IMG/VR virus record: IMGVR_UViG_3300032291_002057
Coordinates: 14,305 to 78,304 of that record
Direction: 5' to 3' (one strand)
DNA from: a virus
Lineage: Duplodnaviria; Heunggongvirae; Uroviricota; Caudoviricetes
DNA length: 64,000 nt
The translations under genes were made by a program, and so were the position numbers. The notes beneath the pieces were generated by a model. It did not search any database. It saw only the letters and a list, made by a program, of their open reading frames with translations, and was not told the origin of the DNA. Positions 1-64,000 of this stretch are shown here, in pieces; position 1 is the first letter of the stretch, and each line of letters begins with the position of its first letter.

Positions 1-1
1 T

Positions 2-1132
2 ACATTACAACTTACAGAGTGGAATGAACGTGTGTTCAAACGTAGGGGTATTGACTATGTAGTAGTACCCGGTGATACATTATCTACTGACCAACAAATT
101 GTTACAGGTCAAGTATTAGATGCACATGGTCGTACATATTTTGGTATGAGTCAATTAATGACACTAATCAAATGGATGAAAGAGGGACTGCTTAACAATG
201 AAGATGTTATCTACTTTGAAGATATGTTTCAGCCAGGTATTGAATCTTTACCCTATATTCTTAAACAAATCGACAAAGCTAACAGGCCTCGGATTTATGT
301 TCGCTGTCTTGCTCAGTCCATTGATCCTGATGATTTTGTTCATGTATGGGGTATGTCTGAGTTTATGGGCCATTATGAAAAGATGGTAGATAGCTTTGTT
401 GATGGCGTACTTGCTAGTAATGAAGAAATGGTAATGCATATGAAAGTAGCAGGGTGGAAGAGTCCCATCTATAACATCAGTGGATTAGCGTTTGGTAAAC
501 AAGAAGTTATTGAACGAGTGGCTGGTAAAATTATTCCATGGAATGAACGAAAGCCCCGTGTTGTGTTCTCAGCACGTTGGGATCAAGAAAAGCAACCTGA
601 CTTTTATATGGATGTTATTGAAGCATGGCATGAACGTCATCCAGGTAGTCCAGTAGAGTTTTGTATTTGTAGTGGTGCTAAACTACGTAGCAATAATCAG
701 AGTTACATGAAACGCACATACGAACTGCAAGCAAAAGGACTATTAACTATTAATGAGGATTTGAACAAAAATTCATACTATGATATTGTTAACAATTCTA
801 GGGTTGTTTTTAATTGTGCGTTACAAGACTGGGTGTCTAACACTGTCAGTGAAGCAGATAGTTTGGGTTGTAATGTTCTCTATCCTGCTTACCGTAGTTT
901 CCCTGAAACTTTTAGTAATGACCATACCAGGCTCTACGTTCCCTGGTCTATAGAAGATGCATTAGATAAACTTGAAAAATTATTGAAGAAGCCAAGTGAC
1001 AACATGGGTAAGATTAGTGATTGGACAGATAAAACAATTGATCGTATCTGTGATATTATCGAAGGAAAAGGCGAACAGTGGTTGCGTATGAGTACCGACT
1101 ATCGTAAACATACACGTGAAGGTAAATATTAA
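2..1132 (+). CDS. glycosyltransferase (GT-B, family 1/4-like), 5'-truncated at window edge
   Basis: Reading frame is open to nt 2. The C-terminal segment [32 protein letters not shown] resembles the R-x-x-EK-G-x-D nucleotide-sugar binding motif of GT4 enzymes. Confidence 0.4.
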
Positions 1133-2163
1133 TGAGAATTGAAGATGATATTAAGTTAGACTTTAAAGATGTACTGATCCGCCCTAAGCGCAGTACATTA
1201 TCAAGTCGTAAAGAAGTAGAACTGTTTAGAGATTATAAATTTAAACACAGCGGTAATACCTATCGTGGTATCCCTATCATGGCAGCTAACATGGATGGTG
1301 TTGGTACTTTTGGTATGGCACAGTCATTACAAAAACACGGATTGTTCACTTGTATGGTCAAGAATTATACACTAGATGACTATCGTACTATTAACACTCA
1401 ATGGATTCGAGACTGGGGCGCAGTCAGTAGTGGTACTAGTAATGAAGATTTTGAACGCCTAAAAGAAATTGTCAATAACATTGAATGGATCAGATTCATT
1501 TGTATTGATGTTGCTAACGGTTACAGTGAACACTTTGGAGATTTTGTAGAAAAGGTTCGAAAAGAATTTCCAAATATCACTATTATTGCAGGTAACGTTG
1601 TTACCGCAGATATGACACAAGAACTTATTTTAAGAGGAGCTGATATTGTCAAAGTTGGAATCGGACCGGGCTCGGTATGCACGACTCGGCTACAAACTGG
1701 GGTTGGCTACCCGCAACTTTCTGCGATCATTGAGTGCGCTGATGCGGCTCATGGCCTCGGTGCCCATATCATTGCTGATGGTGGCTGTATTTGCCCAGGC
1801 GATGTGGCTAAAGCATTTGGGGCAGGCGCAGATTTTGTCATGCTCGGTGGAATGTTTGCTGGACATGATGAAGGTGGTGGAGAAGTTATAGAAGACAATT
1901 ACAAAAAAGTTGTACAATTTTATGGTATGAGTAGTGATACTGCTATGGAAAAACATAGTGGTGGTGTTGCTGAATATCGTAGTAGCGAAGGGCGCACAGT
2001 AACTATCCCGTATCGAGGTGCAGTTAAATATACTGTATTAGATTTATTGGGTGGGTTACGGTCAACATGCACTTATGTAGGTGCATCGGGATTAAAGCAT
2101 TTGGCTAAATGTACTACATTTATCCGAGTTAGTAGACAAATCAATGATGTATTTGTAAAATGA
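1132..2163 (+). CDS. guaC: GMP reductase
   Basis: Near full-length colinear match to enterobacterial GuaC ([23 protein letters not shown]..., [23 protein letters not shown]). ATGA overlap with the upstream gene. Confidence 0.9.
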
Positions 2164-2190
2164 TAGAAGCGATATTTTAAGGAGAAAAAA

Positions 2191-2379
2191 ATGACCGCAC
2201 ATAATGATATTGAAACAAGTTTGGCAGCATACAATGCTGAGAATGATAAGTTTAACAAAGGTAATGCAGCCGCTGGCACCCGTGCCCGTAAAGCATTAGC
2301 AGAGTTAGCTAAAGCCGTCAAAGCACGCCGTAATGAAATTACAGCAGAAAAAACTGCACGTAAAGAAGCTAAGGCATAA
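2191..2379 (+). CDS. small basic Ala/Lys-rich protein (possible DNA-binding)
   Basis: Strong SD (AAGGAG) 8 nt upstream; 62 aa, K/A/R-rich. Confidence 0.45.
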   Translation: MTAHNDIETSLAAYNAENDKFNKGNAAAGTRARKALAELAKAVKARRNEITAEKTARKEAKA

Positions 2380-2560
2380 TTATGACATGCAGAGGATACG
2401 ATAGCAGGGCAATTAAATTGCCAAAAGAAGTAAAACGCAGAGCGGCAACTATTTTAGATAATCATCAGCGAGGTGAATTTATGCGTAGTTGGGTAGTAAT
2501 ATATCAAGAAGCCTCACGTTCAAAAGGCTCTAACAAAAAACAGTCTAAGGAAGATTAATC

Positions 2561-2743
2561 ATGTCACGAAAAAAAATTGAATTATATGCAGAAGCACCTT
2601 ATAAGCAAGGATATGATTCTGCAAAAGCAAATGAAAAATTTATTAATCCATATACCAATGTCAAAGATGCAGAGGCTGATGCTGATGACTATCAGCGTGG
2701 ATATGACAATGCTATGGAAGAAATGAGTGAGCATCATGGATAA
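2561..2743 (+). CDS. hypothetical protein
   Basis: ORF with SD-like AAGGAAG upstream; acidic C-terminus. Confidence 0.3.
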   Translation: MSRKKIELYAEAPYKQGYDSAKANEKFINPYTNVKDAEADADDYQRGYDNAMEEMSEHHG

Positions 2744-3221
2744 AGTCTATTGTATTAAACCTCTAGAAAAGAAAAGTATTAGCTGGCGGGTAGAAATGTA
2801 CCGTGAGAATGATGACGGTTCTATTAGTTGGTTTAATATGGAAGAACTTTATAGATGGGGTCAGGGTTTTATTGAAGCAGATATGGATAGTAATCTGCCT
2901 TATAAAGATTCTACCCTAGTATATTGTAAAACAAATGTCGGCTGGGGATGTGAATTTGAAGATTCAATTAGTATTGATTGGGAATTCTCAGACGATATTT
3001 CAGAATTGGAACAACAAGAAATTAAAGAGTTGTACTATGAAGGTGGGGCAAGTTGGTTATTTGACGGTGAGCATGATTGGCAAACCGAAGATGATTACGT
3101 AATAGTCTTGGCACCCTTTAGTGTTGATTATGCTAATGACAACGGTGATATAATCAATGAGAATGTAGAATTAAAAGAACGTCCCCCGCTTGATAAAGAT
3201 GCCGCTTGGCCTTTTTCTTAA
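2727..3221 (+). CDS. hypothetical acidic protein
   Basis: 164-aa ORF overlapping the previous stop; D/E/W-rich. Confidence 0.4.
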   Translation: MSIMDKVYCIKPLEKKSISWRVEMYRENDDGSISWFNMEELYRWGQGFIEADMDSNLPYKDSTLVYCKTNVGWGCEFEDSISIDWEFSDDISELEQQEIKELYYEGGASWLFDGEHDWQTEDDYVIVLAPFSVDYANDNGDIINENVELKERPPLDKDAAWPFS

Positions 3222-3304
3222 TCAAACACACACTAAGATAAATAAAGATGTAACAAAACGGTTACAAAATATCAAAACAAAACCATCACAAAGGAAGGTT
3301 ATCT

Positions 3305-3979
3305 ATGAGTTATAATAAAACAAAAACAGATCCAGAGTTGGGTCAAAAAGTACACGAACATCTAGTTAAAGTGGGTGTTGAAACTCCTACAGTTAATAAC
3401 AGTATTGACCGCAAAGCTAAAATTGAAATCATTGAAAATGCTTTTACAAACATCATGCTAACACTGGGTCTCGACTTATCAGACGATAGTTTAATTGAAA
3501 CACCCAAACGTGTTGCTAAGATGTATGTTAATGAAATCTTTTGGGGACTAGACTACGATGCATTCCCTAAATGCACAACAGTTGACAACAAGATGAAATA
3601 CAATGAAATGGTATGTGAACGTAATGTTAACGTACAAAGTAATTGTGAACATCACTTTGTAATCATTGATGGGCTTGCTACTGTAGCATATGTTCCTAAA
3701 GACAGAGTACTTGGCTTAAGCAAAATCAATCGCATTGTAGAATACTTTAGCAAGCGACCACAAATCCAAGAACGGTTAACTGAACAAATCTTTCACACAC
3801 TACAATATATTCTGGACACAGAAGATGTTGCAGTTATGATTGACGCACAACATTATTGTGTTAAGAGTCGTGGTGTAGAAGATACTGGTAGTAGCACAGT
3901 TACTAGTCGTTTAGGTGGTGGTTTCAAGACTGACCCAGCGGCACGTGCAGAGTTCTATCAAATTGCTAGACAAAAATGA
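3305..3979 (+). CDS. folE: GTP cyclohydrolase I
   Basis: Strong colinear similarity to FolE: ETPKRVAKMYVNEIFWGLDY, CEHHFVIIDGLATVAYVPKD, LSKINRIVEYFSKRPQIQERLT, HYCVKSRG. SD AAGGAAGG upstream. Confidence 0.9.
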   Translation: MSYNKTKTDPELGQKVHEHLVKVGVETPTVNNSIDRKAKIEIIENAFTNIMLTLGLDLSDDSLIETPKRVAKMYVNEIFWGLDYDAFPKCTTVDNKMKYNEMVCERNVNVQSNCEHHFVIIDGLATVAYVPKDRVLGLSKINRIVEYFSKRPQIQERLTEQIFHTLQYILDTEDVAVMIDAQHYCVKSRGVEDTGSSTVTSRLGGGFKTDPAARAEFYQIARQK

Positions 3980-4102
3980 AATGGTATAAACACAGCAACG
4001 GTAAGATACATTTCTTTCCTGAAGTAATCCCAAAAGGATGGGAAGTTATGTTGAATCCAAATACATTTGATGTTATATGGCGTAGAATTAGGAGTTTAAA
4101 TA

Positions 4103-4339
4103 ATGGGATTTAGAAAACCAATGGACTTTAATCAAATACATCATCAAATTCATATGGCAGGCGTAGAACTACGCAGTCCATATAACGATGGTTTCACTCA
4201 ATGGGAAATAAAAAAAGATTTATATGCAATAAAATGGATGCTAGATCAGATTATGAAAGACAGCCCTACTTTTTCTGATGAAGAAGAATTCTTAAAAGAG
4301 AACGAACAGAGGGTAATGTGGCGCACTTTGAAAAAATGA
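4103..4339 (+). CDS. hypothetical protein
   Basis: 78-aa ORF, SD-like GGAG upstream. Confidence 0.3.
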   Translation: MGFRKPMDFNQIHHQIHMAGVELRSPYNDGFTQWEIKKDLYAIKWMLDQIMKDSPTFSDEEEFLKENEQRVMWRTLKK

Positions 4340-4581
4340 CTAAAGAGGAAGCTAAGGCTTTCATTCGAAGGGTAATGGGCCATGAGAGAAGAACTTTATT
4401 TGACCAAGAGCATGACTACATGCTTACTATTTTTAGATTAATAGATCCTATTGAATCAAGTAATAATCAACTTTCTTGGACTGATGTGTACGAACATGCA
4501 GGAAAAACATACCACGTTCATACTTTTAATGATGGTATTGAAATAGAGGAAATAATAACAAATGATATTCAACAAGATTAA
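4318..4581 (+). CDS. hypothetical protein
   Basis: 87-aa ORF overlapping the previous gene end. Confidence 0.3.
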   Translation: MAHFEKMTKEEAKAFIRRVMGHERRTLFDQEHDYMLTIFRLIDPIESSNNQLSWTDVYEHAGKTYHVHTFNDGIEIEEIITNDIQQD

Positions 4582-5032
4582 AGAATTAAAAGATCAAGGT
4601 AAAACCATTGGTATTACCTTCTCAACGTTTGATATGTTACATGCAGGACATATTGCTATGTTGAGTGAAGCAAAAAATCATTGCGATTATCTTATTGTAG
4701 GATTGCAAACTGATCCTACAATAGATAGACCAGACACTAAAAATAAACCTATTCAAAGTGTAGTAGAAAGACAGATTCAATTAAGTGCTTGTCGCTTTGT
4801 TGATGAAATTGTAGTATATCAAACAGAACAAGACCTAAGAGATTTGATTCTTATTTTACCATTAGATGTTCGCATACTAGGAGTAGAATATCAAAATCAA
4901 GATTTTTCTGGTCGTAAAGAAGGTAGTGACAGAAATATTAAGTGCATATTTAATAGTCGTGACCATTCATTTAGTAGTTCAAGTTTACGTAAACGAGTAG
5001 CAGAAGCTGAAAAAAATAAAGGAGCAAGATGA
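4562..5032 (+). CDS. nucleotidyltransferase of the cytidylyltransferase/HxGH family (sugar-phosphate or NMN adenylyl/cytidylyl-transferase-like)
   Basis: GITFSTFDMLHAGH (G-x-F-D-x-x-H-x-GH) and C-terminal SSSSLRKR (ISST-IR-like) motifs, as in the HldE domain II / TagD / NadD superfamily. Confidence 0.55.
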   Translation: MIFNKIKELKDQGKTIGITFSTFDMLHAGHIAMLSEAKNHCDYLIVGLQTDPTIDRPDTKNKPIQSVVERQIQLSACRFVDEIVVYQTEQDLRDLILILPLDVRILGVEYQNQDFSGRKEGSDRNIKCIFNSRDHSFSSSSLRKRVAEAEKNKGAR

Positions 5033-5826
5033 TGACAAAAAGAATTTTAATTATGGGATTACCTGGATCAGGTAAAACTACATTAGCAAAAGAATTACAA
5101 AAGCAATTGCAAACTGCTAATAAACAAGCAGGCTGGTTAAATGCTGATGAAATACGTGAACAGTATAATGACTGGGACTTTTCAGAAACAGGACGTATTC
5201 GTCAAGCAAAAAGAATGCGTGAACTAGCTGACAAATTAACTGCATATGATTTTATGATTGCTGATTTTGTAGCACCATTAGTAGAAATGCGTAATTTATA
5301 CAAAGCGGATTGGACTATTTGGGTAGACACTATCCGTGAAGGTCGCTATGCTGATACCAACAAAATGTTCGTAGAACCCGAAGTATATGATTTCCGTGTC
5401 AATGAACAAAACAGTGAGAAATGGGCTGAATTTATTGCAGATCATATCATTGAAAATCGCAGACGTCCTGTATTTGATTGGCAAAAAGAAACAGTACAGA
5501 TGTTAGGTCGTTGGCAACCATGGCATGATGGACATCGTGCATTGTTTGAACGTGCTATTGCTAAGACAGGTCAAGTATGTATTATGATTCGTGACTGTCA
5601 AGGTTGGCAAGGATCTAATCCCTTTGAAATTGAAAAAGTAAAAGCGTTTATTAAACGTGATTTAGATCCATTGTATCAAGGTCAATATGAAATACAAGTT
5701 GTTCCAAATATAGTAAATATAACATATGGACGTGACGTTGGATATAAGATTGAACAAGAAAGTTTTGACGAAACTATCCATAGTATTAGTGCTACTAAAA
5801 TTCGTAAAGATTTAGGCTTAAAATGA
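5029..5826 (+). CDS. bifunctional P-loop kinase / HxGH nucleotidyltransferase (NadR-like arrangement, reversed domain order)
   Basis: N-terminal Walker A GLPGSGKTTLAKEL; C-terminal GRWQPWHDGH plus ISATKIRKD, matching NMN/NaMN adenylyltransferase signature motifs. ATGA overlap with upstream gene. Confidence 0.55.
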   Translation: MMTKRILIMGLPGSGKTTLAKELQKQLQTANKQAGWLNADEIREQYNDWDFSETGRIRQAKRMRELADKLTAYDFMIADFVAPLVEMRNLYKADWTIWVDTIREGRYADTNKMFVEPEVYDFRVNEQNSEKWAEFIADHIIENRRRPVFDWQKETVQMLGRWQPWHDGHRALFERAIAKTGQVCIMIRDCQGWQGSNPFEIEKVKAFIKRDLDPLYQGQYEIQVVPNIVNITYGRDVGYKIEQESFDETIHSISATKIRKDLGLK

Positions 5827-6047
5827 ACAAATACCACATTAGATTTAATACCAAACATAATGGTTCTGAACTAGTGTGGCGTGTGTTTGAAAATGGCGTA
5901 GAATATTTGGCTAGTGATGTAAGACTGATTGGCGAAACATTTACTGAATGCACTCACGAATACGGAGAGACAAAATGGAACATTGCTTGCTATGGTAGAT
6001 TAATTTGGAACGACAAGTTAGCAATCATTGTTACCGAAAAAGATTAA
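5823..6047 (+). CDS. hypothetical protein
   Basis: 74-aa ORF with ATGA overlap. Confidence 0.3.
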   Translation: MNKYHIRFNTKHNGSELVWRVFENGVEYLASDVRLIGETFTECTHEYGETKWNIACYGRLIWNDKLAIIVTEKD

Positions 6048-6122
6048 TTATAACCGGCCTTTGGTCATCATCCCGGTATACAAACTCTGCTGCCTATGCT
6101 ATAATTAACATAGGAGAAAAAT

Positions 6123-6662
6123 ATGGCAACCTTAAATCAAATTGGATTTGAACATCATGTTTGGCGTTCAGCCAAACAATACAAATATACTTCAACTAAA
6201 GAGTATCACGATGCATTTCCGTGTGCATATCGTCAATGGCGTGCAGATAGCCATTGTAATTTAATTCATGGTTATAGTTTCAGTATGAAATTTTATTTTG
6301 GTACAGATAATTTAGATGTTCGTAACTGGGCGGCTGATTACGGTGGTTTAAAAGAATTAAAGAAAACTTTAGAAAGTCAATTTGATCACACATTATTAGT
6401 TGCAGAAGACGATCCTGAACTAGAAATATACAAATTGCTAGAACAAAGGAATATGGCTAAACTCACTATTCTTCCTAGACTAGGTTGTGAAGGCCTGGCA
6501 GACATGCTATACAAGTATGTTAATGGTGTTTATATTCCAGACTTATGGGGACCAGGTGAAGCAGAACGTTTGTGGTGTTATCGTGTAGAAGTCCGTGAAA
6601 CTCAAAGTAACATGGCTTGTCGTGAAGGACATCGTGAATGGAATGAGGACTTATTTGTATGA
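6123..6662 (+). CDS. queD: 6-pyruvoyl-tetrahydropterin synthase family protein (QueD-like, 6-carboxy-tetrahydropterin synthase)
   Basis: C-x3-HGY-SF motif (CNLIHGYSF) matching the QueD CxxxHGH zinc site. Strong SD AGGAGAAAAAT upstream. Sits between folE and the queE-like gene. Confidence 0.55.
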   Translation: MATLNQIGFEHHVWRSAKQYKYTSTKEYHDAFPCAYRQWRADSHCNLIHGYSFSMKFYFGTDNLDVRNWAADYGGLKELKKTLESQFDHTLLVAEDDPELEIYKLLEQRNMAKLTILPRLGCEGLADMLYKYVNGVYIPDLWGPGEAERLWCYRVEVRETQSNMACREGHREWNEDLFV

Positions 6663-6850
6663 ATAGCCTAGAGAAAATTTGGGCAAGAGCAACCGGTCAT
6701 CTGATGGGTAATACTGATGATGACCGGCCCGATGTTCCCATTCTTACTTTGCGAGAAGCAAGAGTTGCATTGTTCCTAAAAACTTTCTGGATTATACTAC
6801 ATGTGATAACATGTTGTTTTATTATCGCAAACACAATTAGGCATTGGTAA
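6659..6850 (+). CDS. hypothetical small hydrophobic protein
   Basis: 63-aa ORF, hydrophobic C-terminus. Confidence 0.25.
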   Translation: MNSLEKIWARATGHLMGNTDDDRPDVPILTLREARVALFLKTFWIILHVITCCFIIANTIRHW

Positions 6851-7705
6851 ATGACACAAATTAAAATATCAGAATTATTTTATAGTATTCAGGGTGAAGG
6901 TCGCTATATGGGCGTTCCTTCTGTGTTTCTACGTACATTTGGGTGTAACTTTAAATGTGCAGGCTTTGGCATGCCACGTGGCGAGTTAAGCAAAGAAGTA
7001 GAAGATATTGCTAGTAGAATTCACTATTATGATGATTATAAAAAGCTACCACTTGTAAGTACAGGATGTGATAGTTACGCTAGTTGGGATCCGCGCTTTA
7101 GAAATTTATCTCCGCGACTTTCTACTGATGCAATTGCTGAAGGCATAGTAGATACTCTTCCGTATGGTGAATGGCGTGACGAGCATCTAGTTATTACAGG
7201 TGGTGAGCCTTTGCTAGGTTGGCAACGTGCTTATCCAGACTTACTAGATCATGCTAGTATGAGAAAACTTAAAGAAATTACATTTGAAACTAATGGTACT
7301 CAAAAACTTAGTTTAGAGTTTAGAAAATATTTGATAGATTGGAAAAACAACCAGGTATTGTTTCCTAGAGAAATTACATTTAGTGTCAGTGCTAAACTGC
7401 CATGTAGTGGTGAGAAATGGGAAAAAGCAATTCTACCCGATGTAGTCCGTGAATACGGAGAAGTTGGTACAACATATTTAAAATTTGTTATTGCCAACGA
7501 ACAAGACTTACAAGATGCTGAAAGAGCAGTGAATGCATATCGTAAAGCAGGTTTTAATGGTCATGTATATATTATGCCTTGCGGTGGTGTTGAGCGGGTG
7601 TATTCCCTTAACAATCGTGCAGTGGCAGAAATGGCAATGCGAAAAGGATGGCGATACAGTGATAGACTTCAAGTGCCACTTTTTAAAAATGAATGGGGAA
7701 CTTGA
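6851..7705 (+). CDS. queE: 7-carboxy-7-deazaguanine synthase-like radical SAM protein
   Basis: N-terminus ISELFYSIQGEGRYMGVPSVFLRTFGC matches the QueE signature (IQGEG...G.P..F.R..GC). The Cys spacing after it is atypical. Confidence 0.7.
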   Translation: MTQIKISELFYSIQGEGRYMGVPSVFLRTFGCNFKCAGFGMPRGELSKEVEDIASRIHYYDDYKKLPLVSTGCDSYASWDPRFRNLSPRLSTDAIAEGIVDTLPYGEWRDEHLVITGGEPLLGWQRAYPDLLDHASMRKLKEITFETNGTQKLSLEFRKYLIDWKNNQVLFPREITFSVSAKLPCSGEKWEKAILPDVVREYGEVGTTYLKFVIANEQDLQDAERAVNAYRKAGFNGHVYIMPCGGVERVYSLNNRAVAEMAMRKGWRYSDRLQVPLFKNEWGT

Positions 7706-7948
7706 TTGATGGGCACAGGATATGGTACAAGTATAGCATCAGAATCAGGTGATGCATTTTATAGATGGTCTTTAGGGGCTGAACTTAAATTTGCTTGGCT
7801 ACCCCAAACTTGTTATATATCCAAGAAACGTATTTGGTTAAAGTATGGGTACCGCATGACTAGATTGATTACTGGCCCCGGTGATACAATATTTGAACAC
7901 AGATGGCATGACAAACTAGAACACATTATTTGGAAGTTAAAACAATGA
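7706..7948 (+). CDS. hypothetical protein
   Basis: 80-aa ORF. Confidence 0.3.
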   Translation: MMGTGYGTSIASESGDAFYRWSLGAELKFAWLPQTCYISKKRIWLKYGYRMTRLITGPGDTIFEHRWHDKLEHIIWKLKQ

Positions 7949-8169
7949 ATAAGAAAATTAAAGAAATAGCATTGCAAACAGGTGGTAGTCACTACCCTAA
8001 TGTAAACAGCAAATTATTAGAAATGTTTGCTAACATGATTATTGATGAATGCATTAATGCGGTAAAAGAAACAGAATTTAAAGAAATTATATACACTACG
8101 TTTGATAGAGATATGGCACATGGTATAAAAATTAAATGTGTAGATAATATCAAACAGAGATTTAATTAA
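7930..8169 (+). CDS. small protein, divergent member of the MNE...ELIVREC family
   Basis: MNKKIKEIALQ...FANMIIDECINAVKE parallels the MNERIKEL...FAELIVRECA paralogs elsewhere in the window. Confidence 0.4.
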   Translation: MEVKTMNKKIKEIALQTGGSHYPNVNSKLLEMFANMIIDECINAVKETEFKEIIYTTFDRDMAHGIKIKCVDNIKQRFN

Positions 8170-8172
8170 AAA

Positions 8173-9510
8173 ATGAGAACATATACTAAAAGAATTGGCT
8201 TTTTAGTTAGTTATCAAACATTGATACCACACGGTGGTATTGGACAGTTTGCAAAAAGTTTTTGCGAGTTGATGGATAGTCATAATATCAAGGTTGATAT
8301 CATCACTGACAAAATGCCACAGGATACTGATTTCATTAAGTCACTAAAGGCTAATATAATAAGTCCTGATGAAACTCTAGTATACACCCAACATAGTAAT
8401 ATCTTTATGTACGGTGATACCTTTTGCTATGAACGTATGGCTAACTTTCGCAATAGTGTCATCAAAGCGTTGAGCCATAATTTATACAATGCCTTTGTGT
8501 GTAATACATACGAAACAGTGCAGGTTGCTAGTACTATGGGTCTTGAGGATGTAATTCAAATCATTGCGTATACTCATTTAGAAAGTCAAATCTTTAAGGA
8601 TACTAAGAATCCTTTCTTGTACAACACAAATGTATTGATGCGTCAGCAATTAGAAACAGACAATATTTTTATTGGCACACAAAGCGTTTTTAATCTATTA
8701 AATGTTAACGGTACAGCATATCATCTTCCTATTCCAATTACCGAACAAGGATTATTAGAAGAACATCATAAACCACGTGAAGGTATATTGTTTGTTGGTC
8801 GTTGGGAAGAAGGTAAGAATCCAGAACTATTCTTAGACTTGATTGAACAAACACAGTTACCAGCTAAAGTAATGACTAGTGCAAACGGTGCTAAGAAGTT
8901 TGAAGAACGACTAAAGAAGATTGGTGCACCTTATGAAATTCGTGTAGGTATTATTGGTCAAGAGAAAGTTGACTTTATGACTAGTGCTAGAGTTGCTTTT
9001 AATCCTAGTATAGTAGAGAGTTATGGTATGGCTTTCTATGAACAAATTACACAACTACCCACATTTTGTTTACAAAATCAAAGATGGACTACAAATTTTG
9101 AGGGTAGATTATTCTTTGAAACCAACAAAAAAGATATGGCAAAAGATGTATTGGATGTATATAATATATTTGATACTGCTAAATCTTGGTATGACAAAAA
9201 TGCATTACAAGATACCCAACAAAAAGAAAAAGGTGTATTTCATAAATGGAATAAGTGCTTTAATGATTTTGACCCAAAACAATCAAATAGCAATACAGCC
9301 AAGATACTAGAGAACACAACAGTTAAACATAGTGAATACATCAAAGATTTGGGTCGTAATTTAATTTGTATTGATGATGTTCGTAGTGTATTGACTAACA
9401 AACATAAGTACCGTATAATTTACACAGACGATGACACATACTTAACAAAAGACCCCGCATTTGAACCAACAGAAGAAGTTGAGGGTCTATCGCTATTTGA
9501 AGGATTATAA
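8173..9510 (+). CDS. glycosyltransferase (GT-B, family 4-like)
   Basis: GILFVGRWEEGKNPELFLDLIEQ resembles the GT4 donor-binding region; 445 aa. Confidence 0.45.
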   Translation: MRTYTKRIGFLVSYQTLIPHGGIGQFAKSFCELMDSHNIKVDIITDKMPQDTDFIKSLKANIISPDETLVYTQHSNIFMYGDTFCYERMANFRNSVIKALSHNLYNAFVCNTYETVQVASTMGLEDVIQIIAYTHLESQIFKDTKNPFLYNTNVLMRQQLETDNIFIGTQSVFNLLNVNGTAYHLPIPITEQGLLEEHHKPREGILFVGRWEEGKNPELFLDLIEQTQLPAKVMTSANGAKKFEERLKKIGAPYEIRVGIIGQEKVDFMTSARVAFNPSIVESYGMAFYEQITQLPTFCLQNQRWTTNFEGRLFFETNKKDMAKDVLDVYNIFDTAKSWYDKNALQDTQQKEKGVFHKWNKCFNDFDPKQSNSNTAKILENTTVKHSEYIKDLGRNLICIDDVRSVLTNKHKYRIIYTDDDTYLTKDPAFEPTEEVEGLSLFEGL

Positions 9511-10364
9511 TGAAGAAAGTTTTAATTACAGGTTGTTCAGGCTACATTGGCAGTCATCTAAGTAAGATGCTAATGGATACATTACGATATGAAGTTCATG
9601 GATTAGATATACGTGAGCCCCAGTATCCAATGCATAGATTTTATCGGCAAGATATCAATAGATTATTTACCATTGATGAAGAATTTGATTGTGTGATTCA
9701 TTTGGCTGCACTAGTTCGTGTAGGTGAAAGTGAACAGCAACCAATCAGTTATTACATAACTAACTTGAATGGCACAATGAATATAGTAAACAAGATTAAA
9801 ACTAAAAACTTTATCTTTGCTAGCACAGGTGCCGCACAAGACTGTGAATCAACATATGGTATTAGTAAACGTGCGGCAGAAGATGTTGTTAAAGAATTTT
9901 GTACAATCCATCGACCAACACCATATACAATCTTTAGATTTTATAATGTTATCGGAAGCACCGTCGTGGCTCCCACTAACCCCGATGGATTAATGTACAA
10001 TTTAATGAAGGCACGTGATACTGGTGAATTTACTATTTTTGGTAATGATTATGCTACACGTGATGGTACTTGTGTCCGTGACTATGTACATGTCATGGAG
10101 ATATGTGACGCACTAAAACAAGCAATTGAAAAACCTAGCAATCAGATAGAATGTCTTGGGCATGGTGTAGGACATACTGTGGGTGAAATAGTTGATCTAT
10201 TCAGAAAAGTAAACAATATACCTAATATTGATTTGTTAACTAAAATAGGTCCAAGAAGAAAGGGTGACCTTGAAACGAGCGTACTCGCCAATGTATCACC
10301 CTATATGCGTAATCTCTATACTATAGAAGATTTGCTTAATGTTTCAACAATAGTGTCGAAATAA
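9510..10364 (+). CDS. NAD-dependent sugar epimerase/dehydratase (SDR family)
   Basis: N-terminal Rossmann motif VLITGCSGYIGSHL; catalytic Y-x3-K (YGISKRAAE); ~284 aa, typical of UDP-sugar 4-epimerase-like enzymes. Confidence 0.7.
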   Translation: MKKVLITGCSGYIGSHLSKMLMDTLRYEVHGLDIREPQYPMHRFYRQDINRLFTIDEEFDCVIHLAALVRVGESEQQPISYYITNLNGTMNIVNKIKTKNFIFASTGAAQDCESTYGISKRAAEDVVKEFCTIHRPTPYTIFRFYNVIGSTVVAPTNPDGLMYNLMKARDTGEFTIFGNDYATRDGTCVRDYVHVMEICDALKQAIEKPSNQIECLGHGVGHTVGEIVDLFRKVNNIPNIDLLTKIGPRRKGDLETSVLANVSPYMRNLYTIEDLLNVSTIVSK

Positions 10365-13029
10365 TATTAGAATCATTTGCACTGATATCACCTTCACCCG
10401 GTGCAACAATAACATTATACTTCATACCAGCAGGAATAGACTTGCGTTTTGCCATATACTCATTGTAATCTAATATAGAGTTAGCACTTAATCCATACTC
10501 TTTAGCAAGACGTTGTTTTAATTCAGGTAACTTGTCAGGTTGAACCTGCCATTGACCTTCTGCGCCCTTAACTAAGTTTTTCTTTTCATCCTTAACTAAC
10601 AAGTCTTGGAACAAGTTATCAGGAACAATACGACTATTCTTAGTTGTATCTAAATTAGTATCTTTAGCTTTAACTTGTTTTTCTTGTGCTGTATTAGCAC
10701 CTTCACTCCAGTTGATAATGAAGTTAGGTGGTTTGTTACCTAGTGCGGCTGCAGCCATCTTGGTATAAGCATAGAACTTAGTGTCAGGATGCTTTGCTGC
10801 CATCTTTAATGCTAAGTCTAAGTATTCTGGACTAAAGAAGTCACCAGCATCGTGCCAGCGAATAGTAGTTTGCCAACCCTTAGGAAACTTCTTGTCACCC
10901 TTTTGTCCTGCTGCCTCTTCTTTAGAAATTTCAGCACTTAGTTGATTGAAGAAACCATCTGGATCATTTAATAGATATGTCAAGATACGACCATCACTTT
11001 GCCATGCATTCTTAAATTGAATTTTACCACCCTTCATAGCAAAACAATCTATTTTACATGAACCAGCACCTGGGCATGTATTAACAATGATTAGTTTGTT
11101 TGTGTCTTCATCTAGTGCAATACCAGTTAGCGCAGCAAAGCCAACGTTAAAGAATTGTTCAAACTCTCCGTTACTATGCTTCATCTTTTCATTTTGCTTT
11201 AGTAATGCTTTAGGGCGCTGTGCTAGTGTTTTCTTAACAGCATCCTCATCGTATGTTGTACCATCAGGCCCTAAGTATTCAACTACACTACTACGATGAA
11301 TGTATGGCATTTTGTATCTGTCTGTTTTTGTTTTACCAGATACATATTTTTCAATACCCTTTTTGTCTATCTTAACATTACCTGCTTTGTCTGTATCAGG
11401 AGTACCAACAATACGTTTCATATAGTCTTGGAACTCGTCACCACCAAACTCACGGCTTTGTGCCGGTAGTTTAGTTGCTTCACCTAAGCCAGATAGTTTA
11501 CGGATTCTGTCTAAATGTTCTTGCCCTTCTGCCACACCTTGCTCAAGGCTTTCTTTGGGATTACCTCCCAAGCCATCTTGAGAGTGACTATAACTCGGAG
11601 GTTTGCCTGACGGGTAACTGAGTTCCGGTAATGCAGCAGTATAACCAGGAATTTTATTATTTTTTAGCATATCCAATACTGTTTGCGCTTGCCCCTTGAC
11701 TACTTTAATGAACCAAGTAGCAGGATATTTGTCACCGGTGAATTTTTCATTGGTAGCGCCATCTGTGTATCTAATCTCTGATGTGTTGATTCCCTGTTTT
11801 TTTAATTCGTCACTCAGCTTTTCTAGATTTACCTTTTCACCTTCCCTTGAGTTAGACCCACCATAATAACCAACTGTTGTTCCAGGAATCCATACTTGGT
11901 CGTTAGGGCTTACTTTAACCTTAAAACTGGTTAATTTATTAACCCCTTGCTTGACAGTATCAACTATTCCTTCTGCTACACCTTGCTGTTTATCGCCTTG
12001 ACGCCACCAATATGCGTTGTATTCTTTGCTGTCGTAGCCGGGTACTTTGGCATCACTACCGTGCTTGGCACGCCACTCACGCTTGAATGCGTTGTATTGC
12101 GTCATACCTTTGTCTTCTTCTAAAGAGCCTTCCGCCAGACCTTCTTCAAGATCGTTAATTGCAGCCGAATAAGCCTTTAACACATAATCTTCTATATCTG
12201 GGTGATTACCCCCTATAAACCAATCCATACCAAAGTTACTATTAGGTTGAGGATATATAGTAGCAACTAACCCATTACGAAATTCTAAAACCCAAGTATC
12301 ATCTTCTCCGGGTGGACCGAACGCAAACTCTAAATCTTTTTTAGATGTTCTTAGTGAACCTTGTCTTGTTGTCCTATGTGCCTTCATTTCGGGATCATCA
12401 CTAATGTTCATAACTTCAGTTGGATCAAATTTATCTAAATACCGTTTATCATATTTTGATCTACCAAGCATACCTTCACCTTCCGCCATAGCTTGCTCAC
12501 CTTTAATTGCTTGTAGCATTGCACGGGCAACTACACGGTCTTTTTCTTTTTCGTCTTCTGGTAATTGAGCATAATTCTTTTTCATCAACTCTGCACGTTG
12601 TTGAAGTTTTGCTTCTAATTTACCTGCGGCTTGCAACTTAGCAGTATCATCAAATTGTTTAGGGTTCTGCACAAATGCTTGTGCTGTCACATTCCAACCT
12701 TTGTGAATAGCATCACTGATTGCTTCAATGTCAGTAACACCTTTATCAATCATTTGTTTGGCAAAAGCGGCTGACTTCAAGTTGGCTTGCCAACCAAATG
12801 TATTACCTGGACTACTACGACCGTATCCATATGCTTTGTCTAATGCTTCATCACTGATGGTTGCCAATTGCTGTACGCTTAATTGTTGTCCTTGACCTTC
12901 ATCAACCTCTTCTTCACCAGGCATGTCACCAGCTTTAGCAACGAATTGTTGCGGAGTCATAATTTGGATACCCTTAGGGGCTCCGGGCATCGTTGGCTCT
13001 ACTCCCTCAAATAATTCTTTAAAGTTCAT
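10336..13029 (-). CDS. large hypothetical protein (897 aa; acidic N-terminus, Cys cluster CPGAGSCKIDC)
   Basis: Long uninterrupted minus-strand ORF with protein-like composition; no family recognised by eye. Confidence 0.6.
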   Translation of the reverse strand: MNFKELFEGVEPTMPGAPKGIQIMTPQQFVAKAGDMPGEEEVDEGQGQQLSVQQLATISDEALDKAYGYGRSSPGNTFGWQANLKSAAFAKQMIDKGVTDIEAISDAIHKGWNVTAQAFVQNPKQFDDTAKLQAAGKLEAKLQQRAELMKKNYAQLPEDEKEKDRVVARAMLQAIKGEQAMAEGEGMLGRSKYDKRYLDKFDPTEVMNISDDPEMKAHRTTRQGSLRTSKKDLEFAFGPPGEDDTWVLEFRNGLVATIYPQPNSNFGMDWFIGGNHPDIEDYVLKAYSAAINDLEEGLAEGSLEEDKGMTQYNAFKREWRAKHGSDAKVPGYDSKEYNAYWWRQGDKQQGVAEGIVDTVKQGVNKLTSFKVKVSPNDQVWIPGTTVGYYGGSNSREGEKVNLEKLSDELKKQGINTSEIRYTDGATNEKFTGDKYPATWFIKVVKGQAQTVLDMLKNNKIPGYTAALPELSYPSGKPPSYSHSQDGLGGNPKESLEQGVAEGQEHLDRIRKLSGLGEATKLPAQSREFGGDEFQDYMKRIVGTPDTDKAGNVKIDKKGIEKYVSGKTKTDRYKMPYIHRSSVVEYLGPDGTTYDEDAVKKTLAQRPKALLKQNEKMKHSNGEFEQFFNVGFAALTGIALDEDTNKLIIVNTCPGAGSCKIDCFAMKGGKIQFKNAWQSDGRILTYLLNDPDGFFNQLSAEISKEEAAGQKGDKKFPKGWQTTIRWHDAGDFFSPEYLDLALKMAAKHPDTKFYAYTKMAAAALGNKPPNFIINWSEGANTAQEKQVKAKDTNLDTTKNSRIVPDNLFQDLLVKDEKKNLVKGAEGQWQVQPDKLPELKQRLAKEYGLSANSILDYNEYMAKRKSIPAGMKYNVIVAPGEGDISANDSNIISTLLLKH

Positions 13030-13385
13030 TTCTTATTATTCCTAATATATTGTTCAGCAATCATTACTAATTCTTGTAATTGTTCTACACTCTCGCAGTT
13101 CCAACGGCGTAATGCCTTATTGATTGGGCTGTTAGGGTCTCGTTTAGTTTTAGCACTTGCACGTGACTTTTTCATGCCACTCATACGGGCACAGAATGAT
13201 TTGCGGCGTTTAGCGGCTTTACTACCCTTTTTCAACTTACTAGGTTTAGTAGTAACAGCAGTCTTTAGTTTACTGCCCGGATTCTCTCTACGATAGGCTT
13301 TTACCGCTTTACGGCTCATACCAGAGGTTTTGTCTTTTTTATTGACCTTTTGCCAATCTTCATTTATAATTTCATCTACTCTCAT
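13026..13385 (-). CDS. small highly basic (Lys/Arg-rich) protein, co-transcribed with the 897-aa gene
   Basis: ATGA-type overlap with the downstream gene; 119 aa, K/R-rich (possibly nucleic-acid binding or packaged). Confidence 0.5.
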   Translation of the reverse strand: MRVDEIINEDWQKVNKKDKTSGMSRKAVKAYRRENPGSKLKTAVTTKPSKLKKGSKAAKRRKSFCARMSGMKKSRASAKTKRDPNSPINKALRRWNCESVEQLQELVMIAEQYIRNNKK

Positions 13386-13402
13386 TTTAGTATCCTAAAT
13401 AG

Positions 13403-13431
13403 TTGACTTTATTGCGTAGGTGTGCTACACT
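13403..13431 (+). promoter_or_regulatory. sigma70-like promoter (TTGACT-17-TACACT) upstream of uvdE
   Basis: Hexamers with 17-nt spacing in the divergent intergenic region. Confidence 0.4.
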
Positions 13432-13460
13432 ATATCTATTATTTATCACTTTGGGCTTTT

Positions 13461-14477
13461 ATGTACACAAATCAGTTAGTCAAGCGTATTGGTTTTGCTT
13501 GCAAATGGGCAGAACTTAATCACAAAGGTGAGATTGTTTCAACTGAAGGACTTAATACAGGCGGTACTACTTATGCTTGGGCAAAGCGTAATAGTCGTAG
13601 TGTAGTAGAAGAAAAGATTATGGATGTTGCTAAACGTAACATCATCAATACACATGCATTGGTTAAAAAAGTTGCCTCACTAGAACCTGAACTACGCATG
13701 TTACGGTTAACCAGCGATATGTTTAGTTTTTATACAATGGATGAATATAAAGACTTTTGGAAAAGTAGTGATGTACAAAACAGTTTAGAACGTTGGATGG
13801 CACCAATTGGTGAAACTGCACGTGCCAATGATGTTCGCCTCAGCTTTCACCCTGACCAATTTGTAGTTTTAGCAAGTGATCGTCCTGAGGTAGTAAATAA
13901 GAGTATAGAGGAGTTTGAATATCATGCAGATATGGCCCGTTGGATGGGGTACGGTAAACAATTTCAAGACATTAAAATCAATGTCCACATCTCGGGTCGA
14001 GCCGGTCCAGAAGGTATCAGACAAGCCTATAAAAGACTCTCGCCAGAAGCAAGAAACGCACTTACAATCGAAAACGAGGAAATGACATATGACTTACACA
14101 CAGTATTACAAATTGCAGATTTGGTTCCAATTGTTATGGACATCCATCATCACTGGATCAACTGCGGCGAATACATTGAACCTACTGATGACCGTGTTAA
14201 AAAGGTTATTGATAGTTGGCGCGGTATTCGCCCTACTATGCACTACAGTGTATCTAGGGAAGATTGCCTTATTGAACACCCCAGTGACCAACGTCCCTCC
14301 CGTGATGCGTTGATGGAAAGTGGCCACAATAGGCAAAAATTACGTGCCCATAGTGATTACTTTTGGAATGATGCAGTGAACGATTGGGCATTGACATTTC
14401 GTGATAACTTTGATATCATGTGCGAGAGTAAAGGCAAAAACTTAGCTAGCTTTAAATTACTTGAATATGCCAACTGA
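13461..14477 (+). CDS. uvdE: UV damage endonuclease
   Basis: Colinear similarity to UvsE/Uve1: SFHPDQFVVLAS, INVHISG, TIENEEMTY, DIHHHW, HSDYF. ATG at 13461 chosen over GTG 13422, which lies inside the promoter. Confidence 0.85.
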   Translation: MYTNQLVKRIGFACKWAELNHKGEIVSTEGLNTGGTTYAWAKRNSRSVVEEKIMDVAKRNIINTHALVKKVASLEPELRMLRLTSDMFSFYTMDEYKDFWKSSDVQNSLERWMAPIGETARANDVRLSFHPDQFVVLASDRPEVVNKSIEEFEYHADMARWMGYGKQFQDIKINVHISGRAGPEGIRQAYKRLSPEARNALTIENEEMTYDLHTVLQIADLVPIVMDIHHHWINCGEYIEPTDDRVKKVIDSWRGIRPTMHYSVSREDCLIEHPSDQRPSRDALMESGHNRQKLRAHSDYFWNDAVNDWALTFRDNFDIMCESKGKNLASFKLLEYAN

Positions 14478-14940
14478 TAACAATTCTGCTAACGGTGTAC
14501 ATAGCTATGATAGCACTAGCACCGGGAAATTGATTCACTTCTTTAATAGAAATGTGAGTGAATATCCTACTGAGGCAGGAGGTCCAAAGTTTGATTTAGT
14601 CCCTGTTACTAAGCAGAAGGATTTAATGATTAATCATGCTAGGATGTATGCACAGCAAGAGTATGATCGTATTATGGAATTGGTTAAAGTTTTAGAGAAA
14701 CAAGCGCAAGATATTCAACGTAGGTTATCAATTACTGATGCCGTACATGCGGCTGAATATCAGTTTCAAATTGTTATGGGTAATTCATATTGGTTAGTAT
14801 GGGAACAACGAAAACAAAAAACGTTATTGGTCTTGTTAGGACCTAATGATTGGTGCACAGGCGTGCCAGAATTTTACGAGTATATCACTCAAGTTAAATA
14901 TATGGGTGATCATACATGGATGGAAATAAAAGAGGATTAA
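14461..14940 (+). CDS. hypothetical protein
   Basis: 159-aa ORF overlapping the uvdE end. Confidence 0.4.
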   Translation: MNMPTDNNSANGVHSYDSTSTGKLIHFFNRNVSEYPTEAGGPKFDLVPVTKQKDLMINHARMYAQQEYDRIMELVKVLEKQAQDIQRRLSITDAVHAAEYQFQIVMGNSYWLVWEQRKQKTLLVLLGPNDWCTGVPEFYEYITQVKYMGDHTWMEIKED

Positions 14941-14941
14941 T

Positions 14942-15391
14942 ATGGGAATATTTGATAAATGGTTTAATAAGAAGGCACCTTTGCCTGAACCAGTAAAACC
15001 ACCAGAGATGCCGAAGGTAAAGAAACCTCGCAAACCTAAAGAAAAAAAGATTCAATCTGTACATTCTGATAAGGAAAAAGCTATTCAAGAGGGCTTGCCC
15101 TATGTTAATATTTTAAAAATGGAAATTGATCCATATGATATTAACAGTGGTGCATTTGAACTTGATTTTAATGATAAGTTTGTGTTGAACTTAATACGTG
15201 CAGGATATAAGATACGTGATGATGACACTGATACAATCATTGTAGATCGTTGGTTCCAAACTGTATGTCGCAACGTTGCATTAGAACTATATGAGCAACA
15301 ACAAGCTGATCCTGAGAATCGGGCAATGGCTAGTGACATGCGAGTAGTAAAAGCTAAAGATTTAGGTAACGGACGTACAGAAGTAAGTTAA
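14942..15391 (+). CDS. hypothetical protein with basic PKKP-rich N-terminus
   Basis: 149-aa ORF immediately after the previous stop. Confidence 0.4.
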   Translation: MGIFDKWFNKKAPLPEPVKPPEMPKVKKPRKPKEKKIQSVHSDKEKAIQEGLPYVNILKMEIDPYDINSGAFELDFNDKFVLNLIRAGYKIRDDDTDTIIVDRWFQTVCRNVALELYEQQQADPENRAMASDMRVVKAKDLGNGRTEVS

Positions 15392-15472
15392 TAGTATTAA
15401 TTTTTTCGGTTGACTGCGTATATGTGTTATGTTACACTACGTTCTTCTTAAACAACTTTTTATAGGTTAACA

Positions 15473-16690
15473 ATGGCAGCGACTACACACAATCCCTTTC
15501 CGTTTGTATATGTAAAACCTAAAGCAGTTAAACTGTTGCGTCAAATTGTGCATCGATTGAAACGCAAAAAGGGTGAATACAATGAGGCAAGCATTGAAGA
15601 TCGGCTGAAACAATTATTTGACCCTAGTAATGGTTCTTGGCACAAGCATGTTGCAACACTCAATAAAAAGGGTACAAAATACAATCGTAAGTTGCGTTTA
15701 CAATTTGCAATGGTAAAATTACGAGATATTTTTATTGATGACGATATACAGCGTGATTTGGATATCAAACATCTTGTAAAAATTATGAACATTGCACGTT
15801 TCCGTGTAGAGTTTATGTCTGCAATTCAAGGTATTAAAGAAGTTGGCAAATGGCGATTCCATTCAACTAATGCACAACACACTGTAGTGATTGAAGCCGC
15901 ACTTGCTTATCATGGATTGTGGGACGGATATGATGGTGACTGGCAAGATTTAGAAGTGCCATTCACTTATATTGAAACAGATGACCGTTCTTTTGCACGC
16001 CAGCAATTTGATGTATTCAATGGCAAGTATTCTAAACCAATTGGTCCTTATGACAATCACAAGATTGAAGTATTGTCATATCGTGTTGACGGCAATCTGG
16101 AAACAGAATATAAACAAGCCGCTGAGTTGCAACAAATTTGTGAAGATAACGGCTATGAACCTTTGTCAGGTGATGAAGATGAAAATCGTGGTCATCCCAA
16201 ATGTATCTCACACGTTAGTGCAATGCGTAAGTACAAAGGTAAACCACAACATTGGGAATTCATTTTGAAAACTCATGCTAAGTATTGGCCTAATATTGAA
16301 CTTCATGGTATGGAAATTGACTTGTATGGTTTCTTGTATGAATACTTCAATGTCAAAATGAAATTTGATGTATATTCTAAGAAATTTGAAAAAGACTTTT
16401 TAGAACCATTTCATGCAGTCATTCAATCACTTTTCAGTTCTCCAGAAAACTTGAGTAGTGAAAGTGCTAACACATTCAAGCGATGGTATGCTAAAACATG
16501 GGATGTAACTGTTGATGAAGCAGATAATAAAGTTGAGGCGCAGGCATCGTTTGTTTTGTTGATGAAAATCTATCGTGAATTAGGCGGCACACAACAACTG
16601 CCTGATATCGTAGATTTGTATGACAATACAAAAGCAGGTAACTTGACTACATACTTATCTACTCCCGTCAAGAAAGCTATGAAGCCATGA
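15473..16690 (+). CDS. hypothetical protein (405 aa)
   Basis: Long ORF with protein-like composition; no family recognised. Confidence 0.45.
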   Translation: MAATTHNPFPFVYVKPKAVKLLRQIVHRLKRKKGEYNEASIEDRLKQLFDPSNGSWHKHVATLNKKGTKYNRKLRLQFAMVKLRDIFIDDDIQRDLDIKHLVKIMNIARFRVEFMSAIQGIKEVGKWRFHSTNAQHTVVIEAALAYHGLWDGYDGDWQDLEVPFTYIETDDRSFARQQFDVFNGKYSKPIGPYDNHKIEVLSYRVDGNLETEYKQAAELQQICEDNGYEPLSGDEDENRGHPKCISHVSAMRKYKGKPQHWEFILKTHAKYWPNIELHGMEIDLYGFLYEYFNVKMKFDVYSKKFEKDFLEPFHAVIQSLFSSPENLSSESANTFKRWYAKTWDVTVDEADNKVEAQASFVLLMKIYRELGGTQQLPDIVDLYDNTKAGNLTTYLSTPVKKAMKP

Positions 16691-17133
16691 GTGGATGTTT
16701 CTTTTACATCATTTTGACTGCTCATTACATTAAATATGGTGATGAGTTTGTTCAACTATTGGGGTATGGTATTACTATCAACCCCAAAAAACGTTCTAAG
16801 CAATATAGTGATCATTCAGGCACAGAGCAAGAGTTTTGTAGTTTGTATTTTGGATCCGTTTTACAAATTAAAGCACTTGAATCTATCATCAAACAACGGG
16901 TAGCAAGTAAAACACATAAAATTTACGGGGAGCCTGTTGAATGGATTAGCCCAAAAGCTAACATGAAAGTAGAAGAATTAATTCAATTGGTTAGTGATAC
17001 TATCAAAGAAGAAGGGTTTGACATTAGAGTAATTAAAGATGATTATTTGCCATTTAGTAACTTAGAACATCACCGAAAAGTTACTGTTAAAGAATTAAAG
17101 GAAAATCCAGATATGTATTTGGAAAAAAATTAA
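16687..17133 (+). CDS. hypothetical protein
   Basis: 148-aa ORF, ATGA overlap with upstream gene. Confidence 0.4.
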   Translation: MSGCFFYIILTAHYIKYGDEFVQLLGYGITINPKKRSKQYSDHSGTEQEFCSLYFGSVLQIKALESIIKQRVASKTHKIYGEPVEWISPKANMKVEELIQLVSDTIKEEGFDIRVIKDDYLPFSNLEHHRKVTVKELKENPDMYLEKN

Positions 17134-17134
17134 C

Positions 17135-17163
17135 TTGACATTAACTAAATATACGTATATAAT
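17135..17163 (+). promoter_or_regulatory. consensus sigma70 promoter (TTGACA-17-TATAAT) abutting the ATG at 17170 (leaderless transcript likely)
   Basis: Perfect hexamers; the -10 ends 6 nt before the start codon. Confidence 0.55.
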
Positions 17164-17169
17164 ACACAC

Positions 17170-18183
17170 ATGAAATACGCACTCATTGACACCGCAAATA
17201 CATTCTTCCGTGCTAGGCACGTTGCATCACGCAATAGTACCTTAGATGAAAAGATCGGCATGGCTCTACACTTGACACTTGCATCAGTCAATCAGGCTGT
17301 GCGTAAATATGGAATTGATCACGTAGTCTTTTGTTTAGAAGGTAGGTCGTTTCGCAAAGACTTGTATGCACCTTACAAAAAGAATCGTGTGGTCGATGCA
17401 CAATCAGTTACAGAGGCTGAAGCTGAGGAATCTAAAATGTTTTGGGAAACGTATGAAAAATTCACTACGTACATCAAGGAAAAGACCAATGTGTCTGTAC
17501 TAAGGCATGAACGTGCTGAGGCTGATGACATGATTGCCCGATTCATTCACTTACATCCAAATGACAATCACTGGATAATTTCAACAGATACGGATTATGA
17601 TCAACTCATAACTGAAAAAGTGGTACGCTACAATGGAGTAGGCAATGAACTTGTAACATTAAAGGGCTACTTTAAAGAAAATGGTAAGCCTGTTGTTGAC
17701 AAGAAAACTAAAGAGCCCAAACTATTAGAGGACCCTCAATACTTGCTATTCAAAAAATGTATGCGCGGTGATGCAAGCGATAATGTGTTTAGTGCATATC
17801 CCGGTGTACGTGAAAAAGGTAGCAAAAACAAAGTAGGACTTATGGAAGCATATGCTGACCGTAATAAACAGGGCTTTGATTGGAACAATCTGATGTTGCA
17901 ACGCTGGGTGGATCATGATAGTGTTGAGCATAGGGTACGTGAGGATTATGAACGTAACCGTAAATTAATTGATTTGACTGCACAGCCCCAAGATATCAAG
18001 GATGCAGTTGACGCACGTATCAAAGAGAGTGTCCGTATTGATACCATTCCACAAGTTGGAATTCATTTTATGAAATTTTGCGGAAAATATGAACTTACTA
18101 AAATTTCTGAACAAGCTGAGACTTATGCTAAGTGGCTTAATAGCCCATACAAAGGCACGTTACATGAATCACATACTGCATAG
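17170..18183 (+). CDS. 5'-3' exonuclease / flap endonuclease (RNase H-like, T4 rnh / T5 D15 type)
   Basis: N-terminal LIDTANTFFRA, acidic clusters (ADDMIARF, STDTDYDQL) and a PolI-type 5' nuclease layout. Confidence 0.8.
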   Translation: MKYALIDTANTFFRARHVASRNSTLDEKIGMALHLTLASVNQAVRKYGIDHVVFCLEGRSFRKDLYAPYKKNRVVDAQSVTEAEAEESKMFWETYEKFTTYIKEKTNVSVLRHERAEADDMIARFIHLHPNDNHWIISTDTDYDQLITEKVVRYNGVGNELVTLKGYFKENGKPVVDKKTKEPKLLEDPQYLLFKKCMRGDASDNVFSAYPGVREKGSKNKVGLMEAYADRNKQGFDWNNLMLQRWVDHDSVEHRVREDYERNRKLIDLTAQPQDIKDAVDARIKESVRIDTIPQVGIHFMKFCGKYELTKISEQAETYAKWLNSPYKGTLHESHTA

Positions 18184-18394
18184 ACAAATCTATTCTGGTC
18201 TATTTGAAATTCTCAAAGACAAAGAATTATATTACTACAGCACTGTAGGCAAAGAATATTGCCATTTAACTGAACCAGGGAGAGAGGCTGTAGCAACGTG
18301 GATTAACTTGATGGCATGGGAAATGCTTGAACTTGAAAAAGTAGAGTTAGATATTCGTGCCAAAAAACTAGTATGGGAAGAACTTAAAAAATGA
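18164..18394 (+). CDS. hypothetical protein
   Basis: Internal ATG of ORF 18089-18394, chosen to overlap the upstream gene end. Confidence 0.3.
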   Translation: MNHILHRQIYSGLFEILKDKELYYYSTVGKEYCHLTEPGREAVATWINLMAWEMLELEKVELDIRAKKLVWEELKK

Positions 18395-18582
18395 AATCAA
18401 TTACTCTTAATCGTAAACAAATTAACGACCTAATTCAAATGGTAACACATTTTAATGAGGTTGACGAATTCACAATTAAATGCGATAATTCAAGTGGAAT
18501 AGGTCCTGTAATTAGTGTGACCTTTAACTTGTTTAATAAAAATCCTACAACAGTAGATATCAGTGATGTAGAAAGTTGGTAA
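18391..18582 (+). CDS. hypothetical protein
   Basis: 63-aa ORF, ATGA overlap. Confidence 0.3.
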   Translation: MKSITLNRKQINDLIQMVTHFNEVDEFTIKCDNSSGIGPVISVTFNLFNKNPTTVDISDVESW

Positions 18583-18788
18583 TGAAGTTTAAAAAAATCA
18601 AGCAGGGTGAGGCTGACTTTTTAATGTCAGACGGCATCAAACTTGTACCCCGAGCATGTTTAGAAATTAGTAAAGACTGCTCACCCTATATGAAAAACGT
18701 TATTGCCGAAGCATCCCGAAGAGGATGGTTGAAATCAATTGCGTATGTTAAAGAAACAGATTTTATGTGGGAAGAATTAGCAAAATGA
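18576..18788 (+). CDS. hypothetical protein
   Basis: 70-aa ORF in an overlapping chain. Confidence 0.3.
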   Translation: MVMKFKKIKQGEADFLMSDGIKLVPRACLEISKDCSPYMKNVIAEASRRGWLKSIAYVKETDFMWEELAK

Positions 18789-19246
18789 AAAAGGTGTATT
18801 ATGAAAAAATTGGACGTCGGTATTATCCTGTATGTGAGTATGATAATGATCTTTTGGATAGTTTCCCTAAAGGTAATCACTTGGTCATGTGTTACCCCGG
18901 GGGACAATCCCGTAGGTTTAACGTGGAACCTAACTATGCCGCGTTGATTGCCGCTAGTCGTGTGGCCGAAGATGCAATCTGCCGAGCTATTAGCAAGGCC
19001 AGTGAGCTACGCCCAAAACAGACTCCCATTACTCCCAAGCAGAAAAAGGCCTGGGAAGCACTGGCAAAATCATTTGGTGATGACTTGTGTACCCTACATG
19101 GACTCAGTGTGCATGACTGTGCCGAAGCAGGAGTCAAGGCCATGCAAGATGAAGCAGAAAAATTAATGACTGTACCATCAGTTAAAAAAGCCTATGAACA
19201 TTTTCTATTAGTAGCAGAATTAACAAAGGAACAAAGCTATGATTGA
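18785..19246 (+). CDS. hypothetical protein
   Basis: Start taken at the ATGA overlap (MKKVYYEK...) inside track ORF 18767-19246. Confidence 0.35.
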   Translation: MKKVYYEKIGRRYYPVCEYDNDLLDSFPKGNHLVMCYPGGQSRRFNVEPNYAALIAASRVAEDAICRAISKASELRPKQTPITPKQKKAWEALAKSFGDDLCTLHGLSVHDCAEAGVKAMQDEAEKLMTVPSVKKAYEHFLLVAELTKEQSYD

Positions 19247-19604
19247 TGCAGTATTATTTTTGTTGGTTCTACTTTTTATTAAACATTGGTATATTGATTT
19301 TGTCAATCAAACTAATGAAGAAGTGGCAAGCAAAGGTATCTATGGCGATGGTGCTGGTCTGGGGCATTCAATTAAACATGGCTTTGCCACACTGTTATGT
19401 ATTCTTTCAGTAACAGGATCACAATTCTTTGGATATGCAATGATTCTAGCATTTATTGACTTTGTTGTGCATTACCATGTTGATTGGCTTAAAATGAATT
19501 ATGGCAATCGTGATATCACGACCCCTGCTTTCTGGAATCATTTAGGGCTAGATCAACTTGCACATTATTTGACTTATTTGTTTATTGCAAGGATGATTGT
19601 ATGA
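19239..19604 (+). CDS. hypothetical membrane protein (3-4 predicted TM helices)
   Basis: Hydrophobic segments LFLLVLLFI, LCILSVTGSQFFGYAMILAFIDFVV. Confidence 0.4.
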   Translation: MIDAVLFLLVLLFIKHWYIDFVNQTNEEVASKGIYGDGAGLGHSIKHGFATLLCILSVTGSQFFGYAMILAFIDFVVHYHVDWLKMNYGNRDITTPAFWNHLGLDQLAHYLTYLFIARMIV

Positions 19605-19804
19605 ACGAACGAATTAAAGAACTAATGCAACAAGCAGGCACTGATATTAGTGGCAAATGGATGGGCGTGGACCATGCTGAAAAATTTGCCGAGTTGCTTG
19701 TACGGGAATGTGCCGACGTTCTACTTGAGCAGAAGAAAGAACCTTTCCCTCTTGATCCTGATTTTGCCGCAAGTTTAATCAAAGAACATTTTGAAGTTGA
19801 CTGA
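19601..19804 (+). CDS. MNERIKEL-family small protein (paralog 1)
   Basis: MNERIKELMQQ...FAELLVRECADVL...EHFEVD; 5' nucleotide sequence ATGAACGAACGAATTAAAGAACT is shared with the other copies. Confidence 0.5.
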   Translation: MNERIKELMQQAGTDISGKWMGVDHAEKFAELLVRECADVLLEQKKEPFPLDPDFAASLIKEHFEVD

Positions 19805-19903
19805 TGACTTACATTACTAATAAACACAACAATATTACTCTTCCCTATGAAGAAGGTTTGTTAGAATGGTTGCACAAAAATTATCCAAACTCTCAGTACA
19901 GAA

Positions 19904-20215
19904 TTGTCACCGATGAATAAATTTAGACCGCAAGATATCAATACTCGCTACATTATGAAACAACGGCGTATTACTGGCCGTTCTGAAAATTATAATTGGC
20001 AGACTCGCATCAAATGGTATCCTGCTAGTTGGAAAGTAAATCAAATCAGTATAGGTCGTAGATTTGGTCAACTACATTATTTGGCTTGCCATGCTCCCCT
20101 GCCTATACAAAAGAAATGGAAGCAAGCATACACAACTTTTTGCAGTAAACATTTACCATATCATAACTCAAGTATACGTTTTTTAAATCAATATACTGCA
20201 CATAGGTGGCTATAA
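19904..20215 (+). CDS. hypothetical protein
   Basis: 103-aa ORF. Confidence 0.3.
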   Translation: MSPMNKFRPQDINTRYIMKQRRITGRSENYNWQTRIKWYPASWKVNQISIGRRFGQLHYLACHAPLPIQKKWKQAYTTFCSKHLPYHNSSIRFLNQYTAHRWL

Positions 20216-20550
20216 TGACATTAGCGGAATATTTTGCATTGCATAGATATAAAGCCAAATACGATATAGGAGATAGAGTATTTGGTCATTGGAAGAAAAT
20301 TCCATTTATGGGAACTGTCGGCAACGACACTTTAGTAAATGAAACTGAAGGGCCTCGCATCACTATACATTTGGATTTACCAATTAAGTATGAAAATACA
20401 ATTCATAACTTTATAATAGTAAAGCACAAAGATGTAAAAAAACTTACACCATACAACGAAAAGGAAATATATGACAAAGACACTGATAGCAAAACCAGTA
20501 GTAAAAAACCAGTTTTGGATAGTAACGGACGGAAAAGAAAAAGTCGGTAA
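20206..20550 (+). CDS. hypothetical protein
   Basis: 114-aa ORF; its low-complexity C-terminal tail overlaps the next ORF. Confidence 0.3.
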   Translation: MAIMTLAEYFALHRYKAKYDIGDRVFGHWKKIPFMGTVGNDTLVNETEGPRITIHLDLPIKYENTIHNFIIVKHKDVKKLTPYNEKEIYDKDTDSKTSSKKPVLDSNGRKRKSR

Positions 20551-20932
20551 TGTAATTGCTGATGGTTCTGGATTTAAAGTTAAATTGAATGGTAATAAAA
20601 GCCATTTTAAAAACACTACTGCTATACAGAAACAGATTCAAATAGAATTTCAACCTGCACAGAATAACAAAGTTACCAAAGACACCCCTTTTGCTGAGTT
20701 TCCTACTACAAAAAAAGTGTGTAATTCAATACTTGATATAAAAAGAAAAATACATTTATACACTAAAACCCCCAAAAGTAAATGTTATTATGCCGCAGGT
20801 TGGTATCTAGTGTATCAAGGTATTGAGCCTGTTGTGACTTTTTGCCCAAAATATATCTTTATTCAGCGGTACAAGTACTTAGGACCATTTAAAACTGAAA
20901 ACGAAGCAGAAAACATGATAAATAGTATATGA
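20471..20932 (+). CDS. hypothetical protein
   Basis: 153-aa ORF with protein-like composition; overlaps the previous ORF by 80 nt. Confidence 0.35.
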   Translation: MTKTLIAKPVVKNQFWIVTDGKEKVGNVIADGSGFKVKLNGNKSHFKNTTAIQKQIQIEFQPAQNNKVTKDTPFAEFPTTKKVCNSILDIKRKIHLYTKTPKSKCYYAAGWYLVYQGIEPVVTFCPKYIFIQRYKYLGPFKTENEAENMINSI

Positions 20933-21129
20933 TTCATATAAAAAGGTTTATTGATAAAGTTTCTTATATAGAAACTAAACAAGGAAAAGACGTAGTGATT
21001 CCTGTCTCAGAGGCAAGAGGGTTGCGTGATGAACTTGCTAAATTATTAGTAGACCAATATGAGAATACTGAAAAAATGAAAAACATACCTGATGTTATAG
21101 AGGTAGAGATCATCGGGGGCAAATTTTAA
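20929..21129 (+). CDS. hypothetical protein
   Basis: 66-aa ORF, ATGA overlap. Confidence 0.35.
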   Translation: MIHIKRFIDKVSYIETKQGKDVVIPVSEARGLRDELAKLLVDQYENTEKMKNIPDVIEVEIIGGKF

Positions 21130-21425
21130 TGAGTAGAACACAACCAAAAGTCTTACTTGAACTAGTAGACAAAGTAACATACAAGTGTGATCAAATTGTA
21201 GAAGCATCTGGAATTTGGGCAGTGTTCTATGACGGACAACCTATCAATCTAAAATCACAGCATTACTTAGATAATGAAGCAACTCCTAAATATAAAAAAA
21301 CAAGTTTTAGTAATCCAGGACATGCTAGAAACTTGTGTAGGAAATTGAACACACAATTCAAAACAGATAAGTTTACTGTAGTGTTTATGAACAACGGTAC
21401 AGTAGTGTACCCAGATGAGTCATAA
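21129..21425 (+). CDS. hypothetical protein
   Basis: 98-aa ORF, TAATG overlap. Confidence 0.35.
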   Translation: MSRTQPKVLLELVDKVTYKCDQIVEASGIWAVFYDGQPINLKSQHYLDNEATPKYKKTSFSNPGHARNLCRKLNTQFKTDKFTVVFMNNGTVVYPDES

Positions 21426-21807
21426 CAAAACTAAAAAACAAATTATCACTGAGGCTGTTTTACAACAGCTTCCGCCAAATAACGAACCAATAGATAGAAC
21501 TATAAATGAATGGTGGTTCACCCGTTCCGGAGATGGATTGAGATTATCTGCACACGGTGATTTATGTTTTAGACTAGCAGAGATAGAATTTTTTGATTTA
21601 CCTTTAGAAGTCAAACAACCTAACTGGCACAAATTCATTGTTGATTGTAGTAAAAAAATCAAATGTCCTTATTTTATTGGTGTAAATACAAAGGAAGAAA
21701 AACAAAAGAAAGCCTTCATTAGATTGTATGATAGTAAAATTGCTATGCTTGTACAACTATACGGAGACTTACAAAGTTATTTAGAATCAATAAAGGTAAG
21801 ACAATGA
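21415..21807 (+). CDS. hypothetical protein
   Basis: 130-aa ORF. Confidence 0.35.
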   Translation: MSHNKTKKQIITEAVLQQLPPNNEPIDRTINEWWFTRSGDGLRLSAHGDLCFRLAEIEFFDLPLEVKQPNWHKFIVDCSKKIKCPYFIGVNTKEEKQKKAFIRLYDSKIAMLVQLYGDLQSYLESIKVRQ

Positions 21808-21974
21808 CAGAAGAAAAGAAAAGTAAAAATCCATTTATTAATTTAGCCAATGAAGCTAAGAAAAATAATATTCATCCTGGTTTAGGCAAAGCCCCTAAAA
21901 AACAAGGACCTAAGGTAAATACAAAAGGTTTTGGTGGCGCTAGTACAGTGCGTAGAACCGGACGTGGTGGTTAA
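21804..21974 (+). CDS. small Lys/Gly-rich protein (56 aa), not in the ORF track
   Basis: ATGA overlap with the upstream stop; MTEEKKSKNPFINLANEAKKNNIHPGLGKAPKKQGPKVNTKGFGGASTVRRTGRGG. Confidence 0.3.
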   Translation: MTEEKKSKNPFINLANEAKKNNIHPGLGKAPKKQGPKVNTKGFGGASTVRRTGRGG

Positions 21975-22459
21975 TACCAAACACCTTCATTACGCATTCG
22001 TTTAATTAATGTAACCATATTGCTACATATGCCAAAGCATTTTAATTGAACAGTGCTAAACAAACTTTGATCTTTTACCTCAGGTAAAAAAACAATACTA
22101 GTGTTGTTTATAGCAACAGTTCCCGGGGTGATTAATTTTCCACTGCTAGTTTCGGTTGGAGTGTTTTCTTGTAGATTAGAAAAATAAAAATAATTTGGAT
22201 ATAAATTAGCAGGTTGACTAGAAATCCAATTTCGCATTTCAGTGTTTTTAGCATTGATCCAAAATCTAGGACCTTGTAAATATTTTTCAGTTACCTGAGT
22301 AATTGGTTCGTTTGTACCTAAATATAGTACCCCATTAACTCTCCAAGCATCGACCAGGCAAGAAAAACCAGCATTAAATGCTTTACTTATTTGTTTGGGA
22401 GTATTAGCATCTTGATAGTTTTGCCCATCAAAAATTCCTTGATAAGATATAAATAACAT
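21971..22459 (-). CDS. hypothetical protein (single minus-strand gene island)
   Basis: 162-aa ORF convergent with the upstream plus-strand genes. Confidence 0.45.
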   Translation of the reverse strand: MLFISYQGIFDGQNYQDANTPKQISKAFNAGFSCLVDAWRVNGVLYLGTNEPITQVTEKYLQGPRFWINAKNTEMRNWISSQPANLYPNYFYFSNLQENTPTETSSGKLITPGTVAINNTSIVFLPEVKDQSLFSTVQLKCFGICSNMVTLIKRMRNEGVWY

Positions 22460-22560
22460 CTATTATTTATCTGCAAAATGTCAACGGACATCTATGGTAG
22501 CACGTTATATATATGTAGACAATAAAATCTACAATTTCATTAATCTCAAAGGAAACCAAA

Positions 22561-22827
22561 ATGAAACAAATCGCAACTTTAATTGTTACCCTAGTCGCCG
22601 CAACCGCTTTTGCCGCAGAACCTGCAAAGAAGCCAGCTGACAAAGTTGAAGCTAAACCAGCCGCAACTGCACCGGCTGCTCCTGCTAAAGCAGAAGCACC
22701 AAAAGAAGAAATGAAATTAGCTAAGAAAAAGGATGCTCCCAAAGCAGATACTAAAAGTACCCCTGCCAAGACAGAAGCGGCTCCAGCAAAAACTGCTCCA
22801 AAAGCAGACGCTAAACCAGCCAAATGA
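22561..22827 (+). CDS. small secreted Ala/Pro/Lys-rich protein
   Basis: N-terminal signal peptide MKQIATLIVTLVAATAFAAEP followed by low-complexity AKP/APA repeats; SD AAAGGAAACC upstream. Confidence 0.45.
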   Translation: MKQIATLIVTLVAATAFAAEPAKKPADKVEAKPAATAPAAPAKAEAPKEEMKLAKKKDAPKADTKSTPAKTEAAPAKTAPKADAKPAK

Positions 22828-23007
22828 AGTAGATGATGACGATAACTACAATATAGTTGAATTAGACTTTCATCGTAGTTATAGTCGTCCTAAAGTAGTT
22901 AGTTCTAATCTATGGGATGATGATACGGAATTACCCGATCATATTACTAGTAGATTAGAACTTGCAAGGATAAAAGCATTAGAAGCATATCATAATAAAT
23001 ATGTGTT

Positions 23008-23748
23008 ATGATCTTACCTACTTTAAAACTATCATTTAAGTGTCATCTGTATGCCAGATATACCGGTATAGATAGTGTTAATAAATGTTTAGATAAAGAA
23101 CATTTTTTAAATTATCCATATAAGATAGAATATAAACATAATTCTAGAGGTTTCAGAGGGCCCGAGTGGCCCTCTGATATTGATAATGTATGTTGGTGTA
23201 TAGGTGATAGTTTTACCAGTGGTGTGGGACAGCCATATGAACATACATGGCCGTATGTATTTTCAAGTAAATCAAATATTCCAGTAATCAATGTATCTAT
23301 GGACGGTGCTAGTAACACTTGGATTTCCCGTAAAATACTAGAATTACTAGAAATACAGCCAAAATATATTATCATTCAATGGTCATATATTCATCGTAGA
23401 GAAAAAGACATAGATATAAATGTAGATAGTAAAAATCATATTAATTGTGATGAACAAAGAACTATATGGTATTCATCTGAAACGTCTGAGGACGACATGC
23501 AAAACAATATTGATTGTATTAACTTGGTCGAAGCCAATAAAAGAAATACAACCGTTATACATACTTTCATACCAAAAAATGTTCCTGAAGAATACAAATT
23601 AATATTTAAAGACTTGATTGAAAAAATGAATATAAACGTAGTTTGGTTTGACCAAATTGACTATGCAAGAGATTACTTGCATTATGATATTAAAACCAGT
23701 ACTGATTTGGTAGAAAAAATCATAGCATCTAAATATATAAATATTTAA
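23008..23748 (+). CDS. SGNH/GDSL-like hydrolase (paralog A)
   Basis: CIGDSFTSGVG (GDS-x-x-x-G block I) 60 aa into the protein; paralogous to 59834-60457 and 60454-61206. Confidence 0.5.
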   Translation: MILPTLKLSFKCHLYARYTGIDSVNKCLDKEHFLNYPYKIEYKHNSRGFRGPEWPSDIDNVCWCIGDSFTSGVGQPYEHTWPYVFSSKSNIPVINVSMDGASNTWISRKILELLEIQPKYIIIQWSYIHRREKDIDINVDSKNHINCDEQRTIWYSSETSEDDMQNNIDCINLVEANKRNTTVIHTFIPKNVPEEYKLIFKDLIEKMNINVVWFDQIDYARDYLHYDIKTSTDLVEKIIASKYINI

Positions 23749-23831
23749 CAGCAGTATGTTGTATAAATATTAATGCAGTTATGAGTTCTGTATAAAAACT
23801 CACTTTTAAACACACACATAGGAGATATAAA

Positions 23832-24119
23832 ATGTTTAACACAGCAACTTACGCCTTAGTTGACGGCGTTTCAGACTTCAAAAAGAAATTTGTAGAACAA
23901 ACAGTTCAACACGAAGGCATCAAAACAGCATTGAATTCATTCGTTGATGCACAATCAAACTATACAAAAGCAGCCGCAGATGCAGGAATGCAATCAATGA
24001 TGGCCTTGGGTATGATTTTCACAAGCAAAGATTTTTACACACAATTAGCTGACCAGTATAAAGCAATGGTTCCTGCTTTTAATTTTGCTAAAACTGCAAA
24101 ATCTGCAAAGGCAAAGTAA
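23832..24119 (+). CDS. hypothetical protein with strong RBS
   Basis: AGGAGATATAAA-ATG; 95 aa, amphipathic, Ala-rich. Confidence 0.5.
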   Translation: MFNTATYALVDGVSDFKKKFVEQTVQHEGIKTALNSFVDAQSNYTKAAADAGMQSMMALGMIFTSKDFYTQLADQYKAMVPAFNFAKTAKSAKAK

Positions 24120-24488
24120 TGAAAAATATTCTAGGAACATTAAAAGCGTTCCTAGGTTTCTCAGAAACCTACGGCACTGAGTTAGAAAAATATATTGTCG
24201 GCCGAAATCCACAAGATTTAAGCGACATTGAGCGATTGACCTACGAGTTCCATCGCAAACAATCAAATTGGAGATTTCTATGAACACACTTAAGCAACTT
24301 TTCAACAGCCTCTTAGAGGCAATCAGTGATATTAAAAAATACAAAGCGAGTAAAATGCAATGAACCAATGGCAACCAATGACCGATGAAGATTGGGAGTG
24401 GGTCAATCATGGTACATTACCAAAACCAATTGACATTCCAGTCAATACAAACTACAATTAATACACATACACTTTTAAGGAAAACAAA

Positions 24489-24767
24489 ATGACAGACTCT
24501 AAAGATTGGGCACCAAAATTGCCCGAAGTTAAATTTAACAAGAATGGCTATGAACTACGTACAGATATCCTGGCTATGGCTAAGGATCTAGTACAGAGTG
24601 AATACAGCGTTAAGTTCCAAGGTTGGGAAATGTCAGCCGAGCGTGACCCAAAGACAAATCAAATTGTATCTACTGTTAAAATGCCCGAGTTTCCGGGTCT
24701 AGATAAGATACTAGAAACTGCTGAAAAAATGTACGGCTTTGTAAATCAAGGTCAATCTAAGAAGTAA
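24489..24767 (+). CDS. hypothetical protein
   Basis: AAGGAAAACAAA-ATG; 92 aa; followed by a hairpin (GAAGGCTC/GAGCCTTC). Confidence 0.4.
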   Translation: MTDSKDWAPKLPEVKFNKNGYELRTDILAMAKDLVQSEYSVKFQGWEMSAERDPKTNQIVSTVKMPEFPGLDKILETAEKMYGFVNQGQSKK

Positions 24768-24805
24768 TTCTTAACAACCGAAGGCTCTTTTATGAGCCTT
24801 CCTTT

Positions 24806-25915
24806 ATGGCTATAAATAATGGTATGAATGTACTAATACTAACCCCTGACCGTGTAGGAAGCACCCTACTACAACGCTTAATAACCATATATATGAATGC
24901 ACATACATATGATAAACCTGTTATAAATCTACATGAACTTACCAATGGGTTAGAATCATATTACAGCGATATTTATAATAAAGAGATATTAGGGAAACCC
25001 AAATCAAAAGCATGGGGTTATTATCAAACATTAGAAGAAGTGACAACCCTATTAAGAAACGCCGATCACTACAAGACATGTCGTTTGGCTAGATATCATA
25101 TTGTTAGTAGATTCGATTCATTACCAGACCAGGTGCAATTTTATAATTATATCAATGAAAACTTTTATGTTATATCAGCACGAAGAAACAATCTATTTGA
25201 ACATGCTATCAGTTGGGGAATTCATGGAGTATCAAACAAGTTAAATGTATTTACTCACCAAGAAAAAATAGACACATTCTATAACATTTATAAAAATGGT
25301 GTGACTATTCACCCGACTAAATTAACAAAGCATCTAAATGATTATAAAGAATATATAAATTGGTGTGATACTTATTTCAATGTTTCTTCATATTTTGATT
25401 ACGAAAAAGACTTAAAAAATATTGAAAAATATATATTAGGACTGGATATCTTTCCAAATCAAGAACGTAAAACATGGGAAGACATATTTGATATCCCCTG
25501 GACTGATTGGAATAAATGTCATAAGTTAATTAGTGACTTTGGCGGGTCCGATATTAAATTACTAGAAAACAATACTGTTACTGATTTAACTCCAACTGTA
25601 TTGCAAACAAGTTTAAGTTTAGTTGACCAAAATTATTTATTACAGCACGGGCCAAAATATATGAATGCACACAACGGAATAGCGCAACTTGTTTTCCAAG
25701 GCGCTTTAGTTACTAACGTTCCTATTAAGTTACAAACACTAGCGGAAAAAAGAAAGATAATTAAAAACTTTGATGAATGTGTTGATGTTTATAATAAATG
25801 GGTAGATGATAATGGAATGGGTATAAAATATACACATGATGAATTAAAACTACTTTCTAATAACGAAGTAAAAGAATGGTACAAAGAAGTACCGGAAACT
25901 TTACTACTAAAATAA
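24806..25915 (+). CDS. hypothetical protein, possible sulfotransferase-like fold
   Basis: N-terminal LILTPDRVGSTLLQRLI (PAPS 5'-PSB-like) and VISARRNNLFEHAISW (Stf0-type RR-x-x-x-x-x-A-VS-like). Assignment tentative. Confidence 0.35.
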   Translation: MAINNGMNVLILTPDRVGSTLLQRLITIYMNAHTYDKPVINLHELTNGLESYYSDIYNKEILGKPKSKAWGYYQTLEEVTTLLRNADHYKTCRLARYHIVSRFDSLPDQVQFYNYINENFYVISARRNNLFEHAISWGIHGVSNKLNVFTHQEKIDTFYNIYKNGVTIHPTKLTKHLNDYKEYINWCDTYFNVSSYFDYEKDLKNIEKYILGLDIFPNQERKTWEDIFDIPWTDWNKCHKLISDFGGSDIKLLENNTVTDLTPTVLQTSLSLVDQNYLLQHGPKYMNAHNGIAQLVFQGALVTNVPIKLQTLAEKRKIIKNFDECVDVYNKWVDDNGMGIKYTHDELKLLSNNEVKEWYKEVPETLLLK

Positions 25916-25929
25916 TACTTTTATACCAC

Positions 25930-25958
25930 TTGACAATAAATCCAAAGTATGTGATACT
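25930..25958 (+). promoter_or_regulatory. degenerate copy of the early promoter (TTGACAATAAATCC...GATACT) abutting the lipoprotein gene start
   Basis: Shares the TTGACAATAAATC core with the six cassette promoters. Confidence 0.35.
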
Positions 25959-27200
25959 TTGGACGTGAATAAATTAACCCTATTATCTCTTTTATTTCTT
26001 GCAGGTTGCGGCGGAGGTGGCGGATCACAACCTCCTGCGACAACTGGTATAAACACTACAGCAGTAGATACATCATGCAGTGTTAGTTCCAGTATTGCAC
26101 CTGCAAGTTACACAGGCGTCTATCAGATTCCTGTACCAACTCAAAGATTAGATACAAATATTCAACGTGCAGTGGGCTTAAAGGACTATTACTCAGGTAG
26201 CACATGTTCGTATACTGTCACACTAGATAGATTACAAAAATTAGGTGTTGATAGAGTTTGGGTTTACAACTATGGAGTATGGGATGACTTTAGTAAACCC
26301 GTTTGGTCAATTGCAGATAATAATTGGCAAATCCCACAAGCATCATTTGCACATTTGTTATCAGAAGCAAATAAAAGAAACATCAAAGTGTTTGTGGCAT
26401 TACAGTTTACTGCTATTGATTCGAAGGGTAATATGTTGCCGTTTGGACAGAATATATCACCTACATTATTACAATCAATGCTTGACAGTCACAAAAAAGC
26501 ATTAACTAGTATAACTAACAAATATGGAAATAGTTTAGGCGGTGTCAGTTTAGATTGGAATGCATTTCATATTATAAATATGCAGGATCATACTGATAGA
26601 TGGGCTACCAATATGGTAGCACTAGCAAATGAAATTCGTAAAAACTTCTCAGGTGTCATTACATATGGACAACACGGTATGCCAAGTTATGATAGTAGAA
26701 TTTACAATGTTATTGACGAAATTCATATTAGCCTTGTACCAAGACTTACCTTAACAGAAAATAATAATATATCGGTCGCTTTATTAAAAACAAAATTTAC
26801 TGAGTTGATAAACCAATCGTTTACACAATTACAAAATACAACTAAACCAGTAACTTGGGAACTTAGTATTCAAAGCAGAGACAAGTATTTCTTAGAAGGT
26901 TGGGTAGAAGATGGATTCTGTATTGTGTCGGGAGGTAATGGCTCACCAACTGATTACAACAATCCATTATGCTCTCAAAAAAATCATGTAACTGATTTTA
27001 GTATCCAAGCTATGGGCGTAGAAGCGGCATTACAGGCTATTGCATCGCAAAACAAGTTTATAACTAAATCAGTTGATTTTCACACAAGCTATTGGCACAC
27101 TGATACCGTTACTCCTGGCAATGAAGGATTCCCTAACTTCTCACAATCTATTCGTGGTAAGCCAGCTGAAAGTATTATTAAATACTGGTTCACTAAATAA
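25959..27200 (+). CDS. lipoprotein (lipobox LAGC followed by a Gly-rich linker), possible carbohydrate-active exported enzyme
   Basis: LTLLSLLFLAGCGGGGGSQPP lipoprotein signal; 413 aa. Start codon uncertain (TTG 25959 or GTG 25965). Confidence 0.55.
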   Translation: MDVNKLTLLSLLFLAGCGGGGGSQPPATTGINTTAVDTSCSVSSSIAPASYTGVYQIPVPTQRLDTNIQRAVGLKDYYSGSTCSYTVTLDRLQKLGVDRVWVYNYGVWDDFSKPVWSIADNNWQIPQASFAHLLSEANKRNIKVFVALQFTAIDSKGNMLPFGQNISPTLLQSMLDSHKKALTSITNKYGNSLGGVSLDWNAFHIINMQDHTDRWATNMVALANEIRKNFSGVITYGQHGMPSYDSRIYNVIDEIHISLVPRLTLTENNNISVALLKTKFTELINQSFTQLQNTTKPVTWELSIQSRDKYFLEGWVEDGFCIVSGGNGSPTDYNNPLCSQKNHVTDFSIQAMGVEAALQAIASQNKFITKSVDFHTSYWHTDTVTPGNEGFPNFSQSIRGKPAESIIKYWFTK

Positions 27201-27204
27201 TAAT

Positions 27205-27831
27205 ATGGCACAATATTCAATCATAGGCATCAGTGGGACAGTTGACAATTTTATTGTTGATACTTTTACAAAGTTGGGATTGAGTGTGGAATATAATATT
27301 GATCGCCCGCTAGATGATTCACAAACTGCTGTTATTATTTCATATGGTCACGGTGGTTATGCCTGGGTTATGACTTCACACGCATTAAGAACGGTATTTA
27401 CATTTACACCTGAACTGTTTGATTCTTGGAAAAAGCACTGGGTAGGTGATGAACAAATTTTATGTAGTGAAGATATTACACATGAACGTTGGGCAAATCA
27501 TGTTCTAAAAAGTTATAATCACATCGGAGTCCACGCCCCGCTCAACGGACTACATGTTGAAGTTGAAAAAAGAATAGGTAATGACAAGTGCCCCAGACAT
27601 GAAATCAAACTTGAGGATATAGTCACCAATCCTGAAAAAGTATTGATACAAATTAGCATGATTGTCAACAAAGATATTCCTATAAATGTCAGAGAATTCT
27701 TCCTTACAGAACAAAAAAAGAAGAAGGAAATCATGGCTCCTTGGATGAATGCTATAGTATTACAAAATGAAAACTCACGAAACTTAAAAGTAAAACATTT
27801 TGATTACACTATTGATTTATTGATTGATTGA
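27205..27831 (+). CDS. hypothetical protein
   Basis: Internal ATG (MAQYSIIG...) of track ORF 27073-27831, chosen to avoid overlap with the lipoprotein gene. Confidence 0.4.
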   Translation: MAQYSIIGISGTVDNFIVDTFTKLGLSVEYNIDRPLDDSQTAVIISYGHGGYAWVMTSHALRTVFTFTPELFDSWKKHWVGDEQILCSEDITHERWANHVLKSYNHIGVHAPLNGLHVEVEKRIGNDKCPRHEIKLEDIVTNPEKVLIQISMIVNKDIPINVREFFLTEQKKKKEIMAPWMNAIVLQNENSRNLKVKHFDYTIDLLID

Positions 27832-27853
27832 ACAATTGTCCAAACAAAAATGG

Positions 27854-27882
27854 TTGACAATAAATCGTTTTGGACTTATACT
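27854..27882 (+). promoter_or_regulatory. early promoter copy A (TTGACAATAAATCGTTTTGGACTTATACT)
   Basis: TTGACA-17-TATACT; the downstream leader is near-identical to copy E at 43446. Confidence 0.6.
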
Positions 27883-27915
27883 ATAGTCTGTTCAGTTGAT
27901 TAAAGGAGTTTTCAA

Positions 27916-28116
27916 ATGATTAACGAATCAAAAGTTTTGGAAGTTGTCAAATCTGTAACCGAGACCAATGCTTATTTTTTCAACGGTACGTTGTTTTTGG
28001 AAACTATTGATAGCAAAATTGCTACTGACGTTTTCTTTGAAATTTGCGAAAAGGTTACAGCCGCGCTTGCTTTTGGTAAGGTTGGTAATGAAACTTCTTA
28101 CGATTTTTTCGGTTGA
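27916..28116 (+). CDS. hypothetical small protein (cassette gene)
   Basis: AAAGGAG RBS; its stop TGA lies inside the -35 TTGACA of the next promoter. Confidence 0.5.
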   Translation: MINESKVLEVVKSVTETNAYFFNGTLFLETIDSKIATDVFFEICEKVTAALAFGKVGNETSYDFFG

Positions 28117-28141
28117 CAATAAATCGTTTTGGGCATATAAT
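28113..28141 (+). promoter_or_regulatory. early promoter copy B (TTGACAATAAATCGTTTTGGGCATATAAT)
   Basis: Perfect TTGACA-17-TATAAT. Confidence 0.65.
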
Positions 28142-28166
28142 ACTTGTATTGATTGATTAAAGGAGC

Positions 28167-28505
28167 TTGCAAATGATTAACGTTAAAACACCCCTGAGTA
28201 CTAATGGTTCTGGTTATTGGTCTGATGTCGCTAAGACAGTACTTGTGACTGGATTAGAACTTTCGTATGTAAATGATGAGAATGACTTTGGTGAACTACG
28301 TGTTCATTTTGATACAAATACTTGGGACGTTGACGCTGACGGTCTTATCTATACTGACAAACAATTCATTAATGATTTAAAAGTATTACTTAATCGCATG
28401 GAATTAGATACCGATGTTTCTTATTCTGAACAAGGTATGCAAGGTGATACTTTTGTTAGTTTGGATGTTGGTCCTGAATTCATTAAATCTTTCAAAATGG
28501 CTTGA
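28167..28505 (+). CDS. hypothetical small protein (cassette gene)
   Basis: AAAGGAG RBS; its stop TGA is embedded in the next TTGACA. Confidence 0.5.
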   Translation: MQMINVKTPLSTNGSGYWSDVAKTVLVTGLELSYVNDENDFGELRVHFDTNTWDVDADGLIYTDKQFINDLKVLLNRMELDTDVSYSEQGMQGDTFVSLDVGPEFIKSFKMA

Positions 28506-28530
28506 CAATAAATCGTTTCGGGTATATAAT
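28502..28530 (+). promoter_or_regulatory. early promoter copy C (TTGACAATAAATCGTTTCGGGTATATAAT)
   Basis: TTGACA-17-TATAAT; leader near-identical to copy F at 43727. Confidence 0.65.
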
Positions 28531-28562
28531 AGAATCTTAAACAGTCGAAACAAGGAGTTAAA

Positions 28563-28835
28563 ATGTCTGCACTAGTTGAATACACATTGGAACTGTACAA
28601 ATCTGACAAACGTGTTAAGGGCGGTAAGCGTCTGGTCACTAAAGAAGAATTTGCCCCTGTCACTAGAGCCTACATCAAGGCTGTGATTGAAGCTAAAACT
28701 AAGTTGGGTTTTATTGTAGAACCCCATGAGACTTTTGTTACCAAACGCAACATGATGACTGGTAAGACTTACCAGGAACGTTACGATACTCCTTATTTCT
28801 GTTCTCCTTCTAGCGAATCTTACTGGAGCAACTAA
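28563..28835 (+). CDS. hypothetical small protein (cassette gene)
   Basis: CAAGGAG RBS; 90 aa. Confidence 0.5.
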   Translation: MSALVEYTLELYKSDKRVKGGKRLVTKEEFAPVTRAYIKAVIEAKTKLGFIVEPHETFVTKRNMMTGKTYQERYDTPYFCSPSSESYWSN

Positions 28836-29485
28836 TGCCTAAGTATCAGAAACCTGTTCTTAATTTTAATGCCGATGATGTTTGGGCCGCGGCATGTCAG
28901 GCCCAACGAGTCAATGGTGCGTATGTTAAACTGAGTGTGTCGTCCGAATCTGATCCTAGTATGGATCGAAAATCTAATCGCCAACTGGTAGAATTATTGT
29001 TGGCAGACACTACACAAATTACTGACGAGGATCGTGAGCAGGCTAAAACGGTTCGCAAGTATTATCAAGCACTTACCTTTAAAATCCTTAAGGGAATTAA
29101 ATTGAGTGAGTTTGATAACACTGCAATGCTTATTGCCAATCGTGATATCATTGATAGTAATTATGATGTGGCAGTTATGGCAAGTTTGCCAAGTTGCTAT
29201 GAGCGTAGTATCAAGCGTGATAGTGTTGATCAACGTATTACTTTTGCTAACGGCGGCTATGTAGGTTGTCCCGGTGACAAAGTAACTCACCAAGTAGAAG
29301 TACTCAAGTGTTTTTATTCTCAGAAATGGGATACTCACTATGTAACAGGTATTACTGAGGCAGAACAAGTATTTTTCTTTGCTTATAAAAATCCCGTTGA
29401 TCTTGGTAGTACAATTAAAATTCAAGGCACTGTCAAAGCACATCGGGATAACTCAACTCAACTTAATCGTGTAAAGGTGATATAA
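28835..29485 (+). CDS. hypothetical protein
   Basis: 216-aa ORF with TAATG overlap. Confidence 0.5.
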   Translation: MPKYQKPVLNFNADDVWAAACQAQRVNGAYVKLSVSSESDPSMDRKSNRQLVELLLADTTQITDEDREQAKTVRKYYQALTFKILKGIKLSEFDNTAMLIANRDIIDSNYDVAVMASLPSCYERSIKRDSVDQRITFANGGYVGCPGDKVTHQVEVLKCFYSQKWDTHYVTGITEAEQVFFFAYKNPVDLGSTIKIQGTVKAHRDNSTQLNRVKVI

Positions 29486-29625
29486 TGTCTAAATTGTTTA
29501 TTGGTTTTATTCTTGGCGTAGTCGTAAGTTCAGTAGGCTTTAGTGGTATTGCACGTATGCTTGACAACGGGGTAAATAAAGTGAAAGAAGTTTCACAGGA
29601 GCAAATCAAGTAATGAAAGAAATTA

Positions 29626-29853
29626 ATGCATCCGGTATTTAAAGATATTATTATAATTATTATTGCAGTTGGTACTATACTTTTTTGGCTAGAACCGGAT
29701 GAAGAAGAATATGAAGAGGATCCTGATACTGTTACCATAGAATATCGTTGTTCTCTTATTGAAGAATACAACAATGTTCCACAGGCAGTAAAAGAAGAAT
29801 GTTTAAATCGTAATCGTTTTAATAATTCTACAGAAAACAAAGATACAATTTAA
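29626..29853 (+). CDS. small membrane protein with acidic C-terminal domain
   Basis: TM segment IIIIIIAVGTILFWL followed by an EEEYEEDPD stretch. Confidence 0.35.
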   Translation: MHPVFKDIIIIIIAVGTILFWLEPDEEEYEEDPDTVTIEYRCSLIEEYNNVPQAVKEECLNRNRFNNSTENKDTI

Positions 29854-29863
29854 AGGAAAAAAA

Positions 29864-31213
29864 ATGTCAGCAAGTTGGATTCGTAAGTTAAACGAGAGTG
29901 ATAGTCGCCTTCATAAAGAAGATGTAATTTTGCAGGCGCTTGAGGCAAGTGTCCTAGGTAGCAGTAACGCTATCAATTTCTTGTCATTTACTAAAGCATG
30001 TTACAATCCTTATGTGACGTTTGGTGTTCGTCAAGTGCCAGACACAGTTGGTATTACTGATGCAGAAAATCCTTGGGAAGAGTTTAACGAGTTGATGCTA
30101 CAACTTAGTCAACGTAGATTGACCGGACATGCCGCACGTGATGCTATTCAAAGTATGGCTGAACGATTTGATAGTGATGAGTGGAATACATTCTTAGCAC
30201 CTGTATTGCGTAGAGACTTACGTGCAGGTATTAGTGATAAGACAATTAACAAAATTTGTAAAAAAACAGATTATGAAATTCCTGTATTTGGTTGTCAACT
30301 AGCAACCAATAGTGAAGGTCGCCCTGAGATGAAAGGCATCAAACGTCTTGAACCTAAACTTGACGGTGTGCGTATGTTGTTGATGGTTATCCCAGGTGCA
30401 AGTGAAGGTGTAACTACTATTTGTTTTAGTCGTAATGGAAAACAGTTTGATAACTTTGGTCACATTGAAGAACAAGTACGTGACAATTGGGTTAAGATTG
30501 TTCGTGCATGTAAAGGGGTAGATCAAGGTCGTAGTTTGATTGATGGTTTTGTACTTGATGGTGAAGTGATTGGTAATACATTCCAAGAACTAATGCGCCA
30601 AGCACGCCGCAAAACTGATGTCCAAGCTGATGACAGTGTGTTTAATATTTTTGATATTATTCCATTAAGTGATTTCCGTGAAGGACATTGGAATGCTCAA
30701 CTACGTAAACGTATTGCACTACTTGATGCAATGCGACCTGTTGTTGATACGATGCCCAACGTAGAACTATTACCTCACATCATGGTTGACTTAGATACAG
30801 CCGCAGGTCGTGATCAACTTGAACGTTATGCCAAAGACAACGTGAATGCAGGCTTTGAAGGCATTATGATTAAAGAGTTAGAAGCCCCATATGTCTGTAA
30901 ACGTAGTACAGACTGGATGAAATGGAAACCTACGATTACTGTAGACTTGGAGGTCATCGGTGTTGAAGAAGGTACAGGACGAAATATGGGAAGAGTTGGA
31001 GCTCTTGTTTGCGCCGGAATTGATGACGGTAAAGAGATCCATGTCAATGTTGGTAGTGGCTTTAGCGATACTGATAGAGATAATCTTTGGAGTGACCGCA
31101 ATTTGGTTATTGGTCGAACTTGTGAAATCTTGTGTGATGTAATTACACAAAATCGTGATGGTACATACAGTTTGCGATTCCCTCGCTTTGTTAGATTTAG
31201 GGATGATAAATGA
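29864..31213 (+). CDS. ATP-dependent DNA ligase
   Basis: Adenylation motif I KLDGVRM (K-x-DG-x-R); 449 aa; strong RBS AAAGGAAAAAAA-ATG. Confidence 0.85.
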   Translation: MSASWIRKLNESDSRLHKEDVILQALEASVLGSSNAINFLSFTKACYNPYVTFGVRQVPDTVGITDAENPWEEFNELMLQLSQRRLTGHAARDAIQSMAERFDSDEWNTFLAPVLRRDLRAGISDKTINKICKKTDYEIPVFGCQLATNSEGRPEMKGIKRLEPKLDGVRMLLMVIPGASEGVTTICFSRNGKQFDNFGHIEEQVRDNWVKIVRACKGVDQGRSLIDGFVLDGEVIGNTFQELMRQARRKTDVQADDSVFNIFDIIPLSDFREGHWNAQLRKRIALLDAMRPVVDTMPNVELLPHIMVDLDTAAGRDQLERYAKDNVNAGFEGIMIKELEAPYVCKRSTDWMKWKPTITVDLEVIGVEEGTGRNMGRVGALVCAGIDDGKEIHVNVGSGFSDTDRDNLWSDRNLVIGRTCEILCDVITQNRDGTYSLRFPRFVRFRDDK

Positions 31214-31422
31214 ACGAACGAATTAAAGAACTTTACGACCAGGCTAACATCCGTTATTCAGTATATGAAATATTGAAACCACGAGATGAACGAAAAAATA
31301 TTCCGGATATATTCGCCGAGTTGATTGTGCGGGAATGTGTCCAGGCCGTAAAAAATGTCGGTGGCTACAACGAAGACTATCATATGAATGCTATCAAAAA
31401 ATATTTCGGAGTTGAAGAATGA
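31210..31422 (+). CDS. MNERIKEL-family small protein (paralog 2)
   Basis: MNERIKELYDQ...FAELIVRECVQAV...KYFGVEE; ATGA overlap with ligase. Confidence 0.5.
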   Translation: MNERIKELYDQANIRYSVYEILKPRDERKNIPDIFAELIVRECVQAVKNVGGYNEDYHMNAIKKYFGVEE

Positions 31423-31604
31423 TTAAACTTTGGTTAGCATTTATTATTATCGCTGTTCTTATTCACTTTGGTATTACTGCTTTGAGAAATATGAATGGTT
31501 TGGAACAATTAGCCTTGACAAAAAGCATAGGATATAGTATACTTGTATCAATGGCAGCAGTAATGTTGATCACAGTATTTGTAATTTTATTTTAAAGGAA
31601 AAAC

Positions 31605-32408
31605 ATGAAACGTATTTTGACACTCTCCGTAATCGCAGCCTCTATCTTGATGACTGGCTGTACCCGTATTGAAACTGGTGAGGTTGGCTTGCGAGTTGGC
31701 TTTGACAAACAGATCAAGAATGAGGAATTGCTTCCGGGTTCATTTAATCAAATTATCATCGGAGAAGTACTTACTTTCCCGATCAAAGAAATCTCAGTCA
31801 AAGTTGAAGACATGACGCCATTGGCTAAAGACAACAGCACAATGAAAGACTTTGATACACTAGTTACTTATAACATCAATCAAGCACAAGTGGCTGAGAT
31901 TTATAATGCCAAGAACCGTAGCTTCCACGCTAATCATAATGGTGATGTTTACTTGATGTACAATTACATCTATAATGCCGCACGTAATGCTATCTACAAG
32001 GCATCACGTAAGTATGAAGCATTAGAAATGGGTGATGCACGGCAAGCAATGGAAACTGAAATCAAAGAACAGATCACACGCACCTTGGCAGAAGAAAAGT
32101 TAGATGGTACTATTGTAATTGGACAAGTGTTGATTCGTAACATTGTTCCAGCAGATAGTGTTGTTGCAAGTGCTAACGAATTGGTCAAGGCTAAAAACGA
32201 ATTCAAAACCGAAGAAGTTAAGGTAGCTACTGCCAAGAAACGCAATGAGTCTATGCAGGCTAACCCAATGGCTATTCCCTTGTTGATGGCAGAAGCACAA
32301 GCAGACGCAATGCGTAAGTTGCCGGATGCTATTGCTAGCTTTAAAGGTCAGACACTAGTTATTAACGGAGTAGTTACCCCCACAGTTCAAACTAATACAG
32401 GTAAGTAA
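31605..32408 (+). CDS. SPFH/band-7 (prohibitin/HflC-like) lipoprotein
   Basis: Lipobox LMTGC; ETGEVGLRVGFDKQI and downstream coiled-coil region typical of SPFH domain proteins; RBS AAAGGAAAAAC-ATG. Confidence 0.65.
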   Translation: MKRILTLSVIAASILMTGCTRIETGEVGLRVGFDKQIKNEELLPGSFNQIIIGEVLTFPIKEISVKVEDMTPLAKDNSTMKDFDTLVTYNINQAQVAEIYNAKNRSFHANHNGDVYLMYNYIYNAARNAIYKASRKYEALEMGDARQAMETEIKEQITRTLAEEKLDGTIVIGQVLIRNIVPADSVVASANELVKAKNEFKTEEVKVATAKKRNESMQANPMAIPLLMAEAQADAMRKLPDAIASFKGQTLVINGVVTPTVQTNTGK

Positions 32409-32430
32409 TATACAATTTTTAATTTAAACA

Positions 32431-32937
32431 ATGACAAATACTAATATTTACCTAGACATGGATGATGTAGTAGCCGATTGGTTAGTCTACGCACAAGAGT
32501 TTTTAAAGATGCGTTGGGACGAATCAAAAGGCGAACGCATCCCTCAAGCCGATTGGGATAGATTGAAAGAGAATGCACGATTCTACCGCAATTTGCCATT
32601 GAAGCCCGGAGCACACGAACTTGTTAATTGGTGTCGTACATATTGTGCGAGGACAGGTGCAAACTTGTACTTTTTAACAGCACTTCCCCATGACTATTCA
32701 ACACCTTATGCGGCAATGGATAAAGTCAATTGGGCGGCAGAACACTTTCCTGGTATCCCTGTCTTCTTGGGTCCTTTCAGCCATGATAAGTATCGTTATT
32801 GTAAAAGCCCAGAAGATATTTTAATTGATGACCGTCATTCAAACTGTCACGAATGGACAGCAGCCGGTGGGCGAAGTCATATCTATACTACTTGGGAAAA
32901 TTGCAAACCTTGGTTAGAATCAACATTAGGAGTTTAA
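32431..32937 (+). CDS. 5'(3')-deoxyribonucleotidase (HAD superfamily, NT5C family)
   Basis: N-terminal YLDMDDVVADW matches the NT5C D-M-D-G/D-V-L-A-D motif. Confidence 0.7.
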   Translation: MTNTNIYLDMDDVVADWLVYAQEFLKMRWDESKGERIPQADWDRLKENARFYRNLPLKPGAHELVNWCRTYCARTGANLYFLTALPHDYSTPYAAMDKVNWAAEHFPGIPVFLGPFSHDKYRYCKSPEDILIDDRHSNCHEWTAAGGRSHIYTTWENCKPWLESTLGV

Positions 32938-32938
32938 A

Positions 32939-33445
32939 ATGGTAACTATTGTAAAACATGAATGGCATCAACATGACCGCCAATATGCAATTGAACTTGA
33001 TGAAAGTTTGTTAGGTGAAATCTATCCTGACTTGGATGAAGATGAAATTGCTGAAAAATTAAAACAAATCGAAAACGGTGAAGTTGATTATGAAGAAGTT
33101 ATCAATGATGCATATGAAAACGATGTTGAAATTGAATGGGAGTTTCAATATGATGACTGTTGGACTGACCGTAAAGGTGGTTACGATGTTACATACGAAC
33201 TAGGTGATGAAGATAGTTGGCACATTGATCCGCCCCCACCAGAACCAACACACAAGTGTACTAAGTGTAAGTGGGTAGGTCAGAATTATGATGCTGATTG
33301 GCAATGGCAAGACAGTGATGGCAAAGACCTTGATGAACCAAAGAAAGTTTGCCCAATGTGCGACAGTGATACTGAATTAACCGAAGCCGGTATCAAAGAA
33401 GAAAAAGAAAAAGCAGAACGTGTTGCACGTTTAGCAATGGTGTAA
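32939..33445 (+). CDS. acidic protein with C-terminal zinc-ribbon (CTKC...CPMC)
   Basis: Four Cys in C-x2-C...C-x2-C spacing; D/E-rich. Confidence 0.45.
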   Translation: MVTIVKHEWHQHDRQYAIELDESLLGEIYPDLDEDEIAEKLKQIENGEVDYEEVINDAYENDVEIEWEFQYDDCWTDRKGGYDVTYELGDEDSWHIDPPPPEPTHKCTKCKWVGQNYDADWQWQDSDGKDLDEPKKVCPMCDSDTELTEAGIKEEKEKAERVARLAMV

Positions 33446-33449
33446 AATA

Positions 33450-33677
33450 ATGGCAGTTGCTGAATTAATGGGTAAAAAGTATATCTTTGAAGATGGTAAT
33501 GCAATTGAAGTTATTCAAGTAAAAAAGACTGATCCGGATAGGGGACATTTAATCACCTATCTGGTTCATCAAGGTGCTAACAACCTGCCACGTAAATTAG
33601 TTATGTCAACCAAAGAATTTAATGATAACTTTGGTCATTTGTTTGATGTTGACTTAACAGAAGATGACATATATTAG
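33450..33677 (+). CDS. hypothetical protein
   Basis: 75-aa ORF. Confidence 0.35.
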   Translation: MAVAELMGKKYIFEDGNAIEVIQVKKTDPDRGHLITYLVHQGANNLPRKLVMSTKEFNDNFGHLFDVDLTEDDIY

Positions 33678-35262
33678 TGGCTACAATAGAATAAATATAA
33701 AGATGTTTAAAAAATTATTTGGATTCTCCAACCTTACCTTATTAGTAGCACTTATATTAAGTACAATTGCCGCATGGTATAGTATCATAGGTTTAACTGC
33801 TATCTTTGCTGGGGCGGTTATACCCATTATTATTATGGGTTCAGCATTAGAACTTGCAAAGATAATCACAACCGTTTGGTTACGTAAGTACTGGACACGG
33901 TGTAACTGGATTATAAAAATGTATCTAGTGCCTGCTGTTATGGCACTAGCAATATTAACCAGCATGGGTATATTTGGATTCTTAAGTAAAGCACACTTAG
34001 ATCAAGGTGTGCCTACCAGTGATATTGCTGCCAAAGTTGCATTGTTTGATGAAAAGATTAAAACAGAACGAGACAATATAGAGACCAGCAGAAAAGCATT
34101 ACAACAAATGGATGCACAAGTTGATCAAATGTTAGGACGCACGGACAATGACAAAGGTGCTGAACGTGCTGTAACTATTCGTAGACAACAACAAAAAGAA
34201 CGAAGTGCCCTGCAAGCTGACATAGCTAAATCTCAAACTACTATTGCTAAATTAAATGAAGAACGAGCACCTATTGCTACCGAGTTACGTAAAGTAGAAG
34301 CCGAAGTAGGACCAATCAAATACATTGCGGCTTTGATATACGGAGATAATCCTGATGCAAATCTATTAGAACGTGCTGTGCGTTGGGTTATCATATTATT
34401 AGTTCTTGTATTTGACCCACTTGCCCTAATGTTAGTGATTGCGGCTAATCAAAGTCGTGAATGGGATAAGGAAGAAGAAAAAGAAAAAGAACTACAAGCA
34501 TTCATAGATAATAGCAAGGAAGTTGCACGTAGATTAGATTCAGGAGAAAGTCTAGAAGGTTTACCTGACGTAACCACAAATTATGAACCTGACGATGGCC
34601 CCTTGACTGACGAGCAAGTTGAACAACTTAAAAAATCAATAGAAGCATTTAAAGAAGAATCGGTACCAGAACCTATCAATTGCTATAAGTGTAATACTGA
34701 ATTGGTAGACGTTCCTAGTATAGGATTAGTTTGTCCAAATAAAGATTGTAAAGATTCTGAACTAGAAGAAGTTGAAGTTCGAGTAGAAGTCACTGAACCC
34801 ACAATCGACCAAGAAATAACAGCAGATTCATCCGTAGTAGTTACTGAAATAGAAACTGACGGTGTGACTACAGTAAAACCTTTTAAAGAATTAGAGGGCG
34901 GATATGTAGTATTTGACGGCAAGCATATGCATCGTGATGTATTGAAGGATTCACACCCAGATTTATTTAAATTAGTAGCAGACTCAGCAAGATCAAGTAA
35001 TACGAGTTTTGGAACTGATTTCCCAAAAACAGCAGAAAAGGGTGATACCTTCGTCAGGGTAGATGTATTACCAAATCGTGTATATAAATTCGACGGTATA
35101 CGTTGGATTGCAGTAAACAAGGAAATATCAACCAGTTACCTTCATGACCAAGAATATATCAAATTCTTGATTAAAATGATTGATAAGGGTGAATATGATG
35201 TTGAATTGTTGTCCGACACTGAAAAACAACAGATAGAAGAATATTTGACCCAAAATCGTTGA
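33664..35262 (+). CDS. membrane protein with N-terminal TM helices, central coiled coil and C-terminal zinc ribbon
   Basis: Hydrophobic helices at aa 20-110 and ~230-250; CYKCN...CPNKDC. Confidence 0.5.
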   Translation: MTYISGYNRINIKMFKKLFGFSNLTLLVALILSTIAAWYSIIGLTAIFAGAVIPIIIMGSALELAKIITTVWLRKYWTRCNWIIKMYLVPAVMALAILTSMGIFGFLSKAHLDQGVPTSDIAAKVALFDEKIKTERDNIETSRKALQQMDAQVDQMLGRTDNDKGAERAVTIRRQQQKERSALQADIAKSQTTIAKLNEERAPIATELRKVEAEVGPIKYIAALIYGDNPDANLLERAVRWVIILLVLVFDPLALMLVIAANQSREWDKEEEKEKELQAFIDNSKEVARRLDSGESLEGLPDVTTNYEPDDGPLTDEQVEQLKKSIEAFKEESVPEPINCYKCNTELVDVPSIGLVCPNKDCKDSELEEVEVRVEVTEPTIDQEITADSSVVVTEIETDGVTTVKPFKELEGGYVVFDGKHMHRDVLKDSHPDLFKLVADSARSSNTSFGTDFPKTAEKGDTFVRVDVLPNRVYKFDGIRWIAVNKEISTSYLHDQEYIKFLIKMIDKGEYDVELLSDTEKQQIEEYLTQNR

Positions 35263-35322
35263 TAGTGAATACGTTATATATTATACTATCTTTATTCTTT
35301 AACTACACCGAAAGGTAATTGT

Positions 35323-35946
35323 ATGAAACACACACTCACAACTATTGCGTTGGTTAGCTTGCTTTCCGCTTGCTCAAGCACTAAATCGGTTAATCCAGAT
35401 GAACCGATTCGCAATCAGAAACTTTCTACAAACTTTACTCAGGACAATATTAAAATTGAAACAAATTGTGCTTGGTATAAGCCTTGGAAAAGTGATTGTG
35501 AAGTTATCTCAATTGAAGCCACTGCTAGTACTTTTACTAATGGTGGAAGTACCGTACAAGTTAGCGAAGCACGTAAGGTTGCACGTATGGAAGCAAGTGC
35601 AAACGTTGCACATTTTCTTAATGAAGAAGTTACTAGTAATCGTGTAGTAAGCACTATGGCTAAACATATTGAAAAAGCCCAAGATAAAATGTCTAAAGGT
35701 GATAGTAGCGATAGTGACATGACTGACAAGGAAGCTAAAGCAACCAACAAGGCAATACGTGAGAATAGCAATGATACTGCACGAACTGTTACCCGAACAG
35801 TAAACACAAACGCAAAAACCATGCTTAAAGGCTTTTATGTAAAAGATGAAGGTAAGGCTGGTGATCAGGAAGTTTACGTTACTATTCGATGGGATAAAAA
35901 TAGTGACAGTACCGCAAGCCAATTACGTAAACGTTTCGGTAATTAA
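35323..35946 (+). CDS. lipoprotein
   Basis: Signal peptide with lipobox LLSACSS; 207 aa. Confidence 0.5.
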   Translation: MKHTLTTIALVSLLSACSSTKSVNPDEPIRNQKLSTNFTQDNIKIETNCAWYKPWKSDCEVISIEATASTFTNGGSTVQVSEARKVARMEASANVAHFLNEEVTSNRVVSTMAKHIEKAQDKMSKGDSSDSDMTDKEAKATNKAIRENSNDTARTVTRTVNTNAKTMLKGFYVKDEGKAGDQEVYVTIRWDKNSDSTASQLRKRFGN

Positions 35947-35948
35947 TT

Positions 35949-36938
35949 ATGAAAATGCTACTAAGCATAGTAGCATTTTTTTTGTTTGTGTTTAATGCCA
36001 ACGCCAGCAATTACATACGTGTAACAGGCGAGGGTGCTACATTAGAACATGCAAAAGAAAATGCTTTCACAGAAGCCATACAAATTCGTGTAGGTATGGT
36101 TGTACTCAGTGAACGTCAATCTAATTTACGTAAACTAGAAAAAGATATAATATCAGTTTATAGCGCGGGCTACGTTGATGACTTTAAAATAATTGATATT
36201 AGCCATACCTCCAGAACGGTCAAACTAACAGTTGATGTATTGGTTGCCGATAGCAAATTGTTTAATCAAACTCTTTCTACTGGTAAATCAAAAGATAGTA
36301 TTGACGGTGAAAGTGCCGGCGCTAGATATCAAACATACTTGAACCAAAAAAATAAAGGTGATAAGGTATTGAGCAGAGTATTAAATACCTATCCACAAAA
36401 TGCATTTATTGTAAATCAAAAACCCTATAGGTTATCAGTTGATAGTTTTAGAAATGCAGTATTAGAAGTACCGTATCAACTTAAATGGAACTATGATTAC
36501 ATAGTAGCATTGAATGAGGCTATGTCATTACTAGAAGATAGCAAGTTTAGTTTCTTACAAAAAGCACCTAGTAATGTTGTTATCATGGCAAAGAATCCTA
36601 AAGATTTACTTATAGGAGAAAAAAATCATTACAAGTTTAATGATATTCCCTTGCTTAATAACATCAAAGATTCAATGACGGGTGATAAAGAAGTCCGTAT
36701 TATGTTGACAATTGCTGACGTTTCTAATAAAATTCTATACAAGAACTGTTGGATACCTTATTCATTATCAGGTAGAAAATCTAGTTTTTATTCAATAGGA
36801 ATACCCGAAGCATTGATTATATACGGCAATGAAAAAGAGGAAAATGTATTGAGAATAGATATTCCCCCGTCACATGATTACGTGATACACCGTGCAAAAA
36901 ATGTGGAAGTTTCCGTAGTTCCACATAACAAATGTTAA
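35949..36938 (+). CDS. secreted protein
   Basis: Sec signal MKMLLSIVAFFLFVFNANAS; 329 aa. Confidence 0.5.
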   Translation: MKMLLSIVAFFLFVFNANASNYIRVTGEGATLEHAKENAFTEAIQIRVGMVVLSERQSNLRKLEKDIISVYSAGYVDDFKIIDISHTSRTVKLTVDVLVADSKLFNQTLSTGKSKDSIDGESAGARYQTYLNQKNKGDKVLSRVLNTYPQNAFIVNQKPYRLSVDSFRNAVLEVPYQLKWNYDYIVALNEAMSLLEDSKFSFLQKAPSNVVIMAKNPKDLLIGEKNHYKFNDIPLLNNIKDSMTGDKEVRIMLTIADVSNKILYKNCWIPYSLSGRKSSFYSIGIPEALIIYGNEKEENVLRIDIPPSHDYVIHRAKNVEVSVVPHNKC

Positions 36939-36974
36939 AAATAACAGAAGAAAATTAAAACGATAAATTAATAC

Positions 36975-38180
36975 ATGACCACTGATTCTAAACTAAACCA
37001 TTGCTCTTTTTGTAATACACATAAAGATAAAGTTAAAAAGCTAATTGTCGGAGATGATGTTGCAATTTGTAGTGACTGTATTGATTTATGCACCCAGCTT
37101 ATAGTTGATGATTCGTCAATTCCAGAAACCGAAACCAAACCAGAAGAAATAAAACACGACCCTTCATCTATTAAAGAATATTTAGATTTGCATGTGATTG
37201 GGCAAGACAGTGCAAAAGCAGTATTAAGCGTTGCTATTGCTAATCACTATAAACGTATTACTCATCCTCCTAAAGATTTAGAAATACAAAAAGGTAATGT
37301 ATTGATAATTGGACCCACTGGATCAGGTAAAACATTACTTGCTAAAACTGTCGCCAAATATCTCAAAGTGCCCTTTGTAGTAGCTGATGCTACGAGTTTG
37401 ACCGAAGCTGGATATGTGGGTGATGACGTTGAAAGTATGATTAGTATGCTAGTAAACGCCGCGGGCGGCGATGCTAAATTAGCTGAACGTGGTATTGTAT
37501 TTGTTGATGAAATTGACAAGATTGCACGTAAAAGTGAAGGATCTAGTATTACCCGTGATGTATCAGGTGAAGGTGTACAGCAAGCACTATTGAAATTAGT
37601 TGAAGGAACAGTATGTCGCATTCCAGCAGGTGGCGGAAGAAAACACCCCGGTGGTGACATGTTAGAAGTTAACACCAAAAATATTTTATTCATTGCAGGA
37701 GGAGCCTTTGTGGGATTGAAAGAAATTATCAACAATCGCACAAACGGAACAAGTATGGGATTTGGTGCTAAGATTAAAGATCAGAATACAGAGGGTGACT
37801 TAACATTAGTTACGCCTGATGACTTAACACGTTTTGGAATGATTCCTGAATTTATTGGACGATTTACAACCACAGTTAGTATTGGTGAACTAAGTAGAGA
37901 AGACCTTAAAAAGGTATTGACAGAAGTAAAAAATAATTACATCCAACAATATCAATATTTGTTGAGTATTGACGATATTGAGTTAACTTTTACAGACGAT
38001 GCACTTGACCAAATTGTAGATAATTGTCTTAAACTAAAAACAGGGGCACGTGGATTGCATACTGAAATTGAAAAAGTGTTGATGCCACACATGTTCAATA
38101 CTCGCAAATACCGTGAAAACAACATTAAAAAGATAAATATCAATCAGGAGCAAGTATTAAAACCAAAAGCAATTTTATGA
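36975..38180 (+). CDS. clpX: ATP-dependent Clp protease ATP-binding subunit ClpX
   Basis: N-terminal zinc-binding domain CSFC...CSDC; Walker A GPTGSGKTLLAKT; near full-length colinear match to ClpX including the IGF-loop region. Confidence 0.9.
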   Translation: MTTDSKLNHCSFCNTHKDKVKKLIVGDDVAICSDCIDLCTQLIVDDSSIPETETKPEEIKHDPSSIKEYLDLHVIGQDSAKAVLSVAIANHYKRITHPPKDLEIQKGNVLIIGPTGSGKTLLAKTVAKYLKVPFVVADATSLTEAGYVGDDVESMISMLVNAAGGDAKLAERGIVFVDEIDKIARKSEGSSITRDVSGEGVQQALLKLVEGTVCRIPAGGGRKHPGGDMLEVNTKNILFIAGGAFVGLKEIINNRTNGTSMGFGAKIKDQNTEGDLTLVTPDDLTRFGMIPEFIGRFTTTVSIGELSREDLKKVLTEVKNNYIQQYQYLLSIDDIELTFTDDALDQIVDNCLKLKTGARGLHTEIEKVLMPHMFNTRKYRENNIKKININQEQVLKPKAIL

Positions 38181-38398
38181 GTATATTAGGAAGACGAGTT
38201 ATAGTTACTGACGGAAACGTTGAAAAAGCCCTACGTAAATTTAAAAAGAAAATTAACGATTTGGGTTTGTTGCAAGAAGTGCGTGACCGTCAGGAATTTG
38301 TAAAACCTACTGTACAAAGAAAAATTGAAAAAGGTCTAGCTAAACGTAGATGGCAAAAATACTTGCGTGATCAAAGTCTTCCCAAGAAACTTTTTTAA
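38177..38398 (+). CDS. rpsU: 30S ribosomal protein S21
   Basis: EKALRKFKKK...LLQEVRDRQEFVKPTVQRK pattern matches the bS21 family; ATGA overlap with clpX. Confidence 0.8.
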   Translation: MSILGRRVIVTDGNVEKALRKFKKKINDLGLLQEVRDRQEFVKPTVQRKIEKGLAKRRWQKYLRDQSLPKKLF

Positions 38399-38501
38399 CC
38401 TAAATAATAGAATTTTTTGCGTATTTTTATTATAATAAATACGTATTCAGATGCCGATGGTCGGGTCTGAAAACAGTCATCTTGCTTAATAGGAGAAAAA
38501 A

Positions 38502-38954
38502 ATGACAAAAACTTTAACCCTTCGTTCCCTTGACATTCCGTCACTACACAAATTTGGAATCGGTTTTGATTCAATGTTTGATGAGTTACACAGAATCCAT
38601 TCTCAACAATCCAACTCAAACTATCCCCCATATAATATCGTCCAACTCAATGAGGACGAATATATGATTAGTGTTGCCGTTGCAGGATTTGGTCTTGAAA
38701 ATCTTTCAATAACAAAAGAGAAAAACTTTTTGATTATTGAAGGTAAAGAGTATAACCAAGAGAGTGAACAAATTGTACCGAACTATCTACACAAAGGTAT
38801 TAGCAACAGAGACTTCCGTCGTGAATTCAAACTTGCAGACCATGTAGAGATAGTAAATGCAAACTTGGAATTAGGTATTCTGAATATTCACTTAAAACGT
38901 GAAGTTCCTGAAGAACAAAAACCCAAGACTATTGCTATTACTTACACTAAATAA
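38502..38954 (+). CDS. ibpA: small heat-shock protein (IbpA/IbpB, Hsp20 family)
   Basis: GFDSMFDELHRI, YPPYNIVQLNEDEYMISVAVAGF, ISNRDFRREFKLAD match IbpA; RBS AGGAGAAAAAA-ATG. Confidence 0.85.
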   Translation: MTKTLTLRSLDIPSLHKFGIGFDSMFDELHRIHSQQSNSNYPPYNIVQLNEDEYMISVAVAGFGLENLSITKEKNFLIIEGKEYNQESEQIVPNYLHKGISNRDFRREFKLADHVEIVNANLELGILNIHLKREVPEEQKPKTIAITYTK

Positions 38955-38964
38955 TATAATAGCA

Positions 38965-38995
38965 AGTGTGTAGTTGAAAGGCTACACACTTTATT
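38965..38995 (+). terminator. rho-independent terminator after ibpA
   Basis: AGTGTGTAG / CTACACACT 9-bp stem followed by TTTATT. Confidence 0.5.
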
Positions 38996-39016
38996 AAATC
39001 CATTATAGGTAACAAA

Positions 39017-39328
39017 ATGTCAAAAACATCAACTGAAACAAAAATTAGAATTAAACCCAATCTTGCTATCAAAGAACCTCCGTTGTTCAAGATTATCTAC
39101 ATGAATGATAATGTTACTAGTATGGAATTTGTCGTAGGTACGTTGATCGATTATTTTAATTATAATGAAGATACTGCTACTTCTATCACTCATAATATTC
39201 ATGAGGAAGGAAGTGCAATTGTTGCAGTTTTACCCTATGAAATTGCAGAACAAAAAGGCATGGAAGTAACACTTGAAGCACGTAGTCAAGGATTCCCTTT
39301 GCTAGTTAAAGTGGAATCTGAAGCCTAA
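39017..39328 (+). CDS. clpS: ATP-dependent Clp protease adaptor ClpS
   Basis: PPLFKIIYMNDNVTSMEFVVGTL matches the ClpS core (VILLNDDYTPMEFV). Confidence 0.8.
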   Translation: MSKTSTETKIRIKPNLAIKEPPLFKIIYMNDNVTSMEFVVGTLIDYFNYNEDTATSITHNIHEEGSAIVAVLPYEIAEQKGMEVTLEARSQGFPLLVKVESEA

Positions 39329-40023
39329 ATAGTGACTTCTATTCGTTTAGCCCAATATGGTTTACGCTTAAAATATCCATTGTTAACATAGTTGATGCCT
39401 CTTACATGAGTATCAACTATTTTATCATACGTGCCATATGCCCAATGTGATATTTTACTTTCAGTATCTGAGACTAATACTATTCCCAAACTAAGTTGTG
39501 TCATAATATCATCTGGCTCCTCACCAAAATACAAATCTGGGCTAGGCACTGAATTAGACACTAAAATAATTTTCTTTACGTCTAGGTGTTTTTGTAGTCG
39601 TTCTACTGTATTTCTAAGATACAATAAATCTTCATTTCTATGCTGTTCTACTTCCATACCCGTTATTAAATCGGGGATGACTGAATCACCAAACCATCCG
39701 TTAGCACCCGCTATTGCAATTCCGTCTATGATTACTACATGGTGATGTAATATTGCAATATTTCTAACGGCTCTGCACATTCTATATATTTCCTCAGTGC
39801 GTTTTTCTATGGAAATAGCATTTTTATATTCTAGTGAACCTAGAACATAAAAAATGCCTTGATAATGTTTGGATAAATGTAATAGAGTTTGTCTTATTGT
39901 TCGTAAGTCAGAACTAATATTACCTGCTATTATACAGTATAAACTAGTTGCTTTACCTTCCCAATTAAAGCTGTCCTCAGGTGACAGATTTAAATCGCTG
40001 ATAATATCAAACCCTATTGACAT
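39325..40023 (-). CDS. hypothetical protein (weak metallophosphoesterase-like pattern)
   Basis: 232-aa minus-strand ORF; DLNL...AGNIS and HHHVVIIDG segments. Family assignment uncertain. Confidence 0.4.
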   Translation of the reverse strand: MSIGFDIISDLNLSPEDSFNWEGKATSLYCIIAGNISSDLRTIRQTLLHLSKHYQGIFYVLGSLEYKNAISIEKRTEEIYRMCRAVRNIAILHHHVVIIDGIAIAGANGWFGDSVIPDLITGMEVEQHRNEDLLYLRNTVERLQKHLDVKKIILVSNSVPSPDLYFGEEPDDIMTQLSLGIVLVSDTESKISHWAYGTYDKIVDTHVRGINYVNNGYFKRKPYWAKRIEVTI

Positions 40024-40026
40024 TAA

Positions 40027-40347
40027 TTACTTTGCCACTGTCATTCTAGGCTTTCTCGGAGCCTTTGGCTTAGCAGGTGCTTTAGTTTTAGGGGCAGCCG
40101 GAGCTTTTGGCTTAGCAGGCGCTTTAGCTTTTGGTGTTTCAACTGGAGTTGCAGTTTCAACTGGAGTTGCAGTTTCAACTGGAGTTGCAGTTTCAACTTT
40201 CACTGGTTCTGCAACAGGTACAACAGGGGTTTCTATCTTATATGGTACCTCTGTTGCTGTGTGAGGTGCTACACCTAACGGTAACGTTGATGGGGTAGAT
40301 TCTCTGGGTTTGTCCATACCGAATAGATTTTTTAAAAACTTAATCAT
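40027..40347 (-). CDS. repeat protein: TPVETA x4 plus KAPAKPKAP lysine-rich tail (histone H1-like low complexity)
   Basis: Encoded by 18-bp tandem DNA repeats; RBS AGGAGAAAAT on minus strand. Confidence 0.5.
   Translation of the reverse strand: MIKFLKNLFGMDKPRESTPSTLPLGVAPHTATEVPYKIETPVVPVAEPVKVETATPVETATPVETATPVETPKAKAPAKPKAPAAPKTKAPAKPKAPRKPRMTVAK
40057..40198. repeat. tandem repeats (18-bp unit CAACTGGAGTTGCAGTTT x3.5 and an adjacent ~36-bp unit x2) inside the gene
   Basis: Direct reading of 40057-40198. Confidence 0.8.
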
Positions 40348-40447
40348 AATTTTCTCCTTATATTATATTTAATATCGGACAAAAAAACCTTAATTTTTCC
40401 TAATGTATACATAGTTTGCGTGATTTGCTATAATTAAATACAGGATC

Positions 40448-40939
40448 ATGCTATACAAAAATGAGCTACGTGATATGATGCTAGAAGACCTTCCTGGCAT
40501 AGGGTATCAAAAAAGACTCGGTTATAGAACCAACTATGACGAGGTGGTATATCTTTACCGCTTGATTAATAAAACTATATTCAATAATGAACTAGAAATG
40601 CCTGAAATTGAAGTATTTCCTAGATGCAGAAAATATTGGGGAATGTGTTTTGGTTCTTATGAAAGAATTCGCGGCCGTAGAAGTTTTTGTAAAATACGAC
40701 TAATGGACAAATGGTATTGCAAGCAATGGTTAATTAGCACACTAGCGCATGAAATGTGTCATCAGTATCAATGGGATATTATGGGTAATAAACGTGAGGC
40801 TGAAGGCAAGGATAGGCTTATGAGCCATGGAATTAGCTTTTTTGTTTTTAAAGAAAAACTTGCTAAACATGGTATTTCACTAAAAAGAGCGCACGGAAGA
40901 CGCCGTTGGTTTAAATATCAAGATTTCTGGAAGTGTTAA
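40448..40939 (+). CDS. SprT-like zinc metallopeptidase domain protein
   Basis: HEMCHQYQWD (HExxH-x-x-x-x-x) in a SprT-like context. Confidence 0.5.
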   Translation: MLYKNELRDMMLEDLPGIGYQKRLGYRTNYDEVVYLYRLINKTIFNNELEMPEIEVFPRCRKYWGMCFGSYERIRGRRSFCKIRLMDKWYCKQWLISTLAHEMCHQYQWDIMGNKREAEGKDRLMSHGISFFVFKEKLAKHGISLKRAHGRRRWFKYQDFWKC

Positions 40940-40956
40940 GTCTAGATAAATACTAG

Positions 40957-42489
40957 ATGCGTGATATTTTAGAACAATTGGAACAACTGAATGAAAGCAC
41001 TGGATTAGCAGGACGAAAAGTAGGTGATACTTTTAAGAATGATGAAGGCGCAACTCTTACCTTTCAGGATTTGAAGTTTTTTCCTGAAGAAGGAAAATAT
41101 GATCCAGAACAATTGGATCAAGCACTAACTCAAATAACCAAACAAGCACCAAATATTTATTGGCAAAATGAAAGATCCAATAGAACAGGTGGATTTGGCA
41201 TTGCAAGTTTTATGGATGATGCAGGAGGTATAGTCAATGTAGGCCGGTATGTGCAAGAAGTTAAGCCTTCTTATACAGATAATTATATATCCAATAGTTT
41301 TAAAGCACTTGATATGGATTGGCAATACGGTAGCGCTGCCGCTGTTAAAGCACAATCATTTTTAACACCACAAGATTTATTAACTGACAAAATTGATTTA
41401 ACAACTCCTGACATAATGAAACAACTTGCAGTAAGTTTAGGAACAGATAATCCATTGTATGCAGTAGCCCATCATATTGCAATAGGTGGAGAATTACCTT
41501 ATCAATTTAAAGCACCTAGCAATGTAAGTTTTACTGCATTTCGTGATTACTTCTGTGAGATATTGCAACCAATGGCATTACAAAAGGGTACATACGAAGG
41601 TAATGCAGGTGAAGCAGCCGCAAGATTTTTAGATGGAGATTTTAGTGATACTGTGATTACTTTTGATCAAAGTAAAACAGCTGGATTGAGCGATAGTATT
41701 ATGAGTGATTCCAAAGGTCGTTATGTAAAAATCAGTAGCAAAGGTAAAAAAGGAGCAACTGCTAGTACACAAAATTTAATTGATGGTGTGAATGAATTAC
41801 GTCAAACACCAATCGGTAAAAAGATGATTAACAATTACAAAGAAGAAATAGATATTTTAGAAACAATAGCAAATAATGGACAAGCAGATGCACCATTAAT
41901 ATTAGGTATTGAGTACGGTATAATCAAAGATGATGAAGTTGGAATGATTCAAGATTTAAAAAGTCAACGTAACATTAATTTAAAAAATATTGAACGTGTT
42001 GGATTGACTCCTAATCTAACAAAACTAGCAATGGAACGCGGAACAGATAATCCGCAGAATTTGAATTTATATTACCATTTAATGGCTGCAGTAGCACACA
42101 AAGTAGCAAATTATATCAATGAAAATACAAAATTCACTAAAGCTGCTACTGATATTCTTAACAACGGTGCATTGGTACAAATATATACAATAGCTAGTCA
42201 AGGTAAAGAAACATGGACATTAGAAAATTTTAAAACAATATATCCAGGTGAAACTATTAAGGGTGTTTTTTTAGATGCTGGTAAAACGTATTATAGTACA
42301 GGAATAAAAGGTAAATTTACTTTTAAGATTGACAAAGGCAAAGGTGTCCCCAAAGATGATGTAACATCATCGCAATCTGATGTGGGTAGAAATAAACGTA
42401 ACACTGATTTGGCAACAATGGCAAAGCAAGTTGTAGGTGGTGCAGTTAAAGCAAAAGAAACAAGCCCAAGAAAAAAACGAAAAAAATAA
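40957..42489 (+). CDS. hypothetical protein (510 aa, basic KKRKK C-terminus)
   Basis: Long ORF, no family recognised. Confidence 0.5.
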   Translation: MRDILEQLEQLNESTGLAGRKVGDTFKNDEGATLTFQDLKFFPEEGKYDPEQLDQALTQITKQAPNIYWQNERSNRTGGFGIASFMDDAGGIVNVGRYVQEVKPSYTDNYISNSFKALDMDWQYGSAAAVKAQSFLTPQDLLTDKIDLTTPDIMKQLAVSLGTDNPLYAVAHHIAIGGELPYQFKAPSNVSFTAFRDYFCEILQPMALQKGTYEGNAGEAAARFLDGDFSDTVITFDQSKTAGLSDSIMSDSKGRYVKISSKGKKGATASTQNLIDGVNELRQTPIGKKMINNYKEEIDILETIANNGQADAPLILGIEYGIIKDDEVGMIQDLKSQRNINLKNIERVGLTPNLTKLAMERGTDNPQNLNLYYHLMAAVAHKVANYINENTKFTKAATDILNNGALVQIYTIASQGKETWTLENFKTIYPGETIKGVFLDAGKTYYSTGIKGKFTFKIDKGKGVPKDDVTSSQSDVGRNKRNTDLATMAKQVVGGAVKAKETSPRKKRKK

Positions 42490-42501
42490 TATCCAAAATA
42501 C

Positions 42502-42530
42502 TTGAAATAGTATAGACAATACTTTATACT
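42502..42530 (+). promoter_or_regulatory. sigma70-like promoter (TTGAAA-17-TATACT) upstream of clpP
   Basis: Hexamers and spacing, followed by RBS TAAGGAG. Confidence 0.5.
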
Positions 42531-42555
42531 AGCAACAAGTTAATTAAGGAGCATT

Positions 42556-43146
42556 ATGAATTTAGTCCCAATCGTTTTAGAACAAACAGCAAAAGGTGAG
42601 CGTAGTTATGATATCTATTCACGCCTCTTGCGTGACCGTGTAATCTTACTTGAAGGTGAAGTACACGACCAAATGGCAAATCTTATCGTTGCCCAATTAC
42701 TTTACTTAGAAAGTGAAGGCGATAAAGATATCTCAATGTATATCAATAGCCCGGGTGGTAGTGTAACTGCTGGTATGGCTATCTATGATACAATGCAATT
42801 TATCAAACCTGAAGTTATGACAATCGTTATGGGTCAGGCTTGTTCAATGGGAAGTCTATTAGCACAAGCAGGTGCACCAAACAAACGTTTTATTCTTCCA
42901 AATGCACGACACATGATCCATCAGCCTAGTGGTGGCGCACGTGGTCAAGCAACTGATATGCTAATTCAAGTAGAAGAAATTCTTGAAATGAAACGTAACT
43001 TAACCAATATATATGTTAAACACAATTCAAAAGAAAAAACTTTTGAACAACTAACACAAGATATGGAACGTGATAATTTTATGAGTGCTGATCAAGCCGT
43101 AAATTATGGCCTTGCAGACAAAATACTTACATCACGAAATAGTTAA
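42556..43146 (+). CDS. clpP: ATP-dependent Clp protease proteolytic subunit ClpP
   Basis: Colinear match to ClpP: catalytic Ser in GQACSMGS, His in MIHQP, Asp in DNFMSAD; [21 protein letters not shown]. Confidence 0.9.
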
Positions 43147-43160
43147 TTAGTATTACTTTT

Positions 43161-43184
43161 AGCCCCGTTTTTGGGGCTTTTTTA
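43161..43184 (+). terminator. rho-independent terminator after clpP
   Basis: AGCCCC-GTTTTT-GGGGCT followed by TTTTTT. Confidence 0.7.
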
Positions 43185-43187
43185 CGG

Positions 43188-43216
43188 TTGACAATAAAAT
43201 ATTTTGGGCATATAAT
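43188..43216 (+). promoter_or_regulatory. early promoter copy D (TTGACAATAAAATATTTTGGGCATATAAT), leaderless
   Basis: TTGACA-17-TATAAT; ATG 43223 lies 6 nt after the -10. Confidence 0.6.
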
Positions 43217-43222
43217 TCATGT

Positions 43223-43441
43223 ATGAAATCAAGAATTTATATCACTCAAAAAGATAACGACAAATACTTTAAGCAAAAATTACCTACATTCCGTAATGGT
43301 TTTTGCTATATTGAACGTGTTGTAACTTTTGAACAGGACCCAACCAATTCGTTTGACGAGGGTGAGTGGGGTTACATCACTGTAGGTAAACAAAAAGTAT
43401 TCGTTTTTGGTGACAAAAATTCCTTCGAAATTTGGAAGTAA
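43223..43441 (+). CDS. hypothetical small protein (cassette gene)
   Basis: 72-aa ORF directly downstream of promoter D. Confidence 0.45.
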   Translation: MKSRIYITQKDNDKYFKQKLPTFRNGFCYIERVVTFEQDPTNSFDEGEWGYITVGKQKVFVFGDKNSFEIWK

Positions 43442-43445
43442 ATGG

Positions 43446-43474
43446 TTGACAACAAATCATTTTGGGTTTATACT
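43446..43474 (+). promoter_or_regulatory. early promoter copy E (TTGACAACAAATCATTTTGGGTTTATACT)
   Basis: TTGACA-17-TATACT; leader TATAGTCTGTTCAGTTGATTAAAGGAG is identical to copy A. Confidence 0.6.
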
Positions 43475-43505
43475 ATAGTCTGTTCAGTTGATTAAAGGAG
43501 CATTT

Positions 43506-43730
43506 ATGTCTTTCACACAGTACATGATGGATTTTTATGGTCCCCAAAGTGATCTTTACCCCGAGTTGAATTTCAACGAAACACAAATCGCCATCGCTAC
43601 AGGCATCTACAAAATGCGCCTGACTACCGAAGGTAGGGAATTCTATGGGGACACTATGGATCGTGAAATGGTTCGTGATATCATCCTTGAAGCCCGTGAA
43701 AAAGTTTTGCCAGAGTTTGCAAAGGCTTGA
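43506..43730 (+). CDS. hypothetical small protein (cassette gene)
   Basis: ATG 8 nt after AAAGGAG (as in copy A); the track ORF start at 43488 would read through the RBS; stop TGA inside the next TTGACA. Confidence 0.45.
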   Translation: MSFTQYMMDFYGPQSDLYPELNFNETQIAIATGIYKMRLTTEGREFYGDTMDREMVRDIILEAREKVLPEFAKA

Positions 43731-43755
43731 CAATAAATCATTTTGGGTATATAAT
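43727..43755 (+). promoter_or_regulatory. early promoter copy F (TTGACAATAAATCATTTTGGGTATATAAT)
   Basis: Perfect TTGACA-17-TATAAT; leader AGAATCTTAAACAGTC...GGAGTTAAAA shared with copy C. Confidence 0.65.
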
Positions 43756-43789
43756 AGAATCTTAAACAGTCAACAAACAGGAGTTAAAA

Positions 43790-44245
43790 ATGGGTACACG
43801 TTCACTTATTGCAGTTGTTCATGGTGACAATTACAAAACAGTTTATTGTCATTGGGATGGCTACCTGTCGCACAATGGTCGCATTTTGCAAGAACACTAC
43901 AATAGTTCAAAAGCCAATCATCTTGTTGCATTGGGCAATATCTCTAGTCTTGGAACTGAGATTGGCGAAAAGCATCCCTTCAGTCAATTTGATACTGACA
44001 TGCCAGCCAAAGAGTTTGAAGAAAAGTATGGCAACATGACTACATTCTATGGTCGTGACCGTGAAGAAGAAGGTCAAGAGTTTATCACGCACACCAGCAA
44101 AGAATCATTGATTGAACATTTCAACGAGTCTTGGTGTGAGTTTGCATACATTATGAAAGACAGCACATGGTATGTTATGTATCAAGGTGATACTGAATTG
44201 CGTGTGTTGTCAGAAGAATTGGCTAAAGTAACTGAGGAAGTTTAA
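43790..44245 (+). CDS. hypothetical protein (cassette gene)
   Basis: 151-aa ORF after the shared leader. Confidence 0.5.
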   Translation: MGTRSLIAVVHGDNYKTVYCHWDGYLSHNGRILQEHYNSSKANHLVALGNISSLGTEIGEKHPFSQFDTDMPAKEFEEKYGNMTTFYGRDREEEGQEFITHTSKESLIEHFNESWCEFAYIMKDSTWYVMYQGDTELRVLSEELAKVTEEV

Positions 44246-44574
44246 TGGAAGCAGTAGTAGAAACAACAGTATGGAGTGATAGCAATCTTGCCAATCACAC
44301 TTACCTTCTTGATGGTACTAAAATGATTGCGTACATTAAAGTTGGTTCTACTACTCCATTCTATTTTAAGAACCCGATCACCATCGACAAACGTGGTCGC
44401 AAGTTCCAAGCATTGAAAGTTAATCCTTTCAAAAAGATAAAAGAAAAATCTACTATAATTAAAGTATCTGGTAGCAAGGGTAATATATATAGTATTGATA
44501 CAGTAGATAAAACATGCACATGCCCTGGATACACATTTCGCGGTACTTGTAAACATATTACGGAGTTGGTATGA
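44245..44574 (+). CDS. SWIM zinc-finger protein
   Basis: C-terminal CTCPGYTFRGTCKHI (C-x-C-x(n)-C-x-H). Confidence 0.5.
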   Translation: MEAVVETTVWSDSNLANHTYLLDGTKMIAYIKVGSTTPFYFKNPITIDKRGRKFQALKVNPFKKIKEKSTIIKVSGSKGNIYSIDTVDKTCTCPGYTFRGTCKHITELV

Positions 44575-44810
44575 ACGAACAAACAATTGATCTTTACAAA
44601 CAAGCAACAGAGTTTGCCTATGATTCTATCGGAAAAGAACATTCCAATACCGCATACTTTCAAGGTACTATTGCAGGAAAGTTTGCCGAGTTGATGTTGA
44701 CAGAATTTAAAAGTGTATTACTTAACATGATGAATAAAGGTCAAGGTGAGTTTGATACTTTGGACCAAGCACTTACAGAAATTAACGAACATTTCGGAGT
44801 TGAAGAATGA
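44571..44810 (+). CDS. MNE-family small protein (paralog 3)
   Basis: MNEQTIDLYKQ...FAELMLTEF...EHFGVEE; starts ATGAACGAAC. Confidence 0.5.
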   Translation: MNEQTIDLYKQATEFAYDSIGKEHSNTAYFQGTIAGKFAELMLTEFKSVLLNMMNKGQGEFDTLDQALTEINEHFGVEE

Positions 44811-45178
44811 CCAATGAAATCACCGTAGAAATGCTGGACCGCAAGATTGCATGGTGTGAGCAAAAGCTAGCGGACGCCAAGGCAGCAGCCATCCAGCACA
44901 TGCAGGATTTTTACTTTGAAAAGACCCGGGCCAGTGTGACCGAGTCTTGGCCTGAAACATTCTCATCACAGGAACTTGCTGATACTTTGGGTATAGAGCA
45001 AGTGCGGTATAGAATCTACTACAGCCGAGATAATCTCACTTGCCGACTGTTTGTGTTTCGCCCTTACTGTACACCAACTGAAATGGAAACAATGTTGGGT
45101 ATGGGGTTTGTGTTTGCACAAGATGGTGATACAGAAAATATCCCTGATAAACCAGTAGAAGAGGAAGTTGAAGAATGA
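44807..45178 (+). CDS. hypothetical acidic protein embedded in the MNE array
   Basis: 123 aa, ends VEEEVEE; ATGA overlaps on both sides. Confidence 0.45.
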   Translation: MTNEITVEMLDRKIAWCEQKLADAKAAAIQHMQDFYFEKTRASVTESWPETFSSQELADTLGIEQVRYRIYYSRDNLTCRLFVFRPYCTPTEMETMLGMGFVFAQDGDTENIPDKPVEEEVEE

Positions 45179-45351
45179 ACGAACGAATGTTTGAACTATT
45201 AGCGCAAGCCCGCAATCAACCACTTGATGTGGTCAAGGCTGCACCATTTGGATCAGCCATGCTTACCCCTGCACAATTGGAAACATACACCAAATTGGTT
45301 ATTGAAGAATGTGCTAAAATAACCAAACAACATTTTGGAGTTGAAGAATGA
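45175..45351 (+). CDS. MNE-family small protein (paralog 4, 58 aa, not in the ORF track)
   Basis: MNERMFELLAQ...LVIEECAKITKQHFGVEE; ATGA overlaps. Confidence 0.45.
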   Translation: MNERMFELLAQARNQPLDVVKAAPFGSAMLTPAQLETYTKLVIEECAKITKQHFGVEE

Positions 45352-45584
45352 ACGAACGAATTAAACAACTTGAACTTCAGGCTGCTGACGGCACTGTCGA
45401 TCCTAATGGACCATTTACAGCGGAAGAATTCAACAACTTTACAAAAAAGTTCGCCGAGTTGATTGTTAAGGAAATGTGTAGTGTGTTAGACAAGGCACAA
45501 TGGGACAAAGGTGAAGATTGGATATGTGCTGACGGCACACGAATCATCCCACAGATTAAAGAACATTTCGGAGTTGAAGAATGA
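45348..45584 (+). CDS. MNERIKEL-family small protein (paralog 5)
   Basis: MNERIKQLELQ...FAELIVKEMCSV...EHFGVEE. Confidence 0.5.
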   Translation: MNERIKQLELQAADGTVDPNGPFTAEEFNNFTKKFAELIVKEMCSVLDKAQWDKGEDWICADGTRIIPQIKEHFGVEE

Positions 45585-45819
45585 TTGAAAGTATTATTAT
45601 TGTCGCAGTTGTTATTATTGTTGGTGTAAATATTCTAACAACAGTATCAACAAGATTTCGCCGCTGGTTATATAAGGATATGACATGAATGAAGAATTAA
45701 AGCAATTGGTTTTAAAAGCAGGTGCACCTAAAGAAGTGCTTGATGAATTGTGGTTCAATATCTTTTGTCAACAATTCGTTGATGTATTACTCACCGAAGT
45801 AGAAACAATTTTATAAATT

Positions 45820-46662
45820 ATGAAAATAGCAGTATGTAGTGATTTGCACCTAGAGTTTCAGGACATCAATCTCAAAAATGAAGAGGGTGCAGAGGTCCTG
45901 ATCCTCAGCGGTGATATTATGCTTGCGGAAGATTTACACAATCATCCGCCTGTGCATCCAAATGATCCAGTTAATATCCCTAACTTAGGGCGCAGACAAG
46001 AGACTGCACTGCGATTCCGTAACTTTCTTAGCCGTTGTAGTTTTCAATTTCCGCATGTAATTTATATTGCAGGTAACCATGAATTCTATCACGGACTTTG
46101 GAAAGCTAGCCTACAACATTTGCGTGATGAATGTGCAAGATATCCAAACGTTTATTTCCTTGAAAACGATATCAAGGTAATTAATGAAGTGTCCTTTATC
46201 GGTGCTACATTGTGGACTGACTGCAACAAAGGTGATCCATTAACATTACATGCATTAACTGATATGATGAATGACTTTAGAATCATTCGTAATGATGAGC
46301 ATGGGTACACTAAATTGCGTCCTGCACACATAATGTATCGGCACCAGCAAACTCTGTCATATCTAAAAGCGGTTCTTCCTGATATGAAAGATAAGAAGGT
46401 TGTCTTTGTTGGTCACCATACACCAAGTCACCAATCGGTCCATGAAAGATACAAGGGTGATTACTTGATGAACGGTGGGTATCATAGTGACTTGAGTGAA
46501 TTTATTTTGGATCATCCTGAGATTGTCTTATGGACGCATGGTCATACACATGAACCATTTGACTATATGATTGGTACTACCCGTGTATTTGCTAATCCTC
46601 GTGGTTACGGTGGACATGATCCTCAAGCTGATGTGTTTGAATTAAAGTATTTGGACATCTAA
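45820..46662 (+). CDS. calcineurin-like metallophosphoesterase
   Basis: Motifs CSDLH (D-x-H), SGD (GD), AGNHE, GHHT, HGHTHE in canonical order. Confidence 0.75.
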   Translation: MKIAVCSDLHLEFQDINLKNEEGAEVLILSGDIMLAEDLHNHPPVHPNDPVNIPNLGRRQETALRFRNFLSRCSFQFPHVIYIAGNHEFYHGLWKASLQHLRDECARYPNVYFLENDIKVINEVSFIGATLWTDCNKGDPLTLHALTDMMNDFRIIRNDEHGYTKLRPAHIMYRHQQTLSYLKAVLPDMKDKKVVFVGHHTPSHQSVHERYKGDYLMNGGYHSDLSEFILDHPEIVLWTHGHTHEPFDYMIGTTRVFANPRGYGGHDPQADVFELKYLDI

Positions 46663-46761
46663 TTGAAGCAAGGTGTCCAATACTTATTGATTAATAATAG
46701 ATATCATCGTATAATCTATGTACGTTGTGAGAACAACGAATTAACCAAAAGGAAATCAAAA

Positions 46762-47016
46762 ATGATGACAAAGAGCGAACGCCTAATTGGGGCACTCAAG
46801 ACTGGTGAAAAACTCACTGCAAAGCAAATTGCCGCACGTTTCGGCATTGCTAACCCAACTGCTACTGTAAGCGACTTGCGCTTGCGTGGTGGCCATGCAG
46901 TTTATGCTAATGAGCATAAAGATACTAAAGGTCGCATGACCGTTAAGTATGAGTTGGGTCGTCCAAGCCGCAAGGTAGTAGCCGCTGGCTACCGTGCATT
47001 GGCACAACAAGCCTGA
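46762..47016 (+). CDS. small helix-turn-helix DNA-binding protein
   Basis: RBS AAAAGGAAATCAAAA-ATG; LTAKQIAARFGI...TATVSDLR HTH-like; followed by tandem terminators. Confidence 0.45.
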   Translation: MMTKSERLIGALKTGEKLTAKQIAARFGIANPTATVSDLRLRGGHAVYANEHKDTKGRMTVKYELGRPSRKVVAAGYRALAQQA

Positions 47017-47059
47017 TACAAGGCTTTTTAATTAAAAGGGTGATTCGTCACCCTTTTTC
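47009..47059 (+). terminator. two tandem rho-independent terminators
   Basis: AAGCCT-GATACA-AGGCTT TTTTAATT, then AGGGTGA-TTCG-TCACCCT TTTTT. Confidence 0.65.
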
Positions 47060-47062
47060 TAC

Positions 47063-47091
47063 TTGCATTTAAATAAAAGTTGTGTTATAAT
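47063..47091 (+). promoter_or_regulatory. sigma70-like promoter (TTGCAT-17-TATAAT)
   Basis: Hexamers and spacing immediately after the terminators. Confidence 0.45.
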
Positions 47092-47118
47092 TATTACTCT
47101 ACTTCTATAGGATTCAAT

Positions 47119-47652
47119 ATGGGTTTGTTTCACAAAATAATGAATAAGCTAGATCGGTATCGATTGATTCCTGATCGTCAAACAGGCGAAGATTATATGC
47201 ACCGTTATTATCTTTTTTTGAAAGATCGTAAATGGTTTCCCTTTAATTTGACACTTCACAAAATTGTAAAAAGTGATGATCCAATCTTTCATGATCATCC
47301 TTGGCCCTATATGACAATCATTCTTAAAGGTGGTTATTGGGAACATACTCCTGTCTTTAATAGTGAAGGCAACATGATTGCACAATTTCAGCAATGGCGT
47401 GGCCCTGGTTCTGTTATCATTCGTAAAGCAAAAGATTATCACTGGCTAGAACTTGATGACCGTGTAGGACCTGCAACTACATTATTTTTTATGGGAGCCC
47501 AACAACGAGAATGGGGTTTTCTTGTTGACAAGTCTAAGACTAAAAAGAAAACTCAATGGATTCAATGGCAGTACTATTTGGATCATTATAAAGAATATCA
47601 TAAACAGTATATCCATCCTAAAATGCAAGCTATGAATAAAAAGAAAGACTAA
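47119..47652 (+). CDS. hypothetical protein
   Basis: Internal ATG of track ORF 47080-47652 chosen because 47080 lies in the promoter -10. Confidence 0.4.
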   Translation: MGLFHKIMNKLDRYRLIPDRQTGEDYMHRYYLFLKDRKWFPFNLTLHKIVKSDDPIFHDHPWPYMTIILKGGYWEHTPVFNSEGNMIAQFQQWRGPGSVIIRKAKDYHWLELDDRVGPATTLFFMGAQQREWGFLVDKSKTKKKTQWIQWQYYLDHYKEYHKQYIHPKMQAMNKKKD

Positions 47653-47653
47653 C

Positions 47654-47935
47654 ATGAATGAAGATTTGAGAGAAACACTAGTTATTTTAGGTGAAGAGTG
47701 CAATGAAGTATCAAAAGAAATTTTTAAAATTTTGCGTTATGGACCAGATCAGATTAAACCCGAAACTGAAAAAACAAACATTAAACATTTAGAAACTGAA
47801 ATAGGTGACTTGGAAGCAATGATTGAATTGCTCAAAGACTTGCATGTAGGCGTGTCTGCACAAGGTACATTTGAAGCTAAACTAAAAAAGTTTACAAAAC
47901 TCAAAAAATGGTCTACTCTAAAAATTAATAAATAA
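47654..47935 (+). CDS. mazG: MazG-like nucleoside triphosphate pyrophosphohydrolase (small single-domain type)
   Basis: LVILGEECNEVSKEI (E-E-x-x-E) and ETEIGDLEAMIELL (E-x-x-D) metal-binding motifs typical of MazG/HisE folds. Confidence 0.55.
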   Translation: MNEDLRETLVILGEECNEVSKEIFKILRYGPDQIKPETEKTNIKHLETEIGDLEAMIELLKDLHVGVSAQGTFEAKLKKFTKLKKWSTLKINK

Positions 47936-47939
47936 CATT

Positions 47940-48269
47940 ATGGATATACTTTTATACTTCATTATATTTTACTTAGGTATTCAATTAGGAGAAATCCTAA
48001 CTTCTTTGCGTATACGTCATTTTATATCAAATATAGAAATGGAAAAAATTCAAGGTAAAGAAACGGAAATCAAAAAATTAATTACAGAACAAATTAATGA
48101 CGTATTATATCTATATAACTATGAAACAAAAGATTTTATTTGCCAAGGATCTTCTATAGAAGAATTAGCAAAAATGGCTAAAGAATATAAAAATATAAAT
48201 TTGGCAGCAGTAATTCATAAAGAAAAACTGTTTTTGTTTAATAACGGCACTTGCAAAGAACAAGTATGA
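47940..48269 (+). CDS. hypothetical protein with N-terminal TM helix
   Basis: MDILLYFIIFYLGIQLGEIL hydrophobic start. Confidence 0.35.
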   Translation: MDILLYFIIFYLGIQLGEILTSLRIRHFISNIEMEKIQGKETEIKKLITEQINDVLYLYNYETKDFICQGSSIEELAKMAKEYKNINLAAVIHKEKLFLFNNGTCKEQV

Positions 48270-48805
48270 AAGTAAAAATCGGGAAGTATCCCAAAAATAA
48301 TCGTAGAAAAATCAATATAGAAATTGACAAGTACGATACATGGAGTTTGGATCATACGTTAGCTATGATTATCTATCCTGCTTTGTTGCAACTTAAGGCT
48401 ACTAAACATGGAGTACCCAGTGAGTTTGTAAATGATATCGGCGGTGCTGAATGGGAAGAACAAAATAGTTTTGATTTCTATAAAGAAACACATGACGAAG
48501 CCTGGAAAGAAGGTAATAAACGCTGGGATGAAGTATTAGACAAAATGATTTGGTCGTTTGAGCAAATACTCAAAGATGACTATGATTCAAATCTATATCA
48601 TCATGGCACTGCAAAGTACGACTGGGTTAAAACTGACAAGACATTTCCAAATCCGATTACGGGTAAACTTGAAGAAACATATCAAATGGTCGATAAGAAT
48701 CCCGATGAACATTGGTATGACCATGTTGGTCATATGAAACATGAAGAACGTGTTCAAGAAGGTCTTGAATTGTTTGGTAAACATTTTCGTAATCTTTGGG
48801 ATTAA
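48251..48805 (+). CDS. hypothetical protein
   Basis: 184-aa ORF. Confidence 0.4.
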   Translation: MQRTSMKVKIGKYPKNNRRKINIEIDKYDTWSLDHTLAMIIYPALLQLKATKHGVPSEFVNDIGGAEWEEQNSFDFYKETHDEAWKEGNKRWDEVLDKMIWSFEQILKDDYDSNLYHHGTAKYDWVKTDKTFPNPITGKLEETYQMVDKNPDEHWYDHVGHMKHEERVQEGLELFGKHFRNLWD

Positions 48806-49043
48806 AATGTTTGATAATATAGCCAAACAATTAGAAGTTCAAACTTTGGGTAAAACACAAAATTTAAAAATTACACAACAAGAGTTTGATGACTTTTGTA
48901 AGGGATTTTTATTTGAAATTTTAAAAGATAACAAATCATTGGGTGTAGCTTTTTGCGAAAAATATAATGAACCTAATTTTGTACTAAGTATATTACCCAA
49001 TCAATCAGCAAAAAAACATATAAAGAAATTTTACGTAAAATGA
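48806..49043 (+). CDS. hypothetical protein
   Basis: ATG right after the previous stop (internal start of track ORF 48741-49043). Confidence 0.3.
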
Positions 49044-49366
49044 CACATTTAGTAACCGAAGGTTGCATTAATTGCAAATACACAGACTGCGTAATAGTTT
49101 GCCCTGTTGATTGTTTTTACGAAGGACCTAACTTTCTGGCAATCAATCCTGATGAATGCATTGATTGTGCAGTATGTATTCCTGAATGCCCCACAAATGC
49201 TATTGTTGATGAAGCAGATTTATCAGAAGAAGAACGTAAAAAATGGTATGACATTAATGCAGAATTAGCTAAGAAATGGCCAAACATTACTAAAATGAAA
49301 CCTGCATTACCAAGTGCAGATGAATGGGCTAATAGATCAGATAAATTAATCTTTTTAGAAAAATGA
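49040..49366 (+). CDS. fdxA: 7Fe (3Fe-4S/4Fe-4S) ferredoxin, Azotobacter FdxA type
   Basis: [21 protein letters not shown]...[14 protein letters not shown] matches the FdxA cysteine pattern and its flanking residues. Confidence 0.85.
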
Positions 49367-49884
49367 TGAAACAAAAATTTGTTGACTACTTTATGGATGT
49401 TGCTGAACGCACAAGTCAATTAAGCTATGCTATACGTTTGAAGGTAGGTGCTATCATTGTTAAAGACAATAGAATCATTAGCATTGGATATAACGGTATG
49501 CCTGCAGGGTGGGACAATGACTGCGAAGATAGAGTTTGGGATTCCGGAGCAGGTGGTTGGCTTGATCCAGAAGAGATTTTAGAACAATATCCCTACGAAG
49601 GATGGCACAAAGAAGCAGGACGTAATGTTCGTTACGGACTAAAAACTAAACCGGAGGTATTACATGCAGAAACGAACGCAATCAGTAAACTCGCTAGAAG
49701 TAATGAAGCTGGCGATAATTCTACTATGTTTTGCACTCATGCTCCGTGCATTGATTGTGCTAAACTAATATACCAATCAGGTATAAAAAATCTTTATTAT
49801 CGTGATACATATCGTGATAATAAAGGATTAGAGTTTTTGGAAAAGAGTAATATCAGTGTCAATAGATACGAACACAAAAACTGA
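49363..49884 (+). CDS. dCMP deaminase (cytidine/deoxycytidylate deaminase family)
   Basis: HAETNAI and PCIDCAKLI zinc-binding motifs (H-A-E...P-C-x-x-C). Confidence 0.8.
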
Positions 49885-50056
49885 AATTATTATTGATTTT
49901 GGTCAACTAAAATCCATGATTGATTGGTTAGAGCGCAATTGTGTTGGTGAATGGGGGTATAATTGCGTTATCCCCGCAGGACGTGATGCAGGGTTGTATG
50001 AATTTTATTTTGAATCAAACAAAGATTTAGTAGCATTTAGGATTTGGAAACAATGA
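49856..50056 (+). CDS. hypothetical protein
   Basis: 66-aa ORF. Confidence 0.3.
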   Translation: MSIDTNTKTEIIIDFGQLKSMIDWLERNCVGEWGYNCVIPAGRDAGLYEFYFESNKDLVAFRIWKQ

Positions 50057-50331
50057 AATATTACACCTTTTACCGAGAGAACAATAATTTTAATGATTTA
50101 TTAAAAGATCCTATTGTTAAAAAAATTGTAGACATTAAGATTCAATGGACTAATTATCTAATGATCGGCATTGAGTCTTATTCAAATGGCAACGATCAAA
50201 ATTTTAGTTATATTACTCTTAAGTATGGCGATGATATGGTTGGTTATCTTTGTAAAGATTTTACACCAATACCTGGTGTAGATTATATTCCCGATAAGAA
50301 TAAGAGTAAATTCAATAAAGTAATTACTTAA
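50044..50331 (+). CDS. hypothetical protein
   Basis: 95-aa ORF. Confidence 0.3.
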   Translation: METMKYYTFYRENNNFNDLLKDPIVKKIVDIKIQWTNYLMIGIESYSNGNDQNFSYITLKYGDDMVGYLCKDFTPIPGVDYIPDKNKSKFNKVIT

Positions 50332-51071
50332 TACAAAGTAGAAAGCAGATATGCTTCCGGTAGTCTTGTTTTAGTATTTTTACTACCTAATAATATTACT
50401 GTTCGTATACCTTGAACGGTATCCATCATCATAACAATACAACCTCCACTTTTTGTTATCCATCCTGTTTTGCTAACAATAAAATGATGTCCGTGTTTTA
50501 CAAGCGAGTTAGTATTATGAAACTCTAAAAACTTCTTTTTATTTGTTTCTACCTTAACACTATTTTTTCCGCTTGAATTTACTATAATGGGATATTTACT
50601 TGCTGCCATTACAAGTTTAACTAAATCTTCGGCTGTGCTAATATTAGACGCAAGCAAACCAGTTGGGTCAGTAAATACGCTAGTATACATATTTAAATAT
50701 TTTGCTTTTTCATTCATAGCTTGTATGCAAGATTTTATACCACCGGGATAATATTCACAAAGCATTTTAGCCGCAGTGTTATCTGATTTTACAATAGCTA
50801 GTTCAATTAAAGTTTTTCTGGTTAGTTTTTTATTATATAAATTTTTAGGGATAGTTTCGGTCAATGATTGATTACTGTCTAAAACAACCATTACAGTCAT
50901 TAACTTAGTTATACTAGCAATAGACCTTATAGTTGAAGTGTTCGTTCCCTCCAACATTTTTCCATTTTCGTCTGCTATTAACCATGCTTGGGCAGTAACA
51001 GAAGGCATTGCGGCATTTACTAAACCAAATGAAAATAGTGATATCAATAATAAGAAAAGATGTTTAATCAT
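50328..51071 (-). CDS. D-alanyl-D-alanine carboxypeptidase (PBP5/S11 serine peptidase family), secreted
   Basis: Signal peptide; S-x-x-K (SITKLM), S-x-N (KSDNTAA) and K-T-G (SKTGWIT) motifs in canonical order. Confidence 0.7.
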   Translation of the reverse strand: MIKHLFLLLISLFSFGLVNAAMPSVTAQAWLIADENGKMLEGTNTSTIRSIASITKLMTVMVVLDSNQSLTETIPKNLYNKKLTRKTLIELAIVKSDNTAAKMLCEYYPGGIKSCIQAMNEKAKYLNMYTSVFTDPTGLLASNISTAEDLVKLVMAASKYPIIVNSSGKNSVKVETNKKKFLEFHNTNSLVKHGHHFIVSKTGWITKSGGCIVMMMDTVQGIRTVILLGSKNTKTRLPEAYLLSTLY

Positions 51072-51081
51072 TATGCAATCC

Positions 51082-51423
51082 TTAGATATTAGGGCCTTTG
51101 GGGTAAGGAATTAAATTCATTTCTATTCCATATCCAATAACGCATGACAATGTATCTTTAGTTGCGATTATAGTCCATGTTTTTGATAATGGATTAACCC
51201 AAACAGTCATTACTGTTCCGGCAGTATCACTTGTTTTTCCATACAAAAAGGGAATTTCTCGAAATGACCCGCTTAATTGTTTTATTAATTTTTCAGTTTC
51301 AAAACAGGGGATATCTGTAACTATAGATTCTACAATAGCGTTTTCTATTGGTTCTTTAGCATGTGTATTATTTGCTAGTAGCCCTATACACACCATCCCA
51401 ATCAGTAGGTAAATTTTGTTCAC
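51082..51423 (-). CDS. small secreted protein
   Basis: Signal peptide MNKIYLLIGMVCIGLLANNTHA; 113 aa; overlaps the cyclase gene end. Confidence 0.45.
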   Translation of the reverse strand: MNKIYLLIGMVCIGLLANNTHAKEPIENAIVESIVTDIPCFETEKLIKQLSGSFREIPFLYGKTSDTAGTVMTVWVNPLSKTWTIIATKDTLSCVIGYGIEMNLIPYPKGPNI

Positions 51424-53425
51424 GTAGTTCTCCTATTCTTTCAATCATCATTTCATAATAATGATCCATTTTACCGTCAAACTCTCCTTTGAGTTTATCA
51501 ATATAGTGTAACGCACTTGTCCACTTTTGTTCACGGTAATAGTCAAGCATTAGGTCATGCAACTCACGTGCCGATAGATACTCTACCATTGCGCCTGCAT
51601 CTGTTTCTAATACTGTATAGATGTTTACACCTTCTTTTTTGCCTTTAACAGCAATACAGTCTAATTCTAACACAAAATATTCGTCTTGTATATACTCTGC
51701 GGTTTTACTGCCCAATACAATTTTCACTCCGTAGGGCTTACTCTGACCTTCCAATCTACTAGCCAAATTAACGCCATCACCCAAACAAGTGTAATCAAAG
51801 CGTTGAATTGATCCCATGTTACCAACGACCACAGTATCGGTATTAATGCCAAGACCCATACCGAAAGCAGGAATACCTTCTGCCGTAACTTCTTTATTAA
51901 ATTCATCTAAACTCCCCATCATTTGTAAACCTGTACGTACAGCATTCTTTGCATGATTAATATCATCTAACGGAGCATTCCAAAATGCCATCTGTGCGTC
52001 ACCAATATACTTATCTAGTGTGCCTTCGTTCTCTATTATTTTAGCAGTCATTGCAGTCATATATCGATTCATAATCTTTGTAAGGCCTTGTACATCTTTG
52101 CCATAGTGTTCGCTGATACTAGTAAAGCCGCGAACATCTGTAAACATAATACTCAATTCACGTGATTCACCGCCAAGTTGCAATAACTTAGGATTCTTTT
52201 GTAATTTCTCAACCATAGCTGGACTCAAGTATGTCCCAAACTGTTTCTTTATTTGTTGCTTTTGTAAGAACTCGCTGATGAACTTGACACCATAGGCGTG
52301 CAGAGAGACCAAGATAATTCCAAGGGTAAACGCAGTACTGTCAAATAACCATAAAAAATTAGAGAACATATAGGCACTACCAAAGACAGCACCAACACAT
52401 AACGCAATAACCGACGCCAATCCAACATAAGTCCACCTTGTTAAAAATAATAATAACACACTTGCAATAGCTATAGCAAGTATTTCTAGTCCATCTGCAT
52501 AATCAGGTCTTTGTATAACTGATCCGTTAATCATTGTTCCGATTACAGCGGCTTGCATATCTTGTGGCCACACACTACCTATACTAGTGGGCACTGGATT
52601 GCCTAATCCTGCGGCTGCTGTACCTACTATCACAATAGCACCCTCAAAGTCTTTTGGCATATTCATTAGACTTACATTTTTGTTTACTTGGCTGTAGTCA
52701 ATCCAAATGCGACCTAAATTGTCTGTAGTTATAGGCCCGAACTTTGGTATACGCATTTTCTCAACGCCATTACTACTCAATTTAACCTGAACAGTAGAAT
52801 CACCTGCGGCTACTCTTAATGTTTCCATTGATAATGATGGGTACACCTTACCATCAACTGTTATGATTAATGGTATTCTGCGATTGACACCGTCTACTTC
52901 AGGTAGAGTACTTACGATACCTACACCTGCAGCATTGTTTTCTAACTGTGGTATGTTAGCTATTAATCCAGGATACTGAACAATTTGATTCATGTGTTCA
53001 GGGCCTAAAATCGCACTACCTGGATTACGAGGTTCGTTGCGTGTTTTATCACTGGGTATGCTTGGAAGCACAACTGGATATTTATTTAAAGTTCGTGCTA
53101 AGATTGGGTCTTGACCCAATCTATCTGAATTAGGCATAAGCACGTTGAAAACAACAAGTCCTGCATTACGTTGATACAGGTCTTCGATAATTTTTGCGTA
53201 CTCGCCTCTTGGTAAAGGCCATTGTCCATACTTAGCTAACGCATCTTCATCAATGTTAACTGTGTAAATGTTGTTAGTTGTTTTTTCTTTGTGTGTTATT
53301 AGTGTGTCAAAATAACGTAATCTAACACTTTCAACAAAGGAAGGGTCTATAGTTCTTACTAATAATACTAAGATTAATGTAAGAAGTGCAGTCCAGGGGC
53401 TTATTATTATTTTTTTAATGTCCAT
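51368..53425 (-). CDS. CHASE2-sensor membrane-anchored class III adenylate/guanylate cyclase
   Basis: N-terminal TM plus periplasmic CHASE2-like region, three central TM helices, C-terminal cyclase domain (FTDVRGFTSISE, YIGDAQMAFWNAP, GLGINTDTVVVGNMGS, LGDGVNLASRLE). Confidence 0.8.
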   Translation of the reverse strand: MDIKKIIISPWTALLTLILVLLVRTIDPSFVESVRLRYFDTLITHKEKTTNNIYTVNIDEDALAKYGQWPLPRGEYAKIIEDLYQRNAGLVVFNVLMPNSDRLGQDPILARTLNKYPVVLPSIPSDKTRNEPRNPGSAILGPEHMNQIVQYPGLIANIPQLENNAAGVGIVSTLPEVDGVNRRIPLIITVDGKVYPSLSMETLRVAAGDSTVQVKLSSNGVEKMRIPKFGPITTDNLGRIWIDYSQVNKNVSLMNMPKDFEGAIVIVGTAAAGLGNPVPTSIGSVWPQDMQAAVIGTMINGSVIQRPDYADGLEILAIAIASVLLLFLTRWTYVGLASVIALCVGAVFGSAYMFSNFLWLFDSTAFTLGIILVSLHAYGVKFISEFLQKQQIKKQFGTYLSPAMVEKLQKNPKLLQLGGESRELSIMFTDVRGFTSISEHYGKDVQGLTKIMNRYMTAMTAKIIENEGTLDKYIGDAQMAFWNAPLDDINHAKNAVRTGLQMMGSLDEFNKEVTAEGIPAFGMGLGINTDTVVVGNMGSIQRFDYTCLGDGVNLASRLEGQSKPYGVKIVLGSKTAEYIQDEYFVLELDCIAVKGKKEGVNIYTVLETDAGAMVEYLSARELHDLMLDYYREQKWTSALHYIDKLKGEFDGKMDHYYEMMIERIGELREQNLPTDWDGVYRATSK

Positions 53426-53428
53426 CTA

Positions 53429-53584
53429 CTATTTAGTAGATTTTGGTTCCTTATTATCTTCATTGTATTTGCTAGGTCCTAATTTCTTTGATTCGTCTAA
53501 TATTTTTTCAGTAGTAGGGCCACGACGGTGACGTGGCAGTTTTACTGGTTCTTTTATTCTAGGCTTTCTGTTAAACCAACTCAT
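53429..53584 (-). CDS. small basic protein (51 aa) translationally coupled to the cyclase, not in the ORF track
   Basis: RBS GGAAGGAAAAAAA-ATG on the minus strand; stop 4 nt before the cyclase ATG; MSWFNRKPRIKEPVKLPRHRRGPTTEKILDESKKLG... Confidence 0.3.
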   Translation of the reverse strand: MSWFNRKPRIKEPVKLPRHRRGPTTEKILDESKKLGPSKYNEDNKEPKSTK

Positions 53585-53598
53585 TTTTTTTCCTTCCG

Positions 53599-53620
53599 TA
53601 AAAAATCCCCTTTCGGGGAA
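53599..53620 (-). terminator. rho-independent terminator (minus strand), possibly bidirectional
   Basis: TCCCC-GAAA-GGGGA followed by TTTTTT on the minus strand. Confidence 0.55.
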
Positions 53621-53622
53621 TA

Positions 53623-53826
53623 TTATTTGTAAAAATATTCATATGCTTTATTTTTAGCTTCCACTTCATCCAACGCAAGCAATGTCACTTGTGCAGTTTT
53701 TCCTTTTATTGTCATGTCAAAAGGAATTGTTCCCGAAAACATAAAATCTTCCGGTAGTTCTACTGTAACTGTATGTTCAGTAAGATTTTTTATTCTATTA
53801 ATTATGTCTTTCATCAATATTGCCAT
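53623..53826 (-). CDS. hypothetical small cytoplasmic protein ending the curli-like operon
   Basis: 67-aa ORF with RBS GGAG on the minus strand. Confidence 0.4.
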   Translation of the reverse strand: MAILMKDIINRIKNLTEHTVTVELPEDFMFSGTIPFDMTIKGKTAQVTLLALDEVEAKNKAYEYFYK

Positions 53827-53849
53827 CCTAAAATGCTCCTATATTGTAT

Positions 53850-54431
53850 TTAGTTCTTTATGTAATTCCACGTACCTCCGCAACCAAAATTACAATTTAT
53901 CAACATACTTGCAGAATCCGGAGCTGATCCTGTTTGCTGAACGTTCACCGTTGATCCTATTGCTCCGTTTAAGTTAACTTGAAACCATTTATTTGCACCT
54001 ACTCCACCTGATTGAGTAGCGTTTATATTGTTTCCATTATTAGTAGAACCATTCCAATTATCCACATTAAATGTATGACTTCCTACACCACTCTGATTTA
54101 CATTTATGCCATTATTAGATCCATTTAGATTTATAACACTTGCAGTATGATTACCAGTGCCTTGTTGATTGACATTGATGTTATTATAAATTCCTGCATT
54201 TAAAGTAATACTAGTGGTTTTTATTCCTGGATCTTGTTGTGTTACATTGATAGAGTTATTATTCGCATTAATTGCTTTACCCATTACAATACTAGTAATA
54301 TGCTGGTCATCAGTTTGATTAACTGTGATTGTGTTATTGTCACCTATTTGGTCAATATGTACGTTTGGTGATGGTTGTGCAAATGATATAGAACAAAAAA
54401 ATAAAAGAATAATAAATCTCATTTTAATCAC
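53850..54431 (-). CDS. secreted curlin-repeat protein (CsgA/CsgB-like amyloid subunit candidate 2)
   Basis: Sec signal; repeated S/N-x5-Q-x-G-x-G-N-x-A-x3-Q-like units (IDQIGDNNTITVNQ, INVNQQGTGNHTASV, INVNQSGVGSHTFNV, NINATQSGGVGANKW); Asn/Gln/Gly-rich. Confidence 0.65.
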   Translation of the reverse strand: MIKMRFIILLFFCSISFAQPSPNVHIDQIGDNNTITVNQTDDQHITSIVMGKAINANNNSINVTQQDPGIKTTSITLNAGIYNNINVNQQGTGNHTASVINLNGSNNGINVNQSGVGSHTFNVDNWNGSTNNGNNINATQSGGVGANKWFQVNLNGAIGSTVNVQQTGSAPDSASMLINCNFGCGGTWNYIKN

Positions 54432-55533
54432 TCTGCCTTAATGTAATTATTGTATTGCCACCTTGATTTATACGGTTGTTAACTTCAAAACTTCCCTGAA
54501 CCATAGATACTAATGAATTTTGTGTTCGGGGAGTTTGCACACATGCAATGTTGCTCCCTGCATCTTCTCTACATAACTGAACAGACAAATCATCCACAGC
54601 AACTTTGACACCTGTCAATGCATTATAATCCGGTAACAATTTTCCGTCAATAGTATTCAGTACATTCAGTTGCGCTGCCAGTTGCATATTAATTAGATCC
54701 AATACATTAACTAAAAAGTCTTGTTCTAAAAAGTTTTGACTAAGTTTGTCTTGCCACATTTCTTTTTCTATTTTATCTAACTCATTTATTAATTTGTTTT
54801 CAGCAAGAAAGTCTACATCTAACGACCCTGATGCATTTACTCTTACTGTTGATCTTTCTTCTTTAAATTCTTTAGGTGGACTAACAATAATCATGTTATT
54901 AATTTCAATGTCAGTGAGTTTTAAAATTACTGACTTAAGTGAACTACGCGGTGTTTCTACACGTGTTGCTTGAAATGCTTGATTTAGTATAATAGTCCCA
55001 ATTTCATTAGTGATACTGATTTCACCCACTTTACAATCACGGTCAATTACTTTCCAATTAGGAGGACAACTAGGTAGTAATATAACTGTGCTACGACCTA
55101 TTTCATCAACACTAGCAGTAAAATCAGTACCACGAACACTGATTGTAGCGGTTGGAGTGTTAACTGAGACATTTTGAGGAGAGTTTTTAGCAATTTGTCC
55201 ACTAGCATATCTTACAGTCCCTAAAGCTACTTTCATCCCTAATTTACCAACTTTGCTTTTAGGGTCATAAACAAAATCATCAATTACTAATCTACTGTTT
55301 TCAGTAATTTGAACTTTGGTGTCATCATCAAATGTTATCCCTGCTTTGCCTTGAACTGTTCTCACCGCATCGTTCATTTCTACTGCGGTGCCTTTCTTCC
55401 CATCCACGGTCGTCTTCTGTCGTTGTATCGAAGCTGGGTTGTTGGATATCTCTGTTATTGTCCCAATCCCCGCGACGGCGTGCAGAGATATACTTAGCAA
55501 CAATAAACATTTTAGCTGGTTCCATATTTTCAT
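54424..55533 (-). CDS. secreted protein with FecR-like beta-sandwich region, embedded between the two curlin genes
   Basis: Signal peptide; ISVRGTDFTASV resembles the FecR domain core (RGT-x-F). Confidence 0.45.
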   Translation of the reverse strand: MKIWNQLKCLLLLSISLHAVAGIGTITEISNNPASIQRQKTTVDGKKGTAVEMNDAVRTVQGKAGITFDDDTKVQITENSRLVIDDFVYDPKSKVGKLGMKVALGTVRYASGQIAKNSPQNVSVNTPTATISVRGTDFTASVDEIGRSTVILLPSCPPNWKVIDRDCKVGEISITNEIGTIILNQAFQATRVETPRSSLKSVILKLTDIEINNMIIVSPPKEFKEERSTVRVNASGSLDVDFLAENKLINELDKIEKEMWQDKLSQNFLEQDFLVNVLDLINMQLAAQLNVLNTIDGKLLPDYNALTGVKVAVDDLSVQLCREDAGSNIACVQTPRTQNSLVSMVQGSFEVNNRINQGGNTIITLRQSD

Positions 55534-55542
55534 TAATACACC

Positions 55543-56346
55543 TTATTTTGTATTACTGTTTATAGTGAATGTGTTACCGTTACCAGTTGTTTTAATACTA
55601 ACTATACTGTTTCCACTTGTTCCGGCTTGTGTGATATCAAACGTATTATTACTTCCACCTGCACTTCCGTCAACAGTAGTACTATGTCCACTTCCGGTTC
55701 CACTGTCTTGTGTTAACGTAATTTTGTTTCCTGTTCCGTTAGTTGTAATAGAGTTAGTTGCGGCAACTACTGCGGTAGTTGCACCGGCAGTATATGTAAA
55801 CTCATTACCTGCACCACCTGTCATACTAACCGTAGTGCTTGTATTTGAACCAGTAATGCTAGCAAGAACTACTTGATTTACACCACCGTATTGAGTAGTA
55901 TTCAACGTATTCTGTGAACCGTTAATAGTTACATTAGCAGTAGAACCATCTGCTGTGTTGCCACTTGTACCTTGCACAACAGATATTGTGTTATTGTCAC
56001 AAGTTTTACCACCTGATGCATCACAACTAATATTTGCGGTAGAATTATTACCTTGCATTGTATAAGTTAATGAATTATTACTTCCTAAATTACCTGCATT
56101 CAACGCAAGTTTTAACAAGTTACTACTACCTATTTGGTCTATAAGTACAGTGGTGCCATTCCCATATATTCTGGCATCATCATCACTTGCTACCCCAGGA
56201 CCTTTTACGGTATTACCCGCGCCGTCTTGGGTCATAGTGATAGTGCTATTATCACCTATCTGGTCAATATAAATTTTATTATCTGCGGCAAAAGCAGAAA
56301 CCATATATAATGCCATCATTGTTATTATTATTTTTTTCAATGACAT
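55543..56346 (-). CDS. secreted curlin-repeat protein (CsgA/CsgB-like amyloid subunit candidate 1)
   Basis: Sec signal MSLKKIIITMMALYMVSAFAA; repeated IDQIGDNSTITMTQDG / LIDQIGSSN units; G/N/T/S-rich beta-solenoid-like repeats. Confidence 0.6.
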   Translation of the reverse strand: MSLKKIIITMMALYMVSAFAADNKIYIDQIGDNSTITMTQDGAGNTVKGPGVASDDDARIYGNGTTVLIDQIGSSNLLKLALNAGNLGSNNSLTYTMQGNNSTANISCDASGGKTCDNNTISVVQGTSGNTADGSTANVTINGSQNTLNTTQYGGVNQVVLASITGSNTSTTVSMTGGAGNEFTYTAGATTAVVAATNSITTNGTGNKITLTQDSGTGSGHSTTVDGSAGGSNNTFDITQAGTSGNSIVSIKTTGNGNTFTINSNTK

Positions 56347-56349
56347 TTT

Positions 56350-57153
56350 TTATTTTTCCTTTGTGTTAAGTTCAGCGTACTTCCATATGCCTTTACGCTC
56401 TCCTTCCTTTATTAACTCTATCACACTTGCTTCAATGGCACTCTTAACTGCAAATGTTCCGGGCTCATTTATCGTGACCCCTGTTTCAAACTCAAATGCA
56501 TTAGTACCGGCATCTAAAAACTTCAATGCTGAAATACTATCACTTGCGCTTAAAATTCTTTTTTGTACTGTTACTGTTATTAAAACTTCTCCAGTACTTA
56601 CACTAATTGCTCTTAAACTTACAGTTACAATATCTTCACTATATTGTGTCTGTGGCCCTACTCCTAACCAACGAGCAGCCATACCACCTGATTTTACAGA
56701 ACTATCATATCCTATAATTCCACCGTCAAGTATTATACCTGCGAACTTCAATGGTGTTAAAGGTTTTGCATTTGGTCCTTCATATGCTTCACGCATTTGA
56801 CGAATGATAGTGCGCTCACGTGTCAATGCATCAATACTAACTCTTTCTATAACAGTAAACCATTTACCTTTTCCAACATCTTGTAATGCTTTGATTAAGA
56901 ATGTTTCTGCACCTTGTGTAACCGCTGTACTTAAACTTGCTATGTTTGCTTGTGGTCTACGCTGTCCTGTTTTATCAGCAAAACTATAAACTGCTACTGT
57001 CATAGGCGCTGATGCCGGTAACGGCACCAAATCAATATCACGTGCCATTTTTGTAGGCACTATCTCAGGTTCGCTGCCGCCCTTTTCTAAGTAGCTTATA
57101 GCACATCCTGACAATGAAAATATCAAACATAGTAATAAAAATTTTTGTTTCAT
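56350..57153 (-). CDS. csgG: curli production assembly/transport outer-membrane lipoprotein CsgG
   Basis: Lipobox LSGC; colinear similarity to E. coli CsgG: VAVYSFADKTGQ, STAVTQGAETFLIKALQD, GGIIGYDSSVKSGGMAARWLGVGPQTQY, VSLRAISVSTGEVL. Confidence 0.9.
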   Translation of the reverse strand: MKQKFLLLCLIFSLSGCAISYLEKGGSEPEIVPTKMARDIDLVPLPASAPMTVAVYSFADKTGQRRPQANIASLSTAVTQGAETFLIKALQDVGKGKWFTVIERVSIDALTRERTIIRQMREAYEGPNAKPLTPLKFAGIILDGGIIGYDSSVKSGGMAARWLGVGPQTQYSEDIVTVSLRAISVSTGEVLITVTVQKRILSASDSISALKFLDAGTNAFEFETGVTINEPGTFAVKSAIEASVIELIKEGERKGIWKYAELNTKEK

Positions 57154-57602
57154 TAAAATTGAAATTGTCCTAATGGTACTGTTATTTGTGTGCTAGTCCC
57201 TGTAGTATCTGTTACTGTTAGATATACATTGCTAGAATCCTTACTCCAAAAAATAGTATTCCCTTCAAAGTTTAGTGTTCCAGAACTACTACCGCCATTT
57301 GCAAACATAGCAGTGGCTAAGTTTTGACTAATCTGTGCATAGATACGACTTTCTAAGTTATTTAAAAATTTCTGTAAATTCGTGTTTTTTGCATCAGAAG
57401 CTGCCTTATCAATTGCTGCCTGTATAGCATCTTTCATGGCTTTTTTTCTAGTGGATTCTTGATTCTCAATTGTTAACACATGACTGCTATAACCTTGGCC
57501 GTTAAAACTAGGACTTTTAAAACTATAATCAGGCAACGGAGCACTATACACAACACTTGTGCAAGTTAATAACGTCAACAATAATATAGGTTTTGTATCC
57601 AT
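57153..57602 (-). CDS. csgF: curli assembly protein CsgF
   Basis: Signal peptide; mature N-terminus FKSPSFNGQGYS (compare FQFRNPNFGG in E. coli CsgF) and C-terminal TGTSTQITVPLGQFQF. TAATG overlap with csgG, same order as E. coli csgFG. Confidence 0.7.
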   Translation of the reverse strand: MDTKPILLLTLLTCTSVVYSAPLPDYSFKSPSFNGQGYSSHVLTIENQESTRKKAMKDAIQAAIDKAASDAKNTNLQKFLNNLESRIYAQISQNLATAMFANGGSSSGTLNFEGNTIFWSKDSSNVYLTVTDTTGTSTQITVPLGQFQF

Positions 57603-57678
57603 AGTTTTGATAAATATATATAATATTTAGTTGATATATATCAATAAAATATTAGATTACATAACAAAAGGGATAAAT

Positions 57679-57960
57679 ATGGACCAGTTTTTGAAGTTAG
57701 TAGCCGAAGTAGGTTTTCCTATAGCAGCCGCATGCGGTGCAGGATATTTTGTATTTTTAACATTAAAATTTATTCTTGCTGGAGTGACGAGTAGTGTTAA
57801 CGGCATTAAAGGTATTATTGGTGCATTAGATAATCGTGTTAAAACCATGAACCATGATGTTGTACGTATTGATGTTACAGTAAGTAATGCTTTAGGGTTA
57901 AGACCAGACGTTGACCGCATTGCACGTGCTGACGGCAAAAATGACGCAAGGAGAGACTAA
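57679..57960 (+). CDS. small membrane protein (GFPxxAAxGxGY family, paralog 1)
   Basis: RBS AAAAGGGATAAAT-ATG; MDQFLKLVAEVGFPIAAACGAGYFVFL TM segment. Start chosen inside track ORF 57631-57960. Confidence 0.4.
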   Translation: MDQFLKLVAEVGFPIAAACGAGYFVFLTLKFILAGVTSSVNGIKGIIGALDNRVKTMNHDVVRIDVTVSNALGLRPDVDRIARADGKNDARRD

Positions 57961-58154
57961 TGCGGCATTTTGATTACGAGTGGGATTTGAATCCTGATTC
58001 AATTATCTTTGACAAAGAATTAGACACTAATAAATTAGGTTGGAAAATAGGTGAGTACTGGAAATCAGTAGAAGTAGACGGAAGATTAATGTTTAGAAAA
58101 GTAGATAAGTTAGAAGAATTTATATTAAAAGGAGTTGATAATGGAAATAGCTGA
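57960..58154 (+). CDS. hypothetical protein
   Basis: 64-aa ORF, TAATG overlap. Confidence 0.3.
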   Translation: MRHFDYEWDLNPDSIIFDKELDTNKLGWKIGEYWKSVEVDGRLMFRKVDKLEEFILKGVDNGNS

Positions 58155-58479
58155 AATGATAAACAAATATGGATTTCCTGTGATTGCCGCAGGTGGCATG
58201 GGATACTTGATATACTATGTTTGGGAATGGGCTACCAAAGAAATCAAACCTGTTTTAAGTGAGGCAAACACCACTTTAATTGCATTGATTGACCGAATTC
58301 GTATGTTAGATAATGACCTAATTAGGTTACAACAGAAGGTAAATACTACTTTACATTTGCGCGGGAAAATTATAGAATCAGAACGTGTATTAGAAGCACA
58401 TAAAGTAGATAATGAAGCTGAAAATAAATTTAAAAGTGCAATTGATGACAAGAAAACTGCAGGTAGTGGTGAAGGATAA
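58135..58479 (+). CDS. small membrane protein (GFPxxAAxGxGY family, paralog 2) with coiled-coil tail
   Basis: KYGFPVIAAGGMGYLIYYVW parallels paralog 1. Confidence 0.4.
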   Translation: MIMEIAEMINKYGFPVIAAGGMGYLIYYVWEWATKEIKPVLSEANTTLIALIDRIRMLDNDLIRLQQKVNTTLHLRGKIIESERVLEAHKVDNEAENKFKSAIDDKKTAGSGEG

Positions 58480-58523
58480 ATTATCCAAACATAAGTATAC
58501 GATAAATATTTCTACCAAAGCAG

Positions 58524-58552
58524 TTGACAACACATTAATTAATTAGTATCAT
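58524..58552 (+). promoter_or_regulatory. sigma70-like promoter (TTGACA-17-TATCAT)
   Basis: Located 8 nt upstream of the unlisted 59-aa ORF. Confidence 0.4.
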
Positions 58553-58559
58553 TATAAGT

Positions 58560-58739
58560 ATGACGAAACCCAATCCCGGACAAGATAATGTCCGATACGA
58601 AGTTATAACCCAAGAAGATGGTGATGATGTATTGTTGCCCATTCCACAAATTTTATTAGATCAAATGGGATGGAAAGAAGGAGACACCATAGATTTTGGG
58701 CTGGATCAAGAAGGTCGTTATATTTTAAAGAAAATCTAA
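58560..58739 (+). CDS. AbrB/MazE-like (swapped-hairpin) small DNA-binding protein, 59 aa, not in the ORF track
   Basis: VLLPIPQILLDQMGWKEGDTIDFGLDQEGRYIL matches the SpoVT/AbrB-MazE beta-hairpin pattern. Confidence 0.35.
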   Translation: MTKPNPGQDNVRYEVITQEDGDDVLLPIPQILLDQMGWKEGDTIDFGLDQEGRYILKKI

Positions 58740-58740
58740 C

Positions 58741-59139
58741 ATGAGTACAAATTTAAATTCAGGTACTTACACTATTGGAGATAACCTTACAGAAAATTTC
58801 CCTAGTATTAGTGTAACAAGTATTGACCCCGGATATATATTTACAACAAACAATACCGGTGCTAGTTCTTGGAATTGGGGTAATATTACTACTGATCCAA
58901 ATTTACAAGGTGCTTCTATTCAAATTAAAGGTGACGCTGAGTTTGATGGTGAAGTTACTATCAAGGGCAAGAACATAGCTGATATGTTTGCCAAGATTGA
59001 AGAACGATTGGCTATTCTTCATCCAAATGAAAAACTAGAAGAAAAATGGGATGAGTTAAAAGAATTGGGTAAACGCTATAAAGAACTTGAAGCCGAAATC
59101 ATAGAGAAAGAAAAGATTTGGGATATACTAAAAAAGTAG
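58741..59139 (+). CDS. hypothetical protein with C-terminal coiled coil
   Basis: 132-aa ORF. Confidence 0.4.
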   Translation: MSTNLNSGTYTIGDNLTENFPSISVTSIDPGYIFTTNNTGASSWNWGNITTDPNLQGASIQIKGDAEFDGEVTIKGKNIADMFAKIEERLAILHPNEKLEEKWDELKELGKRYKELEAEIIEKEKIWDILKK

Positions 59140-59142
59140 TAC

Positions 59143-59171
59143 TTGACAACGTATCTATAATCCACTATAAT
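59143..59171 (+). promoter_or_regulatory. consensus sigma70 promoter (TTGACA-17-TATAAT) with duplicated CTATAATCCACTAT element
   Basis: Perfect hexamers; a second copy of TCTATAATCCACTAT overlaps the -10. Confidence 0.55.
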
Positions 59172-59200
59172 TGTCTATAATCCACTATGAACCAAGTTCT

Positions 59201-59596
59201 ATGACAATGCACCTCGCACATCCTGCCCTAACTATGGGCGGCAAACGTAAAGGCAAAACTAAATTCAAGAATTCAGCAGAGGCTCAAAAAGCCCGTGATC
59301 TTGATGCATCTTGGAAAGAATTACAAAAAAAGTGGGGAGTTGAGCAAGAAAACAAGAAACGTAAACGTGCGTTATCTCAACCTACACTCAGTTATAAACT
59401 GTCTGCCCCTCCGGGTCGTTCAACTAGCAATCATATTCCATCACTCAACACTGGTGACGGTATTGCATCTGCAAAAAAGATTCCACAGTATACTGGAACT
59501 AAAATTATTGGCATTGGTACCATGCATAAATCTAATGCTGTACCTATCTTTAGTGACGAGCAAGCAAAAGATATTTCAACAATGCGCCGAAATTAA
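59201..59596 (+). CDS. hypothetical basic protein (start uncertain)
   Basis: Frame of track ORF 59171-59596, trimmed to the first ATG downstream of the promoter -10; no clear SD. Confidence 0.3.
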
Positions 59597-59618
59597 AAGG
59601 AGTTTTAAAGGTAACCAA

Positions 59619-59834
59619 ATGGCTAAAGAAGAAGGCATTAAAATGGATGGCAAGGTAATTGACGTATTACCCAACGCTATGTTTCGTATTGAGATGGATC
59701 CGGGCAACACAGTGACGGGTTACATTAGTGGCCGTATGCGTAAGCATGATATTAAGATTCTACTAGGAGATACAGTAGAAATTGAGTTTAGTCCTTATGA
59801 CTTGACTAAAGGAAGAATTGTAAGGCGTAGGTAA
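59619..59834 (+). CDS. infA: translation initiation factor IF-1
   Basis: [71 protein letters not shown] is a near full-length match to bacterial IF-1; AAAAGGAG upstream. Confidence 0.85.
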
Positions 59835-60457
59835 TGAAATTTTATGATGGATTTTTAGGACATGAATTAGCTCCAATATTTAACAGTAGAGGTCATCGCT
59901 GTAGGGAATTAGAAGATATAAACCTACGCAAATATATTTTGTTTGCAGGCGATAATGTAGGTGTTGGGTGGGACAAGCCTATAGAAGAAACCTATCCCCA
60001 TTTAGTTTCAAAAAAATTGAACATGGATTACTATAATCTATCTATCTTCAATGGTGGATTAGATGCAATAAAATATAATCTTATCACATGGTTTAACACT
60101 GTTGATACTTTACCTAAGGCAGTAATTCTAAGCACTGAGTTTGTAAATTCGTTTTTAGTTGCTGACAAAAATTATGAATTCATAAGAGCATGTGATTTAT
60201 CCGAAGAAAATGTAAAGATAATACTAGACACCGGAAACACTACAGGATTTTTTGGTGGTAGATTAGCTATGGTAGACAAGTTGATGTTAAATTCAATTAG
60301 TGTTCCAATATATCAAATAGTGTTCAAAAATAAAATTCCATTACTCACCTCCAATGTTCATAATATTAACTATGAAGGTGATTTGCAAGATCATCATTCT
60401 ATCGCAGATGCAGTAGTTAATGAATTTAACAAAATAGGAAGAAGCACAAAGCCATGA
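59834..60457 (+). CDS. SGNH-like hydrolase family protein (paralog B)
   Basis: NSRGHRCRELEDINLRKYILFAGDNVGVGW...YYNLS aligns with the N-terminal block of 23008-23748 and 60454-61206. Confidence 0.45.
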   Translation: MKFYDGFLGHELAPIFNSRGHRCRELEDINLRKYILFAGDNVGVGWDKPIEETYPHLVSKKLNMDYYNLSIFNGGLDAIKYNLITWFNTVDTLPKAVILSTEFVNSFLVADKNYEFIRACDLSEENVKIILDTGNTTGFFGGRLAMVDKLMLNSISVPIYQIVFKNKIPLLTSNVHNINYEGDLQDHHSIADAVVNEFNKIGRSTKP

Positions 60458-61206
60458 GATGGTATAATGATTTTATTGGACTGGATGAAAATAACAGTGT
60501 AATTCCTTTCTTAACTGGTGATAGCGAAGAAAGTTTTAAAAAAAATTTACTAACCACACCCGAAGATTGGTACTATCGTAATGTACCTATCACATATCAA
60601 TATAATAAGCTAGGGCATAGAAGCAAAAATATTGATGAGATTGATTTAGAAAACTACATCTTATTCACTGGATGTAGTCACACCACAGGCATTGGTTTAG
60701 AATTAGAAAAAACATTTCCCGATATCGTTAGTAAAAAACTAGGTTATGATTATTACAATTTATCTATGCCCGGAACAGGTATAGATATCCTAGAATACAA
60801 TTTGTTAACATGGTTTGCAAAAGTAAAGAAAAAACCAAAACTAGTATGTATTCAATGGCCTGATCATAGTAGATATATGTCATTTCATCCTGAATATGTA
60901 CGTATGATAGAACGAGGAACTTGGGATAAAGAAAAAGATAATATTGCATTAGTGGTGAACTGTGAAGATTCTGGTTTATTCTATGCTAGGAAAAAATTAG
61001 CTGTAAATCTCATCAACAATGTAGTTAATTGCCCTATAATTTCAGTTAACTTTGGTAACCAAAGTCAATATGATTTAGAAAATTTTGTCATGAAGCGTAT
61101 AGATTTGGCAAGAGATTTAGGACATGCCGGGATAAAATCAAATGAAATCTTTGCCAATGACATATATAAAAAAATGACTGAAATCTTGTGTCCAAAAGAT
61201 AAATAA
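60454..61206 (+). CDS. SGNH-like hydrolase family protein (paralog C)
   Basis: NKLGHRSKNIDEIDLENYILFTGCSHTTGIGLE...YYNLSMPG; ATGA overlap with paralog B. Confidence 0.45.
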   Translation: MRWYNDFIGLDENNSVIPFLTGDSEESFKKNLLTTPEDWYYRNVPITYQYNKLGHRSKNIDEIDLENYILFTGCSHTTGIGLELEKTFPDIVSKKLGYDYYNLSMPGTGIDILEYNLLTWFAKVKKKPKLVCIQWPDHSRYMSFHPEYVRMIERGTWDKEKDNIALVVNCEDSGLFYARKKLAVNLINNVVNCPIISVNFGNQSQYDLENFVMKRIDLARDLGHAGIKSNEIFANDIYKKMTEILCPKDK

Positions 61207-61766
61207 TGACTATGCGTGACATTATTACATTATTGGAAGATAAAGCAAAACCCCAAGATATTGAAATCATCCCACTAAATTTCACTCCAAATGAAGTTAG
61301 TCCAGTACTGTCTAAAGATACATTAGAATTACATTACGGAAAACTTGCCCATGGATATGCAGAACGATATAACAAGGGTGAGGGTGACAAAGATTTTAAC
61401 TATGCAGGTGCATTCTTACATAATACATTATTCCCTCAATTCCGTGAAGTTATAAACAATAACAAACCTAATGGTCCTATGTATGGATTTATCAATAAAC
61501 ACTATGGTGATTATGATAACATGAAAAGTGAATTTGAAACTGAAGCTATGAAGATACAAGGCTCAGGATGGATTTACTTAGCTAATGACGGGAAGATAAA
61601 AACAATACCAAACCATCAAGTTCGCAATGATATATTGTTATTGATTGACTGGTGGGAACATGCTTGGATATTAGACTACGGTGCAGATAAAAAGAAGTAT
61701 TTAAAAGAGCAATGGAAAATAATTAACTGGAATGTAATTAATACACGCTGGGGTCGATCATTGTGA
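61206..61766 (+). CDS. Fe/Mn superoxide dismutase-like protein (divergent)
   Basis: LELHYGKLAHGY (compare YHYGKHHQTY), FLHNTLF (compare NHSIFW), GSGWIYL (compare GSGWAWL), DWWEHAWILDY (compare DVWEHAYYLDY). Confidence 0.55.
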   Translation: MTMRDIITLLEDKAKPQDIEIIPLNFTPNEVSPVLSKDTLELHYGKLAHGYAERYNKGEGDKDFNYAGAFLHNTLFPQFREVINNNKPNGPMYGFINKHYGDYDNMKSEFETEAMKIQGSGWIYLANDGKIKTIPNHQVRNDILLLIDWWEHAWILDYGADKKKYLKEQWKIINWNVINTRWGRSL

Positions 61767-63025
61767 GAGCAAAAGAGATACAACCCAGTAAATTAGTAAT
61801 ATTTGATATAGATGATACTTTAGTCCATACACAAACTAAGGTACATGTTATCAAAGACGGCAAAGTAATTAAAAGCCTTAATAGCCACGACTTCACACAC
61901 TACAAACTACAGCCCGAAGAATCATTTGACTTCGGCGATTTTGCCAATGCAGAAGAATTCTTTATCAATGCTAAACCAATCATACCAATGATGAATCAAC
62001 TTAAACGTGATATAGCAACTGGTAATAAGGTTGTTATGGTCACTGCCCGTAGTGATTTTAATGACAAAGAATTGTTTTTAGATACCTTCCGTAAATATGG
62101 AATAGATATGAGTAAAGTCCACGTATATCGTGCAGGCAATATAGTCAGTAAGATTCCTACAGAAGAAAAGAAAAAAATAATTATAAAAAATCTATTAGAT
62201 AAAAATAATTATACAAAAACAATTATGTATGATGATGCTATTCCTAATCTACATGCATTTATGAGTTTAAAGAAAGATTATCCAAACACTAAATTTTATG
62301 CATGGCATGTAAGTTTAGACGGAGAAGCTAGTGAATATAGTAGAACCGATGAAGGTATTATAGAAGCTGAAGAAGACACACCCAACGCTAGAGAAATTTC
62401 AAACACTTTACTAAAAGCCGGTTACAAACAATTAGGAAGCGGTGCAGATTCTACAGTCTGGTCAAAAGACGAGGGCAGTGTTATAAAAATTATTATGCCT
62501 GAAGAGGGTGAAGCTATCACTACGGCAGCTAACACTTTCTATAAGTTTTATGAATTCTGTCAGAAAAATAAAGGTGTTCCCAACTTACCCAAGTTTATAG
62601 ATATAGGTGGAAAACATCATGCTACCTTTGAGATAAACGGCAAAGAATATCTACAAATTGCTATGGAAAGATTATATCCTATTCCAAACAATAGCGTACA
62701 GGAGGCACTAGTGTGGGCATTATCAGATTTTGTTCTTAGTCACACACCTTGGAATAAAGTTATTTCTACAATTAATAACACTGAATATTTTAAAAACTAT
62801 GAAACGGCAAATGTTCAACAAATTGAACAAGCAGTAAAACAAACACTAAGTAATAAACAAGAAAACGAAAAATATCATTATCTGTATGAATTGATGAGAT
62901 TAGTATATGCAACCGGAAGAATAAACAAGGTGGGTTGGGATTTACATACAGAAAACGTTATGATGCGTAAGAATGGTGAATTAGTGATAATTGACCCGTG
63001 GTTTGCAATGAATGAAGGATCATAA
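61763..63025 (+). CDS. fusion of HAD-superfamily phosphatase (N) and protein-kinase-like/phosphotransferase domain (C)
   Basis: N-terminal [12 protein letters not shown] (HAD motif I D-x-D-x-T); C-terminal DLHTENVMM...IIDPWFA resembles the kinase catalytic loop and DFG-equivalent. Confidence 0.5.
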
Positions 63026-63026
63026 T

Positions 63027-63353
63027 ATGCTAACAGTAACAGAATCAGCACAATCTAAAATAGCAGAAATTTTAGCAGAAGAAAACAATCCTAGTTTAAA
63101 ACTACGTATGTTTGTACAAGGTGGCGGATGTAGTGGAATGCAATATGGATTCACACTTGATGAAGCAATAAACGAGGACGATTTTCAAATTGATGCTGGT
63201 TTGTCAAGTGTCCTAGTTGATGCAATGTCTGCACAATACGTTACCGGTGCGGAAATTGATTACGTAGATGACCTGCAAGGATCAAGATTTAGTATAAAAA
63301 ACCCACAAGCTACTACAACTTGTGGATGCGGGAGTAGTTTTAGTCCCGGATAA
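63027..63353 (+). CDS. erpA: A-type iron-sulfur cluster carrier protein (ErpA/IscA, HesB family)
   Basis: [19 protein letters not shown] and C-terminal [10 protein letters not shown]; close colinear match to ErpA. Start at 63027 ATG (track ORF starts at 63012). Confidence 0.8.
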
Positions 63354-63398
63354 CACTGATTTGATCCTTATTGATAAATACACTATAAGGATTAAATC

Positions 63399-64000
63399 AT
63401 GGCAATTCAAGGAATACAGGTAATAAATATTGGGTTACAAAACGAATCCGTTGGAAGTGACTCACTATACACTGCATTTACAAAAACTAAAGATAATTTT
63501 ACCACCCTATTTGGGAATTCCAGTCCCTATAACACTTTTTCAGGAAATACAGGTATTGCTGTTTCAGCAAACTCAACACTAGGAACAGTTGATATATTAA
63601 ATACCGGTGTGACAAATATCATAGCCGGCACAGGAATTGTAATTGATCAGGCTAACGGTAATGTAACTATTACTTCAACCGGTGGTGGTAATGGTGGTGG
63701 GTCAGGAACTGTAACAAGCGTTGGCGTAGAACCCGTTTCAAATACAAGACTAGTTGTTTCCGGTAGCCCTATCGTAAGTTCCGGAGTAATGACAATAGAT
63801 TTGGCAAACTCTGGAGTAACCGCAGGTACTTATGCTTACCCAACAGTTACAGTAGATCAATATGGTCGTGTTACTACCATTGCAAATGCCAACTCAGTAG
63901 GTACAGTTACAAGCGTAGGATTAACAACATCTGGAACTGGTATACAACTTTCCGGTGGCCCAATAACTACTGCTGGAAATATCAACATTATTAACACAGG
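63399..64000 (+). CDS. virion structural protein, tail-fibre-like (3'-truncated at window end)
   Basis: RBS TAAGGATTAAATC-ATG; Gly/Thr/Ser/Val-rich with repeated GTVTSVG(V/L) units, typical of beta-rich fibre shafts. Confidence 0.5.
   Translation, partial: MAIQGIQVINIGLQNESVGSDSLYTAFTKTKDNFTTLFGNSSPYNTFSGNTGIAVSANSTLGTVDILNTGVTNIIAGTGIVIDQANGNVTITSTGGGNGGGSGTVTSVGVEPVSNTRLVVSGSPIVSSGVMTIDLANSGVTAGTYAYPTVTVDQYGRVTTIANANSVGTVTSVGLTTSGTGIQLSGGPITTAGNINIINT

Follow-up and report, generated by a model that had tools for sequence, protein, structure and literature searches.

An IF-1 gene and its neighbors

The DNA analyzed here, called the window, is a stretch of 64 kb, and all coordinates are given in window numbering. 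It contains ~104 ORFs, mostly on one strand, with 93% of the sequence coding and a GC content of ~36%. The ORF that we studied lies at 59619..59834 on the + strand. It starts with ATG at 59619, comprises 71 codons and ends with TAA at 59832-59834, and stop codons crowd the reverse strand across this interval. As described below, profile, PDB, fold and selection evidence shows that this is an infA-like gene, which encodes a 71-aa IF-1. Its position and length are those claimed in an earlier note, made from the sequence alone. The same note mentioned a 179-aa ORF, and this ORF (59295-59834) is indeed present in frame with IF-1. Its 5′ part (59295..59618, + strand; the first 108 codons) is an open frame over a conserved gene for a 131-aa protein (59201-59596), which occupies another frame. 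Because the 5′ part crosses this gene out of frame, the 179-aa ORF was rejected as an artefact, and the interpretation of its upstream part as read-through was correct. In public annotations, the IF-1 of close relatives sometimes carries the same error and appears as a version of 91-99 aa.

The conserved gene directly upstream of IF-1 encodes a basic protein, p131. Its ORF was listed as 59171-59596. Because the homologues (7,952 proteins, typically 129-132 aa) all begin with MTMHL, the true start is the ATG at 59201, and the gene is placed at 59201..59596 on the + strand. The p131 protein matches phrog_27048 (E=7e-26), a PHROG family without annotation, and has no match in Pfam or NCBIfam. An AlphaFold2 model of p131 was poor (pLDDT 60) and consisted of a helical hairpin and disordered regions.

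To place these genes in context, we compared related loci. A pattern scan of IMG/VR gave 259 loci that encode an IF-1 relative, and the IF-1 proteins of the best 80 are 69-94% identical to the window protein. Among these 80 loci, p131 is found upstream of IF-1 in 75 and a 132-aa protein in 74. Three downstream genes are shared as well: one that is superoxide dismutase (SOD)-like (56 loci), one that is ErpA-like (65 loci) and another conserved one (68 loci). These neighbors keep their order and orientation across the loci, with variable inserts between them. The stop codon of p131 is usually located 22-27 nt before the IF-1 ATG. In the window, a 207-aa gene with weak similarity to DUF6473 follows at 59834..60457 on the + strand, and its ATG overlaps the IF-1 stop codon (TAATG). 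This overlap suggests translational coupling of the two genes. The 207-aa gene is a variable element, present in 17 of the 80 related loci.

The protein belongs to the IF-1 family

The window protein matches Pfam PF01176 (eIF-1a/IF-1) with E=5e-22 and 77.7 bits (cut-off, 30.2) across profile positions 1-64 of 64. It also scores 105 bits with the TIGR00008 infA equivalog model, whose cut-off is 61.15. In a sequence search of the PDB, all 12 of the 12 matches were IF-1 (best E=1.4e-23, residues 1-70). BLASTP against E. coli IF1 gave a gapless alignment of residues 1-70 on 1-70, in which 41 of 70 residues are identical (59%) and 56 of 70 are similar. Thus, the ORF encodes IF-1, as the earlier note had proposed, and the similarity to bacterial IF-1 extends from end to end and is not confined to the stretch quoted there. 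In contrast, the description of the protein as InfA "almost residue-for-residue" was overstated: the identity is 59% with E. coli IF1, and the nearest cellular IF-1s retrieved share 51-64% of residues. The only additional Pfam match was a sub-threshold one to RsgA_N, and the protein matches phrog_30201, a PHROG without annotation.

A structure was predicted by AlphaFold2 with 27 clade members as input (pLDDT 85). The model has strands at residues 8-17, 21-26 and 31-36, a helix at 38-42, and strands at 52-57 and 64-70. The predicted fold is a five-strand OB barrel in which strands 3 and 4 flank a short helix. When the model was compared with the PDB by Foldseek, the best match was E. coli IF1 on the 30S subunit (9fco_I; TM 0.92, rmsd 1.1 Å). 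The top 13 matches, and 14 of the top 15, were bacterial IF-1, and eIF1A and aIF1A followed. The OB fold expected from the earlier note is therefore predicted, with close similarity to the E. coli protein.

Compared with bacterial IF-1 (TIGR00008, PF01176; E. coli IF1, PDB 1AH9 and 9FCO chain I), the window protein has the same length and a single OB domain. It differs in that it is phage-encoded and lies outside the housekeeping gene neighborhood, in its variable loop between strands 2 and 3, and in its C-terminus, which has the sequence RRR and ends at residue 71. Cold-shock and S1-domain RNA chaperones share the small five-stranded OB barrel that binds single-stranded RNA. In contrast to these proteins, the window protein scores specifically as IF-1: a Pfam scan detected no cold-shock or S1 domain in it at E<=0.01.

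Putative promoter and ribosome-binding sites

A putative sigma-70 promoter, TTGACA-N17-TATAAT, lies at 59143..59171 on the + strand, upstream of the p131/IF-1 unit. It matches the consensus at 12 of 12 positions and is located 30 nt before the p131 start. The window contains six perfect TTGACA-N17-TATAAT sequences, against 0.12 expected, and all six are on the + strand directly upstream of ORFs. Of 75 related loci, 55 have a sequence of the form TTGAC[AT]-N16-18-TA[TC]AAT at the corresponding site before the p131 homologue. The promoter sequences listed retain both hexamers and the 17-nt spacing, whereas their spacers have diverged in sequence. Because conservation of hexamers and spacing with divergent spacers is the pattern of a functional promoter, we infer that host sigma-70 polymerase reads this element and that early transcription of the p131/IF-1 unit is likely.

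A Shine-Dalgarno-like motif, AAGGAG, is located at 59597..59602 (+ strand), directly after the p131 stop codon and 16 nt before the IF-1 ATG. A weaker motif, AAAGGT, is found at 59607-59612 (+ strand), 6 nt before the ATG. In most related loci, AGGAG or AAGGAG lies ~13-17 nt (measured by eye) before the IF-1 ATG, whereas the Shine-Dalgarno motif of other window genes is usually 5-7 nt from the start. This long spacing argues against simple high-level expression of IF-1. Coupling of IF-1 translation to termination at p131, or a deliberately modest level of translation, are possible reasons for it. Candidate leaderless early genes were also observed in the same genome, at 17170 and 43223.

A phage-borne gene

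The window encodes several phage-type proteins, and among cultured relatives, phages come nearest to other genes of the window. For example, an endonuclease (phrog_8420) is 46-48% identical to proteins of Erwinia and Dickeya jumbo phages and also matches Aeromonas and Vibrio phage records. An exonuclease (phrog_107), a GP88 domain protein and a polynucleotide kinase/protein kinase are present, and a FecR-like protein is common to the window, Pelagibacter phage HTVC008M and Methylophilales phage Melnitz. PHROG families lie on both sides of IF-1. Many cell-like genes are found as well: those for ClpX, ClpS, ClpP, Hsp20, the curli proteins CsgG and CsgF and curlin, a DD-carboxypeptidase, a CHASE2-cyclase, the SOD-like protein, ErpA, FolE, a QueD-like protein, DNA ligase and sugar-modifying enzymes. 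Within the 64 kb, we found neither a capsid nor a terminase gene; therefore, the assignment to a phage rests on the PHROG and phage matches and on the relatives. The tRNA scan and the Rfam scan of the window detected no tRNA and no Rfam family. Given the PHROG neighbors, the 259 IMG/VR loci with shared gene order and the absence of clade members from the 185,579 species genomes scanned (see below), we conclude that the IF-1 gene is phage-borne, as the earlier note had assumed.

The phage genome is probably large. Phages are called huge above 200 kb, and among the 80 related loci, contigs of 212-367 kb exist beside many shorter fragments. A 524-kb contig carries two copies of both IF-1 and the ribosomal protein S21 gene described in the next section; this contig may be composite. 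The lineage is widespread, uncultured and aquatic. Concerning the host, the use of Shine-Dalgarno sites in the window argues against Bacteroidetes, and the ErpA equivalog is a weak hint of Proteobacteria. One clade member is labeled Ca. Nanopelagicus, on a 4-kb metagenome-assembled genome (MAG) contig that is probably mis-binned.

IF-1 is linked to ribosomal protein S21

A second gene of the translation apparatus lies at 38177..38398 on the + strand. This 73-aa ORF encodes a homologue of ribosomal protein S21, which passes the TIGR00030 equivalog model (48.8 bits; cut-off, 28.95) and matches phrog_21469. Its ATG overlaps the stop codon of clpX, and genes for Hsp20 and ClpS follow. Thus, the S21 gene noticed earlier at 38177 is real, and the window does contain two translation-apparatus genes, as had been pointed out. 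No further gene of this kind was found among the ~100 window ORFs scanned.

We scanned IMG/VR with S21 and obtained 420 loci. The best 80 of these and the best 80 of the 259 IF-1 loci were then compared manually. IF-1 and S21 occur together on at least 24 related viral contigs, at distances of 12-30 kb, mostly 20-25 kb; the spacing in the window is 21.4 kb. Because the pairing recurs on at least 24 contigs at 12-30 kb, it is not a coincidence of this window but a lineage trait.

Phage-encoded bS21 has been described before (Mizuno et al. 2019, cited in PMC7162821; Chen et al. 2022, PMC9723584; HTVC008M, PMC7029224). It resembles the present case in being a small initiation-related ribosome component of aquatic phages, although S21 is a different protein from IF-1. 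In the Bacteroidetes phages of Chen et al. (PMC9723584), S21 is encoded among late structural genes, whereas the window gene belongs to a ClpX-S21-Hsp20-ClpS cluster. A further difference is that the window phage uses Shine-Dalgarno sites. IF-1 is not mentioned in the marine pelagimyophage paper (PMC7029224) or in the freshwater S21-phage paper.

The phage IF-1s form an old clade under purifying selection

The window IF-1 has many relatives. A search of a large protein collection gave 3,113 clusters, of which the top 120 are at 77-96% identity and many are labeled IF-1 by JGI; the closest public proteins are 94-96% identical. An exact-sequence look-up in an assembly index gave no identical protein, and a near-identity DNA search of 57000-62000 against 50,697 GenBank phage records gave no match. 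When the same pattern was used to scan one genome per species from 185,579 bacterial and archaeal species, only ordinary chromosomal IF-1s were found, 51-64% identical to the window protein, and no member of the phage clade was among them. The best cellular IF-1s are scattered over Omnitrophota, Planctomycetia, Arcobacteraceae, Clostridia, Patescibacteria and others, and no donor lineage stands out among the species scanned.

The median identity is 77% within the phage set and 56% between phage and cellular proteins (maximum, 69%). In a neighbor-joining (NJ) tree built from these phage and cellular sequences only, the two groups were separated with a bootstrap value of 169/300, which is moderate because the protein has only 71 residues. 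When other phage IF-1s were included, a strict single branch was not obtained: LR756508 nested inside, and the exact set had a bootstrap value of 80/200. On these sequence comparisons, the branch is judged to be old and phage-only, with moderate bootstrap support.

The length of IF-1 is 70-72 aa across the clade, and an alignment of 27 diverse members has 36 invariant columns. From 58 distinct coding sequences, we obtained a median pS of 0.77, which is saturated, and a median pN of 0.16. In the pairs that could be corrected because they were unsaturated, the median dN/dS was 0.08 and the highest value 0.29. Strong purifying selection together with saturated synonymous sites clearly shows that the gene is in use and has long resided in the phage lineage. 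Recent capture from a host was considered and rejected, since cellular identity reaches only 64% in the species genomes scanned, synonymous sites are saturated and gene order is conserved.

Conserved and replaced residues

We compared the columns of 60 phage clade members with those of 64 cellular IF-1 sequences. Both groups share the invariant or nearly invariant residues G11, L17, F22, G38, R41, I45, G50, D51, V53, E56, P59, Y60, G65, R66 and R70. Several of these are reported ribosome contacts. According to published work, K39 and M42 of IF-1 contact the 530 loop, R41 and R46 contact the flipped-out A1492 and A1493, and H35, Y60, R64 and R66 lie on the S12 face; IF-1 also contacts h44, and the C-terminal Arg69 of the mature protein (R70 in the window protein) contacts rRNA (PMC10913371; PMC4611024). 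At contact positions, the window protein has R39, R41, K46, Y60, K64, R66 and R70. R41, Y60, R66 and R70 are invariant in the 60 clade members, and K/R39, K46 and K64 are conservative states that also occur in cellular IF-1. H35 is thus the sole reported ribosome contact that is neither retained nor conservatively replaced in the clade.

In contrast to these positions, five columns distinguish the two groups. Position 30 is H in 53 of 64 cellular sequences and variable (N, P, Q and others) in the phage clade. Position 34 is C or A in cells and G in all 60 phage proteins. At position 35, the cellular H (53/64) is replaced by Y (51/60); at position 44, the cellular Y or F (51/64) is replaced by D (49/60); and at position 69, where 55 of 64 cellular sequences have Y, H or W, 57 of the 60 phage proteins have R. 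H30, H35 and the aromatic residues at 44 and 69 are near-invariant in the cells sampled, but it is not established that they define IF-1. Because the family models were passed and the rRNA contacts are kept, we do not regard the loss of these residues as excluding the phage proteins from IF-1. A literature search on residue-level roles of H30, H35 and Y44 yielded nothing usable.

The loop between strands 2 and 3 (residues 25-33), which reads E-L-x-N-G-H in cells, is variable in the phage clade, even in length. Its pN/pS is 0.27, compared with 0.09 elsewhere in IF-1, which indicates relaxed constraint. Diversifying selection on this loop was rejected, since a pN/pS of 0.27 is well under 1. In the predicted model, positions 33-35 and 69 are located in strands 3 and 5, and the strand 3/5 face of IF-1, including H35, touches S12 (PMC10913371). 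The clade replacements probably tune the seating of the factor against S12 or its release, and ribosome binding is probably not abolished by them. In E. coli, His29 is reportedly needed for the 50S-induced ejection of IF1 and not for 30S binding. If His29 of the mature E. coli protein serves ejection rather than binding, release kinetics would be the property likeliest to differ. Given the replaced positions and the relaxed loop, the phage IF-1 may not behave exactly like host IF1.

Possible role of the phage IF-1

The sequence and length of the protein, its predicted fold, the rRNA-contact residues, the selection, the fixed locus, the promoter and the linkage to S21 lead us to favor a functional IF-1. 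We consider it likely that the gene encodes a functional, phage-borne orthologue of IF-1, which represents an old branch carried by aquatic phages that are widespread and uncultured and probably have large genomes. In the mechanism that we propose, host RNA polymerase would transcribe the p131/IF-1 unit early in infection. The conserved basic residues would then allow the phage IF-1 to occupy the A site of the host 30S subunit in the manner of host IF1. By adding to the cell's supply of IF1 or taking its place, the phage protein would sustain the formation of 30S initiation complexes as host expression fails, or shift the balance of initiation, and the complexes might form in favor of phage messages. 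The "viral takeover of initiation" suggested in the earlier note is a reasonable hypothesis, which has already been put forward for huge phages (PMC7162821).

As the main alternative, the phage protein might be retooled and change the selectivity of initiation, alone or together with S21, so that ribosomes with phage components prefer phage mRNAs or initiation by the host slows down; a changed release or interplay of factors would then stem from the altered face and loop. The clade-wide replacement of H30, H35 and the aromatic residues at 44 and 69 is in keeping with this idea, as is the location of positions 35 and 69 in strands 3 and 5 of the model, given that H35 lies on the face that touches S12 (PMC10913371). 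The conserved linkage to S21 and the occurrence of candidate leaderless early genes and odd Shine-Dalgarno spacing in the same genome point the same way, as would the ejection role reported for His29. However, the substitutions could equally be neutral drift that was fixed early, or co-adaptation to host S12. Moreover, 21 kb separate IF-1 from S21, which belongs to another gene cluster, and the two do not form an operon, the variable loop bears no sign of positive selection, and the phage itself requires efficient initiation. For these reasons, we regard retooling as unlikely. A more specific form, in which a specialized IF-1 with remodeled S12-facing strands and loop would act with phage S21 to build initiation complexes selective for phage messages, seems to us quite unlikely. 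If it were true, early transcripts that seem to be leaderless, and genes whose Shine-Dalgarno spacing is atypical, would be among the selected messages, and the virus would reprogram bacterial initiation with two components, which goes beyond a boost in gene dosage.

The remaining explanations are poorly supported. Apart from its role in initiation, E. coli IF1 can act as an RNA chaperone and antiterminator, and cold induces infA. This background, the predicted OB fold of nucleic-acid-binding type and the loss of ribosome-facing histidines would fit a protein that acts mainly as a cold-shock-like RNA chaperone or antiterminator and aids the folding or read-through of phage RNA in cold lake water. 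The relatives do come from environmental metagenomes, although a mostly freshwater origin was deduced from the single match named Ca. Nanopelagicus. Against such a role, the protein passes the TIGR00008 equivalog model and has no cold-shock or S1 match at E<=0.01, and its rRNA-contact residues, which a generic chaperone would not need, are invariant across the clade; we consider this role improbable. That the window derives from a cellular genome or from chimeric assembly, and that the gene is the organism's own infA, is extremely unlikely. The cell-like genes (ClpX, ClpP, ClpS, Hsp20, SOD-like, ErpA, curli export and DD-carboxypeptidase) might suggest such an origin, and some GenBank "phage" IF-1 records, such as "Acinetobacter phage MD-2021a", are bacterial DNA. 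However, the IF-1 neighbors in the window are PHROG families and hypothetical proteins, gene order is shared with 259 loci in a viral catalogue, and the pattern scan of 185,579 species gave no IF-1 above 64% identity. Furthermore, the gene lies away from the ribosomal-protein, adk/map and other housekeeping genes of the bacterial example, tRNA and rRNA are absent from the window, and other window genes match jumbo phages and pelagiphage-like myophages. Equally hard to accept is a functionless passenger from the host. Phages do carry transient host fragments, and the GC3 of IF-1 (0.36) is somewhat above the average of window genes (0.27). Nevertheless, a dN/dS of 0.08 with saturated synonymous sites in dozens of divergent genomes, the fixed position, promoter and length (70-72 aa), and the 36 invariant columns in 27 diverse members all speak for a gene that is maintained.

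This clade may offer a good entry point for experiments. It is very common in metagenomes, where it occurs on hundreds of viral contigs and in thousands of protein clusters, and it is old and strongly constrained. Its expression unit is simple and conserved, a phage S21 accompanies it, and it differs from the sampled cellular IF-1s at a handful of defined positions. If the substitutions alter release or selectivity, they would show a virus tuning the first step of bacterial protein synthesis; if they alter neither, IF-1 would simply join the auxiliary genes that sustain a failing host.

Comparison with published phage IF-1s

Phage IF-1 itself is already known. Huge phages carry IF1 together with IF3, S1, S21 and others, which has been read as interception of host translation (PMC7162821); IF1 was also found in huge phages from glacier forelands (PMC11748809) and is a core gene of gut Jug phages (PMC12880540). 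The window resembles the huge and jumbo phages of Al-Shayeb et al. 2020 (PMC7162821) in the combination of IF-1 with another translation gene, S21, and probably in a large phage genome, and the role proposed there, interception or redirection of host translation, is the same. In the literature that we searched, no functional study of a phage-borne initiation factor was found. To our knowledge, the size, age, genomic setting and signature substitutions of the present clade have not been described.

In GenBank, an annotated IF-1 is present in Sinorhizobium phage Phosso, and we found unannotated copies in Lak phages, in LR756511 and LR756508, and in Bacteroides phages SJC03 and DAC. The window IF-1 is 40-60% identical to these proteins (43-60% to those of Phosso, LR756511 and Lak). 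Unlike the window gene, IF-1 of Phosso is neighbored by Clp-family ATPase and MutT-like genes. The proteins of Phosso, LR756511 and Lak-C1 keep H35 or the aromatic residues at 44 and 69 and do not have the signature of the window clade. LR756508 groups with the window clade in the NJ tree, on a long branch in a tree of a 71-aa protein with little resolution. Because other phage IF-1s are without the clade signature and have different neighbors, the published ones look like separate acquisitions, with the possible exception of LR756508. Several GenBank records that are labeled as phage and contain IF-1 are host DNA; in the inspected record, "Acinetobacter phage MD-2021a", ansA, truA and leuB lie around infA.

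Genes kept around the phage IF-1 gene

A constant pair of genes precedes the gene for the phage translation initiation factor IF-1 among the 80 related loci, which are the best 80 of 259 IMG/VR IF-1 loci. The first member of this pair encodes a conserved protein of 132 aa with a coiled-coil-like C-terminal tail (window 58741-59139; 74 of the 80 loci). The second, which lies just 5′ of IF-1, encodes a conserved protein of 131 aa (p131; window 59201-59596; 75 of the 80 loci). The p131 protein is basic and largely disordered, and the motif YTGTK..G...HKSN.VP.FS in its C-terminal region is invariant. The p131 family has 7,952 members and is also found in Delftia phage PhiW-14, Acidovorax phage ACP17 and Synechococcus phage BUCT-ZZ01; all three phages are absent from the IF-1 tblastn matches. 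In most relatives, two further genes are kept just 3′ of IF-1. One encodes a divergent Fe/Mn superoxide-dismutase-like protein (window 61206-61766), which scores far under the NCBIfam equivalog cut-offs, and the other encodes an ErpA-type Fe-S insertion protein (window 63012-63353), which exceeds its own equivalog cut-off.

Translation signals and gene calls of IF-1

The AAGGAG Shine-Dalgarno motif of IF-1 is separated by 16 nt from the ATG (window 59597-59618), and the usual spacing elsewhere in this phage is 5-7 nt. A similarly long distance (approximately 13-17 nt by eye) is present in most of the 80 related loci. One possible reason for the long spacing is that translation of IF-1 is coupled to the preceding stop codon; another is that it is deliberately weak. 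Public gene calls for members of the IF-1 clade are often 89-99 aa rather than 71 aa (for example, proteins P0001-P0003, P0038, P0053 and P0063, and others). The open frame upstream of IF-1, from which the 179-aa read-through ORF of the window (59295-59834) arises, also extends these overlong calls at the N-terminus.

Predicted promoters of the window

Six perfect TTGACA-N17-TATAAT promoters are present in the window, and four of these (28113-28141, 28502-28530, 43188-43216 and 43727-43755) have a near-identical spacer, TTGACAATAAA.....TTT.GGG.ATATAAT. This common spacer suggests a phage-specific extended promoter class. The spacer of the IF-1 promoter differs from it.

At two of the six promoters, an ATG is located exactly 6 nt past the -10 box: ATG 17170 is the start of a phrog_107 exonuclease gene (promoter and ATG, 17135-17172) and ATG 43223 is the start of a 72-aa ORF (promoter region and ATG, 43162-43225). 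Because the predicted transcript start falls at or beside the start codon, the mRNAs of the exonuclease and the 72-aa ORF are candidate leaderless mRNAs. A terminator-like hairpin, agccccgtttttggggctttttt, lies 5′ of the promoter with ATG 43223.

S21 cluster and other cargo genes

The ribosomal protein S21 gene is surrounded by a proteostasis cluster (window 36975-43146), in which ClpX, S21, Hsp20 and ClpS and, a few kb further on, ClpP are encoded. The clpX gene is an equivalog-level match and its stop codon overlaps the start of S21. The ClpX, ClpS and ClpP set in the window is a complete phage-carried Clp protease system.

On the minus strand, a 685-aa protein (51368-53425) is a fusion of a CHASE2 sensor domain with an adenylate/guanylate cyclase catalytic domain. 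For a phage, a membrane sensor cyclase is unusual cargo; its gene occurs in only one of the 80 related loci and thus belongs to the variable accessory genes. Also on the minus strand, a curli-type secretion set (CsgF, CsgG and a curlin-repeat protein; 54424-57602) adjoins a FecR-like protein, which is 42% identical to its counterparts in Pelagibacter phage HTVC008M and Methylophilales phage Melnitz; the same genes have been annotated in these two phages (PMC7029224). Further products of window genes are a histone H1-like Hc1 protein (2191-2379), GTP cyclohydrolase I (3305-3979) and a 6-pyruvoyl-tetrahydropterin-synthase/QueD-like protein (6123-6662). The cyclohydrolase and the QueD-like protein are suggestive of a 7-deazaguanine or pterin pathway.

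Mislabelled and probably composite records

In the records named Acinetobacter phage MD-2021a (CAKLQH020000005.1 and CAKLQF020000005.1; locus L243), infA is flanked by ansA, truA, gadX and leuB/leuD, which identifies a bacterial chromosome. Thus, some "phage IF-1" matches from the phage collection represent host DNA that is labelled as phage, and this probably also applies to the Listeria, Enterococcus and Staphylococcus "phage" IF-1 records. Furthermore, IMGVR_UViG_3300027749_002876 (524,565 bp; loci L015, L060, L190 and L225) has both IF-1 and S21 in duplicate; the two copies of each gene differ and are located in distinct regions, with mirrored order. This record is probably not a single genome but two related genomes fused by assembly or binning.
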